From an uncultured Fibrobacteraceae bacterium (lineage in GTDB: Bacteria; Krumholzibacteriota; Krumholzibacteriia; LZORAL124-64-63), in assembly GCA_964384825.1 (NCBI GenBank), contig CAYLMM010000001.1, positions 38,552 to 102,551 on the forward strand: a stretch of 64,000 nucleotides of DNA, given 5' to 3'. A model generated the notes under the pieces. That model saw nothing but the letters and a program-made list of their open reading frames with translations. It was not told the DNA's origin and did no database searches. The translations under genes and the position numbers were made by a program. The first letter of the stretch is position 1. Each line of letters starts with the position of its first letter. Shown one piece after another: positions 1 through 64,000 of this stretch.

Positions 1-338
1 GACATCCGGTACGACGCCACGCGGTGGTAGGACTTGGCCATCAGGAAGAGGGCGTCGTCGGTCAGGCCGGAGCCGGGGTAGTCGTCCAGGACGATCTGGC
101 ACTTCTTCACGGCGCGGTTGTAGGCGGAAGTCTGCTGGGTGCTCAGCTCGTAGGGATCCTCGCCGTTCTTGATCCTCTCCTTGCGCACGTCCTCGGCCGA
201 GTTGAAGGCCTTCCTGGCATTGAAGAAGGTGTTGTACTTGGCGCATCCGCAGAACAGGGCGGCCACGACGACCGCCGCGGCCAGCACGGCGTACCGCAAG
301 GCGTTCGATCGTCCCGGATTCGGGCCGGTTCCGGTCAT
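1..338 (-). CDS. Partial lipoprotein, TPR-like. The N-terminus lies in the window and the gene continues past the window start.
   Basis: The reverse-complement translation from an ATG near 338 begins MTGTGPNPGRSNALRYAVLAAAVVVAALFCGCAKY, a signal peptide with a lipobox Cys. GC3 codon bias is strong. It does not correspond to any listed ORF because it is truncated. Confidence 0.45.
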   Translation of the reverse strand, partial: MTGTGPNPGRSNALRYAVLAAAVVVAALFCGCAKYNTFFNARKAFNSAEDVRKERIKNGEDPYELSTQQTSAYNRAVKKCQIVLDDYPGSGLTDDALFLMAKSYHRVASYRM

Positions 339-405
339 GGTGGCTCCTCTCGGACTGCGGGCGGGGCGCGGCGGGCGCCCGCCGCATCGGCGGACGCCCC
401 CGTCG

Positions 406-1728
406 TCAATCCACGCTAACTTCACCGTCGCGCCAGGTCAACCGTCCCCGCAGGAACGTCGCCTTGACGCGCCCGCTGAGCTTCTCGCCGAGGAAGGCCG
501 AGTTCCGGCTGCGGGAACGCATCCGGTTCGGTTCGACGGTCCACTGCTCGTCGGGATCGAAGAGGATGAAATCGGCGTCGCCGCCCTCCTCCAGCTTCCC
601 TCCCTGCAAACCGAAAACCGAGGCCGGGCGTTCCGACATGGCGGCCACCAATCCGCCCAGATCCATCTTGCCTTCCTTGACCAGGTGGGTGATCCCGACG
701 GCGAGCGCGGTCTCCAGGCCGATGACCCCGAAGGGCGCCTGGTCGAACATCAGCTCCTTCTCCATGCCCGTATGGGGCGCGTGATCGGTGGCGATGCAGT
801 CGATCACGCCGTCGGCCAGGGCCTGGGTCACGGCCTCGATGTCGGCCTCCTCGCGCAGCGGCGGGTTCATCTTGAACAGCGGCGAGAAGTTGCGGCAGCG
901 GGAGTGGTCCAGCGCCAGATGATGCGGCGTGACCTCGGCCGTCACGTTCAGGCCGTCCTGCTTGGCCCGCCGGATGACCTCGACGGCGCCGCGCGTCGAG
1001 ACGTGGGCCACGTGCAGGTGTCCGCCGGTGGCGCGCGCCAGTTCGACGTCGCGGTAGACCATCGAATCCTCGGCAGCCCGCGGGATGCCGGGTAGGCCGA
1101 GCTTGGCCGACCAGTAGCCGCCGTGCATCACGCCCTTGCCCGACAGGGTCGAGTCCTCGGCGTGCGAGATCACCGGCACGCCCAGGCTCTTGGCGAACTG
1201 CAGGGCGTACTTCATCAGGCCGCCGTGCATCACCGGACGGCCGTCGTCGGTGAAGCCGACCGCGCCGGCGGCGACCATGTCGCCGAACTCGGCCAGGACC
1301 TCGCCCTCCTGGCCGACCGAGATCGCCCCGGTGGGCAGCACGCGGCAGAGCCCGGCCTCGCGGCCGCGGTCGATGATGTAGCGCACCGAAACCGCGTCAT
1401 CCACCGGCGGCGACGTATTGGGCATCGTGACGACGGTCGTGAAACCGCCGGCCGCCGCCGCGCGCGATCCGGTCAGGACGTTCTCCTTCTCCTCCTGGCC
1501 GGGCTCGCGGAAATGGACGTGGACGTCGACCAGGCCCGGCGCGCAGACCAGGCCGCCGCCGTCCAGGACCGGGATCTGCGCATCGGACGGAGCATCGACG
1601 CCGATGCCCTCGATCCGGCCGCTCTTGACGTGCAGGAAACCCTTGCGCCGCGACAGCTTGCCGCCGCGGCAGAGCTTCACGTCGGTCACCAGGAATTCCG
1701 CGGGAATCTTCTTCCAGTTCCAATCCAT
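406..1728 (-). CDS. pyrC: Dihydroorotase
   Basis: 440-aa ORF with the DVHVHFREPG metal-binding signature and a TDHAPH motif typical of the dihydroorotase/amidohydrolase family. It lies downstream of pyrB. Confidence 0.9.
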   Translation of the reverse strand: MDWNWKKIPAEFLVTDVKLCRGGKLSRRKGFLHVKSGRIEGIGVDAPSDAQIPVLDGGGLVCAPGLVDVHVHFREPGQEEKENVLTGSRAAAAGGFTTVVTMPNTSPPVDDAVSVRYIIDRGREAGLCRVLPTGAISVGQEGEVLAEFGDMVAAGAVGFTDDGRPVMHGGLMKYALQFAKSLGVPVISHAEDSTLSGKGVMHGGYWSAKLGLPGIPRAAEDSMVYRDVELARATGGHLHVAHVSTRGAVEVIRRAKQDGLNVTAEVTPHHLALDHSRCRNFSPLFKMNPPLREEADIEAVTQALADGVIDCIATDHAPHTGMEKELMFDQAPFGVIGLETALAVGITHLVKEGKMDLGGLVAAMSERPASVFGLQGGKLEEGGDADFILFDPDEQWTVEPNRMRSRSRNSAFLGEKLSGRVKATFLRGRLTWRDGEVSVD

Positions 1729-1768
1729 CGTCGCACCTCTTTCCGCCGGGCCTCGGCCCGACCCGGGG

Positions 1769-2716
1769 TCAGGCCGCCGCGCCGCCGAGCTTGCCGGGAT
1801 CGCCGCCGCCGAGCAGGTAGATCACCGCCATCCGAACCGCGACTCCGTTGGTGACCTGGTCGAGGATCACCTGGCGCGGCCCGTCGGCCACCTCGGAGCT
1901 GATCTCCACGTTCCTGTTCATAGGTCCGGGATGCATCACGAAGCAGCCGGGCTTCGTGCGGCGCATGACCTCTTCGGTGATGCCGTACATGCGGTGGTAT
2001 TCGCGGTTGCTGGGAAAGACCTTGCGGCTCTGCCGCTCGAGCTGGATCCGCAGGACGTTCAGCACGTCCGCGTCTGCCACGGCCTTCTGCAGATCGAATT
2101 CCACCTTCGCGCCGAGGCGCGCGACGGCGCCGGGCACCATCGTCGAGGGTCCGCAGACGGTCACCTCTGCCCCCAGCCGGTTCAGGCCGTAGATGTTCGA
2201 CCGGGCGACCCGCGAGTGGGCGATGTCGCCGATGATCGTCACCTTCCTGCCCGCGAGGTCCCCCAGCCGCTGGCGCATGCTCATGATGTCCAGCAGCCCC
2301 TGGGTGGGGTGCTCGTGCGCGCCGTCGCCGGCGTTGATCACCGAGCAGTCCAGGACGTCGGCCAGATACTGTGCGGCGCCCGGCGAGGAATGGCGCATGA
2401 TGATCATGTCCACCTTCATCGCCTCGATGTTCTCGGCGGTGTCGCGCAGGGTCTCGCCCTTCTTCAGGCTGCTGGTCTGCGCCGAGAAGTTCACGATGTC
2501 GGCCGAGAGCCGGTTCTCGGCCAGCTCGAAGCTGATCCGCGTCCGCGTGCTCGGCTCGAAGAAGAGGTTCACCACCGTGCGCCCGCGCATGATGGGCACC
2601 TTCCGCACCGGCCGGTCGAAGATCGCCCGGAACTGCTCGGCGGTGTCCAGGATGCCCAGGATCTCCTCGCGCGTCAGATCCTCGAGCCCGATCAGATCCT
2701 TGCCCTTGAGAATCAT
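1769..2716 (-). CDS. pyrB: Aspartate carbamoyltransferase catalytic subunit
   Basis: 315 aa. The N-terminus [14 protein letters not shown] matches ATCase, and the STRTR carbamoyl-phosphate binding motif and HPTQ motif are present. Confidence 0.92.
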
Positions 2717-3264
2717 TCCGCGGTCACCTCCCCCACGACGACCTCCTGCACATCATCGAATTCCTCCACCCTCACCTTGATGATCTCCCGGTGCGAGGTG
2801 GGCACGTTCTTGCCGACGAAATCGGGGCGGATGGGCAATTCGCGATGGCCCCGGTCGATCAGCACCGCCAGCCGCACCGCGCTGGGCCGGCCCCAGTCCA
2901 TGATCTCGTTCAGGGCGGCCCGCACCGTCCGGCCGGTGTACAGCACGTCGTCGACCAGCACGACGTTCTTGGCCGTGACGTCGGTGCCGATCTCCGAACT
3001 GGAGACCTGGGGCGCCGGGCCGATGGTGGACAGGTCGTCGCGGTAGAAGGTGATGTCCAGCGCTCCGAGCGGCACGTCGACGCCCTCGACCTTCCGGATG
3101 GCCTCGGCGATCAGCTTGGCCAGGGGCACGCCCCGCCGCTGGATGCCGAGCAGGACCAGGCCGTCGGTCCCCTTGTTGGCCTCGATGATCTCATGGGCGA
3201 TGCGCGTCAGCGCCCGCGTGACCTCGGAACTGTTCATGATGACGGTCTTCTGGACGAATCCCAT
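2713..3264 (-). CDS. pyrR: Bifunctional pyrimidine operon regulator / uracil phosphoribosyltransferase PyrR
   Basis: The internal Met [28 protein letters not shown] aligns with PyrR N-termini. A PRTase motif [13 protein letters not shown] is present. There is a 4-nt overlap with the pyrB start. Confidence 0.88.
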
Positions 3265-3295
3265 GGCCGACGACGTCCTTTCCGGGCCCGGGCAC

Positions 3296-3320
3296 AAAAA
3301 AAAGCACGGCGTCGCGCACC
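3296..3320 (-). promoter_or_regulatory. Leader hairpin plus U8 tract about 35 nt upstream of the pyrR start. This is a candidate PyrR-dependent transcription attenuator.
   Basis: The minus-strand RNA reads GGUGCGCGACGCCGUGCUUUUUUUU, a short GC stem (GCGCG/CGUGC) followed by 8 U. Upstream there is a purine-rich segment AGCCCAAAAGGAGGCCUCGG loosely resembling the PyrR binding loop. Coordinates are approximate. Confidence 0.35.
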
Positions 3321-3500
3321 ATGCTCCTCATTCAGCCGAGGCCTCCTTTTGGGCTTCTCCGAGCCGCATTAAAAGAAAGCGAACCTGTCGATTGCTCCGG
3401 CCCAATCTAACAGAACGGTCCGGGAGCGGCAAGACGAATCCCCCGCCCGCTCCAGGCGCGGACGGAGAACCGGGGTCCGGGAATCGGCCGGGAAAGCGAC

Positions 3501-4325
3501 CTAGGGGACGGCATCCCCGCCTTCGCGCAGGATCCGCAGCTGTTCGCGAGCCCGGTCGGACCAGGCCGAGGAGGCGTCGAGCGCCAGATACGTCTGCCAC
3601 GCCGCGATCGCTTCGGGCCGGCGGCCGGCCTCGGTCAGAGCCCGCGCCCTCCCGAATGCGGCTTGGCGATGCCCGGGGCGGAGGTCCAGGATGGCGGCGA
3701 AGGTCCCGGCGGCGGCCGCGAACTCGGCCTGGTGGAACTGCGCGTTGCCGTAGGCGAAGAGGTAATCGGTATCGTCGGGATCGGCGGCCAGCAGGTCATC
3801 GAGCAGGGCGACGGCGTCGGTGTTCCGTCCCCGCTTCAGGTAGACCAGCGCCAGATTGTAGCTCGCGTCGGAGAATTCCGGATCCAGATCCAGGGCCTGC
3901 GCGAAGGCCTCGCGCGCCTCGTCGAGCCGGCCGCTCCGCAACGCGTCCACGCCCTGGTTGTAGGGATCGAGCGCGGCCAGGCGCTGCTCGGCGCGGTCCC
4001 ACTCCCCGGCGTCGAACCGCAGCTCGAGCACCGAATCCGCGGCCAGCCTGTCGGGATCGTCGATGCCGTTCCAGGCCGCGATGTCGGCGACCCGCGACTC
4101 GTCCAGATAGTAGTTCTCGGCGATGCGGGCCAGGGTCTCCCCCTCGCCCACGACATGGGTCAGGGTGTAGCGGTCCCGATGCGGACGCGCGCGGGCGGGT
4201 TCGTCGCCGCGGACCATCTTGCGTCCGCAACCGCCGCAGAACGGCAGGACGGCCGCGGCCAGCAGGCAGACCAGGGCCGCGCGAACCAGACCGGCGGTAG
4301 CGAGCCGGCGACAGGCGATCATCAT
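3501..4325 (-). CDS. Lipoprotein with a LysM domain and TPR repeats
   Basis: The internal start MMIACRRLATAGLVRAALVCLLAAAVLPFCGGC is a signal peptide with a lipobox. A LysM-like segment YTLTHVVGEGETLARIAENYY is followed by TPR-like repeats. The upstream part of the listed 500-aa ORF is read-through of the dus gene region. The start ATG overlaps the dus stop (ATGA). Confidence 0.65.
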   Translation of the reverse strand: MMIACRRLATAGLVRAALVCLLAAAVLPFCGGCGRKMVRGDEPARARPHRDRYTLTHVVGEGETLARIAENYYLDESRVADIAAWNGIDDPDRLAADSVLELRFDAGEWDRAEQRLAALDPYNQGVDALRSGRLDEAREAFAQALDLDPEFSDASYNLALVYLKRGRNTDAVALLDDLLAADPDDTDYLFAYGNAQFHQAEFAAAAGTFAAILDLRPGHRQAAFGRARALTEAGRRPEAIAAWQTYLALDASSAWSDRAREQLRILREGGDAVP

Positions 4326-5353
4326 GCTTCCTCCCGCTTCCCGGCGTCGATTTCCCGCCGGCGTCGGTGGACCTCGGCCGTGATCTCGGCCAGACATTGC
4401 TGCATCCCGGTGCCGTCCTCGGTGGCGAACAGGCGGCGCCTGATGTCGGCCGCGCCGGGAAAGCTCCGGAAATACCGGACGATGTGCTTGCGGACCAGGA
4501 ATCCCCCGTGCCGGTCCCCGCGTCCCTCGGAAATGGCGCGGATATGCCTCGCGACCACCGGCAGGATCTCCTCGAGCGTCGGCGGCGTGAAGGTTTCGCC
4601 CCGGTCGCAGGCGGCCATCTCGCTGAAGATCCAGGGATTGCCGGTCGCGCCGCGGCCCACCATCACCGCGTGGCAGCCGCTGGTCTCGACGGCCCGCCGG
4701 TAGCTTTCGCCGTCCACGATGTCGCCGTTGCCGATCACCGGGATGTCCAGGGTCTCGACCAGATCGGCGATGCGGTCCCAGTCCGCCAGGCCGCGGAACT
4801 TCTGGGCGCGCGTCCGGCCGTGCATGGTCACGAACACGCAGCCGGCCTCCTGCAGCAGCAGGCCCACCTCGCGGTAGTTGACCGAGTCCTCGTCCCAGCC
4901 GGCGCGGATCTTGGCCGAGACGGGCATCGCGCTCTCGCGGACCACGGCCTCGATCACCCGCCGCAGCAGCGGCACGTCGGCCAGCAGGGCCGATCCCCCG
5001 CATTTCTTGACCACCTTCTTCGCCGGACAGCCGAAGTTGACGTCCAGCACGTCGTGCCGGCTGTCGCGCATCATCGCGGCCGCCGCGCCGAGGTCATCGG
5101 GATCGTTGCCGAAGATCTGGATGCCGACCCGGCCGCCTTCGCCCTCGGTGTCGACGATCCGCCAGGTCGCCTCGTTGCGGTAGAGCAGGCCCTTGGCCGC
5201 GGTGAATTCGCAGAAGCAGAGGTCGGCCCCGAAATCGCGGCAGATGTCGCGATAGGCGCGGTCGGTCACCCCCACCATCGGCGACAGGACGCGGCGCACG
5301 TCGGCGAACCAGGGGATGCGGGGATCGATGCGGACTTCCTTGCGGGGCGGCAT
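4322..5353 (-). CDS. dus: tRNA-dihydrouridine synthase
   Basis: Dus family motifs are present, including FCEFTAAKGL and GADLVDVNFGCP-like (DVLDVNFGCPAKKV). The start is placed at MPPRKEVRIDPRIPWFADV. Confidence 0.82.
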   Translation of the reverse strand: MPPRKEVRIDPRIPWFADVRRVLSPMVGVTDRAYRDICRDFGADLCFCEFTAAKGLLYRNEATWRIVDTEGEGGRVGIQIFGNDPDDLGAAAAMMRDSRHDVLDVNFGCPAKKVVKKCGGSALLADVPLLRRVIEAVVRESAMPVSAKIRAGWDEDSVNYREVGLLLQEAGCVFVTMHGRTRAQKFRGLADWDRIADLVETLDIPVIGNGDIVDGESYRRAVETSGCHAVMVGRGATGNPWIFSEMAACDRGETFTPPTLEEILPVVARHIRAISEGRGDRHGGFLVRKHIVRYFRSFPGAADIRRRLFATEDGTGMQQCLAEITAEVHRRRREIDAGKREEA

Positions 5354-5488
5354 GAATCGGGCTCCCGGACGTCGGCTGGGGTCGGCGGGGGAAGCCGGAG
5401 CGGCTTCCGCGGTTCCGCCACAGGATGGATGCATCCGGGCCGGCGGTCAAGGCCGCCCCCGGAATCGGTCGGTCGCGGTGAAAAGAAA

Positions 5489-5511
5489 CCGGCCCCCGCG
5501 AAGGGGGCCGG
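5489..5511 (-). terminator. Intrinsic terminator downstream of korB
   Basis: Hairpin CCGGCCCCC-GCGAA-GGGGGCCGG. On the minus strand it is followed by UUUCUUUUC, about 25 nt after the korB stop. Confidence 0.6.
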
Positions 5512-5535
5512 CCTCGATCGGACACGGATCCGCGT

Positions 5536-6381
5536 CTAGCGGTAGGTCTCGAGCAGCTGGGTCAGGTTGTCCAGCTTGCCCGCCCTCTCGCGCAGATCAT
5601 CCAGACGCTCGTGCAGGGCCGCACGCTCGTCCTGGTAGAGGACGCCGGTCCACAGCTTGCTCTGGTCCATGGCGATCTGCATGGCGGCGAGCTTGTTCTG
5701 CGAATCGTGATCCTCGGGGATCTCGGCGAAGATCTCGTTCAGCGTGTTGAACGTGATCTGCTTGTTGAACGTCACGCAGGGCGAATAGACGTGCACGATG
5801 GAGAAACCCTTGTGCTCGATCGCCTTGATGAACAGCTCCTTCAGCAGCTTGGGCTTGCCCGAGAATCCGCGCGCCACGAACGACGCGTTGTAGGCCAGGA
5901 ACATCTCCTCGGGATGGACCGGATCCTCGATGTAGGCGTAGGGAGCGGTCTTGCTCACCATGTTCAGGGGCGACGTCGGCGAGGATTGCCCCTTGGTCAG
6001 GCCGTAGATCGAGTTGTCGATCAGCAGGTAGACCATGTCGACGTTCTTGCGCGCCGCGTGGGGCAGGTGGCCGCCTCCGATGCCCAGGCCGTCGCCGTCG
6101 CCGCCGACGGCGAAGACGTTCAGGCTCGGCTTGGCCGCCTTCATGCCCAGCGCGGTCGGCACCGCGCGCCCGTGCACGCCGTGGAAACCGTAGGTGCTGC
6201 AGAAATAGGGCAGACGCCCGGAGCAGCCGATCCCCGAAACGATGACCGTGTTCTTGGGATCGAGCCCGCAGTGCACCATCGCCTGCAGGAACGGGTTCAG
6301 GACGCCGTAGTCGCCGCAGCCGGGGCACCACACCGGTTTCAGGCCGGACTTGAAGTCCTTGACCGTCATCTTCTCGCTCAT
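5536..6381 (-). CDS. korB: 2-oxoacid:ferredoxin oxidoreductase beta subunit (TPP-binding)
   Basis: 281 aa starting MSEKMTVKDFKSGLKPVWCPGCGDYG. It has the TPP motif GGDGDG...NSIYGLTKGQ. Confidence 0.85.
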   Translation of the reverse strand: MSEKMTVKDFKSGLKPVWCPGCGDYGVLNPFLQAMVHCGLDPKNTVIVSGIGCSGRLPYFCSTYGFHGVHGRAVPTALGMKAAKPSLNVFAVGGDGDGLGIGGGHLPHAARKNVDMVYLLIDNSIYGLTKGQSSPTSPLNMVSKTAPYAYIEDPVHPEEMFLAYNASFVARGFSGKPKLLKELFIKAIEHKGFSIVHVYSPCVTFNKQITFNTLNEIFAEIPEDHDSQNKLAAMQIAMDQSKLWTGVLYQDERAALHERLDDLRERAGKLDNLTQLLETYR

Positions 6382-8120
6382 AGCACCTCCTTGAAGGCCT
6401 CGTAGAGCTCTTCCGACGTGAAGGGAATGCCCTTCGCCTTGTGGACCTCGATCGGCTTGATGCCGAACTTGGCCTTCAGGAAGTGGGCGAACTGGCCGGT
6501 GTAGTTCTCCTCGGGCACGATGATCTTCTTCAGCGGGCCGAGGAAGCGGCGGATCGGCCACTCGCGCAGCGGCGAGATGATCCGCGGATGCAGGTGGGCG
6601 ACCGAGACGCCCGATTCCTCTTCGATGCGCTCGATGGCCTCGGTGATCGCGCCGTGGGTGCTGCCCCAGCCGATCACGCCGACCTCCGAACCCTCGGGCT
6701 CGACCTCTTCGCGCTCCTCCGGAGTGATGGTCGACCCCAGCACCTCGAGCTTCATGAAGCGCTTGGCCATCATCATCTCGTGGGCTTCCGGCGTGTAGTT
6801 CGGATCGCCCTTCTCGTTGTGCTCGAGGCCCGTGCCCATGTACGGCAGATCGTGCTCGCCCGGGATGGGCATGGGCGAAACGCCGTTGGGGGTGACAGCG
6901 TAGCGCTGGAAGGTCTTCTTGTTGGCGTTCGGATTCGGCGTGAACCGCGTGCCCAGATCGAGGTTGTTCAGTTCCGGCATGTCGATGTTCATGCTGGAGT
7001 ACGCCATGGCCTGGTCGGTGAGGATGATCACCGGCATCTGGTACTTCTCGGCGATCCGGAAGGCCCGGACCGTCTGGTAGAAGGCGTCCTCGATGTTGAT
7101 CGGGGCCATGATGCACCGGGGCGACTCGCCGCTGGTGCCGTAGATGGCGAACTTCAGGTCCGACTGCTCGGTCTTGGTCGGCAGGCCGGTCGAAGGTCCG
7201 CCGCGCATCACGTTGGCGATCACCAGCGGCACCTCGGTCATCGACGCGAGGTTCAGGGTCTCGCTCATCAGCGACAGGCCGGGGCCGGAAGTGGCGGTCA
7301 TGGCCCGCTTGCCGGCGAAGGACGCCCCGATGACCGAGGCCAGCGAGGCGATCTCGTCCTCGAGCTGGATCGCGGTGCCGCCGAAGCGCGGCAGGTCGCG
7401 GCAGAGCTGCTCGAAGATCGGCGTGGCCGGAGTGATGGGATAGCCGCCGATGAACTCGACGCCCGCCGCCAACGCGCCCAGGGCCACGGCCTCGTTGCCG
7501 TTCAGGATGATCTGGTTGCGGTCCGGATGGCGCTCGAAGGAGTGCTTGTTCACGCCCCGGTGCTCGTCCGCGTAGGCGTAGCCGGCCTTGACGGCCTTGA
7601 GGTTCAGGTTGACGACCTCGTCGCCCTTCTTGCCGAAGGTCCGACGGATCATCTCTTCGCCGTACTTCAGCGAAGCGTCGTAGACGTAGAGCAGGGCGCC
7701 GAGACCGACCATGTTCTTGGCGCGCAGCCCGCCGGTGTGCTCCTCGCAGAGCGCCTCCAGGGGCATCTCGATGGCTTCGGCCTCGCCGTGCTTGTCGGTC
7801 GGAGCGCAGAGCTTGGGATCGTAGAGCAGGATGCCTTCGGCCTTGATCCGGTCGGCGTAGGCGTCGTAAGCATCCTGGTTGAAGGCCAGCAGGACGTCGA
7901 TCTGCTGTTTGAGGGATCGGGCGGGACCGCTGGCCCCGCGAAGCTGGAACATGGCGAGTCCGCCGCGGATCTCGGCCGGGAAAGTACGGAAGGAGTGGAT
8001 GTTCAGTCCGCTGTGAGCGACCGCTTTGGTAAGGATCTCTCCCAGCGAGATGACACCTTCGCCGCCCTCTCCTCCGATTCGGACGACCAGGTCTGCGCTG
8101 ACCACAGGGCACCTCCCCAC
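6378..8120 (-). CDS. korA: 2-oxoacid:ferredoxin oxidoreductase alpha subunit
   Basis: 580 aa with IGGEGGEGVIS and GYPITPATPI motifs typical of the OFOR alpha subunit. The first codon is non-ATG (GTG). The stop overlaps the korB ATG. Confidence 0.85.
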   Translation of the reverse strand: MGRCPVVSADLVVRIGGEGGEGVISLGEILTKAVAHSGLNIHSFRTFPAEIRGGLAMFQLRGASGPARSLKQQIDVLLAFNQDAYDAYADRIKAEGILLYDPKLCAPTDKHGEAEAIEMPLEALCEEHTGGLRAKNMVGLGALLYVYDASLKYGEEMIRRTFGKKGDEVVNLNLKAVKAGYAYADEHRGVNKHSFERHPDRNQIILNGNEAVALGALAAGVEFIGGYPITPATPIFEQLCRDLPRFGGTAIQLEDEIASLASVIGASFAGKRAMTATSGPGLSLMSETLNLASMTEVPLVIANVMRGGPSTGLPTKTEQSDLKFAIYGTSGESPRCIMAPINIEDAFYQTVRAFRIAEKYQMPVIILTDQAMAYSSMNIDMPELNNLDLGTRFTPNPNANKKTFQRYAVTPNGVSPMPIPGEHDLPYMGTGLEHNEKGDPNYTPEAHEMMMAKRFMKLEVLGSTITPEEREEVEPEGSEVGVIGWGSTHGAITEAIERIEEESGVSVAHLHPRIISPLREWPIRRFLGPLKKIIVPEENYTGQFAHFLKAKFGIKPIEVHKAKGIPFTSEELYEAFKEVL

Positions 8121-8142
8121 TGTGTGGGTCGAAAAAGGGCAT

Positions 8143-8192
8143 AAGAGAAAAGGCGACAGTCGGTCAATACATCCGAATCGCCCTTTTCTCTT
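8143..8192. promoter_or_regulatory. Imperfect 14-bp inverted repeat in the korA 5' region, which is the korA/glycosyltransferase divergent intergenic region
   Basis: AAGAGAAAAGGCGA...TCGCCCTTTTCTCTT with a one-base indel and a 21-nt spacer, 25 to 70 nt upstream of the korA start codon. Confidence 0.3.
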
Positions 8193-8313
8193 TGTTCGTG
8201 GTGCCCTATTAATAATAGCCGGTCATACGCGGATCAACTGAAATGCTCCCCGCGCAAACCCTTTTTGGAGGGCGTCCGGGGGGACTCTCCGAAAGCCTCC
8301 GGAGGCGTGCGCC

Positions 8314-9438
8314 TTGGCAATCCGGCACGTCTGCATCATCGATACCATGGATCTGCTCGGCGGCGCCCAGATGTGGGCCGCCGGAATCGCCGCCGATCTG
8401 CCCGGCAGGGGCTGGAGAACGAGCCTCGTCGCGCGTCCCGGATCGCCGCTGGCCGCGCTCGCCGACGAGCGGGGGCTGGCCTGCGACGAGATCCCGATCC
8501 GCTTCGACGCCGCTCCGTGGACCATCCTGCGCCTGCTCGCGGTCCTGCGCCGCCGGAAAGCGCGGGCGGTGCTCTGCCTGAATCTGAAGGACCTGAAGGC
8601 GGCCGGGGTCGCCGCCCGCCTCGCGGGCGTGCCGGTGATCCTGCTGAGCCGCGAGAGCGACTCCCCCCTGCGCCGCCGCTTCTACTACCGCTGGTATCTC
8701 GGCGGGGTGGCCACCGGCGTGGTCGTCAACTCCCGCGCCACGGCGTCGACGACGCTGCGGTCGGCCCGGTGGCTGGATCCCCGGCGGGTCCACCTGCTCT
8801 ACAAGGGGATCGACGCCGAACGGTTCCGGCCCGGTCCGCGCGCGGACGGGAATCGCGACGGCGGCGCCCCGGTGGTGGGATTCGTCGGACGGACGACCGA
8901 GAGCAAGGGCGTGCCGGAGCTGATGCGGGCCTGGGAGATGATCGCCGCCCGCGACGACCTCCGCTCCCCGCGCCTGCGCCTGGCGGGACGCGGGCCGCTG
9001 GACGCCGAGATCGCCCGCTGGCGCGAGGGTTTGCCCCGGCCCGGGAACGTCGAGATCCTCGGCTTCGCCGAGGACATGCCCGGCTTCTACCGAGGGATCG
9101 ACATCCTGGCCGCGCCTTCGCGCGTCGAGGGCTTCGGGCTGGCCGTGGCCGAGGCCGGAGCCTGCGCGGTGCCGGTCGTCGCGGCTCGGGCGAGTTCGCT
9201 GCCCGAGATCGTCCGCCATCGCGAGACCGGACTGCTGACGCCGCCGCGCGACCCGCGAGCCCTGGCCGACGCTTTGGCCGCCCTGATCCTCGATCCCGGC
9301 TTGGCGGCGCGGTTGGGCGCGGCCGCCCGGCGGCGCGTGGCGTCGGCCTTCCCCCGCGACGCCATGCTCGACAACCTGGCCCGTCTGCTGGAAACCGGAA
9401 ACGTCCCCGAAACGGGAGCCGGAAAGGAAACGCCATGA
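8314..9438 (+). CDS. Glycosyltransferase family 4 (GT1 fold)
   Basis: 374 aa with an EGFGLAVAEAGACAVPVVAA motif characteristic of GT4 retaining glycosyltransferases. Confidence 0.78.
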   Translation: MAIRHVCIIDTMDLLGGAQMWAAGIAADLPGRGWRTSLVARPGSPLAALADERGLACDEIPIRFDAAPWTILRLLAVLRRRKARAVLCLNLKDLKAAGVAARLAGVPVILLSRESDSPLRRRFYYRWYLGGVATGVVVNSRATASTTLRSARWLDPRRVHLLYKGIDAERFRPGPRADGNRDGGAPVVGFVGRTTESKGVPELMRAWEMIAARDDLRSPRLRLAGRGPLDAEIARWREGLPRPGNVEILGFAEDMPGFYRGIDILAAPSRVEGFGLAVAEAGACAVPVVAARASSLPEIVRHRETGLLTPPRDPRALADALAALILDPGLAARLGAAARRRVASAFPRDAMLDNLARLLETGNVPETGAGKETP

Positions 9439-10226
9439 GCACGCTGAAAGTCGCCGCCGTCCAGACCGATCCGGCCTTCGGCGAGATCGACCGCAACGTC
9501 GCCGAGGCCCTGGACCTCGTCCCGGCGGGATGCGACCTGGCGGTGCTTCCCGAGCTGTTCAGCACCGGCTACCAGTTCAAAGGACCGGACGAGGCCGCGG
9601 CCCTGGCCGAGCCCCTGCCCGGCGGGCCGGTCTGCCGACTTCTTTCATCCTTCGCGGCGGACACCGGCACCGCGCTGGTCGCCGGCCTGGCCGAACGCGA
9701 CGGCGACCTGCTCTACAACAGCTGCCTGCTGGCCCGCCCCGACGGCTCGACCGCCGTCTACAGGAAGGCGCACCTGTTCTGGGACGAGAAGATCAGCTTC
9801 GCTCCGGGCGACACGCCCTTCGCCGTCCATCGCGCGGCCGGAGCGCCCATCGGGATGATGATCTGCTTCGACTGGATCTTCCCGGAATCCGCCCGCGCCC
9901 TGGCCCTGGCCGGCGCGCAGGTGATCTGCCATCCGTCCAACCTGGTGCTGCCGCACTGCCCCGACGCCATGATCACCCGCTGCCTCGAAAACCGCGTCTT
10001 CGCGATCACCGCGAACCGGATCGGCGAGGAGAACCGCACCGGACAGCCGCTGAAGTTCATCGGGCGCAGCCAGGTGGTCGCGCCGAGCGGCGAAAGGCTG
10101 GCCGCGCTGGACGAAGGGCGCACCGGCGCGGCCGCCGCCGAGATCGACCTCGCGGCGACCGGCAAGCGGATCACGCCGCGCAACGACCTGTGGGCCGACC
10201 GGCGGCCCGAACTGTACCGGAAATAG
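9435..10226 (+). CDS. Carbon-nitrogen hydrolase (nitrilase superfamily)
   Basis: 263 aa starting MSTLKVAAVQTD. It has the catalytic-triad context E (PELF), K (YRKAHLF) and C (MMICFDWIFPE). Its ATG overlaps the glycosyltransferase stop (ATGA). Confidence 0.8.
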   Translation: MSTLKVAAVQTDPAFGEIDRNVAEALDLVPAGCDLAVLPELFSTGYQFKGPDEAAALAEPLPGGPVCRLLSSFAADTGTALVAGLAERDGDLLYNSCLLARPDGSTAVYRKAHLFWDEKISFAPGDTPFAVHRAAGAPIGMMICFDWIFPESARALALAGAQVICHPSNLVLPHCPDAMITRCLENRVFAITANRIGEENRTGQPLKFIGRSQVVAPSGERLAALDEGRTGAAAAEIDLAATGKRITPRNDLWADRRPELYRK

Positions 10227-10232
10227 GAATTC

Positions 10233-10667
10233 TCAGTGGAGAAGGCCGTTGGCGGGTCCCCGCTCGCCCGGCTCGGGCTCGGCGGCCTGGACGTCCGTCT
10301 CGGGCGCGGGATAGGGATCGGCCTCGGGATCGATCAGCATGCACAGATCCCAGATCCGCAGCAGGCCCTCGAAATTGATGTGGTCGACCGAATCCTGCAC
10401 CTCGTCGAGCAGCAGTTCCTCGAGATAGCCGGTGCGCATGTCCATCTCGCGCAGCTTCTCGACCATGGGCATCTCTTCGCGGCGCTGCTCGGTGCCGACG
10501 CGCGACCCGGCGAGGTAGTCGAGGTACTGGTCCCAGTCGCCGCGAAAGAAGCGCAGGCAGATCAGGCTGAGCTGCGCTTCGAGTTCGTTCAGACGGGTCT
10601 CTTCGGTGCTCTTGCTGGTTGCGCCCGTGGCTTCGTCCTCCTTGCGACGCTTGTCGCGTTTGGCCAT
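10233..10667 (-). CDS. Hypothetical small acidic protein, last gene of the glycogen operon
   Basis: 144 aa with an ATG start and strong GC3 bias. It sits 12 nt downstream of the glgC stop. I recognise no motif. Confidence 0.55.
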   Translation of the reverse strand: MAKRDKRRKEDEATGATSKSTEETRLNELEAQLSLICLRFFRGDWDQYLDYLAGSRVGTEQRREEMPMVEKLREMDMRTGYLEELLLDEVQDSVDHINFEGLLRIWDLCMLIDPEADPYPAPETDVQAAEPEPGERGPANGLLH

Positions 10668-10679
10668 GCTCGATCCCCC

Positions 10680-11924
10680 CTACAAGTCCTGCATCCGCCA
10701 TCCCTTGGGCACGACCGTGACTCCCGACGGAGTGATGGTAAAGAACTCGCCGTCGCGCTCCGGGTCAAGGCCGATGACCATTCCCGACGGCACGACCACG
10801 TCCTTGTCCAGGATCGTTCGCCGCAGAACCGCCCCGGATCCGATCAGGCAGTTGTCCATGATCACCGAATCCTCGATCCGCGTGTTCTGTTCCACCCGCA
10901 CGTTACGGCCGAGGATGGAATTGCGCACCAGGCCGCCCGTGACGATCGTCCCGCCGCCGAGGATGCTGTCGCTCACCTCGGCGCCGACGCCGCCCTCGCG
11001 AGTGTCGCCGTGGATGATCTTCGCCGGCGGGACAGGCGCCATCCAGGTCCGCACCGGCCAGCGCCGATCGTAGAGGCTGAACGGCGGCAGCGGCCGCACC
11101 AGATCCAGGGCGGCCCCGTAGTAGCTGTCCAGGGTGCCGATATCCCGCCAGTAGGGAGTCTCGTTCTCGGGTCCGTCGCGGAAAGGCCAGGCGTGGACCT
11201 TGCCCTCGTGGACCATCGCCGGAATGACGTTCTTGCCGAAGTCGTGATCCGAATCGGGGTCGGCCGCGTCCTCGGCCACGTATCGCCGCAGGGCGTCGTG
11301 CTCGAAGACGTAGACGCCCATGTTCACCAGGCATTTTCCGGGATCCCCGGGGATGGTCGCGGGATCGGAGGGCTTCTCCTGGAATCCGATCACCTTCCAG
11401 TTCTCGTCGACCACCATCACGCCGAACTCGCCCGCCATCTCGCGCGGCACGACGTAGGCGGCCACCGTCAGGTCGTCCTGATGCTCGTGGTGGTCCCTGA
11501 GCATTTCCCCGTAATTCATCCGGTAGATGTGATCGCCCGAGAGCACCAGCACATCCCGGGGTTTCTCGCGGTCGAGAAGATAGAAGTTCTGGAAGATGGC
11601 GTCGGCGGTGCCCTGGTACCATCTGGCGCCCACCCGGAACTGCGGCGGGATGCGGTAGAGGAACTCGCCGGCCTCGTAGTTGAAGATGTTCCAGCCCTTC
11701 TGCAGGTGCTTGTCCAGCGAATACGACTTGTACTGGGTCAGCACGTAGATCCGGCGCAGGCCGGAATTCCAGCAGTTCGACAGCGTGAAATCGATGATGC
11801 GGTAGAGCCCGCCGAAAGGCACGCCGGGCTTGGAGCGGTCCCGGGTCAGGGGATTCAGGCGCTCGCCCTGCCCTCCGGCCAGCACCAGGGTCAGGGTCCC
11901 GCGCAGACGTTCCAAGCTATGCAT
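10680..11924 (-). CDS. glgC: Glucose-1-phosphate adenylyltransferase
   Basis: Starts MHSLERLRGTLTLVLAGGQGERLNPLT, matching the GlgC N-terminus with its LAGGxGxRL motif. A C-terminal left-handed beta-helix region is present. Confidence 0.9.
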   Translation of the reverse strand: MHSLERLRGTLTLVLAGGQGERLNPLTRDRSKPGVPFGGLYRIIDFTLSNCWNSGLRRIYVLTQYKSYSLDKHLQKGWNIFNYEAGEFLYRIPPQFRVGARWYQGTADAIFQNFYLLDREKPRDVLVLSGDHIYRMNYGEMLRDHHEHQDDLTVAAYVVPREMAGEFGVMVVDENWKVIGFQEKPSDPATIPGDPGKCLVNMGVYVFEHDALRRYVAEDAADPDSDHDFGKNVIPAMVHEGKVHAWPFRDGPENETPYWRDIGTLDSYYGAALDLVRPLPPFSLYDRRWPVRTWMAPVPPAKIIHGDTREGGVGAEVSDSILGGGTIVTGGLVRNSILGRNVRVEQNTRIEDSVIMDNCLIGSGAVLRRTILDKDVVVPSGMVIGLDPERDGEFFTITPSGVTVVPKGWRMQDL

Positions 11925-13404
11925 CGTCGATTCTCCCTCCGCCTCTTTCCGCACACAGTTGATCGTAGACGTTCTCGTATTCGGCCGCCGGACCGTCCCA
12001 ACCGAGATCCTCGGCCATCCCCCGCAGGACAAGGGCGCGCCACTCCGCGGGATTCTGCCATTTTTCGGCCGCGATGTCCAAGGCCGCGCCCAGGGCCGCC
12101 GGCTCGGCGGCGTCGAAGACGAAACCCGTGCCGTCGGTCTCGGCGACGTCCCGCACCGTGTCGGCCAGCCCTCCGGTGCGCCGGACCACCGGCGGCGTGC
12201 CGTAGCGCAGGGCGTACATCTGGGTCAGGCCGCAGGGCTCGAACCGCGAAGGCATCGCGAAGACGTCGGACCCGGCGATGATGCGGCGGCTCAGGGGCTC
12301 GTCGAACACGTCCCGGAACGCGATGCTGCCCGGATGACGCCGCGCCGCCTCGCGCAGACCGTCGGCCAGTCCCTTGTCGCCCGAACCGAGCGCGGCCAGC
12401 CGCCATCCCGCCGCGATCATTCCGTCGAGCAGCGGCAGCAGCAGATCGTAGCCCTTCTGGCGGGCCAGCCGGCCGACCAGCCCCAGCACCGGCCCGCCGT
12501 CGGACAGCCCCATCTCGGCCAGCAAGGCGGCGCGGCAGGCGGCCTTGCCGTCGAGATCGCCGGCGTCGTAGGGCGCCGCCAGGGCCGGATCGGTCGCCGG
12601 GTTCCAGGCATCGCGGTCCATGCCGTTGCGGATCCCCCCGAAGGCGTCGCCGCGCGAACGCAGGACCCCGGCCAGGCCGCATCCCATCTCCTCGTCGGCC
12701 ACCACCTCGCGGGCGTACTGACTGCTGACGGTGTTCACCCGGTCCGCGAGCAGGATGCCGGCCTTCATCAGGCTCACCTGGCCGTAGAATTCCAGCGGCC
12801 CGGGAAAATGCTCCAGGTCGGAGGGCACCCCGAGGATCTTCGCCCCGCCGGCCGGATGCAGCGACTGGTGCGCCAGATTGTGGATGGTCAGCAGGCTGCC
12901 CGCGGCCTTTCGTCCCGGCGCCTGGTCCAGCGCCTGGAAGATCGCCGCCGGAGTCGCGGAGGCGTCGTGGACGTGCAGCACGTCGGGCGTCCAGTCCAGC
13001 GGATCGGGCGCCGACAGGGCGCCCCTGCCCAGCGCGGTCAGCCTGGCGAGCGTGTCGGGAAACTCCTCCTGCTCGCCGTAGCCGTAAACGCCCGCGCGGT
13101 CGAATAGGGCCGGACATTCCAGCAGCAGCACGTCGGGGCCGGTCCGGTCGCCGCCGCGCAAGCCTTCGGCCCGCCACAGGCGGAGCTCGTGGACGTCTCC
13201 CCCGGCGCGCACGGTCGTCGCGGGTGCCCCGGCGACCGGCCGCATCCCGTACTTCACGCGATCGACGCCGCCGTAGAGCGGCAAAACCGCACGCACGTCG
13301 TGGCCCCGGGCGGCCAGCGCCCCGGAAAGCGAGGCCACCGCGTCGGCCAGACCGCCGACCTTGGCCAGCGGCGCGTATTCGGCGCTCACCATCAAAATCT
13401 TCAC
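11917..13404 (-). CDS. glgA: Glycogen synthase (ADP-glucose type)
   Basis: VKILMVSAEYAPLAKVGGLADAV matches the GlgA N-terminus. The likely start is GTG at 13404; the alternative ATG is at 13392. The stop overlaps the glgC start. Confidence 0.88.
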   Translation of the reverse strand: MKILMVSAEYAPLAKVGGLADAVASLSGALAARGHDVRAVLPLYGGVDRVKYGMRPVAGAPATTVRAGGDVHELRLWRAEGLRGGDRTGPDVLLLECPALFDRAGVYGYGEQEEFPDTLARLTALGRGALSAPDPLDWTPDVLHVHDASATPAAIFQALDQAPGRKAAGSLLTIHNLAHQSLHPAGGAKILGVPSDLEHFPGPLEFYGQVSLMKAGILLADRVNTVSSQYAREVVADEEMGCGLAGVLRSRGDAFGGIRNGMDRDAWNPATDPALAAPYDAGDLDGKAACRAALLAEMGLSDGGPVLGLVGRLARQKGYDLLLPLLDGMIAAGWRLAALGSGDKGLADGLREAARRHPGSIAFRDVFDEPLSRRIIAGSDVFAMPSRFEPCGLTQMYALRYGTPPVVRRTGGLADTVRDVAETDGTGFVFDAAEPAALGAALDIAAEKWQNPAEWRALVLRGMAEDLGWDGPAAEYENVYDQLCAERGGGRIDDA

Positions 13405-15536
13405 GCCGTCGCCTCCGGTCGCCCTCCGGCCCCGATCCGGAATTCGGCGGAAAGAACGCGGCCGGCTCCCGGAGCCAGCTCCAGATCCCAGCCGAAGACC
13501 AGGGCGTGCCCCTGGTAGGTCCGATGGAACCCGTCCTCGCCCTGGGACGCGGTGCGGACCGGATGGATCCATATCGCGGCAGGATCCGAAAAACGCCAGT
13601 CCAGCCGCGCGTCCCGGGGCGGCACGTCCACCGACAGTTCCGCGTGTTCGCCCGCATCGACGGGTTCGCCCAAATCGATCCGATCGAGCCCCGCGACGGC
13701 CAACCGCGTCGCGCCGTCGATCAGGGCCAGATTCCATTCCGAAGCCAGACGGCAGCGCAGGGGCAGGTCGCCGTCGTTGCGGATCTCCCAGGTCACGGTG
13801 AAACCGGCGGCGGCGGGATCCAGGGCGATCTCCTTGGCCAGGAACACCGGCTGCGTCCGGTCGGCGGAAACGAAGGAGCCGGCGCGTTCGCAGCGGCAGC
13901 GGGCGAAGCCCCCGGACACGTCCGGCGGCGCGGAAAGACGCATCGGAGCGGCTGCGAAATCCCCGGCGTCGGCCGCCGCGACATCGCCGGCGCCGGGCGG
14001 GAACGCGGCCCCGAAGGGCAGCAGGCGGTCGAGCAGGGAATACCGCGGAGCGGGATCCTCGCCGAGAGCCTCGCGGACCTCCGGGCTCACCGCGCGCTGG
14101 AGATCATGGATGGAAGCCCCTCCGCCCTCTTCGGCGCCGTCAGGAACAGAAGCCTCGATCGCCGCATGATAGGCCTCGCGCCGCCGCCGCAAGGTGTTCT
14201 GCAGGTTCCATCCCTTGTCGATCAGATCGCAGGCGATCACCGCCGCGCCGCTTTGCGGACAGATCGCCAGCGCGAGGCGGTCGCCGGCCAGACGCACGTC
14301 GCCGCCGGGCGGACCGATCAGGGTCACCGCCTCGGCCCGGGGGCCGGTTTTCGGCAGGGCCGCCCAGCCGCGGATCAGATGATGATGAACGGCGTCCCGC
14401 AGATGCGGCAGGTAGAGCCCCCCGAAGACGCCGTGCCAGTAGGCGCAGTTGCACTGGGCCCGCCACAGATGGTCGCGGGCTCCGGCGACCGCGGCGGCGG
14501 GCGCGCCTCCGGATTCCGCGGCCGCGATATCGCGATGCAGCAGCAGGGCGCGGCGCTGCATCAGCAGCGACTCCTCGTATTTCTGGCCGAACTGGCGCCA
14601 GAAGCCGCCGCGCAGGAAGGGACGCATCTCGGCCCAGCGGCCCTGGTCGCGGTAGGCGTGGACCGCGCGGGCGAAGGTTTCGGCCGCCGGCATCGGCAAC
14701 GACCACTCCGCCATCTCGAAATAGCTGTTGGGAGGCAGATAAACCCGGCGCCGCGGCGGCCGGGCGGCCAGGATCTCCGAGGGGTGGGCCAGCTCCAGCC
14801 AATCCGATTCGGCGGCCAGGGCTGCCACGAAACGCTCCAGCCAGCCGCGCCCGTAGACGAGGTCGGCGGTCCCGGGCCAGGCCCCGAACTTCTCGCCGTC
14901 GTCGACCATCACCAGCACGCCGCCCGGATCGCGGTCGTGGACGGCCCGGCACAAGGCGATCGTCTCGGCCGGGTCACGGAAGGGGATCGCGTAGCGCAGA
15001 TCCTCGCTGATCGGCAGAAGCGCGGCCTCTTCGCCCAGATCATCGGTCAGAAACGCGCCCGATGTCAGATCCCCGGGCTGCACGCCGGCCTGCAGGAAAT
15101 GGAAATCGTCCAGCAGGGCGAATTCCACGCCAGCCCGGCGCAAGGTCCCGGCCAGATGCGGCTCCCAGACGCGCTCGGCCAGCCACACGCCGCGCGGTTC
15201 GGCCCCCAGCCTTTCCGCCAACCGGCGGCGCATCAGATCGATCTGCCCGAGGCGATCCCGTTCGGGTATCGCCGCCAGGATCGGTTCGTAGAAGCCCCCG
15301 CCCAGCAGTTCGACCCGGCCGTCCGCGACCAGGGCGGCCACCCGGTCGAGGAATTCCGGGCGCGAAGCCTCCATCCATTCCAGCAGCGGCCCGGTCAGAT
15401 GCAGGCAGAACCGGAACCCCGGATGCCGCTCGACGGCATCCAGGAAGGGACGGTAGGCCTGCTCGTAGATCTCGGCGACGACATGGTCGAAGTTCCCGAC
15501 CGGCTGGTGGTCGTGGACCCCGAAAACGAACTTCAT
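13401..15536 (-). CDS. GH57 family protein, 4-alpha-glucanotransferase-like
   Basis: Starts MKFVFGVHDHQPVGNF, matching the N-terminus of GH57 4-alpha-glucanotransferases. About 711 aa with a C-terminal extension. The ATG overlaps the stop of the upstream GH57 gene, and its own stop overlaps the glgA GTG. Confidence 0.75.
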   Translation of the reverse strand: MKFVFGVHDHQPVGNFDHVVAEIYEQAYRPFLDAVERHPGFRFCLHLTGPLLEWMEASRPEFLDRVAALVADGRVELLGGGFYEPILAAIPERDRLGQIDLMRRRLAERLGAEPRGVWLAERVWEPHLAGTLRRAGVEFALLDDFHFLQAGVQPGDLTSGAFLTDDLGEEAALLPISEDLRYAIPFRDPAETIALCRAVHDRDPGGVLVMVDDGEKFGAWPGTADLVYGRGWLERFVAALAAESDWLELAHPSEILAARPPRRRVYLPPNSYFEMAEWSLPMPAAETFARAVHAYRDQGRWAEMRPFLRGGFWRQFGQKYEESLLMQRRALLLHRDIAAAESGGAPAAAVAGARDHLWRAQCNCAYWHGVFGGLYLPHLRDAVHHHLIRGWAALPKTGPRAEAVTLIGPPGGDVRLAGDRLALAICPQSGAAVIACDLIDKGWNLQNTLRRRREAYHAAIEASVPDGAEEGGGASIHDLQRAVSPEVREALGEDPAPRYSLLDRLLPFGAAFPPGAGDVAAADAGDFAAAPMRLSAPPDVSGGFARCRCERAGSFVSADRTQPVFLAKEIALDPAAAGFTVTWEIRNDGDLPLRCRLASEWNLALIDGATRLAVAGLDRIDLGEPVDAGEHAELSVDVPPRDARLDWRFSDPAAIWIHPVRTASQGEDGFHRTYQGHALVFGWDLELAPGAGRVLSAEFRIGAGGRPEATA

Positions 15537-17239
15537 TCGGCTTCCTCTCCAAACCCGGAGACCGGGATGTCGGTGATGGCGTCGGGCTCGTGTCCCAGCA
15601 GCGACGCCGTGTTGGCCAGATGTCGCCGGAAGAGTTCGTCGAATTCCAGTCCGAATTCGGTCGGGTTGTCGTCGCCGTACCACCAGAACCAGTCGCTGCT
15701 CTCGGCGTTGGCCAACGCGGCCATCGCCTCGGCCAGCGCTCCGGTGCAGCCCGGCCCGACCAGATCGGGATCCGGGGCGGGAATCGGGATCGTCTCGCCG
15801 GCAATCCGGATTTCACGGACCGCGCCGGCCTGTTCCAGACGCTCCTGGAAGGCTGCGCGCACCTGCCCCAGCACATCCCAGGCCCGGTTCTTTTCGGGAT
15901 GGCCCGACCAGGTCGTGAAATCGGCCCGGATCCAGGATCCGGCCCGCAGCGCGGTCAGGGGCCGCACCTCGCCGCCCCCGTCCAAATACTCCGAGAAGGT
16001 TGTCCAGCGCAGGTTCTCGCTCCGGTTCACCCGTTCGTAGAGTTCACGCAGAAACGGCGCCCCGTTTTCGGGATACGATTCCCATGGGTTCTCTCCGTCC
16101 AGGATCAGGGCGCAGACGTGTCTTCCCGCGGGCACTTCCCGGCGGATGTTCTCGAGGTTCCGCACCAGATCGTCGACCGCGTCGGCGGCGTCCCAGGCCT
16201 GATAACGGAAACCGATGCCGTCGGACATCCCGGTATCCCGGAAGAACAGGGCCGGAGCCTCGTCCCCGCCCCAGCGCCAGGCCTGGAAATGCCGGCCCGG
16301 CGGGTTCCCCTGGCCGATCCTCGCCAGCGAACCCTCCAGAACCCCCTGGTCGGTCGCGGCCCAGCGCACGCCTTCGGTCTGCAGGATCCGCAGCGCCTCC
16401 TCGCTGACCGCCCCCTCGGCCGGCCACATCCCGGACGGACGAACTCCCAGCACCCGCTCGGTCTCGTCCAGGGCCGTGCGCACGTGATACCAGGCGTCGC
16501 CCGGGTGGCGGAACCGGCGCCGGGGCAGCGGCAGGTCGGGAGCCGCCTCCCGGGCCGAAACCGTGTCGCAGAGCAGCGGCAGGATGGGATGGTTCAAGGG
16601 CGTGCAGGAGATCTCCACCACGCCGTCGGCCGCGGCCTTGCGGTAGGCCGGCAGCACCTTCTTCAGGAAACGCGCCTGCTTGGCCAGCAGCGTCTCCTTC
16701 TGCTTCTGGGTGTAGCGCCCGCCCTTGGCGACCAGCTTGGCGATCGTCGCGTCCTCGCGCAGCGTGCGCCCGCTCCAGACCAGATGGAAGAGCGTCTGCA
16801 GATCCAGCAGATCCTGGTCGGTGAACGCAGCGGCCGCCCCCTCGGGCACATCGCGCCCCTCGCCGCCGCGCTTCTCCCAGAGCTCGGCCAGCCGTGGGAA
16901 TTCCGCGAAACGGGTCTTGTGGCGGAACGCGAAGAAGTCGCGGACCAGATTCTCGCGCCCGGCGGCGTCGAGCTCGGACGGATGCGGCCACGCCAGGTCG
17001 AGGTAGTCGTCCCCGAGCTCTCCGGCGGCCAGCATCTCGAGCTGCCGCAGCAACGAGGGCACCAGGTTGACGACGGCCTTCGCCCCGGGAGTCTCGCGGA
17101 CCAGGCGCACCATGTCATAGTAGTTCAGCAGCGCGTGCAGCCGCGTCCAGGGCATCCGGGCACGGCCGGTGGCGCCGTCCACGTAATCCGGCTGATGCAT
17201 GTGCCAGAGTACGACCACATCGAGGATTCGAGCGGGCAT
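15533..17239 (-). CDS. GH57 family glycoside hydrolase (alpha-amylase-like)
   Basis: Starts MPARILDVVVLWHMHQPDY. This is the GH57 HQP catalytic N-terminal motif. 568 aa. Confidence 0.75.
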   Translation of the reverse strand: MPARILDVVVLWHMHQPDYVDGATGRARMPWTRLHALLNYYDMVRLVRETPGAKAVVNLVPSLLRQLEMLAAGELGDDYLDLAWPHPSELDAAGRENLVRDFFAFRHKTRFAEFPRLAELWEKRGGEGRDVPEGAAAAFTDQDLLDLQTLFHLVWSGRTLREDATIAKLVAKGGRYTQKQKETLLAKQARFLKKVLPAYRKAAADGVVEISCTPLNHPILPLLCDTVSAREAAPDLPLPRRRFRHPGDAWYHVRTALDETERVLGVRPSGMWPAEGAVSEEALRILQTEGVRWAATDQGVLEGSLARIGQGNPPGRHFQAWRWGGDEAPALFFRDTGMSDGIGFRYQAWDAADAVDDLVRNLENIRREVPAGRHVCALILDGENPWESYPENGAPFLRELYERVNRSENLRWTTFSEYLDGGGEVRPLTALRAGSWIRADFTTWSGHPEKNRAWDVLGQVRAAFQERLEQAGAVREIRIAGETIPIPAPDPDLVGPGCTGALAEAMAALANAESSDWFWWYGDDNPTEFGLEFDELFRRHLANTASLLGHEPDAITDIPVSGFGEEAE

Positions 17240-17260
17240 GTCTGCGGTCCTTTCTCCTGC

Positions 17261-17277
17261 TCCGGAAATTATCCGGA
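17261..17277. promoter_or_regulatory. Inverted repeat TCCGGA-N5-TCCGGA in the glg operon 5' region
   Basis: Perfect 6-bp arms, 22 to 38 nt upstream of the GH57 start codon. A second 8-bp inverted repeat, CCTGCCTG...CAGGCAGG, lies at about 17288-17323. Confidence 0.3.
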
Positions 17278-17481
17278 ACCTTCGCCCCCTGCCTGCGTAG
17301 GATACACCAGCCCGACAGGCAGGCAAACGAGAGCTTCCATCGAACGAAGCGGGCACCACCTACAGAGAGCGCAGGAAGAGGAGCGGCGACAGCCGCTCTT
17401 CTTTCTTTGAGCGTGAAAAACGGCGCTGTTCCAGGATTCGGGTTCGGATATCTTCAGGCCGGGGTCCGAAACCCCGGCGCC

Positions 17482-18366
17482 TCAGCCCAGCGGCAGTTCC
17501 CGCACCGCCAACCCGCCGCCGGAACGCAGCCGGTCGGCGTATTCCCCCATCGTGACGAACTCCCCCTCGGCCAGGACGGCCTCGAGCTTGGCCCGCGTCG
17601 TGCCCTGCCCGCCCTGGCTGCGCAGTCGGGCGAGCCGGCCCAGCGGGGCATCCGGACGCCTGTCGTCCAGTTCCCAGGGATGGAGATAGGTGATCACGGC
17701 CTGGCCCTGGCGGCGGGCCAGCGCCCGCAGCATCCGGTACGCCCGGCGCGGCAGCAGGCGCAGATAGGCCCCGCCGGCGAAGGGCAGATTCACGCCCAGC
17801 ACCCGCGCGGTCGTCATCGGCAGCACCAGCAGGGGGTCGCCGCCGCCGGATCCGTCCAGCAGGAAGGGCCGGCGCGGTGCGGAGGGCTGGCCGTAGCGGG
17901 GATGGTGGACCGGAAAGAGCGAGGTGTCGTAGACGAATCCCTTCTCCCTCAGGATCCGCCAGTAGTGATGGACCGGCGGCGTGATCGTGAAGCTCGGCGC
18001 ACGGTAGCCCCGCACCTCGGCGACGCCGGCGCGGGCCAGCGCGTCGAGAGCGGCGTCGAGATCGGCCCGGAAGGCGTCCTCGTCGAGATGGTGGACGATC
18101 GGATGGGAATGGCTGTGGCAGGCGATCTCGTGCCCGGCGGCCGCGATGCGCCGCACCAGGCCGGGATGCCGGGCGGCCACCCATCCCAGGACGAAGAAGG
18201 TGGCCCGCACTGCGTGGCGGTCGAGCATCTCGAGGCAGAGATCGGTGGAGGCCTCGACGCGCGACTCCAGGCCGTCCCAGGTCTCGGGCGCAACGGTCTG
18301 CAGGTAGTTGTGGCCGTGGAACCACTCCTCGACGTCGATCGTCAGGATGTCCGGCGGTCGAACCAT
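17482..18366 (-). CDS. Polysaccharide deacetylase (PEP-CTERM/XrtA-associated type)
   Basis: MVRPPDILTIDVEEWFHGHNY matches the N-terminal DVE.WFH motif of this deacetylase subfamily. About 294 aa. Confidence 0.72.
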   Translation of the reverse strand: MVRPPDILTIDVEEWFHGHNYLQTVAPETWDGLESRVEASTDLCLEMLDRHAVRATFFVLGWVAARHPGLVRRIAAAGHEIACHSHSHPIVHHLDEDAFRADLDAALDALARAGVAEVRGYRAPSFTITPPVHHYWRILREKGFVYDTSLFPVHHPRYGQPSAPRRPFLLDGSGGGDPLLVLPMTTARVLGVNLPFAGGAYLRLLPRRAYRMLRALARRQGQAVITYLHPWELDDRRPDAPLGRLARLRSQGGQGTTRAKLEAVLAEGEFVTMGEYADRLRSGGGLAVRELPLG

Positions 18367-18457
18367 CTCCCCCCCCTCCGCGGCGCGCAAGCCGGCGGCG
18401 GGCCCATTGTACACCCGGTCGCAACCGGGTGCCAGCGGGCTGTTTTCCGGCGATCCG

Positions 18458-20530
18458 CTATTGGTGGATGTCGGGGTCGGCGGTCCGCAGCATCCTCTCG
18501 ACGTCCTCGACGCGGCCGACGACGATCAGGCGATCGCGCTCGGTGATCGGCCGCTCGGGATCGGGCAGCTCGTTGTACTTGGGCCCGGAATAGCCCTGGC
18601 GCTTGAAGGCCAGCACCTCGACGTTGAACCGCCGGCGCAGATCCAGTTCGCGCAGCGAGCGCCCCAGGCACATCCGGGGCGGCGTGACAAGCTGCACCCG
18701 GAAGGCGGCGGGCAGGTTGACCGTGTCGCGCGTGCCGCTCTCCTCGTGCGCGAGCTTGATCCCGAAGACCTCCTTGTGCAGCACCTCGCGATTGTAGACC
18801 TCCTGGATGGCCTGCCGGGGCAGGATCCCCACCATCCGCGGGTCGCGGGGCGATTCCAGGACCGGCAGATCCTGCTCGTCGGTGTCGCCGAAGATCAGCA
18901 GGCAGTCCTCCAGATCGTCGTGCCGGTAGCAGACGTGCTCGACCGGCTCGCAGATGTCCGCGGCGATCACGACCTTGCCCAGGCTGTCTTCGTGCAGCAG
19001 GCCCTTGATGTCGTGGATCGACACCTGTCCGGCCAGCTTCCCGCCGGCGTCCACGACGAAGTAGTGGCTCTCGCGATTGCCCAGAAAGAGCTTCAGGATC
19101 TTGTCGAAATCGTAATGCTCGGGCAGGGTCGGCGGGTTGACCTCCATCACGTCCTGCGCGTGGTAGCTCTTCAGGATGGCGCTCTCTCGGCCGAAGTTCA
19201 GCCGCCGCCCCTGCAGCGCGAACTTCATGGTGAAGATGCTGTCGGTCATCAGGCCCTGGCTGACCAGCGTGCCGATGATGCAGGCGAGCATCAGCGGCAG
19301 GATGATCGAGTATTCCCCGGTCATCTCGAAGAGGATCAGGATGGCGGTGATCGGCCCGCGCGTGGCGGCGGCCACCATCGCGGCCATGCCCACCATCGTG
19401 AACGCGCCCACGCTGACGCCCAGCCACGGCTGCAGCAGGGCGCCGAAGGCCCCGCCGAGCATCGCGCCCAGGAACAGGGCCGGAGCGAAGATGCCGCCCG
19501 AGAATCCCGAGCCCAGGGTCAGATCGACGGCCGCGAGCTTCACGAAGAACAGCAGCAGCATCAGCTGCCAGCCCATCTGGCCGCCCAGGGCCTCGACGTT
19601 GGTGGCGTAGCCGATCCCGTAGACCTGCGGGAACCAGATCAGCAGCAGGCCCAGCGGCACCGCGCCCAGCAGGGGCTTGAGAGGCTCGGGGAATCGCAGC
19701 CGGTCGAAGAAGCCCTCGGTGGCGTAGAGCGATTTCACGTAGAGCACGCTGCCCAGGCCCACGATCGCGCCCATCACCGCGTAGGCCGGGAAATCGGTCC
19801 AGGCGGCGATCGAGAAGCCCGGCACCGGGAAGGCCGGATTCACGCCCAGGAAATGGCGGCTGATGGCGGTCGCGAGCACGCTGGCCACGATGATCGGGCT
19901 GAAGGTGACGATGGCGAAGTCGCGCAGGATGATCTCCAGCGCGAAGAAGGCGCCGGCGATCGGGGCGTTGAACGTCGCGGCGATGCCGGCCGCCGCCCCG
20001 CAGCCGACCAGGGTCCGCATCCGCTGCGGCGAGAAGCGCAGCCACTGGCCGAAGGTGCTGGCCATGGCCGCGCCGATCTGGATGATCGGGCCCTCGCGCC
20101 CGACCGATCCGCCCAGAGCGATGGTCACCGCGCTGGCGACGATCTTCACCGCGGCGACGATCGGCCGGATCAGCCCGTTCTTGAAGACGACGGCGTTGAT
20201 GACCTCGGGCACGCCGTGGCCCTTGGCCTCGCGCGCGAACCAGTGGACCATCGGCCCGACCACGATCGCGCCGATCACCGGCAGCAGGACGCGCTTCCAC
20301 CAGGGCACCGTCGCGAGCAGGGCGACGACGTCCTCGCCGCGACCGATGGCCATCCCCTGGAAGAACTGCACCATCCAGCGGAACAGGATGGCGCCGAAAC
20401 CGCCGATCACTCCGATCACGGCGGCCGATATGATCATGACGGTCGTCTCGTCGGGGGCGAAGCGGTCGAATATGCGGTCGGCCAGGCGGCTGACGCGGGC
20501 GGGCGGGGACCCGTCGGATCCGCGGGACAT
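18458..20530 (-). CDS. ClC family chloride/proton antiporter with C-terminal CBS and TrkA-C-like domains
   Basis: GSGIP-like and GREGP (GGSVGREGP) selectivity motifs. Multiple TM helices. Start MSRGSDGSPP. Confidence 0.85.
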   Translation of the reverse strand: MSRGSDGSPPARVSRLADRIFDRFAPDETTVMIISAAVIGVIGGFGAILFRWMVQFFQGMAIGRGEDVVALLATVPWWKRVLLPVIGAIVVGPMVHWFAREAKGHGVPEVINAVVFKNGLIRPIVAAVKIVASAVTIALGGSVGREGPIIQIGAAMASTFGQWLRFSPQRMRTLVGCGAAAGIAATFNAPIAGAFFALEIILRDFAIVTFSPIIVASVLATAISRHFLGVNPAFPVPGFSIAAWTDFPAYAVMGAIVGLGSVLYVKSLYATEGFFDRLRFPEPLKPLLGAVPLGLLLIWFPQVYGIGYATNVEALGGQMGWQLMLLLFFVKLAAVDLTLGSGFSGGIFAPALFLGAMLGGAFGALLQPWLGVSVGAFTMVGMAAMVAAATRGPITAILILFEMTGEYSIILPLMLACIIGTLVSQGLMTDSIFTMKFALQGRRLNFGRESAILKSYHAQDVMEVNPPTLPEHYDFDKILKLFLGNRESHYFVVDAGGKLAGQVSIHDIKGLLHEDSLGKVVIAADICEPVEHVCYRHDDLEDCLLIFGDTDEQDLPVLESPRDPRMVGILPRQAIQEVYNREVLHKEVFGIKLAHEESGTRDTVNLPAAFRVQLVTPPRMCLGRSLRELDLRRRFNVEVLAFKRQGYSGPKYNELPDPERPITERDRLIVVGRVEDVERMLRTADPDIHQ

Positions 20531-20739
20531 CTTTCTCTCCAGTCGAAAATCGCGATTGCGACGCCTGCGGGGCGAGGCGCGGGCGTCCGGCGGGCGTAAC
20601 TTGTCATATGGCGTCGGCCGCGTCAACAACCAGGACGCCGATTCTCGCATATCGAAAAACCAAGTGTCGCCAATCCCGCCCGCGGCGGCTATCGTAGCCG
20701 CTGGCTCGGCCGTGCCGGCCGGCCGGAAAGCGAGAGCGC

Positions 20740-23433
20740 ATGAGGGAACGGGACAACGGGGAGCGCCGGCGCGTGGGAACGGCCGTGGTCGCCGAGCTGG
20801 ACAACGGGTTGCGCGTCGTCGTCCACGAGGATTATCGATCCCCGGTCGCGGTCTGCAACGCCTGGGTGCGCGTCGGCTCGAATCTCGAGACGGACGCCGT
20901 CCGGGGATGGGCCCACGGCATCGAACACATGCTGTTCAAGGGCACGGCGCGCCGGGCGGAGAACGATTTCGCGATGGAGGTCGCCGAGATCGGCGGCACC
21001 ACCAACGCCGGCACCGGCTACGAGACGACCAACTACCATATCACCGTGCCGGCCGAGAACCTTTCCCGAGCGGTGGACATCCTGGCCGACGCCCTGCTGC
21101 ACGCCTCCTTCGAACCCGACGCCCTCGACTCCGAGCGGCAGGTGCTGGTCCACGAGAACCACATGTACGACGACATGCCGTCGGGCTTCGGCGTGACCTG
21201 GCGCTGGGCGCTGGAGACGGCCTTCGACCGCAGCCCCTACCGGCATCATATCGGCGGTCCGGACTCGAGCCTGCTCGAGACGCCGCGCGAGGCGATCCTC
21301 GACTTCTACCGATCCGCCTACGATCCAGCGAACATGACCGTCGTGGTGGCCGGAGCGGTGTCGGCCGACGATGTCCTGCCGCTGATCGAGCGTAAGTTCG
21401 CGACCGAAGGCCGGCCGCGTTCCGCCCCGCTGCCGCAGCCGCCGGTCGAGCCCCCCCACGAGGCCCTGCGCTACCGGATCGAGAACGGCGACATCCAGCG
21501 GGCCTACGGGAAGATCGTCTTCCCGGGACCGGCCGCCGGCAGCCCCGACCGGGCCGTCCTGGCGGTGATCCGGCAGGTGCTGGCCGACGGGCGGAGCTGC
21601 CGCCTGCACCGGCGCGTTCAGCAGGAGATGGAACTGGTCAACGCGATCACCCTGCTCGACGAATCTGGCCCCCGCGAGGGGATCATGATGGTCGACTTCG
21701 AATGCGACCCCGCCAAGGCCGCCGCGGTCGTCGACGCCGTCGCGACCATCCTGCAGGAGATGCGCGACGAACCGCCCACCGTGGCCGAGCTGACCAAGGC
21801 CAAGATCCGCGCCGAGCGGGCGCATCTGTTCGCGCTCGAGACGGTCCAGGGCCAGGCCGCGACCCTCGGCTGGCACGACGCGATGGGCGACATCGCCACA
21901 GCCTTCACCATCCCGCAGAGGATCGCCGCGGTCACCGGCGATGACGTCCGCCGCGTCTGCAACGACATCTTCCGCCGAAGCAACGCTTCGGTGCTGATCT
22001 ATCTGCCGCGGGACGAACGGCCCGCCGACATCGGCCTGCCCGGAACGGCCGCCGAGATGGACGAACGCCTCGCCGGGATGCTGGCCGACCGGCCGGCCCG
22101 GCCCGTCGAGACGAAAGCCTCGCCGGTCGAGATCTCGGTCGCGGCCGCGGCCGCGCGCGGCTCGGCGCTGAAAAGCGAGATCCCGTTCGTCGACGTCCCG
22201 CTGAACGGCGGCGGCAGACTCTTCTGCCGCAGCGATTCCTCGCAGCCGCTGATCTGCCTCGGCGCGCACGTCGCCGGCGGCGTCTGGCTGGAGCCCGCGG
22301 GGCTCGAGGGGCTGTCCGCCCTGACCCTGTCGGTGCAGGCCAAGGCCGCCGTGGGCGAGACCCCCGCCGCCCTGCAGGAGATCGTGGAGGGCCACGGCGC
22401 CTCGCTCAGCCCCTTCGCCGCGAGCGATCATTCGGGTCTCTACCTCACGGGCCTGACACGGCACCTCCCGCTGCTGATGCGGCGGCTGTCTCGGCTCTGC
22501 GGCGTCCCGGCCTTCGCGCCGGAGGAAATCGAGAAGGAACGCCGTTTCGCGCTGGAGGATCTGGCCTCGCTGGCCGACGACACCTTCCAGTTCGCCGCCC
22601 GCGCCCTACGCGAAGCCGTCTATGCGGGGCACCCCTACGGGCACCCCCTGATGGGGACGGAGGCGTCCCTCCCGCGGATCGTCCCCGCGGACCTGACCGA
22701 CCACCACCGACGCATCTGGACCCCGCCGAACGTGACGATCGTGGCCTCGGGAGACGTGACGGCCGAAATCCTGGCTCCGCTCTGCGAGGAACTGCTCGAC
22801 GGCCTGCCCCGCGGCTCGGCGCCCGAACTGCCCGCGGCCCCGGATCTCGTCCGGCCGCAGGCCCCGGTCTTCCGCCGGCTGGAACGCGACGTGAGCCAGA
22901 GCGTCGTGCTGGCGGCCTGGATCGGCCCCGAGGGGCCGAACGAGGACCGCGCCGAGCTCTCCCTGCTGCGCGCGCTGCTCAACGGCCAGAGCGGACGGCT
23001 CTTCGAACAGCTGCGCAACCGGCGCTCGCTGTGCTACTCCAGCGGCGTCCAGACCTCGGCCGGTTTCGGAACGGGAATGACGGTGGCCTTCGTGATGACC
23101 GACCCCGGGCAGGAGCAGCAGGCGCGCGAAGCCCTGGCGGCCGAACTGGCGGCGACGGCCGAAACGACGGCTCCGGACGTCGAATTCGAGCGGGCGCGGG
23201 CTCGTTTGATCGGCAATCTGCTGATTTCGCGCCAGTCGGCGGCTTCGCGGGTGGGAGCATGCGCGCGGGACGTTCTCTACGGACGCGGGCCGAACGATTT
23301 CGACCGCCTGCTCGAGCAGTTGCGACAGACGACGCCGGCGGCGGTGCGCGATGCGGCCGCGCGGATCTTCGACCGTCCGGGCCGGTACGAAATCGTCGTG
23401 GGACCGCCCCTCGACCGGGAACGGCCCCTTTAG
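20740..23433 (+). CDS. Zinc metalloprotease, M16 (pitrilysin) family. This is a fused two-unit enzyme.
   Basis: HGIEHMLFKG is an inverted zincin HxxEH motif, followed by a downstream glutamate region. 897 aa comprising two M16 units. Confidence 0.8.
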   Translation: MRERDNGERRRVGTAVVAELDNGLRVVVHEDYRSPVAVCNAWVRVGSNLETDAVRGWAHGIEHMLFKGTARRAENDFAMEVAEIGGTTNAGTGYETTNYHITVPAENLSRAVDILADALLHASFEPDALDSERQVLVHENHMYDDMPSGFGVTWRWALETAFDRSPYRHHIGGPDSSLLETPREAILDFYRSAYDPANMTVVVAGAVSADDVLPLIERKFATEGRPRSAPLPQPPVEPPHEALRYRIENGDIQRAYGKIVFPGPAAGSPDRAVLAVIRQVLADGRSCRLHRRVQQEMELVNAITLLDESGPREGIMMVDFECDPAKAAAVVDAVATILQEMRDEPPTVAELTKAKIRAERAHLFALETVQGQAATLGWHDAMGDIATAFTIPQRIAAVTGDDVRRVCNDIFRRSNASVLIYLPRDERPADIGLPGTAAEMDERLAGMLADRPARPVETKASPVEISVAAAAARGSALKSEIPFVDVPLNGGGRLFCRSDSSQPLICLGAHVAGGVWLEPAGLEGLSALTLSVQAKAAVGETPAALQEIVEGHGASLSPFAASDHSGLYLTGLTRHLPLLMRRLSRLCGVPAFAPEEIEKERRFALEDLASLADDTFQFAARALREAVYAGHPYGHPLMGTEASLPRIVPADLTDHHRRIWTPPNVTIVASGDVTAEILAPLCEELLDGLPRGSAPELPAAPDLVRPQAPVFRRLERDVSQSVVLAAWIGPEGPNEDRAELSLLRALLNGQSGRLFEQLRNRRSLCYSSGVQTSAGFGTGMTVAFVMTDPGQEQQAREALAAELAATAETTAPDVEFERARARLIGNLLISRQSAASRVGACARDVLYGRGPNDFDRLLEQLRQTTPAAVRDAAARIFDRPGRYEIVVGPPLDRERPL

Positions 23434-23451
23434 GCGGGATCGGCCGCGCGG

Positions 23452-23811
23452 CTAATCCATGACCGGGAAACGATCGGGATCGTCCCCCATGTCGATCAGG
23501 TAGGTGTCCCGGCTGAAATATGTCCGATGCCGGGTACCGGCCGGGATGCTGTAGACATCGCCCGACTGGAAATACTCGGTCTTGCCTTCGATCTCGAGCG
23601 TCATCTCGCCGGAGACCACCAGGCCCGTCTGCGTGCTGTGGGAATGGTCCGGAACCGAAGCGCCCTCGGGAAACATCATGAAGAGGACCTGCTTCTCCCG
23701 GTTCCGCAGGGAGTATCCGCCGGCGCCGGAAACGGGGATCTCGACACGGGGAAGCCCGAGAATGTCTTCGGGCCAGAAGGTGCTGCGAAGTTCGGATTTT
23801 TCGATCACCAT
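23452..23811 (-). CDS. Cupin domain protein
   Basis: 119 aa with two conserved-His motifs (PDHSHS, GTRH) typical of the cupin beta-barrel. Confidence 0.55.
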   Translation of the reverse strand: MVIEKSELRSTFWPEDILGLPRVEIPVSGAGGYSLRNREKQVLFMMFPEGASVPDHSHSTQTGLVVSGEMTLEIEGKTEYFQSGDVYSIPAGTRHRTYFSRDTYLIDMGDDPDRFPVMD

Positions 23812-23934
23812 GCACTGCCCTCCTGCGCGAGCTGGGAATTGGATGGCCTTCGACCCTGTCCAGACAGGTTACCCCAACAGCCGTCGATGGCAAGCCGGCC
23901 GGAGCCCGAAGCCCCGAAAACCCCTTTTACGGGA

Positions 23935-24411
23935 TCATGGACGGTAGTCCGCGCCCCGCATGGGAAGCGCCGGCGGGCCGTCCACCCATTCCGACTCCAC
24001 GATCTCACCGAGGAAGCAGTCGTGATCCCCGGCCGGGAAACGGCCGGCCGAACGGCAGAGGAACCGGGCGGCGCAGCGCGCCAGGGCCGGCGTGCGGTCG
24101 CCGAGCAGGACGTGGTCGGTCTCGGACCATTTGTCGCGGTCGCGCTGGGAATGCATGCCGAAGAGGCGCGCCTCGTCCAGCTGGCCGGCCACCGGCAGCG
24201 AGACGGTGAATTCCTCGGCCGCGGCCAGCAGCTCGTGGCTGTGCCGGTCCGGGGAGACGGAGATCATCAGCAGGGGCGGATCGGTGGCGACGCGCGAGAG
24301 CCAGGCGACGGTCAGTCCGCCGCGGCGATCGCCGTCGCGCACGCCGACCACGGCCACCGGCGCGGGCATCAGATTCAGGACATCGTCATGGGTACGGGTA
24401 TCCGCGGACAT
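23935..24411 (-). CDS. Flavin reductase-like (FMN-binding split barrel) protein
   Basis: MSADTRTHDDVLNLMPAPVAVVGVRDGDRRGGLTVAWLSRV is typical of HpaC/flavin reductase family N-termini. Confidence 0.7.
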   Translation of the reverse strand: MSADTRTHDDVLNLMPAPVAVVGVRDGDRRGGLTVAWLSRVATDPPLLMISVSPDRHSHELLAAAEEFTVSLPVAGQLDEARLFGMHSQRDRDKWSETDHVLLGDRTPALARCAARFLCRSAGRFPAGDHDCFLGEIVESEWVDGPPALPMRGADYRP

Positions 24412-24467
24412 GATTCCTCCCGGCAAGAGACGACTGCATCGATGATGATGGGAAAATATGAGCAACG

Positions 24468-24501
24468 GGCCCCGGCGTCGAGAGAATCCGACGCGGGGCC
24501 C
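24468..24501 (-). terminator. Putative terminator hairpin downstream of the sensor kinase gene
   Basis: Imperfect 13-bp GC stem, GGGCCCCGGCGTCG...CGACGCGGGGCCC. On the minus strand it is followed by the U-rich CAUAUUUUCCC. Confidence 0.35.
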
Positions 24502-24526
24502 GTCCGGACGAGGAACGATCTGCGCC

Positions 24527-26188
24527 TCAAACCCCGGCGGGTTCAGGCTCCGGAATCCGGAGCGATGCGGGAATGCGGAATGTGAAGCATGCACCTTCCC
24601 CTTCGCGGCTTTCGACTCCGATCGTCCCTCCCAGCGCCAGCACCAGCTTGCGGCTGATATCCAGCCCCAGCCCGGTGCCTCCATGCTTGCGTGTCGTGCC
24701 CCGTTCGGCCTGGCTGAAGGCGTCGAAGATCGTGGCCAGGCGGTCGGCGGGAATCCCGCGGCCGGTGTCTTTGACGTTGACCTCGATCATCCGCCCGGCG
24801 ACCGGACGGCAGGCGATCGTCACGCTGCCGCGGTCGGTGAACTTCACGGCGTTGCCGACGAGGTTCATCAGGATCTGACGGACGCGCGTCGGATCGCCCT
24901 GCAGTTCCCCGGCAACGCCGGGATCGATCTCGACCAGCATCTCGATCCCCTTGTCGCGGGCCGACGGCTTGAAGACCGAGGCGATCTCCGCGGCCATTTC
25001 GCGCAGGTCGTAAGGGATCATTTCCAGTTCCAGACGCCCGGCCTCGATCTTCGAGAGGTCGAGCACGTTGTTGATCAGCGAGAGCAGCACCTGGCCGCTC
25101 TCCTTGATCGAGCCGGCGAATTCCCGCGACTCGTCGGGCGTGACCGACGACATCGTCAGCAGGTCGGCGAAACCGATGACGCAGGTCAGCGGCGTGCGGA
25201 TCTCGTGCGACATCGACGCGAGGAACATGCTCTTGGTGCGGTTCGCCCGCTCGGCCTCGGCCCGGGCGCGCTGGGCCTCGCCCAGGGCCGCCTCCAGGGC
25301 CTCCTTGGCCTGCGCCAGATCGTTGGCCGTCTGCTCCTGCAGGATCAGGGCCTCGCGGGTCTCGGTGGTGGACCGCAGCAGCTTCTCGGTGTAGCCGCGG
25401 ACCAGCGTCGCGACCCGCAGCTCGAGCGCCGTGTTCAGCTGCTGGCTGTACTCGTCGGAGGCGTGGCGGCCGGCCATGCGGGCGAGCAGCTCCACCATCC
25501 GCTTCTGCGGTTCGACCGGCTCGTCGAGGGCGTGGCCCGCCAGGATCCCGATGCCTGTCCTGGATCCGTCGTAGCTCAGCATGATCGGTGCGGCCCAGAC
25601 GATCCCGCCGCACCCCTCGCAACGCCAACCGGTCGCGTCGGCCAGACGGGGCAGCTCGGAAACCGTCTTCTCCAGATGGCTGCGGCAGGCGTCGCCGCAA
25701 CGGGACAGGATCGGCAGCTGGGCCGGACTGTTCCCTGCCGGGCGCCGGCAATCGTCGTCGCGAAGGTAGAGCAGGGTCTGCAGGCCGGTGGCCTGCGCCA
25801 GGGCGTGGCGCCAGAAGGTGACCTCGGCCAGATCGAGCACCGACTCGGGCAGGACGCTCCGGATCGGCAGGATCCGGCCGTTGCGCAGCAGCTCCAGATG
25901 CAGTCTCCGGTCGCGGTAATGCAGTTCGAGCGCGTTCTGGACATCGCCGTCGAGCACGTCGCTCAGCTCGTCGCTGAAGGTCTGGATCTCCAGGCGCTCC
26001 TTCTCGAGCCGGGCCTTCTCGGCTTCCAGACGGTGTACCCGCTGTTCCAGCTCCTCCATCCTCCGGCGTTCGTCGGTCTTGAGCCGGGAATTCGGCGACA
26101 GATGGCCGCCGCCGTCCGCGGCCCCGTCCTGCGGAGCGCCATGGGGAATCAAGTCGATGGTGTGCTGGGTCATGGCTCCATCCAACAT
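24527..26188 (-). CDS. Sensor histidine kinase (HisKA + HATPase_c)
   Basis: H-box SHEIRTPL, N-box NLVGNAVKFT, G-boxes DTGRGI and GGTGLGL. The N-terminal region is coiled-coil and Cys-rich. The alternative start is MTQHTIDL at 26173. Confidence 0.82.
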   Translation of the reverse strand: MLDGAMTQHTIDLIPHGAPQDGAADGGGHLSPNSRLKTDERRRMEELEQRVHRLEAEKARLEKERLEIQTFSDELSDVLDGDVQNALELHYRDRRLHLELLRNGRILPIRSVLPESVLDLAEVTFWRHALAQATGLQTLLYLRDDDCRRPAGNSPAQLPILSRCGDACRSHLEKTVSELPRLADATGWRCEGCGGIVWAAPIMLSYDGSRTGIGILAGHALDEPVEPQKRMVELLARMAGRHASDEYSQQLNTALELRVATLVRGYTEKLLRSTTETREALILQEQTANDLAQAKEALEAALGEAQRARAEAERANRTKSMFLASMSHEIRTPLTCVIGFADLLTMSSVTPDESREFAGSIKESGQVLLSLINNVLDLSKIEAGRLELEMIPYDLREMAAEIASVFKPSARDKGIEMLVEIDPGVAGELQGDPTRVRQILMNLVGNAVKFTDRGSVTIACRPVAGRMIEVNVKDTGRGIPADRLATIFDAFSQAERGTTRKHGGTGLGLDISRKLVLALGGTIGVESREGEGACFTFRIPASLRIPEPEPAGV

Positions 26189-26343
26189 TTACGACATATC
26201 AGCAAGAGCATGAGAGCCGTAGCCACCCCTCAGGATCGGCCCGCCGTCTCATTTGATGTCACACGATCATTCTTCGGTCGCGGAGGTCCGGACTTGAGGT
26301 CTAAAAACGGGATGATGAAGGAAGATAGGAGGGATCGGCCCGC

Positions 26344-26922
26344 TCAGGCGTGGCCGTTGCGGCCCAGATCGTTGAAGAGGTCCAGCTGCGGGGCGTGGGG
26401 AGGCAGTTTGATAGCCCGCAGAACATTCGGGATCCATTCGTCGCGGCCCAGGGGATCGAGCCTCAGGTTCGGCACGCTCCACTCCTCGAGCAGGTCCGCG
26501 ATCAACGCGTCCACGCCCATCTGGAACTCAACCGAGGTGTCGCGGGTCCCGTCGAAGGAAGGCGCCTGGACCACCGGCACCCGCACCAGTTGCGTGTAGG
26601 TTCCCAGCCACTCCCGCAGGAACGGCTCGAGATGATCCTGCCGCCCGCTGGCGTGCACCATGTAGGCGTAGTTGTCCAGCACCGACCGGTCGCAGACGAT
26701 CGCCTCGTACAGATGGGTCAGCTCGATCTCCCGCGCCACCTGGGTGTGAAGGATCCACTCCTGGGCGCCGGCGGTGGTGTCGCGGTTGATCGGCAGGGGA
26801 CAATGACGGGCCACCTCCTTGACGACGTCGACGCTGATGTCGAGTCGCTTCAGACAGGCGGCCAGTTCGAAGCAGAGCGTCGTCTTGCCGACGCCGTGGG
26901 TGCCGATGAACGCGATCTTCAT
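26344..26922 (-). CDS. P-loop NTPase (AAA_28/NadR-kinase-like small ATPase)
   Basis: Walker A MKIAFIGTHGVGKTTL. 192 aa. Confidence 0.6.
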   Translation of the reverse strand: MKIAFIGTHGVGKTTLCFELAACLKRLDISVDVVKEVARHCPLPINRDTTAGAQEWILHTQVAREIELTHLYEAIVCDRSVLDNYAYMVHASGRQDHLEPFLREWLGTYTQLVRVPVVQAPSFDGTRDTSVEFQMGVDALIADLLEEWSVPNLRLDPLGRDEWIPNVLRAIKLPPHAPQLDLFNDLGRNGHA

Positions 26923-27070
26923 GATTGGGGACGATAACCGGCTGCGGCCTGCAAGTCCAGAGGTCGATGTTGATGGCGACGCCGGGGGCCATGCCGGCGC
27001 ATAGCCACGAGGCGCTGAGGCGAAGCCGAAGCCGCCGCCTCACGCCATTTGCGGTTGTGTTGGGGGGGGT

Positions 27071-27226
27071 GCGGGGGCGGGGATGCGGGGTGGGGGTCTG
27101 CGGAAGGCGTCGAGAGGGCGGCGCAGCCAGGATGGCGGAGCCGCCCGAACGCCGAGGCGAGCCGGCACAGGATGTGCCGGCGAAGCCGCCCTTCAGCAGA
27201 CCCCCACCCCGCATCCCCGCCCCCGC
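27071..27226. repeat. Perfect 31-bp inverted repeat flanking a 94-nt structured spacer. Candidate MITE or structured RNA element.
   Basis: Arm 1, 27071-27101: GCGGGGGCGGGGATGCGGGGTGGGGGTCTGC. Arm 2, 27196-27226, is the exact reverse complement. The spacer contains nested palindromes GCCGGCACA-GGA-TGTGCCGGC and GGCGG-AG-CCGCC. The G-tracts are compatible with a G-quadruplex on either strand. Confidence 0.6.
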
Positions 27227-27239
27227 CAACGGGCCTCCA

Positions 27240-27653
27240 TCAAAGCCCCAAAACCCTTTCGGCCTCCGCGAACTCATCGCCCCGGACCTGCAGGATGTAC
27301 CCGTACCCGCCCTTCCCGTCGCTCACGCCGCTGGAGCTGATCACGTTGATCTTGGCGTCGCAAAGCCGCTGATGGAGATCGACCAGGGCGCCCAGTTCGT
27401 CATCCCCCTGGATCAGGAACGCGCGGTGCGGGCCCTGGAGAATCAGCCCCGACTTGTTCGCGACCCGGGCCAAGCGCGACGAGCTCAGCGGATAGATCAC
27501 CAGCTGGGTCTTCTTCGGGCCGGCGGGCAAGGCCGTGAACGCGAGCAGGTTCACCTCCTCGGAGGCGAGCCGCTCGAGCAGGCGGCAGGCCTGGCCGGGC
27601 TCGTCTTCCACGATCGTGAAGTAGTACTCGACGCTGTGGATGTTGGCAGACAT
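27240..27653 (-). CDS. Hypothetical protein with an internal duplication, ACT-like
   Basis: 137 aa from MSANIHSV. Two similar halves (VNLLAFTALPAG... and INVISSSGVSDG...) suggest tandem ACT-like folds. The alternative upstream start is at 27686. Confidence 0.4.
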   Translation of the reverse strand: MSANIHSVEYYFTIVEDEPGQACRLLERLASEEVNLLAFTALPAGPKKTQLVIYPLSSSRLARVANKSGLILQGPHRAFLIQGDDELGALVDLHQRLCDAKINVISSSGVSDGKGGYGYILQVRGDEFAEAERVLGL

Positions 27654-27998
27654 CGGATCCTCCTCCCGGCACGGTCCCGCCCGCACGAGCGTCGCGGGGC
27701 GTCCGCCCCCACATCCGAGAATACCATCGCCCCGCGCAGCCGCAACCCGGGGCCCGGGGACGGCGGGCGGACGGCGATATAATGGATATTGATTTCAGAA
27801 ATCGTTCAAGCCGGGATTCCCGCTTCCGAAACCGGATTAATCGCGGGTTCCGGTCGGCCAAAAGCCTCCCCGCCCAAAGGCGAACAGACCGGATCCCGCG
27901 ATGATCGATAAACTCGACTCGCCCTTCTGCCATGAAGATCCGGATCGCTCCGCTGCCGTCGCCCGCCGGGCCGCGGATGGAGCGAGCAGGGGGTTCCG

Positions 27999-29102
27999 AT
28001 GAATGGGAAGGCGGCACATCGCCGAAAAACGAAGCTGCTCTGCGGGGGGCATCTCGTTCTGGTCGCGATCCTCGCCCTCGCGACCGCCGGGCGCATCGGA
28101 TGGTGGGGCCTAGCACCGGCCCTGATCATCGCCGCGCTCTGTTGCATCGCCCAGTTGCAGACGATGGGCCGCCTCTCCCGCACCTGGAACCACGCCCGGC
28201 GCACCATCCCCGAAGCCGCCGCCGCCCTGGCGCGCGAAGCCGTCTCCCTGGCCGACGCCAACGAGCAGCTGCTGGCCGTCTTTTCGCCCAGCGACCGTCT
28301 GCTGGACATCACGGCCAACCGCCTGTCGATCATCCTCTCGTCCGGAGAGGCGATCGCCGCGGCGGCGGACAACTGCGACCGCACCGTCGTCAGCGCACGG
28401 AAATGCCGCGGGCTGGTCCAGAACCTCGAATCCGACCTCGCGACGGTGTCGGACACGATATCCTCGGCCGAGATGACGCTGCAGGCGGTCGACGAGATCG
28501 CCATCAAGACCAGGCTGCTGGCGGTCAACGCCGCCATCCAGGCGTCCCGCGCCGGCGAGGCCGGAAAGGGCTTCGCGGTGGTCGCCGAGGAGATCGGGCA
28601 ACTCTCCGAACTCAGCTCCCAGGCATCCCGGGATTCGGCCCATCAACTCGCGTCCGGACGTTGCCGCTGCGTCGAATGCCGCGACCGCTGCGCCGGGGCG
28701 GCCTCCGCCATGCGCCTGCTCTGCGGCAGCGCGGAATCGGCCCTTTCGGCGATCAGCGGCGCCGTCGCGGAACAGGTGGAACGGGACCGCGAACTGGACC
28801 GGATCCGGGACGATCTCGAACGGAGTTCCCGGCGGGTGCCCGAAGAAAGGGCCGCCCTCGGCGCGGCGGCCTCGTCCGGGCACGTGCTGGCGGAGAAGGC
28901 GCGAAACCTGGCGGAACGCTTCTCGGGCGCGGAAACCGCGATGAAATCCCCGACGACATCCGCGGCGGCCGCTCCGGCGCCCGTCCCCTCCTCGCGCATC
29001 GTCGAAACGGCGGCGGAGGTCGCGAGGAAGGCTTCCGAAATCTGCGGAAATCCTGACCTGGCCGAGGAAAAAGACTCAGTAGATGCCGTTCCCTGCCGAT
29101 GA
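27999..29102 (+). CDS. Atypical short methyl-accepting chemotaxis-like protein
   Basis: Two N-terminal TM helices. It has the MCP signalling hairpin-tip motif [27 protein letters not shown], but no HAMP domain and only half a signalling domain. A Cys-rich segment [11 protein letters not shown] is present. Confidence 0.6.
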
Positions 29103-29186
29103 CTCGGGGTGGACCGCCCACCGGGCCCCGGGTGCGGAGGTCACGAAATCGCGAACAGCCCAGGACCAGCACACGGAGTTCCCGGC

Positions 29187-29549
29187 ATGAAGATCCTGAT
29201 TGTCGATGATTCCCGAGCCATGCGGCGCATCGTGCAGCGCGCCATCCGGAAAGCCGGGTTCAAAGGCAACGAAATCATCGAGGCCGAAACCGGAGCCGAG
29301 GCCCTCGAAACCATACAGCGCGACAAGCCCGACCTGATCCTCTCTGACTGGCACATGCCCGAGATGTCGGGGCTGGCGCTCAAGGAAGCCCTCAACGCCC
29401 GGAACATCGACGTCCCCTTCGGCTTCATCACATCGGAAAATTCCGATCAGATGAGACGGACGGCGGCCGCCGCGGGAGCCAATTTCCTGCTGGCCAAGCC
29501 GTTCACGCCCGACGACATGGCCTCGGTCCTGGAGGCCATCGTCGCATGA
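29187..29549 (+). CDS. cheY: CheY-like response regulator receiver
   Basis: MKILIVDDSRAMRR...DLILSDWHMPEMSGL...FLLAKPF, with the conserved Asp and Lys positions. Confidence 0.85.
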   Translation: MKILIVDDSRAMRRIVQRAIRKAGFKGNEIIEAETGAEALETIQRDKPDLILSDWHMPEMSGLALKEALNARNIDVPFGFITSENSDQMRRTAAAAGANFLLAKPFTPDDMASVLEAIVA

Positions 29550-30058
29550 GCTGCACCTACCAGGAAACCGCTCCGGAGACCAGGCTGCGCGAAGGCATCG
29601 AATCCGCCGCCGGGGCCGTTCTGGAGTCCTGCACCACGCTGCTCGATCTGGACATCGAAATCCGCGGGAAGCCGGCGGGCGATCTGCGGTCGGGCCTGCG
29701 CGGCAGCGCCATCGAACTGCAGAACGAGACCGGCGGCTGGACCCTGGCCCTTCTCTGCAACGAACTGACGGCCATGGTCCTGACCCGCCTGCTGTTCGCG
29801 ATGGAGGTCGACGATCTGCCCGGAGACGAGGACATGGACGACGCCCTGGGCGAGCTGGTGAACGTCGCCGGCGGGCTGTTCAAGACATCGCTCGGGGAAA
29901 ACGGGGAATCGTACGATCTGGGCCTGCCCGCGCCCCTGCGCGGAGCGGATCTGCAGCGGGCGAACGGCGGCGGATCCTTCCTCGTCCAGACCCTGGCGAC
30001 CTCCGACGAATTGACCATGGAAGTCGTCCTCACCCATCGGGAAACACCGGTCCCGTAG
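29546..30058 (+). CDS. CheX/CheC-family chemotaxis phosphatase-like protein
   Basis: 170 aa with an ELVNVAGG (E-x2-N-x3-G) motif. It overlaps the cheY stop (ATGA). Confidence 0.55.
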   Translation: MSCTYQETAPETRLREGIESAAGAVLESCTTLLDLDIEIRGKPAGDLRSGLRGSAIELQNETGGWTLALLCNELTAMVLTRLLFAMEVDDLPGDEDMDDALGELVNVAGGLFKTSLGENGESYDLGLPAPLRGADLQRANGGGSFLVQTLATSDELTMEVVLTHRETPVP

Positions 30059-30169
30059 CGCGCCCCTGCGCGACACGCGCCGCGCCGCGCCTCACCCGCC
30101 CTGACGGATTATCGGCTCCCGGCCCGCGAACGATGATCGTTACAGGAGATTCCGGCGGAATCGTCGGGC

Positions 30170-31249
30170 TCAGTGCGCCATGGTCATGACCGCGTAGAGG
30201 ATCTTCTGGGGAATCCTGTCCAGGGGAACCACCTCGTCGGCGGCCTCGTTGAGGATGGCCGCGCGGGGCATGCCGAAGACGGCGCTCGAGGCTTCGTCCT
30301 GGACGATGGTGTGGGCGCCGGCCTCGCGCATTTCGCGCAGGCCGTCGGCGCCGTCGCGGCCCATTCCGGTGAGCAGAACGCCCAGGGCGTCGCAGCCCGC
30401 GGCCCGGGCCACCGAGCGGAACAGGACGTCGACCGAAGGCCGGTGGCGGTTGACGCGGGGGCCGTCGATCAGCAGGACCCTGAATCCCCCGCACGACCTC
30501 CGCAGATGCATGTGCGTATTTCCCGGACAGATCAGGGCGCGCCCTTCCTCGACACGGTCTCCGTCGCAGGCCACGCCGACCGACATTTCCGACACCTGGT
30601 CCAGGCGCCTGGCCAGGGCGCCGACGAAAGCCGGCGGTATGTGCTGAACGATGAGCATCGGCGGCGCGTTGCACGGCATCGCCGAAAGCATCGAAGCCAG
30701 GGCCTCGGTGCCGCCGGTCGAAGCGCCGACGGCGGTCACCGGCGACGATTCGTGCTTCAAAATCCGCAGGGAGCCTTTCCGGGATTCGCCGGCCCCGCGG
30801 ATGCGGATCCGGGCCCGGGACCGGTTCCTGCCGTCGGATTCCCCGTCCGGGCGCGGCTTCCGGATCCGGGTCGCGATTTTGACCAGGCGCTCCAACTCGT
30901 CGATTTCCGCCGCCGGAGGTTCGCCGCCTCCGATCCGGCACAGGACGGCCGACGCGCCGAGAACCCTGGCCTGCCGGGCGATCTCGCCGCCGGCCCGGGC
31001 CCGGGCCGAATATACCACCACCGGCATGGGACGGTGACGCATCAGGCGCTCGAGGAAGATCATCCCGTCGAAACGGGGCAGATCGACGTCCATGACCAGG
31101 ACGTCCGGCGCCCGGGACACGATCATGTCGCGGGCCTGGTAGGGATCGGCGGCGACGCCGACCACCAGCAGATCCGCACGCCCGCCCAGTTCGGCGGACA
31201 AGGTCTTGCCGACGAGGGGCGAGCCGTCGAGCAGCATCACCCGGATCAT
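30170..31249 (-). CDS. cheB: Protein-glutamate methylesterase CheB (REC + methylesterase)
   Basis: The N-terminal receiver starts MIRVMLLDGSPLV. The esterase domain carries the GASTGGTEAL nucleophile motif and LIVQHIP. Confidence 0.9.
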   Translation of the reverse strand: MIRVMLLDGSPLVGKTLSAELGGRADLLVVGVAADPYQARDMIVSRAPDVLVMDVDLPRFDGMIFLERLMRHRPMPVVVYSARARAGGEIARQARVLGASAVLCRIGGGEPPAAEIDELERLVKIATRIRKPRPDGESDGRNRSRARIRIRGAGESRKGSLRILKHESSPVTAVGASTGGTEALASMLSAMPCNAPPMLIVQHIPPAFVGALARRLDQVSEMSVGVACDGDRVEEGRALICPGNTHMHLRRSCGGFRVLLIDGPRVNRHRPSVDVLFRSVARAAGCDALGVLLTGMGRDGADGLREMREAGAHTIVQDEASSAVFGMPRAAILNEAADEVVPLDRIPQKILYAVMTMAH

Positions 31250-31716
31250 CAGACACCGCCCCGATTCAACTCCAGCCTCAGCAGCACCGGCATGTCGTCC
31301 AGAAGGAATCCGTAGCAACCGGGCTTCTCCAGCTGTGCCTTCACGTCCTCGGAGGACCAACGCTGCACCAGCGGGGGCTTCAGGATGTAATCGGCGCCTG
31401 GCACGATCTCGTGCAGGATCCTTCCGCAGACCACGTTCAGCAGTTCCTTCAGTGCGTCCGCGGCCTTCGCCGGGTCGTCGGCCTCGTCGGCCTCGAGCCC
31501 CAGGATGTTGGCCGCCACCGCCAGGCAGGTGTAGTGGGGCATGGCCAGGATCAGCCGCCCGCGCACGCCGCCGCGGAAAGACATCGCCGCCACGAAGCTC
31601 TCCTCGCCCATGTCCGGCAGGGCGTCGACCGGGATCGGGGCCCCGAACATGAAGCTCTGCCTCTCGACCACGTCCAGGAACGTCGCTTCGACGGTTCCGA
31701 GTTCGGCGCTCTTCAT
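31249..31716 (-). CDS. CheX/CheC-family chemotaxis phosphatase-like protein
   Basis: 155 aa with an ELLNVVCG motif. The stop overlaps the cheB ATG (ATGA). Confidence 0.55.
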   Translation of the reverse strand: MKSAELGTVEATFLDVVERQSFMFGAPIPVDALPDMGEESFVAAMSFRGGVRGRLILAMPHYTCLAVAANILGLEADEADDPAKAADALKELLNVVCGRILHEIVPGADYILKPPLVQRWSSEDVKAQLEKPGCYGFLLDDMPVLLRLELNRGGV

Positions 31717-32099
31717 GCCACCCCTCCCTTGGCGTACCGCGCCACCACGTCTCCGATCTCCTCGGGCGTGAAGGGTTTCGACAGGAAATCCTTGACCCCG
31801 AGCTGGCGCAGCCTTTCGACCCGGGGCTGGCTGCCGGCCGACGAGATCATGACCACGGGCACCTTCTGCATCAGGCCGCGGGTCTCCATCTCCTTGACCA
31901 GGGCCTCGCCGTCCATGAACGGCATGCTGACGTCGGAGAGGACGAGGTCCACTTCCTGGCGTTCGAGGACGCGCAGGGCCTCCTGCCCGTTCTCGGCCTC
32001 GATCAGTTCGCCGACGTCGACCCCGGCCATGTGCAGGGCCTTCGCGATCACCTTGCGAACGGTGATCGAATCGTCAACGATGAGCAGGTTCAGGGACAT
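31713..32099 (-). CDS. cheY: CheY-like response regulator receiver
   Basis: MSLNLLIVDDSITVRK...DLVLSDVSMPFMDG...SKPF. The start may be at 32108, 3 codons upstream. Confidence 0.85.
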   Translation of the reverse strand: MSLNLLIVDDSITVRKVIAKALHMAGVDVGELIEAENGQEALRVLERQEVDLVLSDVSMPFMDGEALVKEMETRGLMQKVPVVMISSAGSQPRVERLRQLGVKDFLSKPFTPEEIGDVVARYAKGGVA

Positions 32100-32940
32100 T
32101 TCCGGCACCTTCCTGTTTGACGTGGATCAGGGTCGTGAGTTCTTCCAGTTCTCCCTGCACGCGGCACATCACCTGATCCGCCATGTCGGCGTCCACGCCG
32201 AGCCGTTCGACCGCTTCGGAATCGAGTCGGTAATGGAGCCCGTCGGTTCCCAGGCCCCAGCCGATGGAAGTGCAGAGGATATCAGCGACGTGGATCAGAT
32301 CCACGAGCTTGCGATGTTCTTCGTCGGCGCCCGCGGGCTCGTGGTGCCACCGCGTCGCGGCGACCACGATGTCGGGCAGGCCCCAGCGCTCGAGCAGATG
32401 GCCGCCGACCTCGGCGTGGTCCAGCCCCAGCACCTGCTGCTCGGCCTCGTCGAACGACAGATCGTCGTGGACCAGGGACTTGATCGGGATGTCGTCGACC
32501 TCGATGAACGTCCCGAGGATGATCTTGCCGATGTCGTGCAGCATCCCGGCGGTGAAGGCGTCGTGCACGCCGCGCAGGCGCAGGCGGCGCTGCAGCAGAT
32601 CCGCGCAGAGCGCCGTCGCCAGCGAATGTTCCCAGAGCTCGTCCGGGCCCAGGGCGTAGCCCCGCACTGCGCGCCGGGTGAAGGGAGCGACGGTCATCGT
32701 CAGCACCAGGTCGAAGACCTTCTTGGTGCCGAGCCTCGTGATGGCCGACTGGACCGAGCTGATCTCGCCGTGCGCCCCGTAGAGAGCCGAATTCGCCATG
32801 CGCAGAATGTTCGCGGTCAGACCCGGCTCTATCTCGATCGATCGCGCCAATTCGCTGAAATCCACTTCCGGATCGGCGAGCAGCCTGCGCAGTTGGATGA
32901 CGACCGCGGGCAGCGCCGGGACGGTATCGACCTTCGCCAT
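32074..32940 (-). CDS. HDOD domain protein
   Basis: 288 aa from MAKVDTVPALP. It has the HD-related output domain pattern (LGLDHAEVGGHLLERWGLPD) and lies inside the che operon. Confidence 0.72.
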   Translation of the reverse strand: MAKVDTVPALPAVVIQLRRLLADPEVDFSELARSIEIEPGLTANILRMANSALYGAHGEISSVQSAITRLGTKKVFDLVLTMTVAPFTRRAVRGYALGPDELWEHSLATALCADLLQRRLRLRGVHDAFTAGMLHDIGKIILGTFIEVDDIPIKSLVHDDLSFDEAEQQVLGLDHAEVGGHLLERWGLPDIVVAATRWHHEPAGADEEHRKLVDLIHVADILCTSIGWGLGTDGLHYRLDSEAVERLGVDADMADQVMCRVQGELEELTTLIHVKQEGAGNVPEPAHR

Positions 32941-32957
32941 GATCTCGGCCCTGGTGC

Positions 32958-33479
32958 TCACAGCTCCACCTCCTTCCCCTGGACCCTGACGGTGACCCGT
33001 CCGTCCTTCATATCCATGCCGAGGGTGCGGGCGGCCGTTCCGCCGATGTCCGACCCGGCGATCAAGATGTTGTTCTTCCACAGGATCTTGCGGACCACCG
33101 TGTAGTTGCGCTTCCCGATGCGGAAGATCTCCTCGTTGCCGAGGGGCGATCCGGCGCCGGCCACCTTGGCGACCAGGTTCTTCTTCGTCGCCCCGCAATC
33201 GAACAACCCCTGCAGCAGGCCGGCGACGCCGCTGTCGACGAACATGCACGGCCGCTTGAGGGCCTTCTGCGGATCGATCTTGGCCAGCGGCAGCATGCAG
33301 TGGATCAGACCGCCCACCGCCGCCACCGGATCGTAGAGGGCGATCCCGACGCAGGAGCCGAGCGAGTACGTGACAAGCACGTCGCGCGGATCCCGCGAGA
33401 TCTTCATGTCCGATATCTCGACCACCTTGCGCCCGTCGACGGCCAGCGGACGCGTGGTGGTTTGAGTGGTCGCGGTCAT
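32958..33479 (-). CDS. cheD: Chemoreceptor glutamine deamidase CheD
   Basis: 173 aa with GSCVGIALYDP and a LIHCMLP catalytic Cys/His context. Confidence 0.85.
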   Translation of the reverse strand: MTATTQTTTRPLAVDGRKVVEISDMKISRDPRDVLVTYSLGSCVGIALYDPVAAVGGLIHCMLPLAKIDPQKALKRPCMFVDSGVAGLLQGLFDCGATKKNLVAKVAGAGSPLGNEEIFRIGKRNYTVVRKILWKNNILIAGSDIGGTAARTLGMDMKDGRVTVRVQGKEVEL

Positions 33480-33528
33480 CGGACGGCTCCCGTTCCGCCG
33501 GATCGGTCATCCGGCCCTGCAGATCCCG

Positions 33529-34416
33529 TCATGCGCGCCGGTAGACCGACGGTCGGACGAAAACGAATTCGTTGTCCATGCCGATCAGCGTCTCGGCGTG
33601 GCCGATGATGAGATAACCCCCGGGCCTGATGAACCGGCGCATCTCGGCCAGGATCATCTCCCTGAGATCCTGGTCGAAATAGATCATCGCGTTGCGCAGG
33701 AACACGATGTCGAACTCGCCGCGGATCGGATACGGGGCGCGCTTGAGGTTCAGCCGCCTGAACATCACCATGTCGCGGACCCGGTCCACGACCCGGCAGA
33801 ATTCCCGCTCCGGCCCGGTCGAGACTTCGAAGTTCCGCCCGCGCAGGTCCCGGGGCACGCTCTCGATCAGGCGCCGGGGATAGATCCCGCGCACCGCCCG
33901 GTCCAGGATCCTGGTCGAGATGTCGGTGGCCAGGATCCTCATGTCCACGCCCTGCGGCACCGCGTCGCACAGGGTCATCGCCATCGAATAGGGCTCCTCG
34001 CCCGAGGAGCAGGCGGCCGACCAGAACCGCATCCGCTTGCGGCCCTGCCGCGCCCAATCCCTGGTCAGGCGGGTCAGGAGCCGGAAATGCTCCTCCTCGC
34101 GGAAGAAGCGCGTGACGTTGGTCGAGATGACGTCGATCAGCTGGATCATCTCGTCCCCGGAATCCCGGCGGCGCAGGAACGAGGTGTACTCGCTGAAGGT
34201 GTCCATCCCGAGGGCCCGCAGACGCTTCTGGACGCGGGCCTCGACCAGGGCCTGCTTGTTGTCCTTCAGGACGATGCCGACCTGGTCGTGGATGATGTCG
34301 CGCAGGGCGTCGAAATCGGCGATCCCCAGTCCGCCCTTGCGCACCGCCGATCGATCGAATGTCCGCTCCAACGCCGTCGATCCCTGGCTCCCCATGCCCC
34401 CTCCAATCCCTTTCAT
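33529..34416 (-). CDS. cheR: Chemotaxis protein methyltransferase CheR
   Basis: IWSAACSSGEEPYSMAM and DIVFLRNAMIYFD motifs. The start is M at 34416, or at 34395. Confidence 0.85.
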   Translation of the reverse strand: MKGIGGGMGSQGSTALERTFDRSAVRKGGLGIADFDALRDIIHDQVGIVLKDNKQALVEARVQKRLRALGMDTFSEYTSFLRRRDSGDEMIQLIDVISTNVTRFFREEEHFRLLTRLTRDWARQGRKRMRFWSAACSSGEEPYSMAMTLCDAVPQGVDMRILATDISTRILDRAVRGIYPRRLIESVPRDLRGRNFEVSTGPEREFCRVVDRVRDMVMFRRLNLKRAPYPIRGEFDIVFLRNAMIYFDQDLREMILAEMRRFIRPGGYLIIGHAETLIGMDNEFVFVRPSVYRRA

Positions 34417-34424
34417 CGGTCCGG

Positions 34425-34922
34425 TCAGTCCGCGAGCCGCGAGACGGCTTCGATGTGCCCCTCCGGCAAAACCGCGTCGATGTCCAACAGGATGATGACC
34501 CGCTCGGACAGCTTGGCCAGGCCTGTTATGAAATCCGACTCGCAGGAGACGCCGACTTCCGGCGTGCCGGAGATCTGGTCGGCGGTCAGGTCCAGCACCT
34601 CGCAGACCTCGTCGACGATGATCCCCATCGGCATCCCGTGATCGCCGCGGCTGAGCTGGACGACCATGATGCACGTCTTGTCGGTGTCGGGAGATTCGTC
34701 GAGTCCGAACCGGCGGCGCAGGTCGACCACGGGGATCACCCGGCCGCGCAGGTTGACGACCCCGCGGACGAAATCCGGGGTCCGGGGAACGCGGGTCACG
34801 TCCATCATCCCGTCGATCTCCCGGATCTTCAGGATGTCCAGGCCGTATTCCTCGTTCCCGAGCTTGAAGGTCAGGTACATGCCCTCGCGGGCTGCGACCC
34901 GATCCGCGGTCATCACTGCCAT
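34425..34922 (-). CDS. cheW: Chemotaxis coupling protein CheW
   Basis: 165 aa starting MAVMTADR...YLTFKLGNEEYGLDILKIREI. Confidence 0.88.
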   Translation of the reverse strand: MAVMTADRVAAREGMYLTFKLGNEEYGLDILKIREIDGMMDVTRVPRTPDFVRGVVNLRGRVIPVVDLRRRFGLDESPDTDKTCIMVVQLSRGDHGMPMGIIVDEVCEVLDLTADQISGTPEVGVSCESDFITGLAKLSERVIILLDIDAVLPEGHIEAVSRLAD

Positions 34923-34951
34923 GTCTCGATCCTCCTGCGGTCGAGGAAACA

Positions 34952-37228
34952 TCAGGCGTCTGGCGCCGCTCCCTGCGGAGCGACGGCGGTTCTGATGAGC
35001 GACGCCACGTCGAGGATGGGCGCGACCCGCCCGTCCGACAGGATGGCGCCGCCGGCGAATCCGGGCGTGCCCTGGATCGAATCGCCGAGGCTCTTGATCA
35101 CGATCTGCTGCAGGCCGATGAGTTCGTCCGCCAGCAGCGCGACGCGGCGGCCTCCATCCTCGACGACGACGGCCACCTCGTCCCGCGCGGACGATCCGCC
35201 CGGCGCGTCGAAGATCTCGCCGAGACGCAGCAGGGGAATGAGTTCGCCGGCGAACGACAGCATCCGGTCTCGTTCCATCAACGTCGCGGTTTCGCCCTCT
35301 TCGGGGCGCACCAGCCGCACCATCGCCAGGGTGGGCACGATGTAGGTCTCGGTCCCGACGCGCACGACCATCCCGTCGATGATCCCGAGGGTCAGCGGCA
35401 GCATGATGCTGAAGACCGTGCCCCGGCCCGGCCGCGACGAGATGACGACCGAACCGCGCAGGTCCTCGATGTTGCGCCGCACGACATCCATGCCCACGCC
35501 CCGGCCGGAGACGTCGGTCACCTCGGCGGCGGTCGAGAAGCCCGGTTCGAAGATCAGGTTGTCGATCTCCCGGTCCGAAGGCCTTTCGCCCGCGGGGACC
35601 AGGCCCCGTTCGACGGCCTTGGCGAGGATGGCGTCGCGGTCCAGGCCGGCACCGTCGTCCTCGATCTCGATGCAGATGTTCCCGCCCTGGTGGCGGGCGC
35701 GCAGCTCGATGCGGCCCCGGTCCGGCTTGCCCGCCCGGCGGCGCTGCTCGACGTCGGCCTCGATTCCGTGATCGACGGCGTTGCGGATCATGTGCACCAG
35801 CGGATCGCCGATCTTGTCGACGACCGCCCTGTCCAGCTCCGTGTCCTCGCCGCTGGTGAAGAAATCGACCCGGCGGCCGGTCTTGCGGTCCAGATCGCGA
35901 ACCAGGCGGTGCATCTTCTGGAAGACCGACCGGACCGGCATCATGCGCAGCGACAGGCCGATCTCCTGCATCTCGCGCGAGATCTTGTCCAGCTTGTCCA
36001 GATGGCGCTGGAGATGGGCCGGAACGTGCCGGCGAAGCTCTTCGGACTGGCTGACCATCGCCTCGGCGATCACCAGCTCGCCGAGGGCTTCGACGAGGTT
36101 GTCGAGCCGCTCGGCATCGACCCGCACGGCCTTGCGGACCTGGACCGAGCCGCCCGCGCCGGGGGCCGCGGCCTTGGCGGCGGGCGCGTCGGAAACCAGG
36201 GGATTCAGCACGATCAGGCCGCCGCCGGTTTCCGGGTCCGGCACATCCCGCGGCGCGGGACCGTCCGCCGGAACGGCGTTCGCGGCCGAATCTCCGGCGG
36301 CGTCTCCGCGCGGGGACGAAGCGAAGTCGCCCAGGGCGGCCAGCAAAGCCGGCAGCTTCTCGAAACGTTCGAGCCGACCGTCGCCCTTCAGGGCCCGGCC
36401 GGCGTCGTCGACCAGCCGGTGCATCGCATCGACCGCGCCGAACACCTGATCCATCCGCTCGCCGACGAGTTCGAGACCGCCCTTGCGGGCCCGGTCCAGC
36501 AGACCTTCCGCCCGGTGGGCCAGTTCGGTCATGTGATCCATGCTGGTGAACCCGGCCACGCCCTTGATGGTGTGGAAGGCGCGAAAGACGCGGTTCAGCG
36601 GTTCGGCGGCCCGCGGATCGTGCTCCAGCTCGAGCAGGGCATCCTCGGCGGCGGCGAGATGGTCGGCCGATTCGTCGAGGAAATCTCTCAGCAGTTCGAT
36701 GTCGCCGGTCCGCACGTCGAGGCCGTAGCAGACGAAATCGCCGGACGGCTCCGCAGCGGGATCCCCGTCGGCGCCGGGCGCGGAATCCGACGGCCCGGCA
36801 TCCGGATCCGCCGTCCCGCCGCGCCCCGCCGCGTTTCCGTCGTCCTCCAGCGCCGCCAGGATCTCGTCGGCCGGCAGCGGGTTTCCCGTGGCCGCGATCC
36901 GGTCGAATGTCTGCCGCATCCAGTCGGTTGCGGCCAGCAACTTGTCGGTGCAACCCGGCCGGGCCTCCTGCAGCCGGCTCTCGACCGCATGGCAGACGCG
37001 GGCCACCGGGTCGAGGCCGAGCAGGCCCGCCTCGCCCTTCACGGTGTGGAAATAGCGCAGCAACTCGGCGGGAGCCCCGCCGGCCGCATCGCGCTCAATG
37101 TCCAGGGCCATGCCCTCCGCCTCGTCCAGCAGGTCCTTCTGCCGCGAGAGGAAGTCGCCGAGGATCTCGTCGTCCACCAGGGAAGCGATTCCTCCGGCCC
37201 GGATTTCATCGTTGCGTTCCATCGTCAT
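34952..37228 (-). CDS. cheA: Chemotaxis histidine kinase CheA with two tandem HPt (P1) domains
   Basis: Two HPt motifs, YFHTVKGEAG and AFHTIKGVAG. The dimerisation and HATPase regions carry DDGAGLD and GRGVGMDVV motifs, followed by a C-terminal CheW-like domain. Confidence 0.9.
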   Translation of the reverse strand: MTMERNDEIRAGGIASLVDDEILGDFLSRQKDLLDEAEGMALDIERDAAGGAPAELLRYFHTVKGEAGLLGLDPVARVCHAVESRLQEARPGCTDKLLAATDWMRQTFDRIAATGNPLPADEILAALEDDGNAAGRGGTADPDAGPSDSAPGADGDPAAEPSGDFVCYGLDVRTGDIELLRDFLDESADHLAAAEDALLELEHDPRAAEPLNRVFRAFHTIKGVAGFTSMDHMTELAHRAEGLLDRARKGGLELVGERMDQVFGAVDAMHRLVDDAGRALKGDGRLERFEKLPALLAALGDFASSPRGDAAGDSAANAVPADGPAPRDVPDPETGGGLIVLNPLVSDAPAAKAAAPGAGGSVQVRKAVRVDAERLDNLVEALGELVIAEAMVSQSEELRRHVPAHLQRHLDKLDKISREMQEIGLSLRMMPVRSVFQKMHRLVRDLDRKTGRRVDFFTSGEDTELDRAVVDKIGDPLVHMIRNAVDHGIEADVEQRRRAGKPDRGRIELRARHQGGNICIEIEDDGAGLDRDAILAKAVERGLVPAGERPSDREIDNLIFEPGFSTAAEVTDVSGRGVGMDVVRRNIEDLRGSVVISSRPGRGTVFSIMLPLTLGIIDGMVVRVGTETYIVPTLAMVRLVRPEEGETATLMERDRMLSFAGELIPLLRLGEIFDAPGGSSARDEVAVVVEDGGRRVALLADELIGLQQIVIKSLGDSIQGTPGFAGGAILSDGRVAPILDVASLIRTAVAPQGAAPDA

Positions 37229-37301
37229 CCTTCGACCTGGTCCGGATCGCGGGCATATCCGCCCGGAATCCAAAAGCAACCCGCATGCCACAGCGGCCGC
37301 G

Positions 37302-38885
37302 TCAGATCTCGATCAGTTCCTCGTCCTCGAGCGGAATGAACTCGTCCGAAATCGGCCGGCTCGCCCGCTGGATCCGGTGCGTCTGGATCGACATCGAGGA
37401 CCGGGCCTGTTCCGAAGCCTTGCCCTTGATCACGGTCCCCTCGGTCTCGAGCTTGCCGCGCTCCCCCTGGAGGATCCGGATCAGGGTGTTGACCAGCTCG
37501 TTCAGCTCCTTGGCCTGGGCGGAAAGCTCTTCGCTCGCCGACGCCGTCTCCTCGGCGTTGGCGGCGTTGGACTGGGTCAGATGGTCGATCTGGGTGACCG
37601 CGTTGTTGATCTCGACGACGCCCTGCGCCTGCTCGTTCGAGGCGGTGGTGACGTCGGACATCAGGGCGGTCATCTTGCCGGTGCGGGTCACGATGCCCTC
37701 CAGGACGCTGCCCACCTCCTCGCAGACGCGCACGCCGTTGTCGGCGCTGTGCTGCGAATCCTGGATCAGGGCGGCCGTCTCGCTGGCGGCCTCGGCGCTG
37801 CGCTGGGCCAGGTTGCGGATCTCCTCGGCCACCACGGCGAAGCCCTTGCCGGCGTCGCCGGCGTGCGCGGCCTCGACTGCCGCATTCAGCGACAGCAGGT
37901 TGGTCTGGAAGGCCATGTCGTTGATGGTGTGGACGATCTTGGCGGTCTGATCGGCGGCCGTCTTGATCTGGACGATGGCCCCGTCCATCCGGCTCATCGC
38001 CTCCTGGCAGGTCTCGGTCGACGAGCGGACCTCGCCGGCGACGCGGTTCGCCTCGCGGGCGCTCTCGGCGTTGCCCTGGGTCGATGTCGACAGCTGGGCC
38101 AGGGACGCGGATGTCTGTTCGAGGCTCGACGCCTGCTCGCTGGCGCCCTCGGCCATCTCCTGGCTGGCGTTTGCGACCTGATGGCTGGCGGCCGCCACCT
38201 GGTCGGCCCCGCTGGACAGTCCGTCGACCAGCAGCGACAGGGTCCCGACGATGTTGCGGACGATGGCCCAGCACATCCCTATCGCCACGGCGCCGGACAG
38301 GATGCTCATGCAAAGCAGCCACCAGAAGTTGCCCCTGGCCGTGCGGTACATCCCGCCTTCATCGAAGGCGCGCTGCTCGGCCGCCAGCTCGTTGACCTCG
38401 TCGAAGACCTCCATCAGCGACTGCAGGGCCGGCAGGGTCCGTTCCAGATAGATGCCGCGCGCCCCTTCGGCGTTCCCGGAGGCCAGGGCGGCCTGGATCG
38501 CTCGAGCCGATTCATGCAGTTCCCGGTGCGGCATTTCCAATCTGGCCAGCAGAGGGGCGAATTCCTCGTCGTTCTCAACCGCGTCGAGACGCTCCTGGGA
38601 GTAGTACCACTTGCCGAAATCGCAGCCGTGGTCGTTGATCTCCAGGTCCTTCTGCGCCGCATCGCTGCCGACGAAGATCTCGTTGAGCGTCTTGACCCAT
38701 TTGAGATTGTCCATCTGGCCCCGGCTCACGTCGGCCAGCAGTTCGTTGCTGGCGCTCGAGTGACCGACCTCGCCCATCAATCTGTTCATGTTGTAGAGCG
38801 AAACCACGGTGCTGATGGTCACCAGGACCAGGACGCAGGCGAAACCCACGCCGATGGTCTTGCCGATGCTGAGATTCTTGAACAT
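37302..38885 (-). CDS. mcp: Methyl-accepting chemotaxis protein
   Basis: Two TM helices. The periplasmic region carries C-D-F-G-K-W...H-R-E-L-H. The signalling domain carries [35 protein letters not shown]. Confidence 0.85.
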
Positions 38886-39129
38886 CGTCCTTCTCCGGTG
38901 TCGATGGCCGCTCCGGTCCCCGGCGGGTGGGTTCCCGAAGCCGTGCGCGCGCTCCGCTCCATCGGGGCGCGGAAAACATGGATTCTGAAGGTTCTTCGGC
39001 CCGCGGCGGGGGAACTTGACGCCTTAATCGGCAATTTCCTCGGGGGTTGCCCGATTCCGGGCCGATCGGTGCCTCGGGCGGGAAATCGGGGGGCGATATC
39101 CTGGGAATCCGACGCAACGGCACGAAAAA

Positions 39130-39156
39130 GCCCCGCGGCAGAGGTTGCCGCGGGGC
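39130..39156 (-). terminator. Intrinsic terminator downstream of porB
   Basis: Perfect 11-bp stem GCCCCGCGGCA-GAGGU-UGCCGCGGGGC. On the minus strand it is followed by UUUUUCGUG, about 30 nt after the porB stop. Confidence 0.7.
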
Positions 39157-39186
39157 CTCGTCTTCGGCGGAATCTTCCGGCGCGGA

Positions 39187-40125
39187 TCAGCCCTCTTCGC
39201 AGAGCTTGACGATCTTGGCGAACTCGTCGTCGACCCAGCGCTGGATCTCCTCGAGGATGCCCTCGTTTCCCGGCTTGAACAGATGCTTGAACCGCACCTG
39301 CTGCTTCAGCCAGTCGACGATCGGCGGACGGTCCTCCTTGGGCTTGTACGTCAGCTTGTACACGCCGTTCTCGACCTCGAACAGTGGCCAGAAATTGGTC
39401 TCGACCGCCTGCTTGGCCAGCTCGATGCCCTTGGCCTGGTCGAAGCCCCAGCCCACGGTGCAGGGCATCAGGACATTCAGGAAGGCCGGCCCGTCGACCG
39501 CCAGGGCCTTGGCGACCTTGGCCTGCAGATCGCGCCAGTGGAAGGGCGTGGTCTGGGCCACGTAGGGAATGTTGTGCGCCACCAGGATCTTGGTCAGATC
39601 CTTGCGGTGCTGCTCCTTGCCCTGCTTGACCGATCCGGCCGGCGCGGTCGAGGTGTGCGCCCCCATCGGGGTGGCGCCGGACCGCTGGATGCCGGTGTTC
39701 ATGTACGCCTCGTTGTCGTAGCAGACGTACAGCATGTCGTGCCCGCGCTCCATGGCGCCCGACAGGGACTGCAGTCCGATGTCGTAGGTGCCGCCGTCGC
39801 CGCCGAAGGCGATGAAGTTCATCTTCTCGCGCTCGACAGGCAGGTCGCCGCGCTTCTTCAGGGCGCGGAAACCCGTCTCGACGCCCGAGATCGTCGCCGC
39901 GGCGTTCTCGAAGGCGCTGTGGATGAACGGCGTCTTCCACGCGGTGTACGGGAAGATCGTGGTGACGACCTCCATGCATCCGGTGGCGCTGCACACGACA
40001 GTGTCGGGGCCCGCGGTCAGCATGACCTGGCGCAGGATGTTGGCTCCGGTGCAACCGGCGCAGGCGCGGTGCCCGCCGGCCAGGAGGTCCTCACGCTGGG
40101 AAAGAGTCTGCAGATTGACAGCCAT
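39187..40125 (-). CDS. porB: Pyruvate/2-ketoacid:ferredoxin oxidoreductase beta subunit (TPP-binding)
   Basis: MAVNLQTL...CAGCTG...GGDGGTYDIG. Confidence 0.85.
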   Translation of the reverse strand: MAVNLQTLSQREDLLAGGHRACAGCTGANILRQVMLTAGPDTVVCSATGCMEVVTTIFPYTAWKTPFIHSAFENAAATISGVETGFRALKKRGDLPVEREKMNFIAFGGDGGTYDIGLQSLSGAMERGHDMLYVCYDNEAYMNTGIQRSGATPMGAHTSTAPAGSVKQGKEQHRKDLTKILVAHNIPYVAQTTPFHWRDLQAKVAKALAVDGPAFLNVLMPCTVGWGFDQAKGIELAKQAVETNFWPLFEVENGVYKLTYKPKEDRPPIVDWLKQQVRFKHLFKPGNEGILEEIQRWVDDEFAKIVKLCEEG

Positions 40126-40139
40126 GATTCCCTCCTTTC

Positions 40140-41327
40140 CTAGAGCCTGACGCCCAGCAGGTTGACGGCCTCGGTTTCGGCGCCGCCGGCGATGGCCTGC
40201 AGCTCGTCCAGAAGTTTCCCGATCATCTCGGTGTCGGTGTCGCGGCCGCCCAGGCCGTAGATCCAGTCGTGGACCTTCGGGGCGTCGGGGACCCCGTAGA
40301 GCGCGGCGCGGATCTCGTTGAAGACCGGGCCGCCGAAGCCGCCGAACGAGGCCGACTTGTCCATCACGCCGACGACCTTGACCGGAGCCAGGACCTCGGC
40401 CAGGGCCGCGGCCGGGAAGGGGCGGAACATCCGGATCTTCACCAGACCGGCCTTGACGCCCTTCTCGCGGTAGGCGTCGACCGCGACCTTGGCGGTGCCG
40501 GCGGCCGAGCCCAGGGCGACCAGGGCGATCTCGGCGTCGTCCATCCGGTACGACTCGAACCAGGAGTACTCGCGGCCGCTGCCGGCGCTGAACTCCTTGT
40601 AGACGTCGGCGATCACCGCCGGCGCCCGCTTCGCGGCCTCGATCTGCGAAAGCTTGTGCTCGAAGTAGTAGTCCGTCAGATCCAGCGGACCGACGGTCAC
40701 CGGCTTCTCGACGTCCAGCAGCGAATAGCCGGTCTTCATGTCCTTCGGACCGACGAACTTCCAGGCGTCGTCGTCGTCGAGAACGTGGATCGACTCGGCC
40801 GTATGGCTGATGATGAAGCCGTCGTAGCACACCATCACCGGCAGCCGGACGTCCTTGTGCTCGGCGATGCGGAAGGACATCAGGGCCTGGTCGTAGGCCT
40901 CCTGAGTGTTCTCGCAGAAGAGCTGGATCCAGCCCGAGTCGCGGCCGCCCATCGAGTCGGAGTGGTCGTTGTGGATGTTGATGTTGCCCGAAAGCGCGCG
41001 GTTGACCAGCGCCATGCAGATCGGCAGGCGCAGGCTGGCCGCCACGTAGACGATCTCCCACATCAGCGCGAAACCGGCCGAGCTGGTGGCGGTGATGGTG
41101 CGGGCGCCGGTCGCGGCGGATCCCACCGCGGCGGACATCGCCGAATGCTCGCTCTCGACCAGGATCATCTCGGTGTCGACCTCGCCGTTGGCGACGAAGT
41201 CGGCGAACTTGTGCATCATCTCGGTCTGGGGCGTGATCGGGAAGGCCGGCGCCACATGGGGCCTGGCCTGCTTGAAGGCGGTGGCCACGGCCTCGTTCCC
41301 GGTCAACCCGACGAAGTTCTGCTTCAT
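40140..41327 (-). CDS. porA: Pyruvate/2-ketoacid:ferredoxin oxidoreductase alpha subunit
   Basis: MKQNFVGLTGNEAVATAF...AFPITPQTE. Confidence 0.85.
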   Translation of the reverse strand: MKQNFVGLTGNEAVATAFKQARPHVAPAFPITPQTEMMHKFADFVANGEVDTEMILVESEHSAMSAAVGSAATGARTITATSSAGFALMWEIVYVAASLRLPICMALVNRALSGNINIHNDHSDSMGGRDSGWIQLFCENTQEAYDQALMSFRIAEHKDVRLPVMVCYDGFIISHTAESIHVLDDDDAWKFVGPKDMKTGYSLLDVEKPVTVGPLDLTDYYFEHKLSQIEAAKRAPAVIADVYKEFSAGSGREYSWFESYRMDDAEIALVALGSAAGTAKVAVDAYREKGVKAGLVKIRMFRPFPAAALAEVLAPVKVVGVMDKSASFGGFGGPVFNEIRAALYGVPDAPKVHDWIYGLGGRDTDTEMIGKLLDELQAIAGGAETEAVNLLGVRL

Positions 41328-41347
41328 TGGGAAGCTCCTTTCCGTGG

Positions 41348-41656
41348 CTACTTTTCCTCGCGGACCATCACGATGGCCGCCTTGCCCTTGGCCGCGGGCG
41401 GACAGTGGTTGGCGCAGATCCCGCAACCCTTGCAGTGATCGTAGTTGAAGCCGACGACCTTGGCCTTCTCGCCGCTGGTGTCGAGCACCACCGCCGAGTC
41501 GGGGCAGTAGATCCAGCAGAACAGGCAGTTGATGCAGTTCTCCTCGACGAACTGCGGAATGTTGGTGCGCCAGTCACCGGTCTTGTAGGTGGCGGCGTTG
41601 CCCGCCTCGGTGATGATGCCGCCCTCATTCAGCTTGTCGGTGGGTATGAAGTTCAT
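41348..41656 (-). CDS. porD: Pyruvate/2-ketoacid:ferredoxin oxidoreductase delta subunit (2x[4Fe-4S] ferredoxin)
   Basis: 102 aa with two CxxCxxCxxxCP motifs, CINCLFCWIYCP and CKGCGICANHCP. Confidence 0.8.
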   Translation of the reverse strand: MNFIPTDKLNEGGIITEAGNAATYKTGDWRTNIPQFVEENCINCLFCWIYCPDSAVVLDTSGEKAKVVGFNYDHCKGCGICANHCPPAAKGKAAIVMVREEK

Positions 41657-42240
41657 TCCGACACCACCTCCTTGGCTGCGCGCTCGACGGCCACGATGTT
41701 GCCGTCGACCACGACCTGGCTGAACTTCTTCTTCAGAAGGGAAACCATGGCGTCGCGCAGCTCGTCCATGGCGATGACGTCGGTGACCGTCGACAGGGTG
41801 CCGATCATGGGCATGTTCGGGATCGGCCGTCCGAAACTCTCCTGGGCGATCAGCGAAGCGTCGACCGTGAAGATCTTCCCGCCCTCGACGCCGAGCCGCT
41901 TGCGGATGTCGGCGGGGGTTTCCATGGTGTTGATCAGAAAGACGGTCCGGTCGGAGGTGCCCGACGTCACGCCGGCGGCCGCCGAATCGAGCAGCGTCGG
42001 GTCCAGAACGATCACGATATCCGGTTCCGCGATGCTGCAATGCACCCGGATCGGCTCGTCGGAGATGCGGGTGTAGCCCCGGATGGGAGCCCCCCGCCGT
42101 TCCGGGCCGTATTCGGGAAAGCCCTGGCTGTGCTTGCCCTGGACCAGGACGGCTTCGGCCAGGAAGATGGCGGCGGTCTTCGCCCCCTGCCCCCCTCGGC
42201 CGTGCCAGCGGATCTCGGTCATGCTCATGGCCATATTCAC
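41653..42240 (-). CDS. porC: Pyruvate/2-ketoacid:ferredoxin oxidoreductase gamma subunit
   Basis: IRWHGRGGQGAKTAA. The stop overlaps the porD ATG. Confidence 0.8.
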   Translation of the reverse strand: MNMAMSMTEIRWHGRGGQGAKTAAIFLAEAVLVQGKHSQGFPEYGPERRGAPIRGYTRISDEPIRVHCSIAEPDIVIVLDPTLLDSAAAGVTSGTSDRTVFLINTMETPADIRKRLGVEGGKIFTVDASLIAQESFGRPIPNMPMIGTLSTVTDVIAMDELRDAMVSLLKKKFSQVVVDGNIVAVERAAKEVVSE

Positions 42241-42476
42241 TCTCCTTCGTCGATCCTTGACCCGAAGGGTCCGGCGCGGTACCCCTATGGTCGTTCTAAA
42301 GTAATCCCGCGAGGGGTCGGGTCAATCCAAAACCCCTGATACGAGTCCGGATTATAAAACCTGTCCCGATCCGGTATTCCGGAGCCGACCCGATCGCGGC
42401 CCGGAACGCGGACCCGCAGGTTAGCAGAGTCCACCACGCCGCGACAAGTCGTCGCCCGACGGCGGAAGGAATCGCC

Positions 42477-43583
42477 ATGGCCGCCCGACATGAAAGAATC
42501 GTCCTGCGCGCCGGCAACGGCCGGACCGAATGCCTGATCGGAGCCGGAATCTCGCAGCGTCTCCCGGATTCGATCGCCGGCCGCGAGGCCTTCCTGGTGG
42601 TCGACGCCCTGGCCGCCCGCAGGCACCCCGGCGCGCTGGCGAAGGTCATCGAATCCTCCGGATCCGGCGGCGCCCCCTTGGCGCTGCGCGGCGGCGAGGC
42701 CGTCAAGACCCACGCCGGGCTCGAACGCATCCACCGGGGCCTGCTGCGCCGGGCCCTGCCGCGCGACGGCGTCCTGGCGGCGATCGGCGGCGGCACCATC
42801 CTCGACGTCGCCGGTTTCGCAGCCGCCACGTGGTCGCGGGGGATCGCGCTGATCTCGGTGCCGACGACCCTGCTGGCGATGACCGACGCCGCCCTGGGCG
42901 GCAAGACCGGCATCAACGTCGACGGGGTCAAGAATCAGGTCGGATCGTTCCATGCGGCCGAGACGGTGCTGATCGATCCCGATTTCCTGGCCACCCTGCC
43001 GCGCCGGGAATGGCGGCGGGGCCTGGCCGAGATGGTCAAGACCGCCGTGATCGGGGCTCCGGCCCTGTTCCGCTCCCTGGAGGACGCCCGGCCCGGACTC
43101 TCGGCCGCGTTCGCCGCCGGTCGGGCCGCCGACACCGTCCCGGAAGCGTCGTCGCTGCCCTGGACCGGCTGGATCGCCGCCGCCGCCGGGGTCAAGGCCC
43201 GCATCGTCGGACGCGACTTCCGCGAGACCGGCGCGCGCAAGGCGCTGAACCTGGGCCACACCCTCGGGCACGCTCTGGAATCGAAGCTGGGAATCGGCCA
43301 CGGCGAAGCGGTGGCCCTGGGAATGGCGGCGGTCGCGCGGCACGCGGCCCGGACGGGATCCTGTCCGGCGGAACTGCCGCGGCGCCTGGAATCGGTCCTG
43401 ACCGCCTGCGGCCTGCCTGTCCGGACGGACCCGCCGGCTGCCGCTGCGATCGCGCCGCTGGTCGGCCGCGACAAGAAACGCGGCGGCGGCGGCGGAATCT
43501 GGGTTCTGCCCCGCCGCCTGGGATCGGTCGCGATCGACAGGAACGCCGAACTGGGCGACATCCTGGCCGCCCTGGCCGGTTGA
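42477..43583 (+). CDS. aroB: 3-dehydroquinate synthase
   Basis: 368 aa with the IGGGTILDVAGFAAAT NAD-binding motif and HTLGHALE metal-binding His. Confidence 0.82.
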   Translation: MAARHERIVLRAGNGRTECLIGAGISQRLPDSIAGREAFLVVDALAARRHPGALAKVIESSGSGGAPLALRGGEAVKTHAGLERIHRGLLRRALPRDGVLAAIGGGTILDVAGFAAATWSRGIALISVPTTLLAMTDAALGGKTGINVDGVKNQVGSFHAAETVLIDPDFLATLPRREWRRGLAEMVKTAVIGAPALFRSLEDARPGLSAAFAAGRAADTVPEASSLPWTGWIAAAAGVKARIVGRDFRETGARKALNLGHTLGHALESKLGIGHGEAVALGMAAVARHAARTGSCPAELPRRLESVLTACGLPVRTDPPAAAAIAPLVGRDKKRGGGGGIWVLPRRLGSVAIDRNAELGDILAALAG

Positions 43584-43602
43584 CCTCGATCCGTCCGGCG
43601 GA

Positions 43603-45648
43603 TCAGAACAGGCCGGCAGGATCCATGTCCAGCAGCACGTCGACTCCCCTGCGCCGCGACTTGGCGGCCCGAGCGCAGTCGGCCAGCCACTGCTTCTGCC
43701 GCACGGTGGGATCCCCCTTGATCAACAGCTGGTACCTGTAGCGGTCCTGCAGACGCGCGAAGACTGCCGGCGCGGGGCCCAGCAGATCGCAGCCGAAACC
43801 TGCCAGGGGTTCGCGCAGGACCTCGGCGAGCTCGTCCGCTGCCGCGGACACGTCGCCCAGGCGGCGCCCGCTGATCCCGACGCGGACCAGCCGCCGGAAG
43901 GGCGGATATCCCAGCTGCTCGCGAACGGGCATCTCGCCCTCGGCGAAGGCGATGAAATCCTGGGCCGCGGCCGCCCTGATCACCGGATGCTCGGGCTGCC
44001 AGGTCTGCAGGATCACCCGGCCGGTCTCGGTGCGGCCGGTCCGCCCCGCGACCTGGGTCAGCAGCTGGAACGACCGCTCCTGGGCGCGGAAATCCGGCAG
44101 CGACAACCCGTCGTCGGCGGCCAGCACGCCCACCAGCCCGACGTTCGGGAAATGATGTCCCTTGGCCACCATCTGGGTGCCCACCAGGATGTCGGCTTCA
44201 CCCCGCGCGAAGGCCGTCAGGATGCGGCCGTGGCTGCCGCGGCGGCGGGTCGCGTCGTGGTCGAGCCGCAGGACCCGGGCGCCGGGGAACTGGGCCGCGA
44301 GCGCGAGTTCGATCTTCTCGGTCCCGCCCCCCGAGGGCAGGAACGCCTGGGCGCCGCAGTCCGGGCATTTCTGCGGCACCGGCTCGGAATGGCCGCAGTA
44401 GTGGCAGAGCAGGCTCCGCGGCCGCAGGTGGAGGGTCATCCCGATGTCGCACCGGGGACAGCGCACCGCCTCGCCGCATTCGCCGCACTGCAGGGACCGC
44501 GCGAAACCCCGCCGGTTGTAGTAGAGGATGATCTGGCGGCTCCGCTCGAGGGTCTGCTCCATCCTCTCGAGCAGCGTTTCGGAGAATCCCTCCCGTCCGC
44601 CGCCGCCCCGCATATCGATGATCTCGACCTCCGGCAGGCTTCCCACCGGCCGATCGAGCAGCCGGACGTGCTCGTAGCGCCCCTCGCGAGCGTTGCGCCA
44701 GCTCTCGAGGTCGGGGGTCGCCGATCCGAGGATGACGAAGGCGCCGGCCTCCCGGGCTCTGATCAGCGCGGCGTGGCGGGCGTGGTAACGGGGTTTCTCG
44801 TCCTGCTTGTAGGAATTCTCGTGCTCCTCGTCGAGCACGATCAGGCCCAGGTCCTTCACCGGAGCGAAGAGGGCCGAGCGCGGCCCCACCACGACCCGGA
44901 TGTCGCCGGCCGCCGCGGCTTCGTGCACCCGGCTGCGCTCGCCCGCCGAGAGTCCGCTGTGCAGGGTCCCGATCCGGTCGCCGAACCGCCCGCGGATCCT
45001 GGACACCGTCTGGGGCGTGAGCGCGATCTCGGGAAGCAGATACAGGGCGCTGCGGCCCCTCTCGATCGCCTCGTGGATGGCCCGCAGATAGACCTCGGTC
45101 TTGCCCGATCCGGTCACCCCGTGCAGGAGCATGGCGCCGTAGGCGCGACGGTCGAGATGGTCGGCGGCCACGGCCACGGCGCGGGCCTGGTCGGCGGTCG
45201 GCACGATCCGCGCCGCGTCCTCGTCCATGGGGAATTCGGAACTTTCGTGCCGGGAACGTCGCGCGCGCGTGCCTGGCGCGGGGGGATGGAACAGGGGAAC
45301 GATCTCGCCCAACGGCAGGGCGTAGTAGGCGGCCAGCCAGCGGGCCAGGCGCAGGCGATCGTCGCCGAGACGATAGGCGGGCCCCAGCAGGCGGGTCACC
45401 GGACGCAGGGGATTGCCGTCGACCTGCTCCACCGCGCCCGGTTCGCGCCTTTCGGCCACGACCAGGCCCAGCAGGCCCCGGCGCCGGCCGAAAGGCACGG
45501 CGACCAGGTCGCCGACCGTCGGTTCCGCGCCGTTCTCCCCGGTATCGGGCTCCCAGCGGTAGGTGAAGGTTCGGGGCAGGGGAACCGGCAGCGCCACCTC
45601 GACCAGCAGCGTGCTCCCGGATCCGCCGGCCGGTGCGTCAGGGGTCAC
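43603..45648 (-). CDS. priA: Primosomal protein N' (replication restart helicase PriA)
   Basis: Walker A GVTGSGKT, helicase motif II VLDEEHE, and a Cys-rich zinc-binding module CGECGEAVRCPRCD...CHYCGH...CPDCG. Confidence 0.9.
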   Translation of the reverse strand: MTPDAPAGGSGSTLLVEVALPVPLPRTFTYRWEPDTGENGAEPTVGDLVAVPFGRRRGLLGLVVAERREPGAVEQVDGNPLRPVTRLLGPAYRLGDDRLRLARWLAAYYALPLGEIVPLFHPPAPGTRARRSRHESSEFPMDEDAARIVPTADQARAVAVAADHLDRRAYGAMLLHGVTGSGKTEVYLRAIHEAIERGRSALYLLPEIALTPQTVSRIRGRFGDRIGTLHSGLSAGERSRVHEAAAAGDIRVVVGPRSALFAPVKDLGLIVLDEEHENSYKQDEKPRYHARHAALIRAREAGAFVILGSATPDLESWRNAREGRYEHVRLLDRPVGSLPEVEIIDMRGGGGREGFSETLLERMEQTLERSRQIILYYNRRGFARSLQCGECGEAVRCPRCDIGMTLHLRPRSLLCHYCGHSEPVPQKCPDCGAQAFLPSGGGTEKIELALAAQFPGARVLRLDHDATRRRGSHGRILTAFARGEADILVGTQMVAKGHHFPNVGLVGVLAADDGLSLPDFRAQERSFQLLTQVAGRTGRTETGRVILQTWQPEHPVIRAAAAQDFIAFAEGEMPVREQLGYPPFRRLVRVGISGRRLGDVSAAADELAEVLREPLAGFGCDLLGPAPAVFARLQDRYRYQLLIKGDPTVRQKQWLADCARAAKSRRRGVDVLLDMDPAGLF

Positions 45649-45767
45649 TTCGTCCTCCCGGAACGAGGCCGCGCCCCGCGCCGGCGGCGCGGGGACGGTG
45701 CGGCCCGTGTGTCGGGAGGAATACTAACCGCCGGACGGCCGGGGGGCAACGGCGGCCTGGAGCGGGC

Positions 45768-46148
45768 TCACTTGCTGGCCACCCCGAGAAAGGAATGGAC
45801 GATATCCATCAGGCTGTTGGGACTGAACGGCTTGGTGACGTAGGCGTCGGCCGCCACCTCGCGCCCGCGTTTCTGATCGCCCCGGGTGGACCGCGCGGTC
45901 AGCAGGACGACCGGGATGTCCCGGGTCCGCGAGTCGGCCTTCAGCTTGCGGCAGGTCTCGAACCCGTCCAGACGCGGCATCATGACGTCCATGATGATCA
46001 GGTCGGGCGGATTCTCGCCGGCCAGCTTCAGCGCCTCTTCGCCGTCCTCGGCCTGGATCACGCGGTAGCCTTCCGCATCGAGGCTGAAGTCCAGGATGTT
46101 CCGCACCGAACGTTCGTCGTCGACAACCAGGATCTGGCGCAATGTCAC
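45768..46148 (-). CDS. Response regulator receiver (stand-alone REC)
   Basis: 126 aa: ILVVDDERSVR...DLIIMDVMMPRLDG...TKPF. Confidence 0.8.
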   Translation of the reverse strand: MTLRQILVVDDERSVRNILDFSLDAEGYRVIQAEDGEEALKLAGENPPDLIIMDVMMPRLDGFETCRKLKADSRTRDIPVVLLTARSTRGDQKRGREVAADAYVTKPFSPNSLMDIVHSFLGVASK

Positions 46149-48862
46149 TCCTTGACGGGCTTGCCGTCGGCGTCTTCGCCTACGACGGCCCCGACCAGCT
46201 CGGGTTCGTCCTCGTCCAGGACTCCCGCGAGTACGGCCTCGGTATTCAGTTCTCCGTTGACCACGATCCCGGCCTCCGTCTCGTCCTCCTCGAAGTCGGA
46301 GGGCGTGTAGCCGAGAGCCGCCGGGTTCAGGGTGCGGTCCTTCTGCAGATTGGCGATCCGAGCCCGGTACTTGCGCGCCTCGGCGGCGAAGGCCTCGGCG
46401 CAGACGGGGCAGTACTGCGAGCCCGCCCGGTCCTTGATCTCGACCAGCGCGTCGTTCAGGCTGATCGCGCGCCGGTAGGGCCGCCCCTGCAGCATGGCGT
46501 TGAGGCTGTCGACCAGCACCAGCAGCCGGGATCCGACCGGGATCTCCTCGCCCTTCAGACCGTCCGGATATCCCGAGCCGTCATAGTGCTCGTGATGGTG
46601 CAGGATGACCCGGCGCACGTCGGCCGAGGCGTCCAGCGGGGCCACCATCTCCAGGCTCCGCGAGACGTGCTGCTTGATGGTCTCCCATTCCTCGTGGATC
46701 AGCGGCGTCGTCTTGTAGAGGATGGCGTCGGGCACGCCGGACAGGCCCAGATCGTAATGCTGCAGCGCGAAGGCCAGGTTCGCCAGGTCGGCGCGCGACA
46801 TCCCCATCTTCTGGGCCGCGCCGACGCAGATCTCGTGGGTGATCTCGGTCAGCCGGTCGTGGCGCGCGCGGCGGACGGCGACGCCCGTGCGCAGCGATTC
46901 GCGCAGGGACGCGTATTCGCGGTTGCGCCGCTGGTAGGCCGCGGTCCGGAAGAGCATCGTGCCCAGGCGCTCGGAAAGCGATTCGAGCAGCAGCTGGTCC
47001 CGGGCCGAGAAGGGCCGGCCGTCGAGACGGTTGTTGACGTTGACCACGCCCAGGATCTCGTCGTTGTAGCGGATCGGCACGCTCAGCAGGGAACCGGTCG
47101 CGTAGCGGTCGCGCGCCGGATCGCGTTCGACGCGGTCGTCCTGATCCATGTCGCTGACCAGCAGGGTCTCGCCGGTCTGCCAGACCTTGCCCGCGACCCC
47201 CTGTCCGCGGCGGACGCTGGTGCGCTGGACGACTCCGTCCTCGAGGCCCATCGCCGCCTCGATCACCAGATGCTCGAGATCGGAATCGGGCACCATCAGC
47301 GAGACGATCCGCACGCGCATCAGCTCGCCGATCCAGTGGATCAGCTTGCCGGCGAACTCCTGCGGCTCGGTGAAGGCGGGCAGCTTCTCGTTGCGGGTCG
47401 AGCGGTGGACCACGCCGTGGCGGCGGGGCAGCACGACGTTGAAACGCATTCCGTGCGGCTGGACGCTCTCGCCCCAGATCCGGCCGCCGTGCCGCGTCAC
47501 GATGTCGCGGCAGAGGGCCAGTCCGATCCCCTGGCCGCCGTGCTGGCGCGTCGAGGAGCTGTCGACCTGGTAGAAGCGGTCGAAGATGTAGGCCATCTTG
47601 TTGGCCGGAATACCCGAACCGGTATCCTCGACGCAGATCCGCACCGAGGAGATCCCGTCCATCAGCGAGAGGCGGACCTCGCCGCCCGACGGGGTGAACT
47701 TCAGGGCGTTGTCCAGCAGGTGCCGGATGAGCTGGCGGACCAGATCGGGATCCACCGAGAGGCGGATCTCCTCGCGGTCCACCGTGACGGCGAACTTGAT
47801 GCCCCTCGCCTCGGCCTGGCTGCGGCCGCTGGCCTCGATGCCGCGGGCCAGCGCCACCAGATCGGTCTGGTGCCGGTTGAGGGTCACCTGCTCGGCCTCC
47901 ATGCGCGACAGATCCAGCAGGTTGTCGATGATCACCGCCAGCTTCTCGCTCTCCTGGTGGATGACCTCGAGGAACTCGGTCGAGGTGTCGCCGTCCAGAT
48001 GGCCCCGGCAGAGGGCCTCGGTGTAGGCCTTGATCGAGGTCAGCGGGGTGCGCAGCTCGTGGCTGACGTTGGCCACGAAATCGCTCTTCATGTCGTTGAG
48101 CTGCTGCGACTGCTTGGCGGCGCGCGAAAGCTCGGCGTTCTGCTCGTGCAGCTGGGCGTTGAGCTCGGCCGACGAGATGGCCGTGGCGGCCTGGCTGGCG
48201 AAGAGCTCGAGCTGGCGGATGACCTCGAGCGAAGGGATCTTGCGGTCGATCGGATCGTCGACGCTGAGATAGCCCACCACTTCGCCGTCGAGCGAGGTCA
48301 GGGGCACGATCAGCATGTCCTGCTCGGTCCATTCACCCTCGTCGCGTTCGCCCAGGTCGGGCTCGTAGGCGCCCTGCGCCGCCTCTTCCCATTCCTCGTC
48401 CAGGTGGGTGACCAGGTAACTGTCCGACACGCGGCATCTGGGCGGCGTGATCCTCTGGAAATCCTCCTGGGTGACCGGTTTGCCGGCCAGGTGGATCTGG
48501 CCCTCCTCGTCGATCCCCGCGAAGGCGCGGGCCTCGAAGATGCCGGTCTTGGGGTCGAAGATGCGCAGCAGCACCATGCGGAAACCCAGCGATTGCCTCA
48601 CCTCGTCCACGATGTCGTCCAGAAGCTGGCTCGTGCTCCGGGTGGCGTGGATCCGGGCGGCGATCTGCAGCAGCCGTTCGAGATTCGAGGCGCGTTTCCG
48701 GCGCCGCGATTCGTCCCGCTTGATCTCGGACCGCTCCCGGCGCCAGCGCAGGATCATGATTCCGGCGCCCGCCAGCAGCGCGAGCGAGGCCAGCAATCCC
48801 TGTTCGGCATAGGGGATCCCGATGGCTGCGGGCATCCCGGCGATGATGGTGGCTACGAACAT
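46145..48862 (-). CDS. Hybrid sensor: TM-GAF-HisKA-HATPase_c-GAF-HD-GYP
   Basis: H-box VSHELRTPL, G-boxes DTGSGI and GGQGIGL, and a C-terminal HHHEHYDGSGYP (HD-GYP signature). There is an N-terminal TM segment and two GAF-like regions. Its stop overlaps the downstream REC ATG. Confidence 0.8.
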   Translation of the reverse strand: MFVATIIAGMPAAIGIPYAEQGLLASLALLAGAGIMILRWRRERSEIKRDESRRRKRASNLERLLQIAARIHATRSTSQLLDDIVDEVRQSLGFRMVLLRIFDPKTGIFEARAFAGIDEEGQIHLAGKPVTQEDFQRITPPRCRVSDSYLVTHLDEEWEEAAQGAYEPDLGERDEGEWTEQDMLIVPLTSLDGEVVGYLSVDDPIDRKIPSLEVIRQLELFASQAATAISSAELNAQLHEQNAELSRAAKQSQQLNDMKSDFVANVSHELRTPLTSIKAYTEALCRGHLDGDTSTEFLEVIHQESEKLAVIIDNLLDLSRMEAEQVTLNRHQTDLVALARGIEASGRSQAEARGIKFAVTVDREEIRLSVDPDLVRQLIRHLLDNALKFTPSGGEVRLSLMDGISSVRICVEDTGSGIPANKMAYIFDRFYQVDSSSTRQHGGQGIGLALCRDIVTRHGGRIWGESVQPHGMRFNVVLPRRHGVVHRSTRNEKLPAFTEPQEFAGKLIHWIGELMRVRIVSLMVPDSDLEHLVIEAAMGLEDGVVQRTSVRRGQGVAGKVWQTGETLLVSDMDQDDRVERDPARDRYATGSLLSVPIRYNDEILGVVNVNNRLDGRPFSARDQLLLESLSERLGTMLFRTAAYQRRNREYASLRESLRTGVAVRRARHDRLTEITHEICVGAAQKMGMSRADLANLAFALQHYDLGLSGVPDAILYKTTPLIHEEWETIKQHVSRSLEMVAPLDASADVRRVILHHHEHYDGSGYPDGLKGEEIPVGSRLLVLVDSLNAMLQGRPYRRAISLNDALVEIKDRAGSQYCPVCAEAFAAEARKYRARIANLQKDRTLNPAALGYTPSDFEEDETEAGIVVNGELNTEAVLAGVLDEDEPELVGAVVGEDADGKPVKE

Positions 48863-48880
48863 CGTTCTCCGCCTTGCTTT

Positions 48881-49267
48881 CTAATGCAGTCCCGTTCTCA
48901 CCTCGAGCAGTTCCCGGACCTGCTCGACCAGGTGGGATATGACGAACGGCTTCGTGACGTACAGATCGGCCCCGGCCTTGCGCATGTCCTCCCGCACGGA
49001 ATGATCCGCCCGGGCGGAAAGCGCGATGATCAGGGTGTCGGCGTAGTCCCGGTTCCAGCGGATCAGCCGGGTGGCGTCGATGCCGTCCAGCTTCGGCATC
49101 ATCACGTCCATGATGATGACGTCCGGCAGGAAGGTCGCGACCTTGTTCATGCAGTCGATTCCGTCGCCTGCCGACGCGACGACGAATCCCTCGTCCCTGA
49201 ATGTCCGGACGAGCAGCGAAACCAGCGGCCTCTCGTCCTCGACGACCAGAACGCGAATCTTCTCCAT
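48881..49267 (-). CDS. Response regulator receiver (stand-alone REC)
   Basis: MEKIRVLVVEDE...DVIIMDVMMPKLDG...TKPF. Confidence 0.8.
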   Translation of the reverse strand: MEKIRVLVVEDERPLVSLLVRTFRDEGFVVASAGDGIDCMNKVATFLPDVIIMDVMMPKLDGIDATRLIRWNRDYADTLIIALSARADHSVREDMRKAGADLYVTKPFVISHLVEQVRELLEVRTGLH

Positions 49268-49278
49268 CCTGCTCCTGT

Positions 49279-50283
49279 CTAGACGGCGCAATTGCCCTTG
49301 TCCGGGTCCACGGCGCCCGTCGGCTGCTGGCCCTGGACCTGGCTGCGGCGGTCATGGACGACAACGCTGCCGGCGAGGGACTTGCCGTATTTCTTGAGTT
49401 CCGCCATGACCGCGTTGATGCTGCCGACGTGTCCGAAGCGGCCCGCGGTGTCGATGATCACCGCGATGGTCACCGAGACCGGGGGGAACTTCTTCAGCGA
49501 ATCCGCGCGGTCGGGGATCTCGATGTAGCCGCGCTCCCAGTCCTCGGGTTCGTAGAGGAAGCGGATGCTCTCGTCGAACCTGTTCTTCATGGTCTCGGCC
49601 AGTTCCATCGCCTCGTCCTCCGAGACGATGACCACGAAATCGTCGCCGCCGACGTGCCCCACGAAGGATTCGGCGGAGTCCCGTTCCTCGACCACCGCGG
49701 CGATGCATTCGGCCAGCAACGCGATGACCCTGTCGCCGCGGGAATATCCGTAGTAGTCGTTGTAGGCCTTGAAGTTGTCGAGATCCAGGTAGAGGTATCC
49801 GAAGGATTCCCCGTCCTCCAGACGCTTCTCAAGCTCCCTTGTGATGGCGCGGTTGCCGGGCAGGCCGGTCAAGGGGTTGGCGTCGCGCTGGCTGCGGCTC
49901 AGCTGCAGCATGTTGCGCACCCGGAGCATCAGCTCGTCGGGAACGAAGGGCTTGGTCAGGTAGTCGTTGGCCCCCTCCTGGAGACCGCGGACCCGCTGCG
50001 GGGTGTCGCCGCGTGCGGTGAGCATGATCACCGGCAGCGTCCTGGTCCGAATCTGGCCGCGGATGCGCTCGAGGACCGAGAATCCGTCCAGTCCGGGCAT
50101 CATGACATCCAGCATCACCAGGTCGGGGTCGTTGGTCTTGAGCCACTCCAGGGCTTCCTCGCCGTCCTGGGCGACCTGCACCCTAAATCCTTCTTTTTCA
50201 AGCATATAACTTAGGATTGTACGGATCGGCGGTTCGTCGTCGACGATCAGGATCAGCTCGCCATCGAACATTGCGGTCTCCAT
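49279..50283 (-). CDS. Response regulator with a C-terminal GGDEF-family domain (motif reads GGDDF)
   Basis: The REC domain reads LILIVDDEPPIR...DLVMLDVMMPGLDG...TKPF. It is followed by a GGDEF domain with LYLDLDNFKAYND and HVGGDDFVV. Confidence 0.8.
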   Translation of the reverse strand: METAMFDGELILIVDDEPPIRTILSYMLEKEGFRVQVAQDGEEALEWLKTNDPDLVMLDVMMPGLDGFSVLERIRGQIRTRTLPVIMLTARGDTPQRVRGLQEGANDYLTKPFVPDELMLRVRNMLQLSRSQRDANPLTGLPGNRAITRELEKRLEDGESFGYLYLDLDNFKAYNDYYGYSRGDRVIALLAECIAAVVEERDSAESFVGHVGGDDFVVIVSEDEAMELAETMKNRFDESIRFLYEPEDWERGYIEIPDRADSLKKFPPVSVTIAVIIDTAGRFGHVGSINAVMAELKKYGKSLAGSVVVHDRRSQVQGQQPTGAVDPDKGNCAV

Positions 50284-50399
50284 GCATTGTGAGACATACC
50301 GAGCCGGAATGACCCCGGCGCGGCGCCAACTTGCAATCCCCATGCCATGTACGGAACGATGAGATACGGTGAGGAACGACGGGAAGGCGATTCCGGGGA

Positions 50400-51410
50400 T
50401 CAGCGCCAGGAAGCGATGGGACGGCGCGCGAAGCTGTCCAGGGACAAGGCGTCGCGGCATCCGGCGGCCAGCCGCGCCCAGCCGGCGTAGGCGATCATGG
50501 CCGCGTTGTCGGTGCAGTATGCGATTTCCGGCGGGCGGAAGTGCACGCCCAGCCGGTCGGCGACCGCGGCGGTCCGGGACCGCAGGAAGCTGTTGGCCGC
50601 CACGCCGCCGGCCAGATAGACCGCGCGCACCCGGTGCTTGCGGGCCGCCTGCTCAAGCCGGGTGGTCAGGACATCGGCCACCGCCTCGTTCAGTTCGAGG
50701 GCGACGTCGGCAACGTCCTGCGGATCGAAGGGGCGGGACAGCTGCTCGACCTGCAGGCGCACGGCCGTCTTCAGGCCGCTGAAGCTGAAGACCACCCGCG
50801 GATCGCGGATCAGAGGACGGGGGAAATGGAAGCGTCCGGGTCGGCCGTCGGCCGCCAGCCGGTCCAGGACCGGCCCGCCGGGATACGGCAGGCCGAGGAT
50901 CTGGGCGGACTTGTCGAAGGCCTCGCCGGCCGCGTCGTCCAGGGTGCCGCCGAGCCGTTCGTAGCGGCCCACCTCGCTCATCAGGACGACCTCGCTGTGG
51001 CCGCCGGAAACCACCAGCACCGCCGCGGGGAAGATCATCTCGCCGCTCAGGGCGTTGGCCAGGATATGACCCTCGATGTGATGGACGCCGGCCATCGGGA
51101 TGTCCGCCGCGAAGCAGATCGCCTTGGCGGTCGACAATCCCACCAGCAGGGCGCCGATCAGGCCCGGGCCCGCGGTCACGCCCACCCCGTCGAGATCCCG
51201 GATGCCCATGCCGCGCCTTTCGAGCATGACGTCGACCAGAGGCAGCAGGTTCACCAGATGGGCGCGCGAAGCGAGCTCGGGCACCACGCCGCCGAAATGG
51301 GCGTGCAGATCGATCTGGCTGGAAACCAGGTTCTCGAGGATGCCCCGTTCGGAGTCGTAGAGGGCGACCGAAGTGTCGTCGCAGGATGTCTCGATGCCCA
51401 GGACCTTCAA
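50400..51410 (-). CDS. tsaD: tRNA N6-adenosine threonylcarbamoyltransferase TsaD
   Basis: LKVLGIETSCDDTSVAL...GVHHIEGH, the Kae1/TsaD metal-binding HxxxH...H pattern. No in-frame ATG or GTG lies upstream, so the start is inferred to be TTG overlapping the nnr stop (TTGA). Confidence 0.82.
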   Translation of the reverse strand: MKVLGIETSCDDTSVALYDSERGILENLVSSQIDLHAHFGGVVPELASRAHLVNLLPLVDVMLERRGMGIRDLDGVGVTAGPGLIGALLVGLSTAKAICFAADIPMAGVHHIEGHILANALSGEMIFPAAVLVVSGGHSEVVLMSEVGRYERLGGTLDDAAGEAFDKSAQILGLPYPGGPVLDRLAADGRPGRFHFPRPLIRDPRVVFSFSGLKTAVRLQVEQLSRPFDPQDVADVALELNEAVADVLTTRLEQAARKHRVRAVYLAGGVAANSFLRSRTAAVADRLGVHFRPPEIAYCTDNAAMIAYAGWARLAAGCRDALSLDSFARRPIASWR

Positions 51411-52981
51411 CAGACGCCTCCGGGAACGAGGTGGGCCTCGATCTCGGCGAAGGCCTCGCCGAGGCGGCGGGCCACGTCGCCGGCCCGGACCACGCGGCGA
51501 GAGCCCAGATCCGAGGCGGCCAGGCATCCGGCCCGGCCGTGCAGGCGGCAGCCGAGCAGGGCGGCGTCGCGCGCCGAGCACCCCTGACCCAGCAGGCCGC
51601 CGATCAGTCCGGTCAGCACGTCGCCGGTCCCCCCGTGGGCCAGCGCGTCGTGGCCGCAGGGGTTGATGGTCGCCGAACCGTCGGGAAGGCCGATCACCGT
51701 GGGCGATCCCTTCGAGACCAGGGTCGCTCCCCAGCGGGCCGCCAGTTCGGGCACGATTTCCAGGCGGCGTTCGGCCAGGACGGCGGTGTCCATGTCGGCC
51801 AGGCGCGCCAGCTCGCCCGCGTGGGGCGTGAGAACGACATGTTCGGAAGCGAATTCCGGTTCGCGGCCGAGCCTGGCGAAGGCCGAGATGGCGTCGGCGT
51901 CGACGACCACCGGCAGCGAGACCTCGGCCAGCAGATCGGCGACGAAGGCGTCGGTCCGGGGATCCGAGCCCATGCCCGGTCCCACCGCCAGGGCGGATTC
52001 CCGGGTCAGCAACGCGGCGCGCGCCTCGCGGTCGAGCGGGATCAATCCCCCCTCCTCGCCGGTCGGCAGGGCGATCTGCGGCGCTTCGGGCAAGGCGGCC
52101 AGAACCGCCGTGGAATGCACGTCCGGCACGGCCATGGTGACCAGGCCGACGCCCGAAGCCAGGGCTCCCATCCCGGCCAGGATCGCGGCGCCGCCGTAAC
52201 GGCGGGATCCGGCCAGCACCAGGGTCGTGCCGCAATTGTACTTGTGCGCGTCGGTGGGACGCGGCGGCAGCAGGTCGGCGTAATCGGCCGGCAGCAGGAA
52301 TTCGATGCGGTCGGTGTGACGCTCGCAGGCCTCGATCGGGAACCCGATGTCGACGACCGAGAGGTCGCCCGTGAAATCGCGGCCCGGCGGCAGCAGCAGG
52401 CCGAGCTTCGGCAGTCCGACGGTGATCGTGACGTCGGCCTTCACGGCGATCGGATCGACGTCGCCGGTGTTGCCCGAGACACCGGACGGGATGTCGATGC
52501 TGACCACCGGCGCGGGACCGGCGTTGAAGACCCGGAAGAGCTCGGCGTGATGATCGCGCACCGGCGGCTGGATGCCGGTGCCGAAAACGGCGTCGACGAC
52601 CAGATCGGATTCCTCGCAGAACGATTCCCAGACCGGCGCCCACTGGTCGCGGGGCGGGATCACCACGTCGACCCCGCCGGGCAGGCGCTCGTGGTTGATG
52701 CGGCCCTCGTCCGACAGGCCGCCGGGTTCGGCCAGGAGCATGACGCTGACCGTGTAGCCCAGGCCGTCGAGCAACCGGGCCACGACCAGGCCGTCGCCGC
52801 CGTTGTTGCCCTTGCCGCAGCAGATCGCGACGCGGGCCGGCGGCTCGAGGCCGGGATGCAGGCGGATCAGCTCCCAGGTGATCTCGCGGCCGGCGGTCTC
52901 CATCAGGTCCAGACCCGGTACGCCGCCGTCGATGGTCTCGCGGTCGATGGCGCCCATCTGCTTGGCTGTGGCTACTCGCAT
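51407..52981 (-). CDS. nnr: Bifunctional NAD(P)H-hydrate repair enzyme Nnr (epimerase + ADP-dependent dehydratase, YjeF family)
   Basis: The YjeF-N half reads CCGKGNNGGDGLVVARLL. The YjeF-C, carbohydrate-kinase-like half reads GPGMG...DADAI...TPHAGE...GGTGDVLTG. Confidence 0.85.
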   Translation of the reverse strand: MRVATAKQMGAIDRETIDGGVPGLDLMETAGREITWELIRLHPGLEPPARVAICCGKGNNGGDGLVVARLLDGLGYTVSVMLLAEPGGLSDEGRINHERLPGGVDVVIPPRDQWAPVWESFCEESDLVVDAVFGTGIQPPVRDHHAELFRVFNAGPAPVVSIDIPSGVSGNTGDVDPIAVKADVTITVGLPKLGLLLPPGRDFTGDLSVVDIGFPIEACERHTDRIEFLLPADYADLLPPRPTDAHKYNCGTTLVLAGSRRYGGAAILAGMGALASGVGLVTMAVPDVHSTAVLAALPEAPQIALPTGEEGGLIPLDREARAALLTRESALAVGPGMGSDPRTDAFVADLLAEVSLPVVVDADAISAFARLGREPEFASEHVVLTPHAGELARLADMDTAVLAERRLEIVPELAARWGATLVSKGSPTVIGLPDGSATINPCGHDALAHGGTGDVLTGLIGGLLGQGCSARDAALLGCRLHGRAGCLAASDLGSRRVVRAGDVARRLGEAFAEIEAHLVPGGVC

Positions 52982-53724
52982 GGCTTCGCGACCCCCTTGT
53001 CTCCGTTGAGGCGATCCAGGACATCCAGCAGCTGCAGCAGATCGTCGATCTCGAATTCCGCGCCGGAATCTCCGTCGGCGCGATCGCGGTCGGCCGATTC
53101 GTAGGTATCGCCGTAGCGCGCGTAGACGGTGTGCAGGCCCGCGCCCGCCCCGCCGACGATGTCGCGTTCGGGCCAATCGCCCACCATCACCGCCTGGTCG
53201 GGGCGGACATCGAGACGCTCGAGCACCATCCGGAACGGCACCGGGCTGGGCTTCGAAGCGCCGGTGTCGTCGCGGGTCAGGACCACGTCGAAGACATGGT
53301 GGAGGCGCAGATTGCAGAGCCGCAGCCAGGCCTCGAAGCGGGGGGCGTCGCTGACCACGGCCAGCTTGTACCCTTCCTTCAGGAGGCGGTTCAGCGTCAG
53401 GGTGACGTGGGGGTAGGGCAGCAGGGACGCCTCGCGGGCACGGCGGTAGGCGATCACCGCGGCGGCCAGGATCTTGTCGTCGACCCGGCCGAGCTGCTCG
53501 TCGAGGAAGATGTTGAACACCCTCTGGTGCTCGATCCCCTTGTCCTGGTAGATCTCGTAGATCCGCTCGGTGACGTCGGCGGGGCTCAGGCAGAGCCCGG
53601 CGTCGATCATGGCGTCGGCGGCGGCGACGATGGCGTTGCGTTTGACCTGCATGAAGTCGGTCAGCGTGTTGTCGAGATCGAAGACCACGGCCTCGATCGT
53701 CCGTTCCGCGATATGTTTCGGCAT
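52972..53724 (-). CDS. HAD-superfamily hydrolase
   Basis: Motif I VVFDLDNTLTD, motif II VVSDAP, motif III/IV K...VGDWPERD. Confidence 0.7.
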   Translation of the reverse strand: MPKHIAERTIEAVVFDLDNTLTDFMQVKRNAIVAAADAMIDAGLCLSPADVTERIYEIYQDKGIEHQRVFNIFLDEQLGRVDDKILAAAVIAYRRAREASLLPYPHVTLTLNRLLKEGYKLAVVSDAPRFEAWLRLCNLRLHHVFDVVLTRDDTGASKPSPVPFRMVLERLDVRPDQAVMVGDWPERDIVGGAGAGLHTVYARYGDTYESADRDRADGDSGAEFEIDDLLQLLDVLDRLNGDKGVAKPCE

Positions 53725-53868
53725 CCGGAATCCTCCCCCCGGTCGCCCGACCGGTTCGTTGGGCATAGTAAGCGTTGCCGGCGGTCATGCCAAGGTCGGC
53801 GCTGGACAGCGGACGGCCGCTTTGCTAGAGAAGGGGGACCATTCACCCCATCGAAGGAACCGCGCCCC

Positions 53869-54672
53869 GTGGAAAACGAATCTCCCGCCCCCCGCAAGCC
53901 GCGCCGGTCTCCGACGATCCCCGAGTCCTGGAGCACGACGCGGATCATCCTGCTGTCGCTGGCTCTGCTCGGGATCTACGTGATCGGGCAGACGCTCGCC
54001 TTCGGATTCCTCGGACACATGTTCGCGGCGGTGGCCTGCGGCGGGCTGCTGGCCCTGGCCGCGGCCACGGCCGTTTCGCTCGGACGCGGCCTCTCGCCGG
54101 CGCGGGACTTCGGATTCGCATCGCCGGGGCTGATGCAGGCCGCGGCCGCAACGGTGGTCGCCCTGGCCGCGACGGCGCCCAGTTCGCTGCTGGCCGGCTG
54201 GTCCACCCGCATCCACCCCCCCGGGCCGGAATGGATCGAACTGTTCAACCGGCATCTGCCCCACGGCGCGCGGGATGTCGCGATCGCCTGCTTCGCCGCG
54301 ATCGTGGTGGTGCCGCTGATCGAGGAGCTGATCTTCCGGGGGCTGCTCTACCGGGCCTGCCGGCGGCATTGGGGGGTCTTCGCCGCCGCCGCGGTCTCGG
54401 CCCTGGTCTTCGCCCTGGTCCACGGCGAACCGTGGTACCTCTTCGGCCTGGTGGGGATCGGGACCGTCTTGGCTTTGGTCTACGAATTCTCCGGTTCGCT
54501 CGTGCTGGCGGTATGGACCCACGCCGTCTACAACGCCTTTTCCCTGGCGATGATCCTGCGCGAGGGCGGCATCGGCACGGAGCCGCAGACCGAGGATCCG
54601 TCGCTGCTGCTGGTCCTGCCCTCGCTGGCGCTGCTTGCCGTCGCCCTGCTCGCGCTGCGCCGCCGGAGCTGA
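53869..54672 (+). CDS. CPBP family intramembrane metalloprotease (CAAX protease-like)
   Basis: EELIFRGLLY and FALVHG motifs. Multiple TM helices. A GTG start at 53869 is inferred so that TM1 is included. Confidence 0.7.
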   Translation: MENESPAPRKPRRSPTIPESWSTTRIILLSLALLGIYVIGQTLAFGFLGHMFAAVACGGLLALAAATAVSLGRGLSPARDFGFASPGLMQAAAATVVALAATAPSSLLAGWSTRIHPPGPEWIELFNRHLPHGARDVAIACFAAIVVVPLIEELIFRGLLYRACRRHWGVFAAAAVSALVFALVHGEPWYLFGLVGIGTVLALVYEFSGSLVLAVWTHAVYNAFSLAMILREGGIGTEPQTEDPSLLLVLPSLALLAVALLALRRRS

Positions 54673-54678
54673 CCGGCC

Positions 54679-55974
54679 CTAGGTCTTCTGCGGCTTCGGA
54701 CGCGCGGCCGGGAAGAGGATGTTGTTCAGGATCAGCCGGTAACCCGGCGACGTCCGGTACAGATCCAGGTCGGTCGGCGGATCCCCCACCGCGTGCTGGT
54801 AATCCTCGGGATCGTGCCCCCCCAGGAAGGTGAAGGTGCCCCGGCCCCGCTTGCCGTGCAGGTAGCGGATCTCGTCGGTGCCCTCGACCTGCGCCAGGAC
54901 CGTCACCGACCGCTTCAGGAAACGCTCGTGGAACCCGGTCGTCTGGCCCATGAACCCGTCGATGACGTTGACGTGGCACTGGGTGAGCATCGTCGGCACC
55001 GGATCGTGCTTGGCGGCGAAGGCGAACAGCGTGAAGTAGTCGGCCTCCGGTCCGCGGAGCCGGACGTAGTCGCTGGTGTCGATGTCGGAGAACTCGTAGA
55101 CCAGCGGATCGGTGACCAGCGTGAAGTCCCGGAAGGCGAAGGTCCGGCCGTCGTCGCGCCTGCTTTCGCGGTCGGGATCGAGACCGTCGCCGTCCATCTC
55201 GGTCGGCACGATGTCCGAGCCGAGATAGGCCAGCGCGATGTCGATGGTGTCGGTGGCCGAGCACATCGCGAACAGGAATCCCCCGTCCTCGACGTAGTCG
55301 CGGATCCGCAGGGCCACCGCATGCTTCATCCGCCACACGTCGGCGAATCCGAGCCGGCCCGCCAACTCCTGCTGCATCTTCTTCTGATCGAGATACCAGT
55401 CGGCGTTGCGGTAGGCGGCGTAGAACTTGCCGTACTGGCCCGTGAAATCCTCGTGATGCAGATGCAGCCAGTCGTAACCCGCGAGGCGGCCCGCGAGCAC
55501 CTCGGCGTCGAAGACCAGGTCGTAGGGGATCTCGGCGTAGGTCAGCGCCAGGGTGACCGCGTCGTCCCAGGGCTGGAATCCGGGCGGCGCGTAGACCGCG
55601 ATGCGGGGCGGCTTCTCGAGCAGGACCTCTTCCATGTTCCCCGCGCCGATCGATTCCCGGATGCCCGCGGTCTCGGCGTCGCCCACGATCTCGAAATCCA
55701 CTCCCCGCAGCCTCGCCGCCAGCCTGGTCCGCGGGGCGTCCGCGAAAAGGAAGGCGCCGCCGCGATAGTTCAGCAGCCAGCTCACCGCCGCGCCTTGCTG
55801 CAATTCGCCGAAGGCCAGCCCGTATGCCTTCAGATGGTTGGACTGGCTCAGATCCATCGGCACCAGCAGGCTGTCCGCGCGCGCGGTCGCGGCGGCGGCC
55901 AGCAGGATCAGGATCGCCGGGATCGTTGCGGCGGCCGGAAACCGGCGGCGATGCGCGCTGATCTTTCGATTCAC
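54679..55974 (-). CDS. Secreted hypothetical protein with a class-I glutamine-amidotransferase-like N-terminal half
   Basis: GTG start VNRKISAHRRRFPAAATIPAILILLAAAATA, a signal peptide. About 431 aa. The start overlaps the upstream gene stop (GTGA). Confidence 0.5.
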   Translation of the reverse strand: MNRKISAHRRRFPAAATIPAILILLAAAATARADSLLVPMDLSQSNHLKAYGLAFGELQQGAAVSWLLNYRGGAFLFADAPRTRLAARLRGVDFEIVGDAETAGIRESIGAGNMEEVLLEKPPRIAVYAPPGFQPWDDAVTLALTYAEIPYDLVFDAEVLAGRLAGYDWLHLHHEDFTGQYGKFYAAYRNADWYLDQKKMQQELAGRLGFADVWRMKHAVALRIRDYVEDGGFLFAMCSATDTIDIALAYLGSDIVPTEMDGDGLDPDRESRRDDGRTFAFRDFTLVTDPLVYEFSDIDTSDYVRLRGPEADYFTLFAFAAKHDPVPTMLTQCHVNVIDGFMGQTTGFHERFLKRSVTVLAQVEGTDEIRYLHGKRGRGTFTFLGGHDPEDYQHAVGDPPTDLDLYRTSPGYRLILNNILFPAARPKPQKT

Positions 55975-57953
55975 GGCAGGCTCCTGAGATGATCGCGGAT
56001 CTCGTCCGCGAAGATGTAATCGGGGTACTGGAGCAGCAGCCGCTCCCACGATGTCCGGGCCTCGGCCGGGCGCCCGGCCCGCTGCAGCAACTCGCCTTCC
56101 AGCGCCAGCGCCGGCGCGGCGTAGGATCCGGCCGGATGATCGCGGACGATGCGGTCGCACTGAACCAGCGCCCCGGCGATGTCGCCGGCGTCGCCGAGCA
56201 GGCCGGCCAATTCGTAGAGGCCGCGCTCGATCAGGGGATTCGATCCTCCGTCTGCGGCCTCGCCGGCCGCGGAATGCTCCGTCCCCACCATCTCGGCCAG
56301 GACCGCCCGCCGGGATTCCGGATCCGCGGTCAAGGCGAACCCGACGCTGCGGGAATAGAGATCCATCAAGGGTCGCGCGACTCCGCCGTCCAGCGCTTCG
56401 GCCGCAAGCAGGCCCAGATCCAAGGCGTCGTTGGCGACGTCGGAATCCGGAGCGTCCAACGCCACGCTGGCGAAGCGGTCGCGGGCTCCATCCCAGTGCC
56501 CCTGCGCCAGATCCAGCCGACCGAGGATGAAATGGGCGACCCCGGCCGCATCGCGATGGTCCGGATCGGCGGCCAGTTCGGCGAGGGACCGGCGCGCCCC
56601 GGCGGTATCGCCCGCCGCCAGGCGGCATTCCCCCCAGGCCAGCCGGGCCAGCGCCACGCCCTCGATCGGCAGATCCAGGTCCGTGAGCAGCCTCTGCAGG
56701 CGCTTCGCCGCCCTTTCGGGCCGCCGCAGGACCTCGCGGTCGTAGCGGGCCAGGGCGATCTGCGCGGTATAGAGATGGCCGCTGCCGGGATTCCCCAGGC
56801 GTACGCGTTCGAGCGCCCGTTCCAGCCGGTCCACGGCCGCTTCGGGGTCGTCGCCGGGAAAATCGAGATCCAGGGCCATGACCGCCGCCCGCGCCAGCAG
56901 ATCGAGGGTCCGCGGGACGCGCCCCGGCGTCAGCCCCCCGCCGTCGGCCAGGCCCTCGAGCATCGCCAGCAGCCAGCGGACGGTCGCGGCCCGGGCTTCG
57001 GGCGATTCGATCAGCGGCGCCTCGCGCAGGGCCACCGACACGTTCTCGAGCAGGAAGATCGCGGCCCGGGGGTCGGCTACCAGCGGCGCGACGGCCGCCT
57101 CGGCCCGATCGGCGTCGCCGAGCCGCAGGGCGAGATCGGCCCGCAGAAGGCGCACGGCCGCGGCCTGGTCCGGAACCGCGTCCAGGGCGTCGGCGGCCCG
57201 CCCGATCCGATCGGGGTCGCGCAGCACCCGGCTCAGTTCGCCGCGCACCAGAGGCAGATTCAAGGGACGGATCGCCAACTCGCCGGCCAGGACCACCGCC
57301 CCCTCCTCGATCCGGTCGAGTTCGATGAGGCAGGCCGCCCGCTGGCGGTCGAGATGATCGGCGGGCGGATGCTCGAGACGCTCCCGGTCGCAAAGCGCCA
57401 AGGCCCGTTCCGGAAAACCCGCCTCGCGCCATTGCCGGACCGCCGAGGTGACGGCCGGTCTGCGGTCCGAACTCATCGCGATCAGCTCATCCAGGACATC
57501 CGCGGCCTCTTCCACGCGCTCCAGCGCGATCAACGAACGCGCCAGCTCCCGGCGCAGCTTGATCGAGGCGGGCGAAGCCAGCAACCCGCGGCGGCTGAGG
57601 TCGACGGCCTGCTGCTCGTCGCCCCGGAGCCGGGCCAGCCGGATACGGCGGCCTACGAGTTGCCCCTGCGGCGCGCCGAGCGCATCGAGACGGGCGAGCA
57701 GAGCCTCGGCGCCGCTGATGTCGCCGCGGCTCAGGGCCCGGTCCAGATCCGGCATCAGCACGCGCCAGTACAGCGGCTTGGTCTGCAAGCCGGGTTTCCG
57801 GCGCACCGCGGATTCCGGTTCGGGTCCGGGCTCGGCCGCGGATTCCGCGCCGGTCGTCGGCACGCCCGGCGACGGCGCCGCGGGGAGCGGGCCGGCCAGC
57901 AGCAACAGGCCGCCGGTCGCGACCAGGAGGGCTACGCGCAGAAATCTTCTCAT
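55971..57953 (-). CDS. Secreted TPR-repeat protein
   Basis: MRRFLRVALLVATGGLLLLAGPLPAAP is a signal peptide. About 660 aa, rich in helical repeats. The ATG overlaps the upstream stop (ATGA). Confidence 0.6.
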   Translation of the reverse strand: MRRFLRVALLVATGGLLLLAGPLPAAPSPGVPTTGAESAAEPGPEPESAVRRKPGLQTKPLYWRVLMPDLDRALSRGDISGAEALLARLDALGAPQGQLVGRRIRLARLRGDEQQAVDLSRRGLLASPASIKLRRELARSLIALERVEEAADVLDELIAMSSDRRPAVTSAVRQWREAGFPERALALCDRERLEHPPADHLDRQRAACLIELDRIEEGAVVLAGELAIRPLNLPLVRGELSRVLRDPDRIGRAADALDAVPDQAAAVRLLRADLALRLGDADRAEAAVAPLVADPRAAIFLLENVSVALREAPLIESPEARAATVRWLLAMLEGLADGGGLTPGRVPRTLDLLARAAVMALDLDFPGDDPEAAVDRLERALERVRLGNPGSGHLYTAQIALARYDREVLRRPERAAKRLQRLLTDLDLPIEGVALARLAWGECRLAAGDTAGARRSLAELAADPDHRDAAGVAHFILGRLDLAQGHWDGARDRFASVALDAPDSDVANDALDLGLLAAEALDGGVARPLMDLYSRSVGFALTADPESRRAVLAEMVGTEHSAAGEAADGGSNPLIERGLYELAGLLGDAGDIAGALVQCDRIVRDHPAGSYAAPALALEGELLQRAGRPAEARTSWERLLLQYPDYIFADEIRDHLRSLP

Positions 57954-60900
57954 CGCGGCGCCTCCCCGGGATTGGCAGGAGGAACCGCCAGCTCTTCGAG
58001 GCTGCGGTAATACCGGCGCACCAGATCGCGGTATTCCAGCGGCACCCGGTCCAGGGAGCGCCGGCGCACACGGGCGGCGGCGGCATCCCGGTCGGATGCG
58101 GAGGGGATCGGGTCGGCGATCTGATCGGAAGCGGCCCCGTCCGCGGAGCGGCTGCGGCGCAGCATCGAGAAATCCCGGCGGCGGACCGAATTGTGGGCGT
58201 CTAGCAGACGCCCGAGAATCCGCTCCTGACGGCGCAGGGTCCTCTCGTCCAGCACGCCCTGGCCGAGATCCCGGGCGACGCTCTCCATCTGTTCGGACAG
58301 ATCGCCCAGATCGCCCAGCATCCTGCGGGCTTCCTCGGGATCGAGCCGGCTCTCGATTTCGGCCTCGCGGGTCTCTTCGGCCAAGGACCGCTGATCGGCC
58401 TGGAGCCTCCTCATGGCGGCGCGCTGCTCCATGTCCGAGGCGTCCCTGCCGTTCATGCCGCGCCGGAGGGCTTCGGCCAACCCGTTGAGGCCGGCCTGCT
58501 TGCCTGCCAGGCGGCGCAGACGTTCGCTCAGCAGCGGCGAAGACCCGGCCCCGCCGCCTCCGCCCGACTCCGCGCTGGTCAGCAGGTTGATCACCAGGGC
58601 GTTCATCGCGCCGAGACCGGCGCGGGCCTCGCGCGCGGCGTCCAGGCCCCATCCCGACTCGAGAAACGAGCGTGATGACTCGACGCGCCCGGCGGCCGCG
58701 TCGAGCCGGCGCAGCAATCCCATCGAGAGCATCGGCGAGGATCCCAGCAGAGTCCGCAGCCCTTCGCGCAACGAGCGCAGGGCCCGCAGGATCCGCGCCT
58801 GGTCGCGGGTCAGCCCCGGTGCGCGCACGTCGCGCAGATTGGCGGGGATGCGGCCGGCCAGGTCCTCCTCGCGCGCGGACAAGGCCAGCACGTCGAAGGC
58901 GATCCGCCGCAGGGTGCCGGCGACCTGCTGCTGCATCCGGGCCTGCATGGCCCGGTCGCCCTGGAGGATGACGCTGTAGAGAGAGGCCAGGCGGCGCATC
59001 GCCTCATGGCGGCTCTCGTCGGATCCCGACCCGCCGGAGCGCATCCGGCCGGCCGTCTCGCGCATGGCCCGGGCGGGATCGCGCTCTTCGAGACGGCGCA
59101 GGGCCTCGGCGAGAGTTTCGCGCAGCGATTCCTCGGCGGGCGAAGAAGATCCGGGGTCTTCGCCGCCGGCGCCCATCTCTTCGAGCTTGGACCGGATGCG
59201 CTCGGCGAGGCGGTCGATCTCCTCGGCCAGGGCCTCCTGACGGCGAGCGGCTTCCTCGTCGGCCGCATTATCGGATTCCCCGTCCCCGCCCGTGTCCGCA
59301 TCCGACGCCGCGGCCTGGTCGATCAGATCCTGCTGCCGGCGCAGCATCTCTTCGAGGGCGCCGGCCATGCCCTCGAGCTCCTGCCGGCCCCGCATCTGCT
59401 CGAGCAGGCTTATGGTGCGGTCGAGACGCTCGATCAGGGCCTGCTGATCGCGGGCCGCCTCGGCGACGGCCTCGCGGATCTCGTCGGGCGTGAGCTTGCC
59501 CATCTCCTCGCGCAGGCTGTCCTGGAGCCGGCGCAATTCCTCGCTGCGCACGTCGGCCAGCAGGTCGGAAACCTCCTGCATCTTCTCCAGAAGCTCCACC
59601 GATGTCTGGTTGCGCAGGGCCATCTCGGACAGACCGTCCTCGAGATCGGCGGCGATCCGGTCCAGTTCCCGCTGCAGTTCGCGTTGGCGCTCGAGCGCCG
59701 TCTCCATCTCCTGACGGCGGGCGAAATCCGGTTCGGGATCCTTCTTGAGCTCGCGGGTGATCCTTTCGAGATCGGCGTCCATGCGGATCGAGCGTTCGCG
59801 CAGTTCCGCCAGGTCGCCGATCCGGCTCTCGTCGGTCTCGGCCCGGGATGCGAGGATCTCGGCCGCCGAGGGCATGACCAGGCGCAGGATCGAACTGCGC
59901 CCGATGCCGGGCGGTCCCGGACGCCGGCGATCGCGGGCCTCGAGCCGCATCAGCAGCACGTCGCCCGGGACGATCTCCAGATCGCCCGTGTCGAAAAGGA
60001 TCCGGCACGATACGCCGAGGCCGTCTTCGGACTCCTCCGCGTCGACCCCGACGCGGACCGGCCCCAGGGCGGTGCGCGACTCGCGGGGCTCGGCGACGCC
60101 CGCCCGCTCGCCGGGTTCGTCGCTCCGGCGCCAGACCGGAATGTCGATCCAGGCGGCCCGATCGTCCCCGCCGGCCGCCTCGACCTCGCCCCGCCGCCGG
60201 AACTGCAGGACCAGGTCGGCCAGGCCGTAATCGTCCTCGGCGACGGCGCCCAGGTCCAGCCGCCCGTCGACCGGCAGCAGACCGGTCCGCTCGGCGCAGG
60301 AGATCCGTGCCGTGGGAGCGGAGTCGGGCAGCAGATCGACCCTGTGGGCCAGGTCCGCGCCGCCGGTCGCGCCGCGCCGGTCGCGCAGCAGCAGATGGAA
60401 TTCCAGAGGGGCGTCGCAGCGCCGCGACCAGCGCAGCGTATCGCCGGCCACCGCCGCCGGCAGGGTGTCGCCGGCCGTGGTCACGGCCGCGGCCGCGGCC
60501 AAGGCCCGGTCCGCAATTCCGCGCAGACGCACGACGCTGCCGGCGGGCGCCTCGATCCTGGCCGGGAAACGGGGCAGGTCGCGCGCGGGCAGACCGGTGT
60601 AGGCCGGCGGCTCGTAGGAGCCGGCGAGTTCCATCAGCAGGGGCGGATGCCGCACGTCGATCCTCGCCTCGGCGGTGACCATGCCGTCGCGGCGGAAGCG
60701 GAAGCGGAAGCTCTCGTCGACATCCTCGACCCTCGCCGTCCAACGCAGGGCGATGCCGGCGGAAGACGTATCGCGGGACGCCGGCAAGGGCCGCCACAGG
60801 CCGCTGCCGCGCCGCACCTCGCAGACGGCGGACTCGCGCGGATCGCCGAAATCCAGCGCCGCGAGCACCACGTCCTCGCCGGCCGCAGCCTCGCGATCCC

Positions 60901-61534
60901 CATCCTGCAGATAGATCCCGGCCGTGGGGGAAAACGCTTCATCACGCAGGGGATGGCACAGACGGTCGATTCCCCGGGCCGAGCCGGCCGGTCCCGCGGA
61001 GATCACCCAGAACGCCAGCGCCGCGCCGCAGATCAGGGCGGCCAGATTCCCTCGGACATCGGGAACGGCCAGCAGCCGGGCCCTGTCGATGGATTCGGAC
61101 CTGTCCGCCGCGACCGCGAAAAGCCGCCGGCGAAGCTCCCCGGCGACGCCTCCGCCCTCGCCCCGGCCTTCGCCCGCCCCCCATCGCCCGGGCCGTCGCG
61201 ACGCCTCTTCGGCCGCCACCAGCAGATTCTGGAAATCCCCGCCGCTCTCGAGCCGCCGGCAGAGGAGCTCGGCCGACCGCAGCCCCCACAGCGGCAGCAG
61301 GACGTCCCGCAACAGCAGCCATCCGGAGAAGACCGACAGCAGGGCCCATGCCGAAAGCTTGCCCGCGACCGAGGAACCGGCCGGCCCGGAGACCAGGACC
61401 GCCGCCGCGACCGCCGCGGCCAGGGTCCCGCCCGCCCACAGCGGAGCTCCGGCGCCCAGCACACGCCACCGCGCCGCGGCGAGATGTCCCCGCAGCGATG
61501 CCTGGAAGCGTTTTCTGTCGCCGGCGGAATCCAC
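57950..61534 (-). CDS. Large membrane-anchored coiled-coil protein. Possibly DUF4175-like, at low certainty.
   Basis: About 1195 aa from a GTG at 61534. There are N-terminal TM helices (LAAAVAAAVLVSG, LSAWALLSVFSGWLLL) and a central region of about 500 aa rich in E/R/L coiled-coil sequence. The gene lies 9 nt after the DUF4159-like gene. Confidence 0.55.
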   Translation of the reverse strand: MDSAGDRKRFQASLRGHLAAARWRVLGAGAPLWAGGTLAAAVAAAVLVSGPAGSSVAGKLSAWALLSVFSGWLLLRDVLLPLWGLRSAELLCRRLESGGDFQNLLVAAEEASRRPGRWGAGEGRGEGGGVAGELRRRLFAVAADRSESIDRARLLAVPDVRGNLAALICGAALAFWVISAGPAGSARGIDRLCHPLRDEAFSPTAGIYLQDGDREAAAGEDVVLAALDFGDPRESAVCEVRRGSGLWRPLPASRDTSSAGIALRWTARVEDVDESFRFRFRRDGMVTAEARIDVRHPPLLMELAGSYEPPAYTGLPARDLPRFPARIEAPAGSVVRLRGIADRALAAAAAVTTAGDTLPAAVAGDTLRWSRRCDAPLEFHLLLRDRRGATGGADLAHRVDLLPDSAPTARISCAERTGLLPVDGRLDLGAVAEDDYGLADLVLQFRRRGEVEAAGGDDRAAWIDIPVWRRSDEPGERAGVAEPRESRTALGPVRVGVDAEESEDGLGVSCRILFDTGDLEIVPGDVLLMRLEARDRRRPGPPGIGRSSILRLVMPSAAEILASRAETDESRIGDLAELRERSIRMDADLERITRELKKDPEPDFARRQEMETALERQRELQRELDRIAADLEDGLSEMALRNQTSVELLEKMQEVSDLLADVRSEELRRLQDSLREEMGKLTPDEIREAVAEAARDQQALIERLDRTISLLEQMRGRQELEGMAGALEEMLRRQQDLIDQAAASDADTGGDGESDNAADEEAARRQEALAEEIDRLAERIRSKLEEMGAGGEDPGSSSPAEESLRETLAEALRRLEERDPARAMRETAGRMRSGGSGSDESRHEAMRRLASLYSVILQGDRAMQARMQQQVAGTLRRIAFDVLALSAREEDLAGRIPANLRDVRAPGLTRDQARILRALRSLREGLRTLLGSSPMLSMGLLRRLDAAAGRVESSRSFLESGWGLDAAREARAGLGAMNALVINLLTSAESGGGGGAGSSPLLSERLRRLAGKQAGLNGLAEALRRGMNGRDASDMEQRAAMRRLQADQRSLAEETREAEIESRLDPEEARRMLGDLGDLSEQMESVARDLGQGVLDERTLRRQERILGRLLDAHNSVRRRDFSMLRRSRSADGAASDQIADPIPSASDRDAAAARVRRRSLDRVPLEYRDLVRRYYRSLEELAVPPANPGEAPR

Positions 61535-61542
61535 TGCGCCTC

Positions 61543-62271
61543 CTAGGGCCCGGTCAGGGCGTACATCAGGATGTTCACGGCCATCCGCGCTGCGGCCTCG
61601 CGCACCGCGGGGGGATCGCCGTGCACGTCGGGATCCTCGAGCCCGTCGCCGATATCGCTGGAATACGAGTAGAAGACCACCATCCGCCCGCCGCGATAGA
61701 CGCCGAAACCCTGCGCCGGCTCGCCGTCGTGCTCGTGGATCTTGGGCAGGCCGTCCAGATCGTAGAAGCTGTGGTAGATGGGATGATCGGCGCCGAGCCG
61801 GATCAGCGGATCGTCGGGAAAGACCCGCTTCATCAGGTCGCGGAAAGCGAGGTCGAGGCCGTAGTTGTCGTCGGCGTAGAGGAATCCCCCGGAATCCAGG
61901 TAGCGGCGCAGGGTCGCGATCTCGTAGGGGTCCAGATCGATGTCGCCGTGGCCGCTCAGGTACAGGAACGGATGGCGGAACAGGTCCTCGCTGTCCAGGC
62001 CGACCACCGCCGCATCCGCGGCGGTCGGGATGCCGGTGCGCGCCGCGAAGAGCTCCAGCCAGTTGGGCAGCGAACTGGGATCGCAGTACCAGTCGCCGCC
62101 GCCGTAATGCAGCCGGGCGATGCCGACCCGGTCGGCGGGCGCGTCGGCCGGCGCGGCGGAGGCCGGAGCCGGCGATCCGAAAACGGCGAACGTCCACAAC
62201 GACGCGGCCAGAAGCGCCGGCGCGATCGCCGGACGCGGGGCGGCGCGGGGCGGACGGACACCGAAGGTCAT
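61543..62271 (-). CDS. Secreted DUF4159-like protein (GDW motif, GATase1-like fold family)
   Basis: MTFGVRPPRAAPRPAIAPALLAASLWTFAVFGSPAPASAA is a signal peptide. Also LHYGGGDWYCDP, and FYSYSSDIGDG. Confidence 0.55.
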   Translation of the reverse strand: MTFGVRPPRAAPRPAIAPALLAASLWTFAVFGSPAPASAAPADAPADRVGIARLHYGGGDWYCDPSSLPNWLELFAARTGIPTAADAAVVGLDSEDLFRHPFLYLSGHGDIDLDPYEIATLRRYLDSGGFLYADDNYGLDLAFRDLMKRVFPDDPLIRLGADHPIYHSFYDLDGLPKIHEHDGEPAQGFGVYRGGRMVVFYSYSSDIGDGLEDPDVHGDPPAVREAAARMAVNILMYALTGP

Positions 62272-62288
62272 GCTCGGGAGCTCCCGGT

Positions 62289-63866
62289 TCAATCGGCGGG
62301 CGGGGCGGCGTCGGCCCGCGGCAGAACGACTTCCGCCACGGCGCCGGAACGGTCCCCGCGATTCCTCAGGCTGATCCGGCCGTTCATCTTCTCCAGGAGA
62401 TTGCGGCATATGGAGAGGCCCAGACCGGTGCCCTGGCTCTTGGTGGAAAAATAGAGATTGAAGAGACGGTCGGCCACTTCGGAGTCCAGCCCCGGACCGT
62501 TGTCCCGCCACAGCAGGGTCACTTCGCGGTCGTCGATGCGCCAGCCCACCACGACCTCCAGCGCCGCGGGATCGCCGACGGCCTGGATCGAATTCTCCAT
62601 CAGGTTGCCCAGGACCTTCTCCAGGGATTCGGCATGAGCCAGCACCGCCGGCACCTCGGCCTCCTCCCACCGCACCCGGGGACCGGCCGCGGCCTCATCG
62701 TCGCCCTGCCGGTAGCGCCCGCAGACCCTGGCGGCCAGTCCGGGCCAGTCCAGGGATTGGCATTCCAGGCGTTCCGGCCGGCCCAGCAGGCTGAATTCGG
62801 TGGCGATCGACCGCAGCAGCGACACCTGTTCGAGAACCTGTCCGACGGTGGACTCGAGGATGCCGTCCATGTCCTCGGCCCGGTCCCGCCAGGCCTGCTG
62901 CAGGAACTGCACCGAAAGCTGGATCGGAGTCAGCGGATTCTTCACCTCGTGGGCGACCTGGCGGGCAAGCTGGGCGTTCAGAGCCAGGCGCTTGTTGGCC
63001 AGGAATTCGGTCACGTCCTCGAAGACCAGCATGGTGTCGCGGCGGCCGCCGGGCAGGTCCAAAGGCGCGATGCGGCCGCGCAGGGTCAGACGCCCGTCCC
63101 AGGCGCGCACCTCGGCCGCGGCCTCGCCTCCCGTCGCCGCGTCGCGGAATTCGGCCAGCAGGCGCGGCGGACGGGCCTCGGTCCCGAGATCGGCTCCGTC
63201 GTAGAAGGCGTCGATGATCCTGCGGGCGGCCGGGTTCAGAGAGACGACATCCTGGTCGTCGGCGTAGACCGCAACGCCCACCGGCACCTTCTCCAGCAGC
63301 GAACTGAGGAATCTCTCGCGCTCGGCCAGGGTGCGCTGGGCGTCACGCAGATCATCGCGCATCCCGCGGAACGAAGCGCTGAGCGTACCCAGTTCGTCCA
63401 GCCCCTCGTCGGGCAGCGGAGCGTCGAAATCCCCCGACGCCAGACGCCGGGTCGCCGCGACCAGCACGCGCACCGGGTCGAAGATCCGCCAGGTCAAAGC
63501 CAGGGCCAGGAACGAGGCGGTCAGGAAGATCAGGGTCGCCAACCCCGCCAGGAACAGGATGATCTGTTCGCGCTGGGCCGAGTATTCGCGCTCGCGAGCC
63601 GGGAAGGTCACCGCCAGCGCCGCCGGGACCTCGCGCAGGGACAGCCGGCCGCCGACGTTCTCGAGGGTCGGCATGGCCAGGATCCCCGTCCAGGCCAGAT
63701 CGCTGCCGGGCAGGCGGTGCAACGAGGTGTTGCCGGGCTGCCGCTGCAGACGGGTCATCACCCCGGGCGGCAGCATCAGGAATCCCGCTCCCGAGAACAC
63801 CCTTTCCGGGTGGCTGGCGTAGAGGGCCTCGCCCGCGACATGGAGCGTCATCTCGCCCTGGATCAC
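62289..63866 (-). CDS. Sensor histidine kinase (periplasmic domain - TM - HAMP - HisKA - HATPase_c). The N-terminus may extend further upstream.
   Basis: HAMP-like segment after the TM helix ILFLAGLATLIFLTASFLALALTW. H-box AHEVKNPLTPI, N-box NLMENSIQAV, G-boxes DNGPGL and GTGLGLSI. The gene ends 17 nt upstream of the DUF4159-like gene. Confidence 0.75.
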   Translation of the reverse strand: MIQGEMTLHVAGEALYASHPERVFSGAGFLMLPPGVMTRLQRQPGNTSLHRLPGSDLAWTGILAMPTLENVGGRLSLREVPAALAVTFPAREREYSAQREQIILFLAGLATLIFLTASFLALALTWRIFDPVRVLVAATRRLASGDFDAPLPDEGLDELGTLSASFRGMRDDLRDAQRTLAERERFLSSLLEKVPVGVAVYADDQDVVSLNPAARRIIDAFYDGADLGTEARPPRLLAEFRDAATGGEAAAEVRAWDGRLTLRGRIAPLDLPGGRRDTMLVFEDVTEFLANKRLALNAQLARQVAHEVKNPLTPIQLSVQFLQQAWRDRAEDMDGILESTVGQVLEQVSLLRSIATEFSLLGRPERLECQSLDWPGLAARVCGRYRQGDDEAAAGPRVRWEEAEVPAVLAHAESLEKVLGNLMENSIQAVGDPAALEVVVGWRIDDREVTLLWRDNGPGLDSEVADRLFNLYFSTKSQGTGLGLSICRNLLEKMNGRISLRNRGDRSGAVAEVVLPRADAAPPAD

Positions 63867-64000
63867 CTCGCCGAGCCCGGGCAGCAGGCCGCCCTCGACC
63901 CGCTGGCGATAGAAGAACAGGCCGTTGCTCGATGGCGCCTCGTGCAGTTCGGCGCCGACGCTGTCGGCGGCCGAGGTCGCCGGGTCGGCGGCGAGGATCC

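What the first reader, a model, noticed from the sequence alone, without database searches (positions are those of the whole stretch)
10233..10667. Small acidic protein of unknown function co-transcribed as the last gene of the glycogen operon
This is a 144-aa ORF with an ATG start and strong GC3 codon bias. It starts 12 nt after the glgC stop on the same strand. The protein is highly charged, with a basic N-terminus and an acidic remainder, and has no motif I recognise. Its position after GH57-GH57-glgA-glgC suggests a glycogen-metabolism accessory or regulatory protein.
Basis: inference. Interest (0 to 1): 0.5.

Follow-up and report, generated by a model that had tools for sequence, protein, structure and literature searches.

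The report
Orphan small protein ending glycogen operon
This is a real, conserved 144-residue helical protein from an unannotated family that sits right after the ADP-glucose pyrophosphorylase gene (glgC) in almost every sampled genome of the uncultured phylum Krumholzibacteriota, but its function is unknown and it survives even where the glycogen genes next to it were deleted.

Summary
Window 10233-10667 on the minus strand is a 144-aa ATG ORF that starts 12 nt after the glgC stop, as the last cistron of GH57-GH57-glgA-glgC. It is a real gene: GC3 is 0.855, core dN/dS is 0.10-0.46, and it has about 30 homologues.

It matches nothing in Pfam, NCBIfam, PHROGs, PDB sequences or PDB/BFVD folds. 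AlphaFold predicts a confident five-helix core (residues about 25-120). This is flanked by a disordered basic N-terminus and an acidic, proline-rich tail that ends in [LM]H-COOH in all 25 complete relatives.

The family is from Ca. Krumholzibacteriota. In 26 of 26 glg-bearing loci with upstream sequence, the homologue directly follows glgC (gap -4 to 144 nt). The usual cluster is GalT-like, glgA, GAF histidine kinase, stand-alone receiver, glgC, ORF.

Three sister lineages lack the glg genes here. The former glg promoter region and a glgC 3' remnant (clear in L005, weak in L001 and L012) lie next to the ORF, which stays under purifying selection. Distant homologues (22-31% identity) lie in non-glg contexts.

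My best guess is a non-enzymatic binding or regulatory protein co-expressed with carbon storage.

The parts
10233..10667 (-). The 144-aa ORF, founding member of an unannotated family with signature C-L-R-[YF]-F-R-G-[DN]-W-D-x-Y-L-D-Y-L. Residues 1-25 form a disordered basic N-terminus, about 25-120 a five-helix core, and 121-144 an acidic Pro-rich tail ending in LH-COOH.
   Evidence: ORF; homologues; alignment and invariant residues; AF2 pLDDT 78.8, core >90; GC3 and dN/dS.
10668..10679 (-). 12-nt glgC-ORF spacer carrying a Shine-Dalgarno-like GGGGGA six nt upstream of the ATG.
   Evidence: sequence. GGAG-type sites sit at the same position in most relatives.
10680..11924 (-). glgC (ADP-glucose pyrophosphorylase), the conserved upstream neighbour of the ORF.
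   Evidence: PF00483 2e-58, PF24894; adjacency in 26 loci.
11917..13404 (-). glgA (glycogen/starch synthase). It overlaps the glgC start by 8 nt. The histidine kinase and receiver found here in other lineages are absent.
   Evidence: PF08323.
13401..15536 (-). GH57 enzyme with AmyA/4-alpha-glucanotransferase middle and C-terminal domains.
   Evidence: PF03065, PF09094, PF09095.
15533..17239 (-). Second GH57 enzyme, the first gene of the cluster in this window.
   Evidence: PF03065.
17275..17338 (-). Conserved promoter-like element upstream of the glg cluster: GGAAGCTCTCGTTTGCCTGCCTG...TGTATCCTACGC...GAAGGTTCC. It has a -35-like TTTGCC (17327-17322), a 17-nt spacer and a -10-like TATCCT (17304-17299). 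In the glg-deleted relatives the same element lies directly upstream of the ORF.
   Evidence: 74-85% identity over 64-127 nt to the ORF-upstream regions of L001, L012 and L005. Promoter function is inferred; the simple consensus scan did not call it.
9435..10226 (+). Convergent carbon-nitrogen hydrolase gene. Its stop lies 6 nt from the ORF's stop, and it is the ORF's neighbour on the other side in the closest relatives.
   Evidence: PF00795.

Best explanation
The ORF encodes a real, cytoplasmic, non-enzymatic small protein that founds a previously unannotated family. It has a roughly 95-residue five-helix core, a disordered Lys/Arg-rich N-terminus and a flexible acidic Pro-rich tail. The tail ends in an invariant [LM]H-COOH.

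It is the conserved last cistron of the Krumholzibacteriota glycogen-synthesis cluster, ancestrally GalT-like, glgA, GAF histidine kinase, stand-alone receiver, glgC, ORF. It is probably transcribed from the cluster's promoter and translated from its own SD.

Most likely mechanism (inferred, not shown): it acts by binding other proteins. The conserved aromatic and charged face of the core (FRGDWDxYLDYL, QRRR, RDRRT) would be the interface, and the tail's terminal peptide a docking motif. In this way it would adjust or relay control of carbon storage, for example acting on GlgC or GlgA, or downstream of the embedded kinase and receiver.

It kept a function after the adjacent glg genes were deleted, so its partner is not exclusively encoded next to it.

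Shown: gene reality, fold class, linkage, the deletion history. Inferred: co-transcription, binding role, link to glycogen control.
For: Gene reality:
- Homologues at E 1e-44 to 1e-51.
- 14 genome loci and 15 metagenome loci.
- Core dN/dS 0.10-0.46, equal to or below that of the neighbouring CN_hydrolase in most of the genome pairs compared.
- GC3 0.855.
- SD in the window and in most relatives.

Fold:
- AF2 with a 13-sequence alignment gives pLDDT 78.8, core >90, five helices and disordered ends.

No enzyme or known domain:
- Pfam, NCBIfam and PHROGs give no significant match.

Linkage:
- glgC is directly upstream on the same strand in 12 of 14 genomes and 14 of 14 informative metagenome loci, with gaps of -4 to 144 nt.
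- This holds despite variable content on both sides. The HK and REC are present or absent between glgA and glgC, and 0-4 kb of insert lies downstream.

Expression from the glg promoter:
- The four glg genes overlap by 4, 4 and 8 nt and the ORF follows after 12 nt.
- In the deleted lineages the region upstream of the window's first GH57 gene is fused, via a glgC 3' remnant, to the ORF. The remnant is clear in L005 (36 aa, 53% identity, E 1e-7) and weak in L001 and L012.

Tail motif:
- [LM]H-COOH ends 25 of 25 complete sequences, while the preceding 20 or so residues vary.
Against: - There is no direct evidence of any partner or activity.
- Three lineages (L001, L005, L012) lost the adjacent glg cluster yet keep the gene under undiminished constraint.
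- The window lineage lost the kinase and receiver from the cluster, and no ortholog exists in the 64 kb.
- Distant family members (22-31% identity) follow folE or a RecQ-like helicase.
- Gene order across this whole region (CLC, deacetylase ... CN_hydrolase, GT4, POR, Dus) is conserved in the phylum, so part of the adjacency may be inherited synteny rather than functional coupling.
- Whether the conserved residues are surface-exposed could not be checked, because no model coordinates were available.
Confidence: 0.4

Rival explanations
1. It is a co-regulated passenger. The protein is a general starvation or stationary-phase factor, for example a binder of the transcription or translation machinery. 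It shares the glg promoter because both are needed under nutrient imbalance, but it does not act on glycogen enzymes.
For: The gene is kept with the former glg promoter after the glg genes were deleted, and constraint is unchanged. Distant homologues lie in unrelated contexts. The architecture of a basic N-terminus, a helical core and an acidic tail is common among small regulatory binders (established knowledge; no specific match was found).
Against: The position immediately after glgC is very persistent (26 loci) while both flanks vary. No similarity was found to any known factor of this type.
Confidence: 0.3
2. It is the output partner of the two-component pair embedded in the cluster. The stand-alone receiver has no output domain and is 76-93% identical across lineages. 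It would bind this small protein in a phosphorylation-dependent way, and the small protein would then act on GlgC or GlgA (a partner-switch scheme).
For: The GAF-HisKA-HATPase kinase and a 122-aa REC-only protein sit between glgA and glgC in 11 genome loci and 12 of the metagenome loci. A REC-only regulator needs a protein target (established knowledge of single-domain response regulators).
Against: The window and its three closest relatives lack the kinase and receiver at the locus, and the window has no ortholog in 64 kb, yet the ORF is conserved. No invariant His occurs in the helical core, so it is not an Hpt-type phosphotransfer protein. No co-variation test was possible with about 25 sequences.
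Confidence: 0.15
3. It is an alpha-glucan or granule-associated protein. The conserved aromatic cluster (Y40, F41, W45, Y48, Y51) would stack on glucan chains, so the protein would coat or organise glycogen particles, in the way phasins coat PHA granules.
For: Five aromatic residues within 12 positions are invariant or nearly so. The gene is co-encoded with glycogen synthesis genes.
Against: No CBM or other carbohydrate-binding domain is detected. The same aromatic signature is kept in distant homologues with no glg context. Aromatic residues in a small helical bundle are more likely to be core packing. Solvent exposure could not be tested.
Confidence: 0.08
4. It is not a gene: a chance ORF in GC-rich DNA.
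For: Long spurious ORFs are abundant here, for example 10171..10701(-) and 10236..12281(+), which overlap this locus.
Against: The protein is conserved across about 30 loci with dN/dS 0.10-0.46. GC3 is 0.855 against GC2 0.39 in this frame. The ATG and SD are conserved. The predicted fold is confident.
Confidence: 0.01

Closest known systems
GlgS / ScoR of Escherichia coli (small helical protein once linked to glycogen synthesis)
   Same: Both are small, all-helical, non-enzymatic proteins historically associated with glycogen accumulation.
Glycogenin C-terminal glycogen-synthase-binding peptide, and plant starch-initiation helical partners (analogy only)
   Same: The architecture is a folded domain, a flexible linker and a short conserved C-terminal peptide that could dock onto a synthase.
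   Different: This is purely an architectural analogy from own knowledge. There is no homology, no GT8 domain and no experimental link. It was not testable here.
Hpt phosphotransfer domains and small partners of single-domain response regulators
   Same: It is a small helical bundle encoded next to a histidine kinase and a REC-only protein in most lineages.
   Different: No Pfam Hpt hit. No invariant histidine in the helical core; the only invariant His is the C-terminal residue. The gene is retained where the kinase and receiver are gone.
Uncharacterised distant homologues P0007, P0008, P0010, P0011, P0013 and P0014 (82-134 aa; metagenomic, unnamed)
   Same: They share the core signature F-[RHN]-G-x-W-[DTN]...L-P-L-V...L-x-E-x-D...L-L...F-x-x-L...W/F-E-x-C. 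Profile E-values are 3.7e-16 to 8e-4 against 1.8 billion proteins.
   Different: Identity is 22-31%. They lack the acidic tail and the terminal [LM]H. Where the context could be read (P0008, P0011, P0014), they lie after adh_short-folE or a RecQ-like helicase rather than glgC.

Membership tests
Any curated protein family (Pfam-A, NCBIfam, PHROGs) | A significant profile-HMM match | tested here: not met
   No Pfam or NCBIfam families at E up to 10 for the ORF. Across 11 family members the only Pfam hit was one at E 0.04. The best PHROGs hit had E 0.2.
Any solved structure or fold | Sequence or fold similarity to a PDB chain | tested here: not met
GlgS/ScoR | Homology to E. coli GlgS (66-aa helical protein) | tested here: not met
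   hhalign probability 1.2% (query sequence from memory, so this follows a lead and is not a definitive test). No such PDB hit.
Hpt phosphotransfer protein | Four-helix bundle with an invariant phospho-accepting His on a helix; Pfam Hpt match | tested here: not met
   No Pfam hit. The invariant columns of A3 contain no core His.
Response regulator receiver | Alpha/beta REC fold, PF00072 | tested here: not met
   The prediction is all-helical, with no PF00072 hit. The true REC of the cluster is a separate 122-aa gene in relatives.
Carbohydrate-binding module | CBM domain match (e.g. CBM20/48), beta-sandwich fold | tested here: not met
   No Pfam hit; all-helical model. Actual glucan binding is not testable with these tools.
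New 'FRGxWD' small-protein family (defined here) | Core signature C-L-R-[YF]-F-R-G-[DN]-W-[DE]-x-Y-[LIQ]-D-[YFH]-L followed by Q-[RQ] ... V ... L ... D ... E-D/D-E ... F..L...W | tested here: met
   The window protein carries all invariant columns of A3.
New 'FRGxWD' small-protein family (defined here) | Acidic Pro-rich tail ending in [LM]H-COOH (Krumholzibacteriota subfamily) | tested here: met
   The window protein ends ...GPANGLLH. All 25 complete relatives end in [LM]H.
New 'FRGxWD' small-protein family (defined here) | Position immediately downstream of glgC on the same strand (Krumholzibacteriota subfamily) | tested here: met
   12-nt gap in the window. The same arrangement occurs in 26 other loci. 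The exceptions are three lineages where the glg genes were deleted.

The most novel reading that the evidence does not exclude
The protein is a new kind of small regulatory subunit of bacterial glycogen synthesis. It would be the effector through which a glg-embedded two-component pair (GAF kinase plus REC-only regulator) controls GlgC or GlgA post-translationally, docking by its invariant C-terminal [LM]H peptide. No protein-level regulator of this type is known for bacterial ADP-glucose pyrophosphorylase or glycogen synthase.
Probability: 0.12. Interest if true: 0.75.

Novelty: categorically new. Interest (0 to 1): 0.42.

Why it matters
In the textbook view, bacterial glycogen synthesis is controlled by metabolite allostery on GlgC and by global regulators such as CsrA. 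A phylum-wide glg cluster that carries its own sensor kinase, a receiver-only regulator and an unclassifiable small helical protein points to a dedicated signalling layer on carbon storage. This layer sits in an uncultured FCB-group phylum.

If the small protein turns out to bind GlgC, GlgA or the receiver, it would be a new class of protein regulator of storage-polysaccharide synthesis. If it does not, it is still a well-defined new protein family. It has a confident new-looking fold and an unusual invariant C-terminal motif, which makes it suitable for database curation as a DUF.

I chose 'categorically new' only because nothing known resembles the protein. No new mechanism has been demonstrated.

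Tried and rejected
1. Curated family searches (Pfam, NCBIfam, PHROGs) on the ORF and on 11 family members gave nothing.

3. The wider genome scan reversed this. Those lineages are secondary deletions.

4. The first AF2 run, with 5 sequences, was poor (pLDDT 55.7) and was superseded by the 13-sequence run.

5. The third word-indexed protein search, with a 23-sequence profile, returned no additional members. The 12 genome-derived homologues are apparently not in that protein collection.

6. P0009, a 1921-aa eukaryotic-type coiled-coil repeat protein that hit at E 4e-6 in 10 stretches, was rejected as a compositional artefact.

7. The 78-residue N-terminal extension of P0005 was rejected as a possible domain fusion. 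Contig L013 is a low-GC/high-GC chimera joined at the start codon.

8. GlgS homology was rejected.

9. Hpt, RiPP-precursor and CBM ideas were rejected. There is no core His, no Cys-rich core peptide, no modifying enzymes nearby, and no beta fold.

10. Two literature searches found nothing on this protein or on glg-embedded two-component systems.

11. A genome-contig scan with the broad alignment A2 failed because no stretch was conserved enough.

Full report
**1. The observation**

Window 10233-10667 holds a 144-aa ATG ORF on the minus strand. Its ATG (10667-10665) lies 12 nt after the TAG stop of glgC (10680-10682). The spacer reads GGGGGATCGAGC, so a Shine-Dalgarno-like GGGGGA sits six nt before the ATG.

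Pfam confirms the upstream genes on the same strand. The boundaries come from the gene calls of the identical contig L009:
- glgC, PF00483, 10680-11924
- glgA, PF08323, 11917-13404
- a GH57 enzyme with AmyA/4-alpha-glucanotransferase domains, 13401-15536
- a second GH57, 15533-17239

These four genes overlap by 4, 4 and 8 nt. A carbon-nitrogen hydrolase gene converges on the ORF from the other strand and ends 6 nt from its stop.

In 69% GC DNA an ORF of this size is not remarkable in itself. One search lists many overlapping spurious ORFs. In this frame, however, GC by codon position is 0.71/0.39/0.855. The protein has pI 4.49 with a basic N-terminus (MAKRDKRRKEDE).

**2. It is a real gene of an unannotated family**

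A search of 5.8 billion proteins found only the identical protein and four relatives at 59-66% identity, none with a name or a Pfam domain. An exhaustive profile search of 1.8 billion cluster representatives added a few distant small proteins of 82-134 aa at 22-31% identity, with E-values from 3.7e-16 to 8e-4. They share the core signature F-[RHN]-G-x-W-D ... LPLV ... L.E.D ... LL ... F..L...WE.C.

One hit, P0009, is a eukaryotic-type coiled-coil repeat protein and is a compositional artefact.

Scans of one genome per GTDB species and of JGI metagenomes found 14 and 15 further loci. The records that name a lineage name either Candidatus Krumholzibacteriota/-iia or, for several MAGs with the same synteny, 'uncultured Fibrobacteraceae'.

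Core dN/dS (residues 26-120) is 0.10-0.46. In most of the genome pairs compared this equals or is lower than the value for the neighbouring CN_hydrolase. Most relatives have a GGAG-type SD 5-9 nt before the ATG.

**3. Anatomy**

With a 13-sequence alignment, AlphaFold2 gives pLDDT 78.8. Residues about 25-120 score above 90 and form five helices: 28-41, 45-53, 59-79, 81-94 and 99-112. Residues 1-25 and 121-144 are disordered. An earlier 5-sequence run was poor.

In the 16-sequence Krumholzibacteriota alignment the invariant columns cluster in three places:
- C37-L-R-x-F-R-G-x-W-x-x-Y-x-D-Y-L-x-G-x-R-V57
- Q61-R62
- V69, L72, D76, L82, D88-E89, F99, L102, W106, P114, P118

The tail is acidic and proline-rich (for example LDPESEPFPEF) and otherwise variable. 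Even so, all 25 complete sequences end in [LM]H-COOH, usually P-P-[ST]-[LM]-H. The N-terminus always begins with a short Lys/Arg-rich stretch.

There is no hydrophobic segment or signal peptide by inspection, so the protein is presumably cytoplasmic.

**4. No resemblance to anything known**

- Pfam, NCBIfam and PHROGs give no significant match.
- PDB by sequence or profile: best E 0.2.
- Foldseek against PDB and BFVD: nothing below E 0.4.
- The AlphaFold-database libraries were not available.
- There is no invariant histidine in the helical core, so it is not an Hpt-type phosphotransfer domain.

**5. Genomic context: the central result**

The two closest relatives first looked like a refutation, because their homologue has no glg neighbour. 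The order there is polysaccharide deacetylase, then a 264-nt gap (or an inserted Ank-repeat gene plus a MalK-like gene), then the ORF, then the convergent CN_hydrolase.

The wider sample reversed this picture. I ran tblastn with the window's proteins against all loci:
- In 12 of 14 species-level genomes the homologue lies directly downstream of glgC on the same strand.
- The same holds in all 14 metagenome loci that have enough upstream sequence.
- The distance from the glgC stop to the ORF's ATG ranges from -4 to 144 nt.

The usual cluster is a GalT-like HIT-family gene, glgA, a 615-aa GAF-HisKA-HATPase histidine kinase, a 122-aa receiver-only response regulator (PF00072; 76-93% identical across lineages), glgC and the ORF. 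Downstream content varies by 0-4 kb. It is often a convergent ECF sigma factor plus a VWA/YfbK-like gene, placed before the CN_hydrolase.

The window's arrangement is a derived variant. The kinase and receiver are missing (glgA and glgC overlap), the two GH57 genes abut glgA, and no ortholog of the kinase or receiver exists in the 64 kb.

**6. The glg-less relatives are deletions that kept the promoter and the ORF**

The 64-127 nt upstream of the window's first GH57 gene is 74-85% identical to the region upstream of the ORF in L001, L012 and L005, with E-values from 1e-17 to 4e-10. This stretch includes GCTCTCGTTTGCCTGCCTG ... TGTATCCTACGC ... GAAGGTTCC at window 17338-17275.

Between that element and the ORF, L005 retains a 36-codon remnant of the glgC 3' end:
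- L005 remnant: PSGARFGLDRGGDGEFLTVTRRGVAVAPGARIRPL
- Window glgC: PSGMVIGLDPERDGEFFTITPSGVTVVPKGWRMQDL
- 53% identity, E 1e-7

L001 and L012 retain a more eroded piece, CCTTGACC...GAGTTC.TT.

A deletion running from the 5' leader of the first glg gene into the end of glgC therefore fused the cluster's upstream region to the small ORF. This has three consequences:
- glgC-ORF adjacency is ancestral for these lineages too.
- The ORF can be expressed from the glg promoter region, which supports co-transcription in the window.
- The ORF remained under purifying selection without adjacent glg genes (core dN/dS 0.10-0.42 within that clade).

The element has a -35-like TTTGCC, a 17-nt spacer and a -10-like TATCCT. 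Promoter function is inferred, and the simple consensus scan did not call it.

**7. Interpretation**

The shown facts are:
- a real, constrained, helical, non-enzymatic small protein;
- conserved placement after glgC across the sampled Krumholzibacteriota loci;
- probable operon membership;
- independence from glg genes in cis.

The function is not shown. My best-supported explanation (confidence 0.4) is a binding or regulatory protein co-expressed with carbon-storage genes. It would act through protein-protein contacts, with the folded core as the interface and the flexible acidic tail's invariant terminal peptide as a docking motif. Likely partners are GlgC or GlgA, or the embedded kinase and receiver.

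The rivals are:
- a co-regulated starvation factor unrelated to glycogen enzymes (0.3), favoured by its retention after the glg deletion and by the non-glg contexts of distant homologues (folE, RecQ-like helicase);
- specifically the output partner of the REC-only regulator (0.15), weakened by loss of the kinase and receiver in the window's clade;
- a glucan- or granule-binding protein using its aromatic cluster (0.08);
- a spurious ORF (0.01, refuted).

A general caveat applies. Gene order in the whole region is conserved in this phylum, so part of the adjacency could be inherited synteny. Against that, both flanks of the glgC-ORF pair have been remodelled repeatedly while the pair itself persisted.

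**8. Novelty and score**

No database annotates this family and nothing known resembles it. By distance from known kinds it is new, but no new mechanism has been demonstrated. Conserved hypothetical proteins at operon ends are common.

What lifts it above the ordinary:
- the phylum-wide linkage to glgC;
- the embedded two-component pair in the same cluster;
- the confident fold with no match;
- the invariant C-terminal [LM]H;
- the natural deletion that separates the gene from the glg genes.

Interest is 0.42. The most novel reading not excluded is a protein effector through which a glg-embedded two-component system controls GlgC or GlgA. I give it probability 0.12, and an interest of 0.75 if true.

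Noticed in passing
L030 6250-8097 and 8174-8542 (likewise L024-L033, L035, L036, L038-L042, L045, L047-L050); absent from window 11917-11924: In most Krumholzibacteriota the glycogen cluster carries a GAF-HisKA-HATPase histidine kinase and a 122-aa receiver-only response regulator between glgA and glgC. The receiver is 76-93% identical across lineages in which glgC is only about 60% identical to the window's. The window lacks both and has no ortholog within 64 kb. Two literature searches found no description of a two-component pair embedded in a glg operon.
   Followed up: partly
L001 5140-5403, L005 7727-8081, L012 340-606; window 17275-17338 and 10680-10790: Three sister lineages lost the whole glg cluster through a deletion from the leader of the first GH57 gene into the 3' end of glgC. 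This left a glgC remnant (clear in L005, weak in L001 and L012) and the conserved upstream, promoter-like element fused to the small ORF.
   Followed up: yes
window 17376-17399 (-): A GC-rich hairpin (AGAGCGGCTGTCGCCGCTCCTCTT) follows the polysaccharide deacetylase gene and is conserved in L001 and L012. It is probably that gene's terminator and marks the start of the glg transcription unit.
   Followed up: no
L005 4625-7726 (= L006 6502-9603): In one glg-deleted lineage a 633-aa ankyrin-repeat protein and a MalK-like ABC ATPase (PF00005, OB_MalK, TOBE_2) are inserted on the opposite strand, between the deacetylase gene and the retained promoter element.
   Followed up: no
L013 1-861 (protein P0005): The contig is an assembly chimera: low-GC sequence up to about position 370 is joined to high-GC Krumholzibacteriota sequence right at the ORF start. 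The 219-aa 'fusion' protein in the database is therefore an artefact.
   Followed up: yes
L022-L025, L027, L031 record titles: Several MAGs labelled 'uncultured Fibrobacteraceae' share gene order with MAGs labelled Candidatus Krumholzibacteriia/-ota and have similar proteins (each compared with the window's proteins). The Fibrobacteraceae label looks like a taxonomic mis-assignment.
   Followed up: no
L030 3861-4853 and equivalents in L026, L027, L031-L033, L035, L036, L040-L042, L045, L048, L049: A GalT/HIT-family gene (PF01087, PF02744, DUF4921) precedes glgA in the canonical cluster. It may be a nucleotide-sugar phosphorylase or transferase tied to glycogen metabolism. It is not present at this position in the window.
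   Followed up: no
L030 10511-13443 (-) and equivalents in L025, L029, L031, L032, L035, L040, L042, L044, L045: A convergent ECF sigma factor gene followed by a 777-aa CarboxypepD_reg-VWA-YfbK_C protein lies between the small ORF and the CN_hydrolase in many lineages. Neither was found in the window.
   Followed up: no
window 10171-10701 (-) and 10236-12281 (+): Long ORFs in other frames (176 aa and 681 aa) overlap the small gene and glgC. They are typical spurious open frames of 69% GC DNA and could mislead automatic gene callers.
   Followed up: partly
L014 1548-1871, L019 4669-5010, L021 1515-1895: Distant family members (107-126 aa, no acidic tail) sit after adh_short-folE (in one variant PTPS-folE), a pterin-biosynthesis context. 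One sits after a RecQ-like helicase. The contigs have 56-67% GC and unknown taxonomy. A conserved 191-aa protein with no Pfam match follows in the folE loci.
   Followed up: partly

What the first reader, a model, noticed from the sequence alone, without database searches (positions are those of the whole stretch)
27071..27226. Perfect 31-bp inverted repeat enclosing a 94-nt spacer with nested hairpins, G-quadruplex-prone on both strands
This lies in a 316-bp non-coding gap between the P-loop ATPase gene and the ACT-like gene. GCGGGGGCGGGGATGCGGGGTGGGGGTCTGC (27071-27101) is exactly reverse-complemented at 27196-27226. The spacer itself contains a perfect 9-bp hairpin, GCCGGCACA-GGA-TGTGCCGGC, and a GGCGG-AG-CCGCC hairpin. 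Each arm carries five or more G (or C) tracts of at least 4 nt, so either strand could fold a G4 or i-motif instead of the long stem. On the minus strand the element starts right at the stop codon of the ACT-like gene but has no U-tract, so it is not a canonical terminator. A perfect arm of this length is unlikely to be a chance terminator. I cannot say what it is. It could be a MITE-like element, a REP/BIME-type element, or a structured ncRNA or RNA-processing site.
Basis: seen in the sequence. Interest (0 to 1): 0.65.

Follow-up and report, generated by a model that had tools for sequence, protein, structure and literature searches.

The report
Orphan G-rich palindrome inserted between genes
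A real, very stable 156-base DNA palindrome with G-rich arms was inserted, in this Krumholzibacteriia species only, between the end of one gene and the promoter of the next. It most likely acts as an RNA hairpin barrier at the end of the upstream transcript. It is an oddity of a known general kind and not a new system.

Summary
The inverted repeat is real. The arms are 27071-27107 and 27190-27226: 37 nt with one mismatch, and the inner 31 nt are perfect. They enclose an 82-nt spacer that is itself structured. It is the strongest fold in the 64-kb window (7 SD from the mean), and its arms are the window's only four-tetrad G4 motifs. Three independent short-read metagenome assemblies confirm the outer 15-20 nt of both arms, and all of them break there.

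Comparison with relatives is the key result. Two related lineages with the same gene order have only 57-76 nt between the ACT-like and AAA_28 genes, against 317 nt here. So the element is the core of a species-specific insertion of about 240 nt. It lies 13 nt after the ACT stop codon and just upstream of a conserved promoter for a leaderless AAA_28 mRNA (61 of 82 loci).

No second copy was found by any test, though those tests have little power. I found no target-site duplication, transposase, recombinase or Rfam match. Single arms are not palindromic, so it is not REP/BIME. Each arm is a degenerate G-rich tandem repeat.

Best reading: an orphan palindrome acting as a 3'-end hairpin barrier on the ACT transcript. 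A MITE origin is not excluded. The closest precedent is the convergent G4-forming heptamer repeat pairs of Xanthomonas. Interest is low to moderate.

The parts
27071..27107 (.). Left arm. It is G-rich on the + strand and C-rich on the transcribed minus strand, where it is the 3' arm of the RNA stem. Positions 27071-27101 are perfect; there is one mismatch at 27102.
   Evidence: TRF: together with the adjoining G8 run it is a degenerate tandem repeat, unit GGGGTGC x4.7. It is a four-tract G4 motif.
27190..27226 (.). Right arm. It is C-rich on the + strand and G-rich on the minus-strand RNA, where it is the 5' arm and starts 13 nt after the ACT stop codon.
   Evidence: Its outer 18 nt are confirmed in the contig of a 99%-identical strain, L036.
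27108..27189 (.). 82-nt spacer forming two nested hairpins (27161-27181 with a 9-bp perfect stem; 27116-27146 with a 7-bp stem plus inner pairs). With the long stem it makes a three-way junction.
   Evidence: (z = -4.0 alone)
27227..27239 (-). 13-nt linker between the ACT stop codon and the arm. GTTGG here can pair with CCAAC at 27056-27060 across a C-rich bulge.
26990..27070 (-). Rest of the lineage-specific insert, downstream of the stem on the RNA. It holds the C8/CA-rich unstructured tract ACCCCCCCCAACACAACCGCAAA, then a cUUCGg-capped hairpin (about 27012-27045). The lower boundary is approximate.
   Evidence: alignment with empty sites; fold; no similarity in relatives
26931..26959 (-). 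Conserved promoter-like motif of AAA_28: TGGACT (26959-26954), N17, TATCGT (26936-26931), then 8 nt to the ATG. The spacing implies a leaderless mRNA. It is intact and lies immediately downstream of the insert.
   Evidence: 61 of 82 loci against 0.045 in shuffles
27240..27653 (-). Upstream gene: 137-aa ACT-like protein, whose 3' UTR contains the element.
26344..26922 (-). Downstream gene: 192-aa P-loop protein (PF13521, AAA_28).

Best explanation
The element is the core of a species-specific insertion of about 240 nt in the short spacer between the ACT-like gene and the AAA_28 gene. It consists of two convergent copies of a degenerate G-rich simple-sequence tract (the arms) around an 82-nt spacer that folds on its own.

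Shown: it is real, it is an insertion, and it sits between the ACT stop codon and an independent, conserved AAA_28 promoter.

Inferred mechanism: RNA polymerase transcribing the ACT gene runs into the element 13 nt after the stop codon. The G-rich arm emerges first, then two small hairpins, then the C-rich arm. The C-rich arm zips up a 37-bp stem (about -144 kcal/mol) closing a three-way junction. This structure defines or protects the 3' end of the ACT mRNA and limits read-through into the leaderless AAA_28 promoter. It could do this as a roadblock or pause followed by factor-dependent termination on the C-rich unstructured tract that follows, and/or as an RNase III-type double-stranded cleavage site, and/or as a 3'-exonuclease barrier.

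Origin is unresolved. It is either a non-autonomous mobile insertion or a local inverted duplication (template switch) of a G-rich repeat tract. The perfect, strand-symmetric pairing points to a DNA-level and probably recent origin.
For: - Reality and strength. The 180-nt fold is -148.7 kcal/mol against a window mean of -81.4 (sd 9.3).
- Insertion: the ACT->AAA_28 gap is 57 nt in L037/L045 and 76 nt in L038/L046, with conserved synteny, against 317 nt here.
- Same species, other samples: contigs identical to the window run into both arms.
- Position: the stop codon lies 13 nt before the arm.
- Downstream promoter: T(T/G)GAC-N16-17-TAnnnT-N7-8-ATG in 61 of 82 loci against 0.045 in shuffles. So the element lies between two transcription units.
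- There is no other hairpin downstream of the ACT gene, and this genome's ordinary gene-end hairpins have 10-17-bp stems.
- A sister lineage (L048) independently carries a different 35-bp perfect hairpin just upstream of the same promoter, and its family member in L047 starts 4 nt after a stop codon.
- The arms are simple-sequence-like.
- Both strands fold about equally well, -143.9 and -148.9 kcal/mol.
Against: - There is no transcript or 3'-end data, so the RNA-level role is purely positional inference.
- There is no U-tract, so intrinsic termination is doubtful.
- Relatives manage without any strong hairpin at this junction, so the structure is not required for these genes and may be neutral.
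- Perfect Watson-Crick symmetry on both strands, with no G-U pairs and no covariation available, gives no sign of selection on an RNA.
- A G4 on the 5' arm could compete with the stem.
Confidence: 0.45

Rival explanations
1. It is a MITE-like non-autonomous transposon. The 31-37-nt arms are terminal inverted repeats recognised by a transposase encoded elsewhere in the genome. This would be one of several copies, and any effect on transcription would be incidental, as with Correia or ERIC elements.
For: - The size (156 nt) and long terminal inverted repeats fit.
- The element has no homologs as a translated product in any frame.
- Relatives have clean empty sites.
- The arms are perfectly identical.
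- Every short-read assembly breaks at it.
- The null copy searches are weak. The species is absent from the GTDB representatives, where the best AAA_28 match is 83%. The JGI sample that holds L004 is evidently not in the metagenome collection that was scanned.
Against: - No second copy was found in the window, in 1.5 Mb of fetched loci, in GTDB representatives, in JGI metagenomes, in viral, plasmid or phage collections, or as a mis-called ORF among 5.8 billion protein clusters.
- ENA scaffolds of 98 kb and 85 kb meet only at this site, so about 183 kb holds no other assembly-breaking copy.
- No direct repeat flanks the arms.
- No transposase is encoded in the 64 kb.
- The extra sequence (about 240 nt) is larger than the inverted-repeat unit.
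- The contigs stop 15-20 nt into an arm or before it, not at the repeat boundary. That fits a coverage dropout better than a collapsed repeat.
Confidence: 0.25
2. It is a functionless by-product of replication. A G-rich simple-sequence tract in the intergenic spacer was copied in inverted orientation by template switching, or a quasi-palindrome was corrected to a perfect one. The result is tolerated because it lies outside both genes and the promoter.
For: - The arms are degenerate tandem repeats, and the G8 run extends the tract on one side only.
- The pairing is perfect and strand-symmetric.
- It is single-copy in all data.
- Relatives lack it and have no strong hairpin at the junction.
- It occurs only within one species, at 99% strain identity.
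Against: - The 82-nt spacer is itself significantly structured (z = -4.0), and the rest of the insert has further hairpins, one with a UUCG cap. An inverted duplication alone does not predict this.
- None of the roughly 240 inserted nt has a recognisable source in the window.
- A 37-bp stem in a transcribed 3' UTR will fold and affect the RNA whether or not it was selected for.
Confidence: 0.2
3. It is an invertible DNA switch (inverton). A site-specific recombinase flips the 94-bp segment between the inverted repeats to change expression of a neighbouring gene.
For: - Perfect inverted repeats flank a short segment next to a promoter region.
- Assemblies break exactly here.
Against: - The spacer has no promoter-like sequence in either orientation, by the scan or by the clade's own TGGAC/TAnnnT motif.
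- No invertase or integrase lies within 64 kb.
- The downstream gene has its own fixed promoter outside the segment.
- The contigs do not run through the whole arm to a branch point, as an orientation bubble would predict.
- The spacer consists of nested hairpins.
Confidence: 0.03
4. It is a structured non-coding RNA gene or a cis-regulatory RNA, such as a riboswitch-like element or an sRNA.
For: The fold is very stable and branched.
Against: - No Rfam match appeared at E<=10.
- It is not conserved in any relative.
- It has no promoter of its own.
- The pairing is perfect and strand-symmetric, with no wobble pairs.
- The arms are low-complexity sequence.
Confidence: 0.04
5. The central part is an assembly artefact in the window's source assembly.
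For: The central 94 nt are seen only in the window, and no short-read contig crosses it.
Against: - The outer 15-20 nt of both arms are independently confirmed, in the correct inverted orientation and flanks, in three other assemblies.
- The two ENA scaffolds abut exactly here.
Confidence: 0.03

Closest known systems
Convergent pairs of G-quadruplex-forming heptamer repeats (GGGNATC) in Xanthomonas, and related repeats in Nostoc (Rehm et al. 2015, PMC4692102)
   Same: - G-rich tracts of about 7-nt units, with a preference for four G-tracts.
[quoted passage not shown]
- 70-75 tracts per genome occur as one tract on each strand, forming an inverted repeat in which a stem-loop and a G4 can compete.
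- Here there are four G>=4 tracts per arm, the unit is GGGGTGC x4.7, the element starts 13 nt after the stop codon, and the flanking ORFs are co-directional.
   Different: - Those repeats are abundant (about 180 per genome) and clean tandem heptamers.
- Here the tracts are degenerate and the pair is the only one in 64 kb. Only 5 such motifs occur in 1.35 Mb of clade DNA.
- The arms here are exact reverse complements over 31 nt.
- The spacer here is a structured 82 nt.
Bacterial MITEs that fold into long RNA hairpins (Neisseria Correia elements, enterobacterial ERIC). Comparison from my own knowledge and the review PMC3184786.
   Same: - A non-coding unit of about 100-160 nt with terminal inverted repeats of about 25-30 nt.
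- Inserted in intergenic regions and co-transcribed with neighbouring genes.
- The RNA hairpin can be processed or can alter mRNA stability.
- Related strains show empty sites.
   Different: - Those elements are present in tens to hundreds of copies with target-site duplications (TA for Correia).
- Here I found a single copy, no duplication and no sequence similarity.
REP / BIME / REPIN elements
   Same: Extragenic palindromic DNA between co-directional genes. A REPIN is two units in inverted orientation around a spacer, forming a long hairpin.
   Different: - Each REP unit is itself an imperfect palindrome recognised by a RAYT transposase.
- The arms here have no self-complementarity and no copies elsewhere.
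U-tract-less ('I-shaped') hairpin terminators of high-GC bacteria (my own knowledge)
   Same: A GC-rich hairpin directly after a stop codon with no U-tract, in a 69% GC genome.
   Different: - The stem is 37 bp with an 82-nt branched interior, against 10-17 bp stems with short loops at other gene ends in this window.
- It is absent from orthologous junctions in relatives.

Membership tests
MITE | Terminal inverted repeats on a short (<~500 nt) non-coding unit | tested here: met
   Arms of 31-37 nt on a 156-nt unit. The six-frame translation has no homologs.
MITE | Multiple dispersed copies in the genome | tested here: inconclusive
   No second copy in the window, the fetched loci, GTDB representatives, JGI metagenomes, or the viral, plasmid, phage and protein collections. 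The source genome beyond 64 kb could not be searched, and the species is absent from the collections.
MITE | Target-site duplication flanking the inverted repeats | tested here: not met
   The flanks ...CCCGTTG| and |ACCCCCCCC share no direct repeat, and the flanks of the extended GTTGG/CCAAC pairing share none either.
MITE | Empty site in related genomes | tested here: met
   Gaps of 57 and 76 nt in two related lineages with the same gene order. The extra sequence (about 240 nt) exceeds the inverted-repeat unit.
REP/BIME/REPIN | Each repeat unit is itself an imperfect palindrome (hairpin) | tested here: not met
   Single arms fold at -2 and 0 kcal/mol, with z about 0.
REP/BIME/REPIN | High copy number and a RAYT transposase in the genome | not testable with these tools
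   The whole genome is not available. No copy and no transposase were seen in 64 kb.
Canonical intrinsic terminator | Short GC-rich hairpin (loop 3-8 nt) followed by a U-tract | tested here: not met
   The terminator scan found 0 sites in 26300-28100. The stem is followed by ACCCCCCCCAAC, and the interior is 82 nt.
Inverton (invertible promoter) | A promoter inside the segment and a nearby site-specific recombinase | tested here: not met
   No promoter-like site in the spacer. No recombinase in the window.
Inverton (invertible promoter) | Both orientations present in the population | not testable with these tools
   This needs the raw reads. No contig crosses the spacer.
G4-forming simple-sequence repeat pairs (Xanthomonas type) | Tandem G-rich units giving four or more G-tracts, as convergent pairs near stop codons between aligned ORFs | tested here: met
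   TRF unit GGGGTGC x4.7, 82% matches. Four G>=4 tracts on each strand. The element starts 13 nt from the stop codon, and the ORFs are co-directional.
G4-forming simple-sequence repeat pairs (Xanthomonas type) | Abundant and dispersed over the genome | tested here: inconclusive
   It is the only pair in 64 kb, and relatives have 3 such motifs in 1.29 Mb. The rest of this genome was not seen.
Any Rfam RNA family | A covariance-model match | tested here: not met
   No match overlaps the element at E<=10.

The most novel reading that the evidence does not exclude
The element is a conditional transcriptional insulator built on a competition between a G-quadruplex and a hairpin. The G-rich arm is transcribed 94 nt before its C-rich partner and can lock into a four-tetrad RNA G4. 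That would prevent the 37-bp stem from forming, so read-through from the ACT-like gene into the AAA_28 promoter region would depend on K+ or on helicase activity. Alternatively, it is the first seen copy of an undescribed Krumholzibacteriota MITE family whose terminal repeats are G4-forming simple-sequence tracts.
Probability: 0.07. Interest if true: 0.6.

Novelty: new member of a known kind. Interest (0 to 1): 0.25.

Why it matters
If the barrier reading is right, this is a natural example of a newly acquired giant hairpin re-partitioning two adjacent transcription units in an uncultured phylum. It would also be a rare case in which a four-tetrad G4 and a 37-bp stem are mutually exclusive folds of the same RNA.

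There is a practical point as well. G-rich palindromes like this one break every short-read assembly at the same place, so they are systematically missing from MAG collections. That biases any census of such elements and explains why database searches for them return nothing.

Beyond that it is an isolated oddity. It has no conservation, no partner protein and no evidence of mobility.

Tried and rejected
- **Exact-pattern scans for the arm.**
  - GTDB representatives returned 0 hits. This is uninformative, because the species is not represented.
  - JGI metagenomes returned 31 hits. All diverge right after the 20-mer, and none has an inverted partner.
  - That scan did not even return the L004 contig, which starts with the pattern. 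So the relevant sample is not in that collection.
  - The single viral hit is a chance match.
- **BLAST searches.** BLASTN of the 317-nt gap against 1.5 Mb of fetched loci and against the window found only itself and G-rich noise. Plasmid and phage BLASTN found no match.
- **Six-frame translation** of the element as a probe for mis-called ORFs among 5.8 billion protein clusters: nothing at E<=10.
- **Rfam** at E<=10: nothing at the element.
- **ARAGORN:** no tRNA or tmRNA in the window.
- **Retron, integron attC, oriT, protelomerase site and dif** were considered and dropped. There is no RT, integrase or relaxase nearby, and the 82-nt spacer does not fit the last two.
- **Tn3-type 38-bp repeats** were considered because of the GGGGTCTG motif. 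That motif is at the inner end of the arm, not the outer end, so I rejected this.
- **L112**, with nearly the same geometry (30-nt arms, 92-nt spacer), turned out to be CAATG heptamer arrays in a divergent promoter region. It is unrelated.
- **The 82% relative** (L042) ends 30 nt after its stop codon and is uninformative.
- **Walking along the ENA scaffolds** to see what lies at their far ends was not possible within the look-up rules.
- **A literature search** for Krumholzibacteria plus 'inverted repeat' found nothing.

Full report
**1.

The + strand reads GCGGGGGCGGGGATGCGGGGTGGGGGTCTGC at 27071-27101, and its exact reverse complement is at 27196-27226. Pairing continues inward to 37 nt with one mismatch (27071-27107 / 27190-27226), which leaves 82 nt between the arms.

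- No dinucleotide shuffle of the window produced even one match to the arm.
- It is the top inverted repeat in the window.
- It is one of only five perfect inverted repeats with arms of 20 nt or more in 1.35 Mb of DNA from the window and relatives.
- The minus-strand RNA folds at -143.9 kcal/mol (z = -9.7) and the plus strand at -148.9 (z = -10.5).
- A 180-nt sliding fold puts this site at -148.7, against a window mean of -81.4 ± 9.3. The next unrelated site is at -110.
- The spacer alone is also over-structured (z = -4.0).
- The two arms are the only four-tract G>=4 quadruplex motifs on either strand of the 64 kb.

**2. Context**

The window is 68.7% GC and is ordinary core chromosome. It encodes pyrimidine and glycogen metabolism, PFOR, PriA, two-component systems and a chemotaxis cluster. 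It has no transposase, integrase, invertase, reverse transcriptase or tRNA.

Both flanking genes are on the minus strand. Upstream is a 137-aa ACT-like protein (27653-27240). Downstream is a 192-aa PF13521/AAA_28 P-loop protein (26922-26344). Homologs place the organism in Krumholzibacteriia.

**3. Independent sightings, and why assemblies break here**

Contigs identical to the window exist in two ENA assemblies and one JGI assembly of related samples. Every one of them ends at this element.

| Contig | Side | Where it stops |
|---|---|---|
| L001 | ACT | 12 nt before the arm |
| L036 (a strain with 99% identical ACT protein) | ACT | 18 nt into the arm |
| L002 | AAA_28 | 15 nt into the arm |
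| L004 | AAA_28 | 20 nt into the arm |
| L003 | AAA_28 | 56 nt before the arm |

This confirms that both arms exist in nature with the right flanks. The ends are ragged and never run through a whole arm. That fits a sequencing or assembly dropout in a G-rich hairpin better than a collapsed multi-copy repeat or an orientation bubble.

In ERZ23495388 the two scaffolds that abut here are 98 kb and 85 kb long. So about 183 kb holds no other site that breaks the assembly in this way.

**4. It is an insertion**

Three loci from two related lineages keep the gene order ACT, AAA_28, HisKA kinase, flavin reductase, cupin, M16 peptidase. Their ACT->AAA_28 gap is much shorter:

| Locus | ACT identity to window | Gap |
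|---|---|---|
| L037 | 77% | 57 nt |
| L045 | 79% | 57 nt |
| L038/L046 | 72% | 76 nt |
| window | - | 317 nt |

In the alignment, only the stop codon and the last 35-40 nt before the AAA_28 ATG are shared. About 240 nt are extra in the window, and the 156-nt palindrome is their core. Nothing in the extra sequence resembles anything in the relatives or elsewhere in the window. The 82% relative's contig is too short to tell.

**5. The downstream gene has its own promoter**

The shared segment before AAA_28 is TGGACT-N17-TATCGT-N8-ATG. Across the loci returned for AAA_28, a T(T/G)GAC...TAnnnT motif anchored to the ATG is present in 61 of 82, against a mean of 0.045 in shuffled controls. The -35 element starts at -35 to -38 from the ATG. 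That is the geometry of a leaderless mRNA.

The strict sigma-70 scan does not flag the site, because it matches only 8 of 12 consensus positions. So this inference rests on conservation.

The insert lies immediately upstream of the -35 element. The palindrome is therefore not an intercistronic element inside an operon. It sits between the 3' end of one transcription unit and the promoter of the next.

**6. Is it a member of a repeat family?**

Every available test for a second copy was negative:

- the window, at up to 3 mismatches;
- 1.5 Mb of fetched loci;
- GTDB species representatives;
- JGI metagenome contigs, where all 31 hits diverge right after the 20-mer and none has an inverted partner;
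- viral contigs, and plasmids and phages;
- a six-frame translation probe for mis-called ORFs among 5.8 billion protein clusters.

These nulls have little power:

- The closest GTDB representative is only 83% identical in AAA_28.
- The metagenome scan failed to return L004, even though that contig begins with the pattern.
- Short-read assemblies cannot carry intact copies.

Other results:

- No direct repeat flanks the arms.
- A single arm is not self-complementary, which rules out REP/BIME/REPIN.
- Rfam has no match at E<=10.

**7. What the arms are made of**

TRF reads the arm plus the adjoining G8 run as a degenerate tandem repeat: unit GGGGTGC, 4.7 copies, 82% matches.

This links the element to a described class, the G4-forming heptamer repeats (GGGNATC) of Xanthomonas and Nostoc. 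Those repeats prefer four units. [quoted passage not shown] In Xanthomonas, 70-75 per genome form convergent pairs that can fold either as a stem-loop or as G4s (PMC4692102).

Position, tract number and pairing all match here. Abundance does not. This is the only such pair in 64 kb, and relatives have just three four-tetrad motifs in 1.29 Mb.

**8. How it most likely works**

*Shown:* the element is a real, lineage-specific insert placed 13 nt after a stop codon and upstream of an independent promoter. It has a fold far outside the genome's normal range.

*Inferred:* it is transcribed as the 3' UTR of the ACT mRNA. The 37-bp stem with its three-way junction forms a barrier that defines or protects the 3' end and limits read-through into the AAA_28 promoter.

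- Because there is no U-tract, classical intrinsic termination is unlikely.
- The C8/CA-rich unstructured tract right after the stem is the kind of sequence on which factor-dependent termination could act.
- A perfect 37-bp RNA duplex is a plausible RNase III substrate.

These last points come from my own knowledge and were not tested.

Soft support comes from a sister lineage. L048 carries an unrelated 35-bp perfect hairpin in the same place, just upstream of the AAA_28 promoter. Its family member in L047 starts 4 nt after a stop codon.

Against an adaptive role: relatives have no strong hairpin at this junction. The pairing is also perfectly Watson-Crick and equally good on both strands, which suggests a recent DNA-level origin and not selection on an RNA.

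I put 0.45 on the barrier reading, 0.25 on a MITE origin, 0.2 on a neutral replication by-product, and a few percent each on an inverton, an ncRNA and an assembly artefact.

**9. Verdict**

The finding is real and statistically extreme, but it is an orphan. It has no conservation beyond one species, no partner gene, no family and no expression data. In kind it belongs with known intergenic palindromic or G4-repeat elements, so I file it as a new member of a known kind, with low-to-moderate interest (0.25).

The most useful outcomes are two. First, the element is an insertion between two transcription units. Second, G-rich palindromes like this are invisible to short-read MAG collections.

Noticed in passing
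L047 3427-3492; L048 9864-9945: Two Krumholzibacteriia MAGs carry the same hairpin family at non-orthologous sites. The loop and inner stem are conserved (ACGA-AACTTCTCC(T/A)(A/C)A-TCGT). The outer stems differ at about 9 of 27 positions, yet both are perfectly paired (27 and 35 bp), which implies compensatory change. One copy starts 4 nt after a TAA stop codon. The other ends 55 nt before the AAA_28 ATG. This may be a dispersed gene-end hairpin element in this class.
   Followed up: partly
window 26931-26959 (minus strand); 70 nt upstream of AAA_28 in L037-L124: The PF13521/AAA_28 gene is preceded by T(T/G)GAC-N16-17-TAnnnT-N7-8-ATG in 61 of 82 loci of widely different GC content (0.045 expected from shuffles). 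This looks like a class-wide promoter for a leaderless mRNA.
   Followed up: yes
L112 2402-2553: A Gemmatimonadales MAG has a perfect 30-nt inverted repeat with a 92-nt spacer, almost the same geometry as the finding. Its arms are six tandem NNCAATG heptamers, and the element fills a divergent intergenic region. Its sequence is unrelated. It could be a protein-binding array.
   Followed up: partly
window 27999-29102 (+): The window's lineage has an extra methyl-accepting chemotaxis protein gene between the response-regulator/CheX pair and the ACT-like gene. L038 has nothing at that position, and L037 has a 103-aa ORF. So this neighbourhood has been remodelled more than once.
   Followed up: no
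window about 27012-27045 and 26980-26999 (minus strand): The part of the insert downstream of the big stem contains two further hairpins, one capped by a cUUCGg tetraloop. Relatives have no counterpart.
   Followed up: partly
L033 about 300-370; L035 about 140-175 and 1790-1830; L006 about 9877-9910: Unrelated metagenome contigs that hit the arm 20-mer by chance contain tandem arrays of GGGGATGC / GGGGGC-type units. So G-rich simple-sequence tracts of this flavour recur in diverse GC-rich organisms. None has an inverted partner within 350 nt.
   Followed up: partly
window 24400-24527 region, downstream of the HisKA kinase gene (24527-26188, minus strand): The kinase gene ends with a 17-bp GC-rich hairpin followed by a T-rich tail (…GTTGCTCATATTTTCCC). 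So this genome does use canonical-looking terminators elsewhere.
   Followed up: no

What the first reader, a model, noticed from the sequence alone, without database searches (positions are those of the whole stretch)
45768..50283. Two-component and c-di-GMP module with atypical HD-GYP and GGDDF motifs
The minus-strand run is REC-GGDDF, then REC, then a TM-GAF-HisKA-HATPase-GAF-HD-GYP hybrid kinase, then REC. The genes are joined by overlaps or short gaps, including ATGA at 46145-46148. The kinase polypeptide carries an HD-GYP phosphodiesterase signature (HHHEHYDGSGYP), but the upstream HD motif reads QHYD rather than the usual HD-I-GK context. The cyclase-type domain of the REC-GGDEF protein reads GGDDF instead of GG(D/E)EF. 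Either or both catalytic domains may be degenerate sensor or receptor domains. Having three receivers for one kinase suggests a branched phosphorelay that controls c-di-GMP turnover.
Basis: partly seen in the sequence, partly recalled or inferred. Interest (0 to 1): 0.55.

Follow-up and report, generated by a model that had tools for sequence, protein, structure and literature searches.

The report
Kinase operon with variant c-di-GMP domains

Summary
The genes and motifs are real. The minus strand carries REC-GGDDF, REC, TM-GAF-HisKA-HATPase-GAF-HD-GYP kinase and REC, between tsaD and priA. One detail is wrong: 46145-46148 reads GTGA, not ATGA, and the last gene probably starts at TTG 46142.

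The kinase's HD-GYP domain is degenerate in a conserved way. Six residues needed for activity in PmGH (D183, E185, H189, H221, K225, D308) are replaced. D222, H250, H276, H277, D305, GYP and the RxYR c-di-GMP motif are kept. Its best structural match is DvhD, a non-catalytic HD-GYP c-di-GMP receptor. It is most likely a c-di-GMP sensor feeding back on the kinase; the feedback step is inferred.

The middle REC follows a second kinase in related five-gene loci, and that kinase is absent here. "Three receivers for one kinase" is therefore too simple. Overall: a new variant of known kinds, of moderate interest.

The parts
49279..50271 (-). REC-GGDDF response regulator gene (330 aa; an alternative ATG at 50283 adds 4 residues)
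   Evidence: ORF. Pfam Response_reg 1.8e-35 and GGDEF 3.4e-17, the latter covering profile positions 5-107 of 161 only. Same 330-aa product called on the public contig.
49906..50253 (-). Receiver domain of REC-GGDDF, with an intact acidic pocket and phospho-acceptor Asp55 (LDVMMP)
   Evidence: aligns to PleD REC1 over 117 residues.
49336..49890 (-). GGDEF-fold domain of the H-V-GGDDF subfamily
49636..49650 (-). GGDDF motif (residues 208-212), preceded by the invariant G-H-V
   Evidence: Translation. H[VI]GGDDF in 119/120 homologues and GH.GGDD[FY] in 141/150 distant representatives.
48881..49267 (-). Single-domain receiver REC2 (128 aa), the orthologue of the receiver that follows kinase HK1 in five-gene loci
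   Evidence: Pfam 1.9e-25. ATG after AGGAG. 58-59% identity to the post-HK1 receivers of L002, L003, L006, L008 and L011, 49% to that of L016. Distinct alpha1 signature.
46145..48862 (-). Membrane-anchored sensor histidine kinase with a C-terminal GAF-'YD-GYP' module (905 aa)
   Evidence: Pfam GAF, HisKA, HATPase_c, GAF and HD_5. 120 orthologues with the same architecture.
48743..48862 (-). N-terminal hydrophobic segment(s), residues 1-40; no periplasmic domain
   Evidence: Kyte-Doolittle maxima of 1.67 and 1.76. A hydrophobic N-terminus is present in 108/120 orthologues.
48143..48667 (-). GAF1, the presumed cytoplasmic input domain
   Evidence: Pfam GAF/GAF_2, second stretch. Own HMM 2.8e-74.
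47420..48091 (-). HisKA (H-box SHELRTPL, His267) plus HATPase_c catalytic core
   Evidence: Pfam HisKA 2.2e-20 and HATPase_c 4.7e-27. Translation.
46952..47368 (-). GAF2, linking the kinase core to the HD-GYP domain (a PmGH-like GAF-HD-GYP arrangement)
   Evidence: Pfam GAF_2 9.4e-23 at residues 499-635.
46358..46900 (-). HD-GYP-fold domain with a degenerate catalytic centre ('YD-GYP')
46751..46756 (-). Y703-D704 in place of the HD dyad (PmGH H221-D222); L707 replaces the catalytic Lys (K225)
   Evidence: Alignments to 4MCW, 5Z7C and 4R8Z. Y in 116/120, D in 119/120 and L/M in 112/120 orthologues.
46565..46600 (-). HHHEHYDGSGYP: double-His, Glu and GYP motif retained
   Evidence: Conservation of H756 115/120, H757 119/120, E758 118/120, G764 120/120, Y765 117/120 and P766 120/120.
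45768..46142 (-). Single-domain receiver REC3 (124 aa from TTG 46142; GTG 46148 is the alternative start)
   Evidence: Pfam 8.6e-30. AAGGAG-N5-TTG. Public gene call of 124 aa. A REC3-type receiver accompanies REC-GGDDF in most related loci.

Best explanation
This is a conserved four-gene two-component / c-di-GMP module of an uncultivated high-GC bacterium related to Krumholzibacteriota, Eisenbacteria and Latescibacteria.

Shown: a membrane-anchored, GAF-containing HisKA kinase with all kinase motifs is encoded with three intact receivers.

Shown: the first receiver is fused to a GGDEF-fold domain of a distinct, widespread subfamily (signature ANPLTGLPGN ... G-H-V-G-G-D-D-F ... ELKxxGK). This subfamily keeps the metal-binding Asp residues, the guanine-specifying Asn/Asp and the two phosphate-binding basic residues. 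It has no I-site.

Inferred: phosphorylation of this receiver by the kinase drives dimerisation and synthesis of c-di-GMP. GGDDF is a working variant of GG(D/E)EF, not a dead one.

Shown: the kinase's C-terminal GAF-HD-GYP module has lost the residues that build the H/M metal pair, plus the catalytic Lys-Asp pair. It keeps the G-site ligands, GYP and the RxY[K/R] c-di-GMP recognition motif.

Inferred: it no longer hydrolyses c-di-GMP. Instead it binds it, as DvhD does, and shifts the kinase/phosphatase balance. That would give product feedback at the level of the kinase in place of the missing I-site.

Inferred: REC3 shares an alpha1 specificity signature with REC1 and is a second substrate of the same kinase, acting as phosphate sink or adaptor. 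REC2 is the partner of a second, HK1-type kinase present in related five-gene loci. Here it is served either by cross-talk or by an unlinked kinase.
For: Domain architecture and motifs. Same gene calls on public contigs, and the same tsaD...priA setting in relatives down to 57% kinase identity.

GGDDF domain.
- H[VI]GGDDF is kept in 119/120 homologues.
- GH.GGDD[FY] is kept in 141/150 representatives that are at most 50% identical to each other. There are 2,050 representative clusters at E<=1e-30 and at least 579 species genomes across many phyla.
- Invariant residues map to PleD as D44=D327, N50=N335, D59=D344, G87-F91=GGEEF, K172/K176=K442/R446.
- RxxD is absent in 117/120 and 146/149 sequences.
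- A GGDDF enzyme (GSU1937) is active in vivo (PMC8835794).
- The domain is fused to EAL, HD-GYP and canonical GGDEF domains in other proteins. It is adjacent to HD-GYP or HDOD genes in other loci. Both observations tie it to c-di-GMP-type signalling.

HD-GYP domain.
- Alignments to PmGH, V-cGAP3, PA4781 and DvhD, plus neighbouring canonical HD-GYP proteins as column controls, give D183->R, E185->R, H189->L, H221->Y, K225->L and D308->N.
- D222, H250, H276, H277, D305, GYP, K235, R314 and K317(R) are kept. All of this is conserved across 120 orthologues.
- In PmGH, the H189A, H221A, D183A, K225A and D308A substitutions abolish activity. c-di-GMP still binds with only the G-site metal present (PMC4159591).
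- RxY[K/R] specifies c-di-GMP (bioRxiv 10.1101/2021.11.05.467447).
- PA2572, with YN-GYP, is inactive (PMC3411652).
- c-di-GMP is known to switch a histidine kinase (CckA) to phosphatase mode (PMC5026420).

Receivers: orthology and alpha1 signatures.
Against: There are no biochemical data for any member of either family.

The fourth motif residue is the catalytic base acting across the dimer, and a shorter Asp could impair it (PMC8835794). PA3258, a GGDDF-EAL protein, shows no cyclase phenotype (same paper).

The mapping of K172/K176 onto PleD K442/R446 rests on my manual alignment and the shared fold, not on a significant sequence alignment. The C-terminal half of the domain has no sequence match on its own.

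The GGDDF-type domain also occurs next to a canonical GGDEF domain in one protein. That could mean it is regulatory.

The HD-GYP domain retains five metal ligands under strong conservation, which would also fit residual or altered catalysis.

The feedback from c-di-GMP binding to kinase output is pure inference. A domain C-terminal to the ATPase domain could equally be an output.
Confidence: 0.5

Rival explanations
1. This is an ordinary cyclase/phosphodiesterase pair. The YD-GYP domain is still a c-di-GMP (or cGAMP/pGpG) phosphodiesterase working with a reduced, one- or two-metal centre. The kinase then carries its own degrading activity as an output.
For: D222, H250, H276, H277, D305, GYP and RxYR equivalents are almost invariant. 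HD-GYP metal centres are heterogeneous: RpfG lacks the E185 and H189 equivalents, and PA4781 has an unselective bimetallic site (PMC4159591). In PmGH the E185A and D305A variants keep some activity.
Against: H221A, H189A, K225A, D183A and D308A each abolish PmGH activity, and here all five positions are changed together. The nucleophile is proposed to be the hydroxide bridging the M-H pair, whose ligands are the missing ones. YN-GYP PA2572 and SQ-GYP DvhD are inactive. [quoted passage not shown]
Confidence: 0.2
2. The GGDDF-type domain is a non-catalytic nucleotide-binding module, a GTP or c-di-GMP sensor like the GGDEF of CC3396/PdeA. REC-GGDDF would then be an effector or adaptor rather than a cyclase.
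For: The motif departs from GG(D/E)EF at the catalytic-base position. PA3258 (GGDDF-EAL) shows no cyclase phenotype. The domain occurs in tandem with a canonical GGDEF and with EAL domains. R366 of PleD is replaced by an invariant His.
Against: In most genomes REC-GGDDF has no other output domain. Both G's, both acidic residues, the beta1 Asp and both basic residues are invariant over about 2,000 divergent clusters. That is more than a binding-only role usually preserves. The GSU1937 GGDDF domain is active, and its GADDF mutant is not.
Confidence: 0.2
3. The H-V-GGDDF subfamily is a cyclase with a different product: another cyclic di- or oligonucleotide, or a linear pppGpG-type molecule. The kinase's YD-GYP domain would be its dedicated receptor.
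For: The C-terminal half is family-specific in sequence and carries an extra helix and strand with invariant D123, G127 and R134. There is a weak Cas10 palm2 similarity around GGDD (E 0.0044). GGDEF enzymes with altered product specificity exist (Hypr GGDEFs, PMC8835794).
Confidence: 0.1

Closest known systems
WspR / DgcR / PleD-type REC-GGDEF response regulators
   Different: The motif is GGDDF with an invariant preceding His in place of Arg366. There is no RxxD I-site. The C-terminal half is unrecognisable by sequence: Pfam covers only profile positions 5-107 of 161, and there is no PDB hit for that half alone. It also has an extra helix and strand.
GSU1937 of Geobacter sulfurreducens (Hypr GGDDF enzyme, PMC8835794)
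   Same: A GGDDF motif in an enzyme shown to be active in vivo. This is the precedent that Asp at position 4 can work.
   Different: GSU1937 has the Hypr Ser at the D344 position and an N-terminal membrane domain. The window protein keeps Asp and has a receiver.
PmGH (GAF-HD-GYP c-di-GMP phosphodiesterase, PDB 4MCW)
   Different: The D183, E185, H189, H221, K225 and D308 equivalents are replaced. The module is fused behind a complete histidine kinase.
DvhD of Desulfovibrio vulgaris (non-catalytic HD-GYP c-di-GMP receptor, PDB 9RBZ, PMC13090378)
   Different: DvhD lost both the HD dyad (SQ) and the double His (MN). The window protein keeps D222 and HH. DvhD is a dCache-PAS inside-out receptor, not a kinase.
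PA2572 of Pseudomonas aeruginosa (REC-YN-GYP)
   Same: Tyr replaces the His of the HD dyad. It is enzymatically inactive but has a regulatory role (PMC3411652).
   Different: PA2572 also lost the Asp (YN) and is a response regulator, not a kinase.
CckA (c-di-GMP-switched histidine kinase/phosphatase, PMC5026420)
   Same: It provides the functional analogy for the proposed mechanism: the second messenger binds the kinase and biases it towards phosphatase.
   Different: CckA binds c-di-GMP on its catalytic/DHp domains. It has no HD-GYP domain and is not homologous in the sensing part.

Membership tests
GGDEF diguanylate cyclase (Pfam PF00990) | GGDEF/palm fold | tested here: met
GGDEF diguanylate cyclase (Pfam PF00990) | Profile match above the Pfam gathering score | tested here: met
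   63.1 bits against a cut-off of 23.8, but only profile positions 5-107 of 161 are matched.
GGDEF diguanylate cyclase (Pfam PF00990) | Active-site motif [G/A/S]G[D/E]E[F/Y] | tested here: not met
   The motif reads GGDDF, with Asp at the catalytic-base position. It is invariant in the subfamily. One GGDDF enzyme is known to be active (PMC8835794).
GGDEF diguanylate cyclase (Pfam PF00990) | Metal-binding Asp in beta1 (PleD D327) and guanine-binding N335/D344 | tested here: met
   HMMER alignment to PleD. D44, N50 and D59 are invariant in the subfamily alignment.
GGDEF diguanylate cyclase (Pfam PF00990) | Phosphate-binding K442/R446 in alpha4 | tested here: inconclusive
   Invariant K172-x-x-G175-K176 lies in the predicted alpha4. 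The equivalence rests on a manual alignment, with the PleD sequence recalled from memory. No significant sequence alignment covers this half.
GGDEF diguanylate cyclase (Pfam PF00990) | RxxD inhibitory site (common, not obligatory) | tested here: not met
   Absent in the window protein, in 117/120 homologues and in 146/149 representatives.
GGDEF diguanylate cyclase (Pfam PF00990) | Synthesis of c-di-GMP from GTP | not testable with these tools
   Requires an enzyme assay.
HD-GYP c-di-GMP phosphodiesterase | HD-GYP fold and profile (Pfam HD_5) | tested here: met
HD-GYP c-di-GMP phosphodiesterase | HD dyad (PmGH H221-D222) | tested here: not met
   Y703-D704. Tyr is present in 116/120 orthologues.
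HD-GYP c-di-GMP phosphodiesterase | N-terminal His ligand (H189) and the D183/K225/D308 catalytic or structural residues | tested here: not met
   These positions are L671, R665, L707 and N788. Canonical HD-GYP proteins from neighbouring loci show H, D, K and D in the same HMM columns. The DvhD alignment agrees.
HD-GYP c-di-GMP phosphodiesterase | HHExxDGxGYP motif plus the H250 and D305 ligands | tested here: met
   HHHEHYDGSGYP, H732 and D785 are each at least 95% conserved.
HD-GYP c-di-GMP phosphodiesterase | RxY[K/R] c-di-GMP specificity motif | tested here: met
   R794-P-Y-R797. R794 is present in 118/120, and R/K797 in 119/120.
HD-GYP c-di-GMP phosphodiesterase | Hydrolysis of c-di-GMP | not testable with these tools
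   Requires an enzyme assay. The loss of residues essential in PmGH predicts no activity.
Non-catalytic HD-GYP c-di-GMP receptors (DvhD-like) | Loss of catalytic metal ligands with retention of nucleotide-contact residues | tested here: met
   The set of lost ligands differs from DvhD, where the HD dyad reads SQ and the double His reads MN.
Non-catalytic HD-GYP c-di-GMP receptors (DvhD-like) | High-affinity c-di-GMP binding without turnover | not testable with these tools
   Needs ITC, nanoDSF and HPLC assays.
HisKA-family sensor histidine kinase | HisKA with a phospho-acceptor His and an HATPase_c domain | tested here: met
   Pfam HisKA 2.2e-20 and HATPase_c 4.7e-27. H-box SHELRTPL with His267. 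The N box (DNALKFT), G1 (DTGSGI), F (FDRFYQ) and G2 (GGQGIGL) were read by eye in the translation.
CheY-like receiver (three copies) | Acidic pocket, phospho-acceptor Asp, Thr/Ser and Lys | tested here: met
   Pfam 1.8e-35, 1.9e-25 and 8.6e-30. DD/ED ... D(VMMP) ... T/S ... K(PF) is visible in all three.

The most novel reading that the evidence does not exclude
The G-H-V-G-G-D-D-F domain defines a widespread, ancient and so far uncharacterised class of GGDEF-fold nucleotide cyclases, with about 2,000 divergent clusters across many phyla. Its catalytic geometry and regulation, and possibly its product, would differ from canonical diguanylate cyclases. In this bacterial clade it would be wired to histidine kinases that have converted an HD-GYP phosphodiesterase into a built-in second-messenger sensor. 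That would create a kinase-level feedback loop replacing the classical I-site.
Probability: 0.15. Interest if true: 0.75.

Novelty: new variant of a known kind. Interest (0 to 1): 0.45.

Why it matters
Genome surveys routinely score GGDEF and HD-GYP domains as active or degenerate from their name-giving motifs.

This locus shows both failure modes side by side. A motif that looks broken (GGDDF) is the hallmark of a large, strongly constrained and probably active subfamily that current profile libraries only half recognise. A domain that carries a perfect HHE...GYP signature has lost the residues that do the chemistry.

A histidine kinase with a built-in c-di-GMP-sensing HD-GYP module would be a new way of coupling two-component signalling to second-messenger levels. 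It can be tested directly with four small soluble proteins. The practical pay-off is better rules for annotating c-di-GMP enzymes in uncultivated phyla.

Tried and rejected

2. Sequence search of the C-terminal half of the GGDDF domain alone against the PDB: nothing significant.

3. Rfam scan of the whole window for c-di-GMP or other riboswitches: no match.

4. Promoter and terminator scan of 45400-50700: nothing above the shuffled expectation. It is uninformative for this phylum.

5. I asked whether the poorly active D. vulgaris DVU2067 is a member of the subfamily. The paper gives no motif in its text and the sequence was not retrievable. Left open.

6. Foldseek against AFDB50, to find named UniProt members: the library was unavailable.

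7. Cluster look-up for organism names of the window proteins: no names. Taxonomy was therefore inferred only from named relatives.

8. The idea that His702 ('QH-YD') substitutes for the missing HD histidine. H702 occurs in only 3/120 orthologues, so it is not the conserved feature. Rejected.

9. NCBIfam: only generic PleD, PhoB or PhoR-type hits far below their cut-offs. No curated family exists for either protein.

Full report
WHAT IS THERE

The minus strand between tsaD (stop near 50400) and priA (43603-45648) carries four tightly packed genes.
- A 330-aa REC-GGDEF-like protein at 49279-50271.
- A 128-aa single-domain receiver at 48881-49267.
- A 905-aa kinase at 46145-48862.
- A 124-aa single-domain receiver at 45768-46142.

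The first 40 residues of the kinase are hydrophobic, and 108/120 orthologues share such an N-terminus. Gene calls on the identical public metagenome contig give exactly these four products.

The three motifs are read correctly: GGDDF at 49636-49650, Q-H-Y-D with YD at 46751-46756, and HHHEHYDGSGYP at 46565-46600.

One detail is wrong. The four bases at 46145-46148 read GTGA on the coding strand, not ATGA. The likelier start of the last gene is the TTG at 46142, 5 nt behind AAGGAG. The genes are therefore separated by 11, 18 and 2 nt rather than overlapping. NCBIfam has no specific family for any of the proteins. Rfam finds nothing in the window.

THE GGDDF DOMAIN IS A CONSERVED SUBFAMILY, NOT A DECAYED CYCLASE

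A search of 5.8 billion proteins returned thousands of full-length homologues. Among the best 120 (49-73% identity), 119 carry H-[VI]-G-G-D-D-F.

A profile of the C-terminal domain (alignment A1) was run against 1.84 billion cluster representatives. It found 2,050 clusters at E<=1e-30 with end-to-end matches, out of 353,369 GGDEF-like hits. Of the best 150 representatives, which are at most 50% identical to each other, 141 have G-H-x-G-G-D-D-[FY].

They span Krumholzibacteriota, Eisenbacteria, Gemmatimonadota, Actinomycetota, Nitrospirota, Chloroflexota, Dormiibacterota, Desulfobacterota, Bacillota, Verrucomicrobiota, Planctomycetota and Acidobacteriota.

The invariant columns of the subfamily include the equivalents of PleD residues, from the alignments:
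- D327 (D44), the metal ligand in beta1.
- N335 and D344 (N50, D59), which specify guanine.
- Both glycines and both acidic residues of the motif.
- A K172-x-x-G-K176 pair in the last long helix. By position and spacing it corresponds to K442/R446. This last step is my manual alignment, with the PleD sequence recalled from memory.

Family-specific invariants are the His that replaces PleD R366, the 'PGN' after the N-terminal LTGL turn, an FD pair, and D123/G127/R134 in an extra helix-plus-strand element before beta4. The inhibitory RxxD site is absent in 117/120 and 146/149 sequences.

The literature holds one functional precedent. The GGDDF domain of Geobacter GSU1937 is active in vivo, and its GADDF mutant is not. 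The same paper notes that the fourth residue is the cross-dimer catalytic base, and that PA3258 (GGDDF-EAL) shows no cyclase phenotype (PMC8835794).

In other proteins the GGDDF-type domain is fused to EAL-CBS, to REC-HD-GYP, to a canonical GGDEF, to HAMP, to hybrid kinases and to an RsbW-like ATPase. In Nitrospira it follows and overlaps an HDOD gene. These links place it in c-di-GMP-type signalling.

An active, phosphorylation-controlled, feedback-insensitive cyclase is the most likely reading (about 0.6). A nucleotide-binding regulatory role is the main alternative.

THE HD-GYP DOMAIN OF THE KINASE HAS A CONSERVED, CRIPPLED CATALYTIC CENTRE

The evidence comes from three sources: sequence and profile alignments to PmGH (4MCW), V-cGAP3, PA4781 and DvhD; an HMM alignment in which canonical HD-GYP proteins from neighbouring loci serve as column controls; and column counts over 120 orthologues.

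Replaced PmGH residues:
- D183 -> R665.
- E185 -> R667.
- H189 -> L671 (L/R/I/V in the family).
- H221 -> Y703 (Y in 116/120).
- K225 -> L707 (L/M in 112/120).
- D308 -> N788 (variable).

Retained PmGH residues:
- D222 (119/120), H250 (120/120), H276/H277 (115 and 119), E278, D305 (119).
- G-Y-P (120/117/120).
- K235 (K/R in 116).
- R314-x-Y-K317, present as R-P-Y-R (118 and 119).

The His before the Tyr ('QHYD') is peculiar to this protein and two close relatives (3/120). It is not the conserved feature.

In PmGH, Ala substitutions of H189, H221, D183, K225 and D308 each abolish activity. The proposed nucleophile is the hydroxide bridging the M-H metal pair, and c-di-GMP still binds when only the G-site metal remains (PMC4159591). 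The window domain has lost the H/M-side ligands and kept the G-side ones.

RxY[K/R] is the motif that specifies c-di-GMP rather than cGAMP (bioRxiv 10.1101/2021.11.05.467447). There are two precedents for non-catalytic HD-GYP domains. PA2572 (YN-GYP) is inactive but regulatory (PMC3411652). DvhD (SQ...MN...GYP) binds c-di-GMP with Kd about 99 nM without turnover and transmits the signal through its stalk helices (PMC13090378).

I therefore regard a c-di-GMP-binding, non-hydrolysing sensor as most likely (about 0.65-0.7). Residual or altered phosphodiesterase activity is the rival (about 0.2).

THE OPERON IN ITS EVOLUTIONARY CONTEXT

The four-gene arrangement sits in the same housekeeping neighbourhood (Rce1-like, HAD, YjeF/Nnr, TsaD | operon | PriA) in relatives down to 57-62% kinase identity (L082-L084).

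In Krumholzibacteriota-type genomes the locus has five genes: REC-GGDDF | HK1-HD-GYP | REC | GAF-HK2-GAF-HD-GYP | REC.
- The window kinase is the HK2 type (YD...L).
- HK1 keeps HD but also lacks the H189 and K225 equivalents (A/S and M).
- Both kinase-fused HD-GYP types are therefore degenerate, while stand-alone HD-GYP genes in other loci are canonical.

BLAST and alignment show clear orthology of the receivers. The window's REC2 matches the receiver that follows HK1 (49-59% identity). REC3 matches the one that follows HK2 (53-61%).

REC1 and REC3 share an alpha1 pattern (IRxILxFxLxxEG). REC2 has a different one (PLxxLLxxxF), and it is unchanged in the lineages that lack HK1. Helix alpha1 is a main determinant of kinase-receiver specificity (established knowledge). 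This suggests that the kinase serves REC1 and REC3, and that REC2 belongs to another kinase or depends on cross-talk.

No HK1-type gene is present elsewhere in the window. Two unrelated kinases and a chemotaxis cluster are present. Across more distant loci the recurrent core is REC-GGDDF plus a REC3-type receiver, often with some HD-GYP protein nearby.

MECHANISM PROPOSED

Shown: an intact bifunctional-type HisKA kinase (H-E-x-x-T next to the phospho-acceptor His), three intact receivers, a catalytically complete GGDEF-fold domain without an I-site, and an HD-GYP domain with binding residues but without catalytic ones.

Inferred, in four steps:
1. A cytoplasmic signal sensed by GAF1 sets kinase activity.
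2. Phosphotransfer to REC1 activates synthesis of c-di-GMP. REC3 competes as sink or adaptor.
3. Rising c-di-GMP binds the C-terminal GAF-YD-GYP module.
4. That binding biases the kinase towards phosphatase, as c-di-GMP does in CckA (PMC5026420).

The last two steps are the weakest part (about 0.35).

COMPARISON, NOVELTY AND VERDICT

Each element has a known relative: WspR/DgcR/PleD, GSU1937, PmGH, PA2572, DvhD and CckA. Nothing here is categorically new.

Three things are new. The first is that GGDDF belongs to a large, coherent, half-recognised and uncharacterised GGDEF subfamily. The second is a clade-wide fusion of degenerate HD-GYP modules behind histidine kinases. The third is their fixed genetic linkage.

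I rate it a new variant of known kinds, with interest 0.45.

Noticed in passing
window 46400-46830 (kinase residues 679, 818, 821): Cys679 lies on the helix that would carry the PmGH H189 ligand. Cys818 is the 'FCP' that replaces the canonical 'FDP'. The two co-vary across the 120 kinase orthologues: C...C in about 88 and V...D in about 25. The window protein adds Cys821 (CPVC). This could be a disulfide, metal or redox site replacing part of the lost metal centre.
   Followed up: partly
L002, L003, L006, L008, L011, L016 (e.g. L003:7393-10014): Related Krumholzibacteriota-type loci carry an extra kinase (HK1-HD-GYP) between REC-GGDDF and REC2. Its HD-GYP keeps HD but has Met for the catalytic Lys and Ala/Ser for the N-terminal His. 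Both kinase-fused HD-GYP paralogues are therefore degenerate in different ways.
   Followed up: partly
P0246, P0250, P0251, P0254, P0257, P0264, P0268, P0286, P0300, P0363: The GGDDF-type domain occurs in many other architectures: EAL-CBS-GGDDF, PAS-GGDEF-EAL-CBS-GGDDF, REC-GGDDF-REC-HD-GYP, REC-GGDDF-GGDEF, REC-GGDDF-EAL, REC-GGDDF-HATPase_c_2, HAMP-GGDDF and hybrid kinase-REC-GGDDF.
   Followed up: partly
L056:5685-7636 and L023, L036, L048, L057, L059 (Nitrospira): In Nitrospira and some Desulfobacterota the GGDDF domain follows a pseudo-receiver that lacks the phospho-acceptor Asp. In L056 the gene overlaps an upstream HDOD-domain gene.
   Followed up: no
L033:4278-10836 (Actinomycetota); window 43603-53024: REC-GGDDF genes sit in housekeeping neighbourhoods in distant phyla: between rsmB and ribD/ribBA in an actinobacterial genome, and between tsaD and priA here and in L082-L084. 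Whether this reflects a growth-related role is unknown.
   Followed up: no
window ~29100-41000: A chemotaxis cluster lies a few kb beyond priA. It includes CheA (34955-37312, minus), an MCP with a CZB zinc-binding domain (about 37302-38885, minus), CheY-like receivers (31716-32126 minus; 29103-29546 plus) and a CheB-like ORF (30173-31846). Between them is a four-subunit 2-oxoacid:ferredoxin oxidoreductase.
   Followed up: no
window 24530-26188 (-) and 62292-63998 (-): There are two further histidine-kinase ORFs unrelated to the operon. Neither has an HD-GYP domain.
   Followed up: no
window 46142-49282 (+) and other long antisense ORFs: The ORF lister reports very long ORFs antisense to, or out of frame with, the real genes, e.g. 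1046 aa on the plus strand opposite the kinase. They have Arg/Gly/Pro-rich translations typical of 68% GC DNA and are not genes.
   Followed up: no
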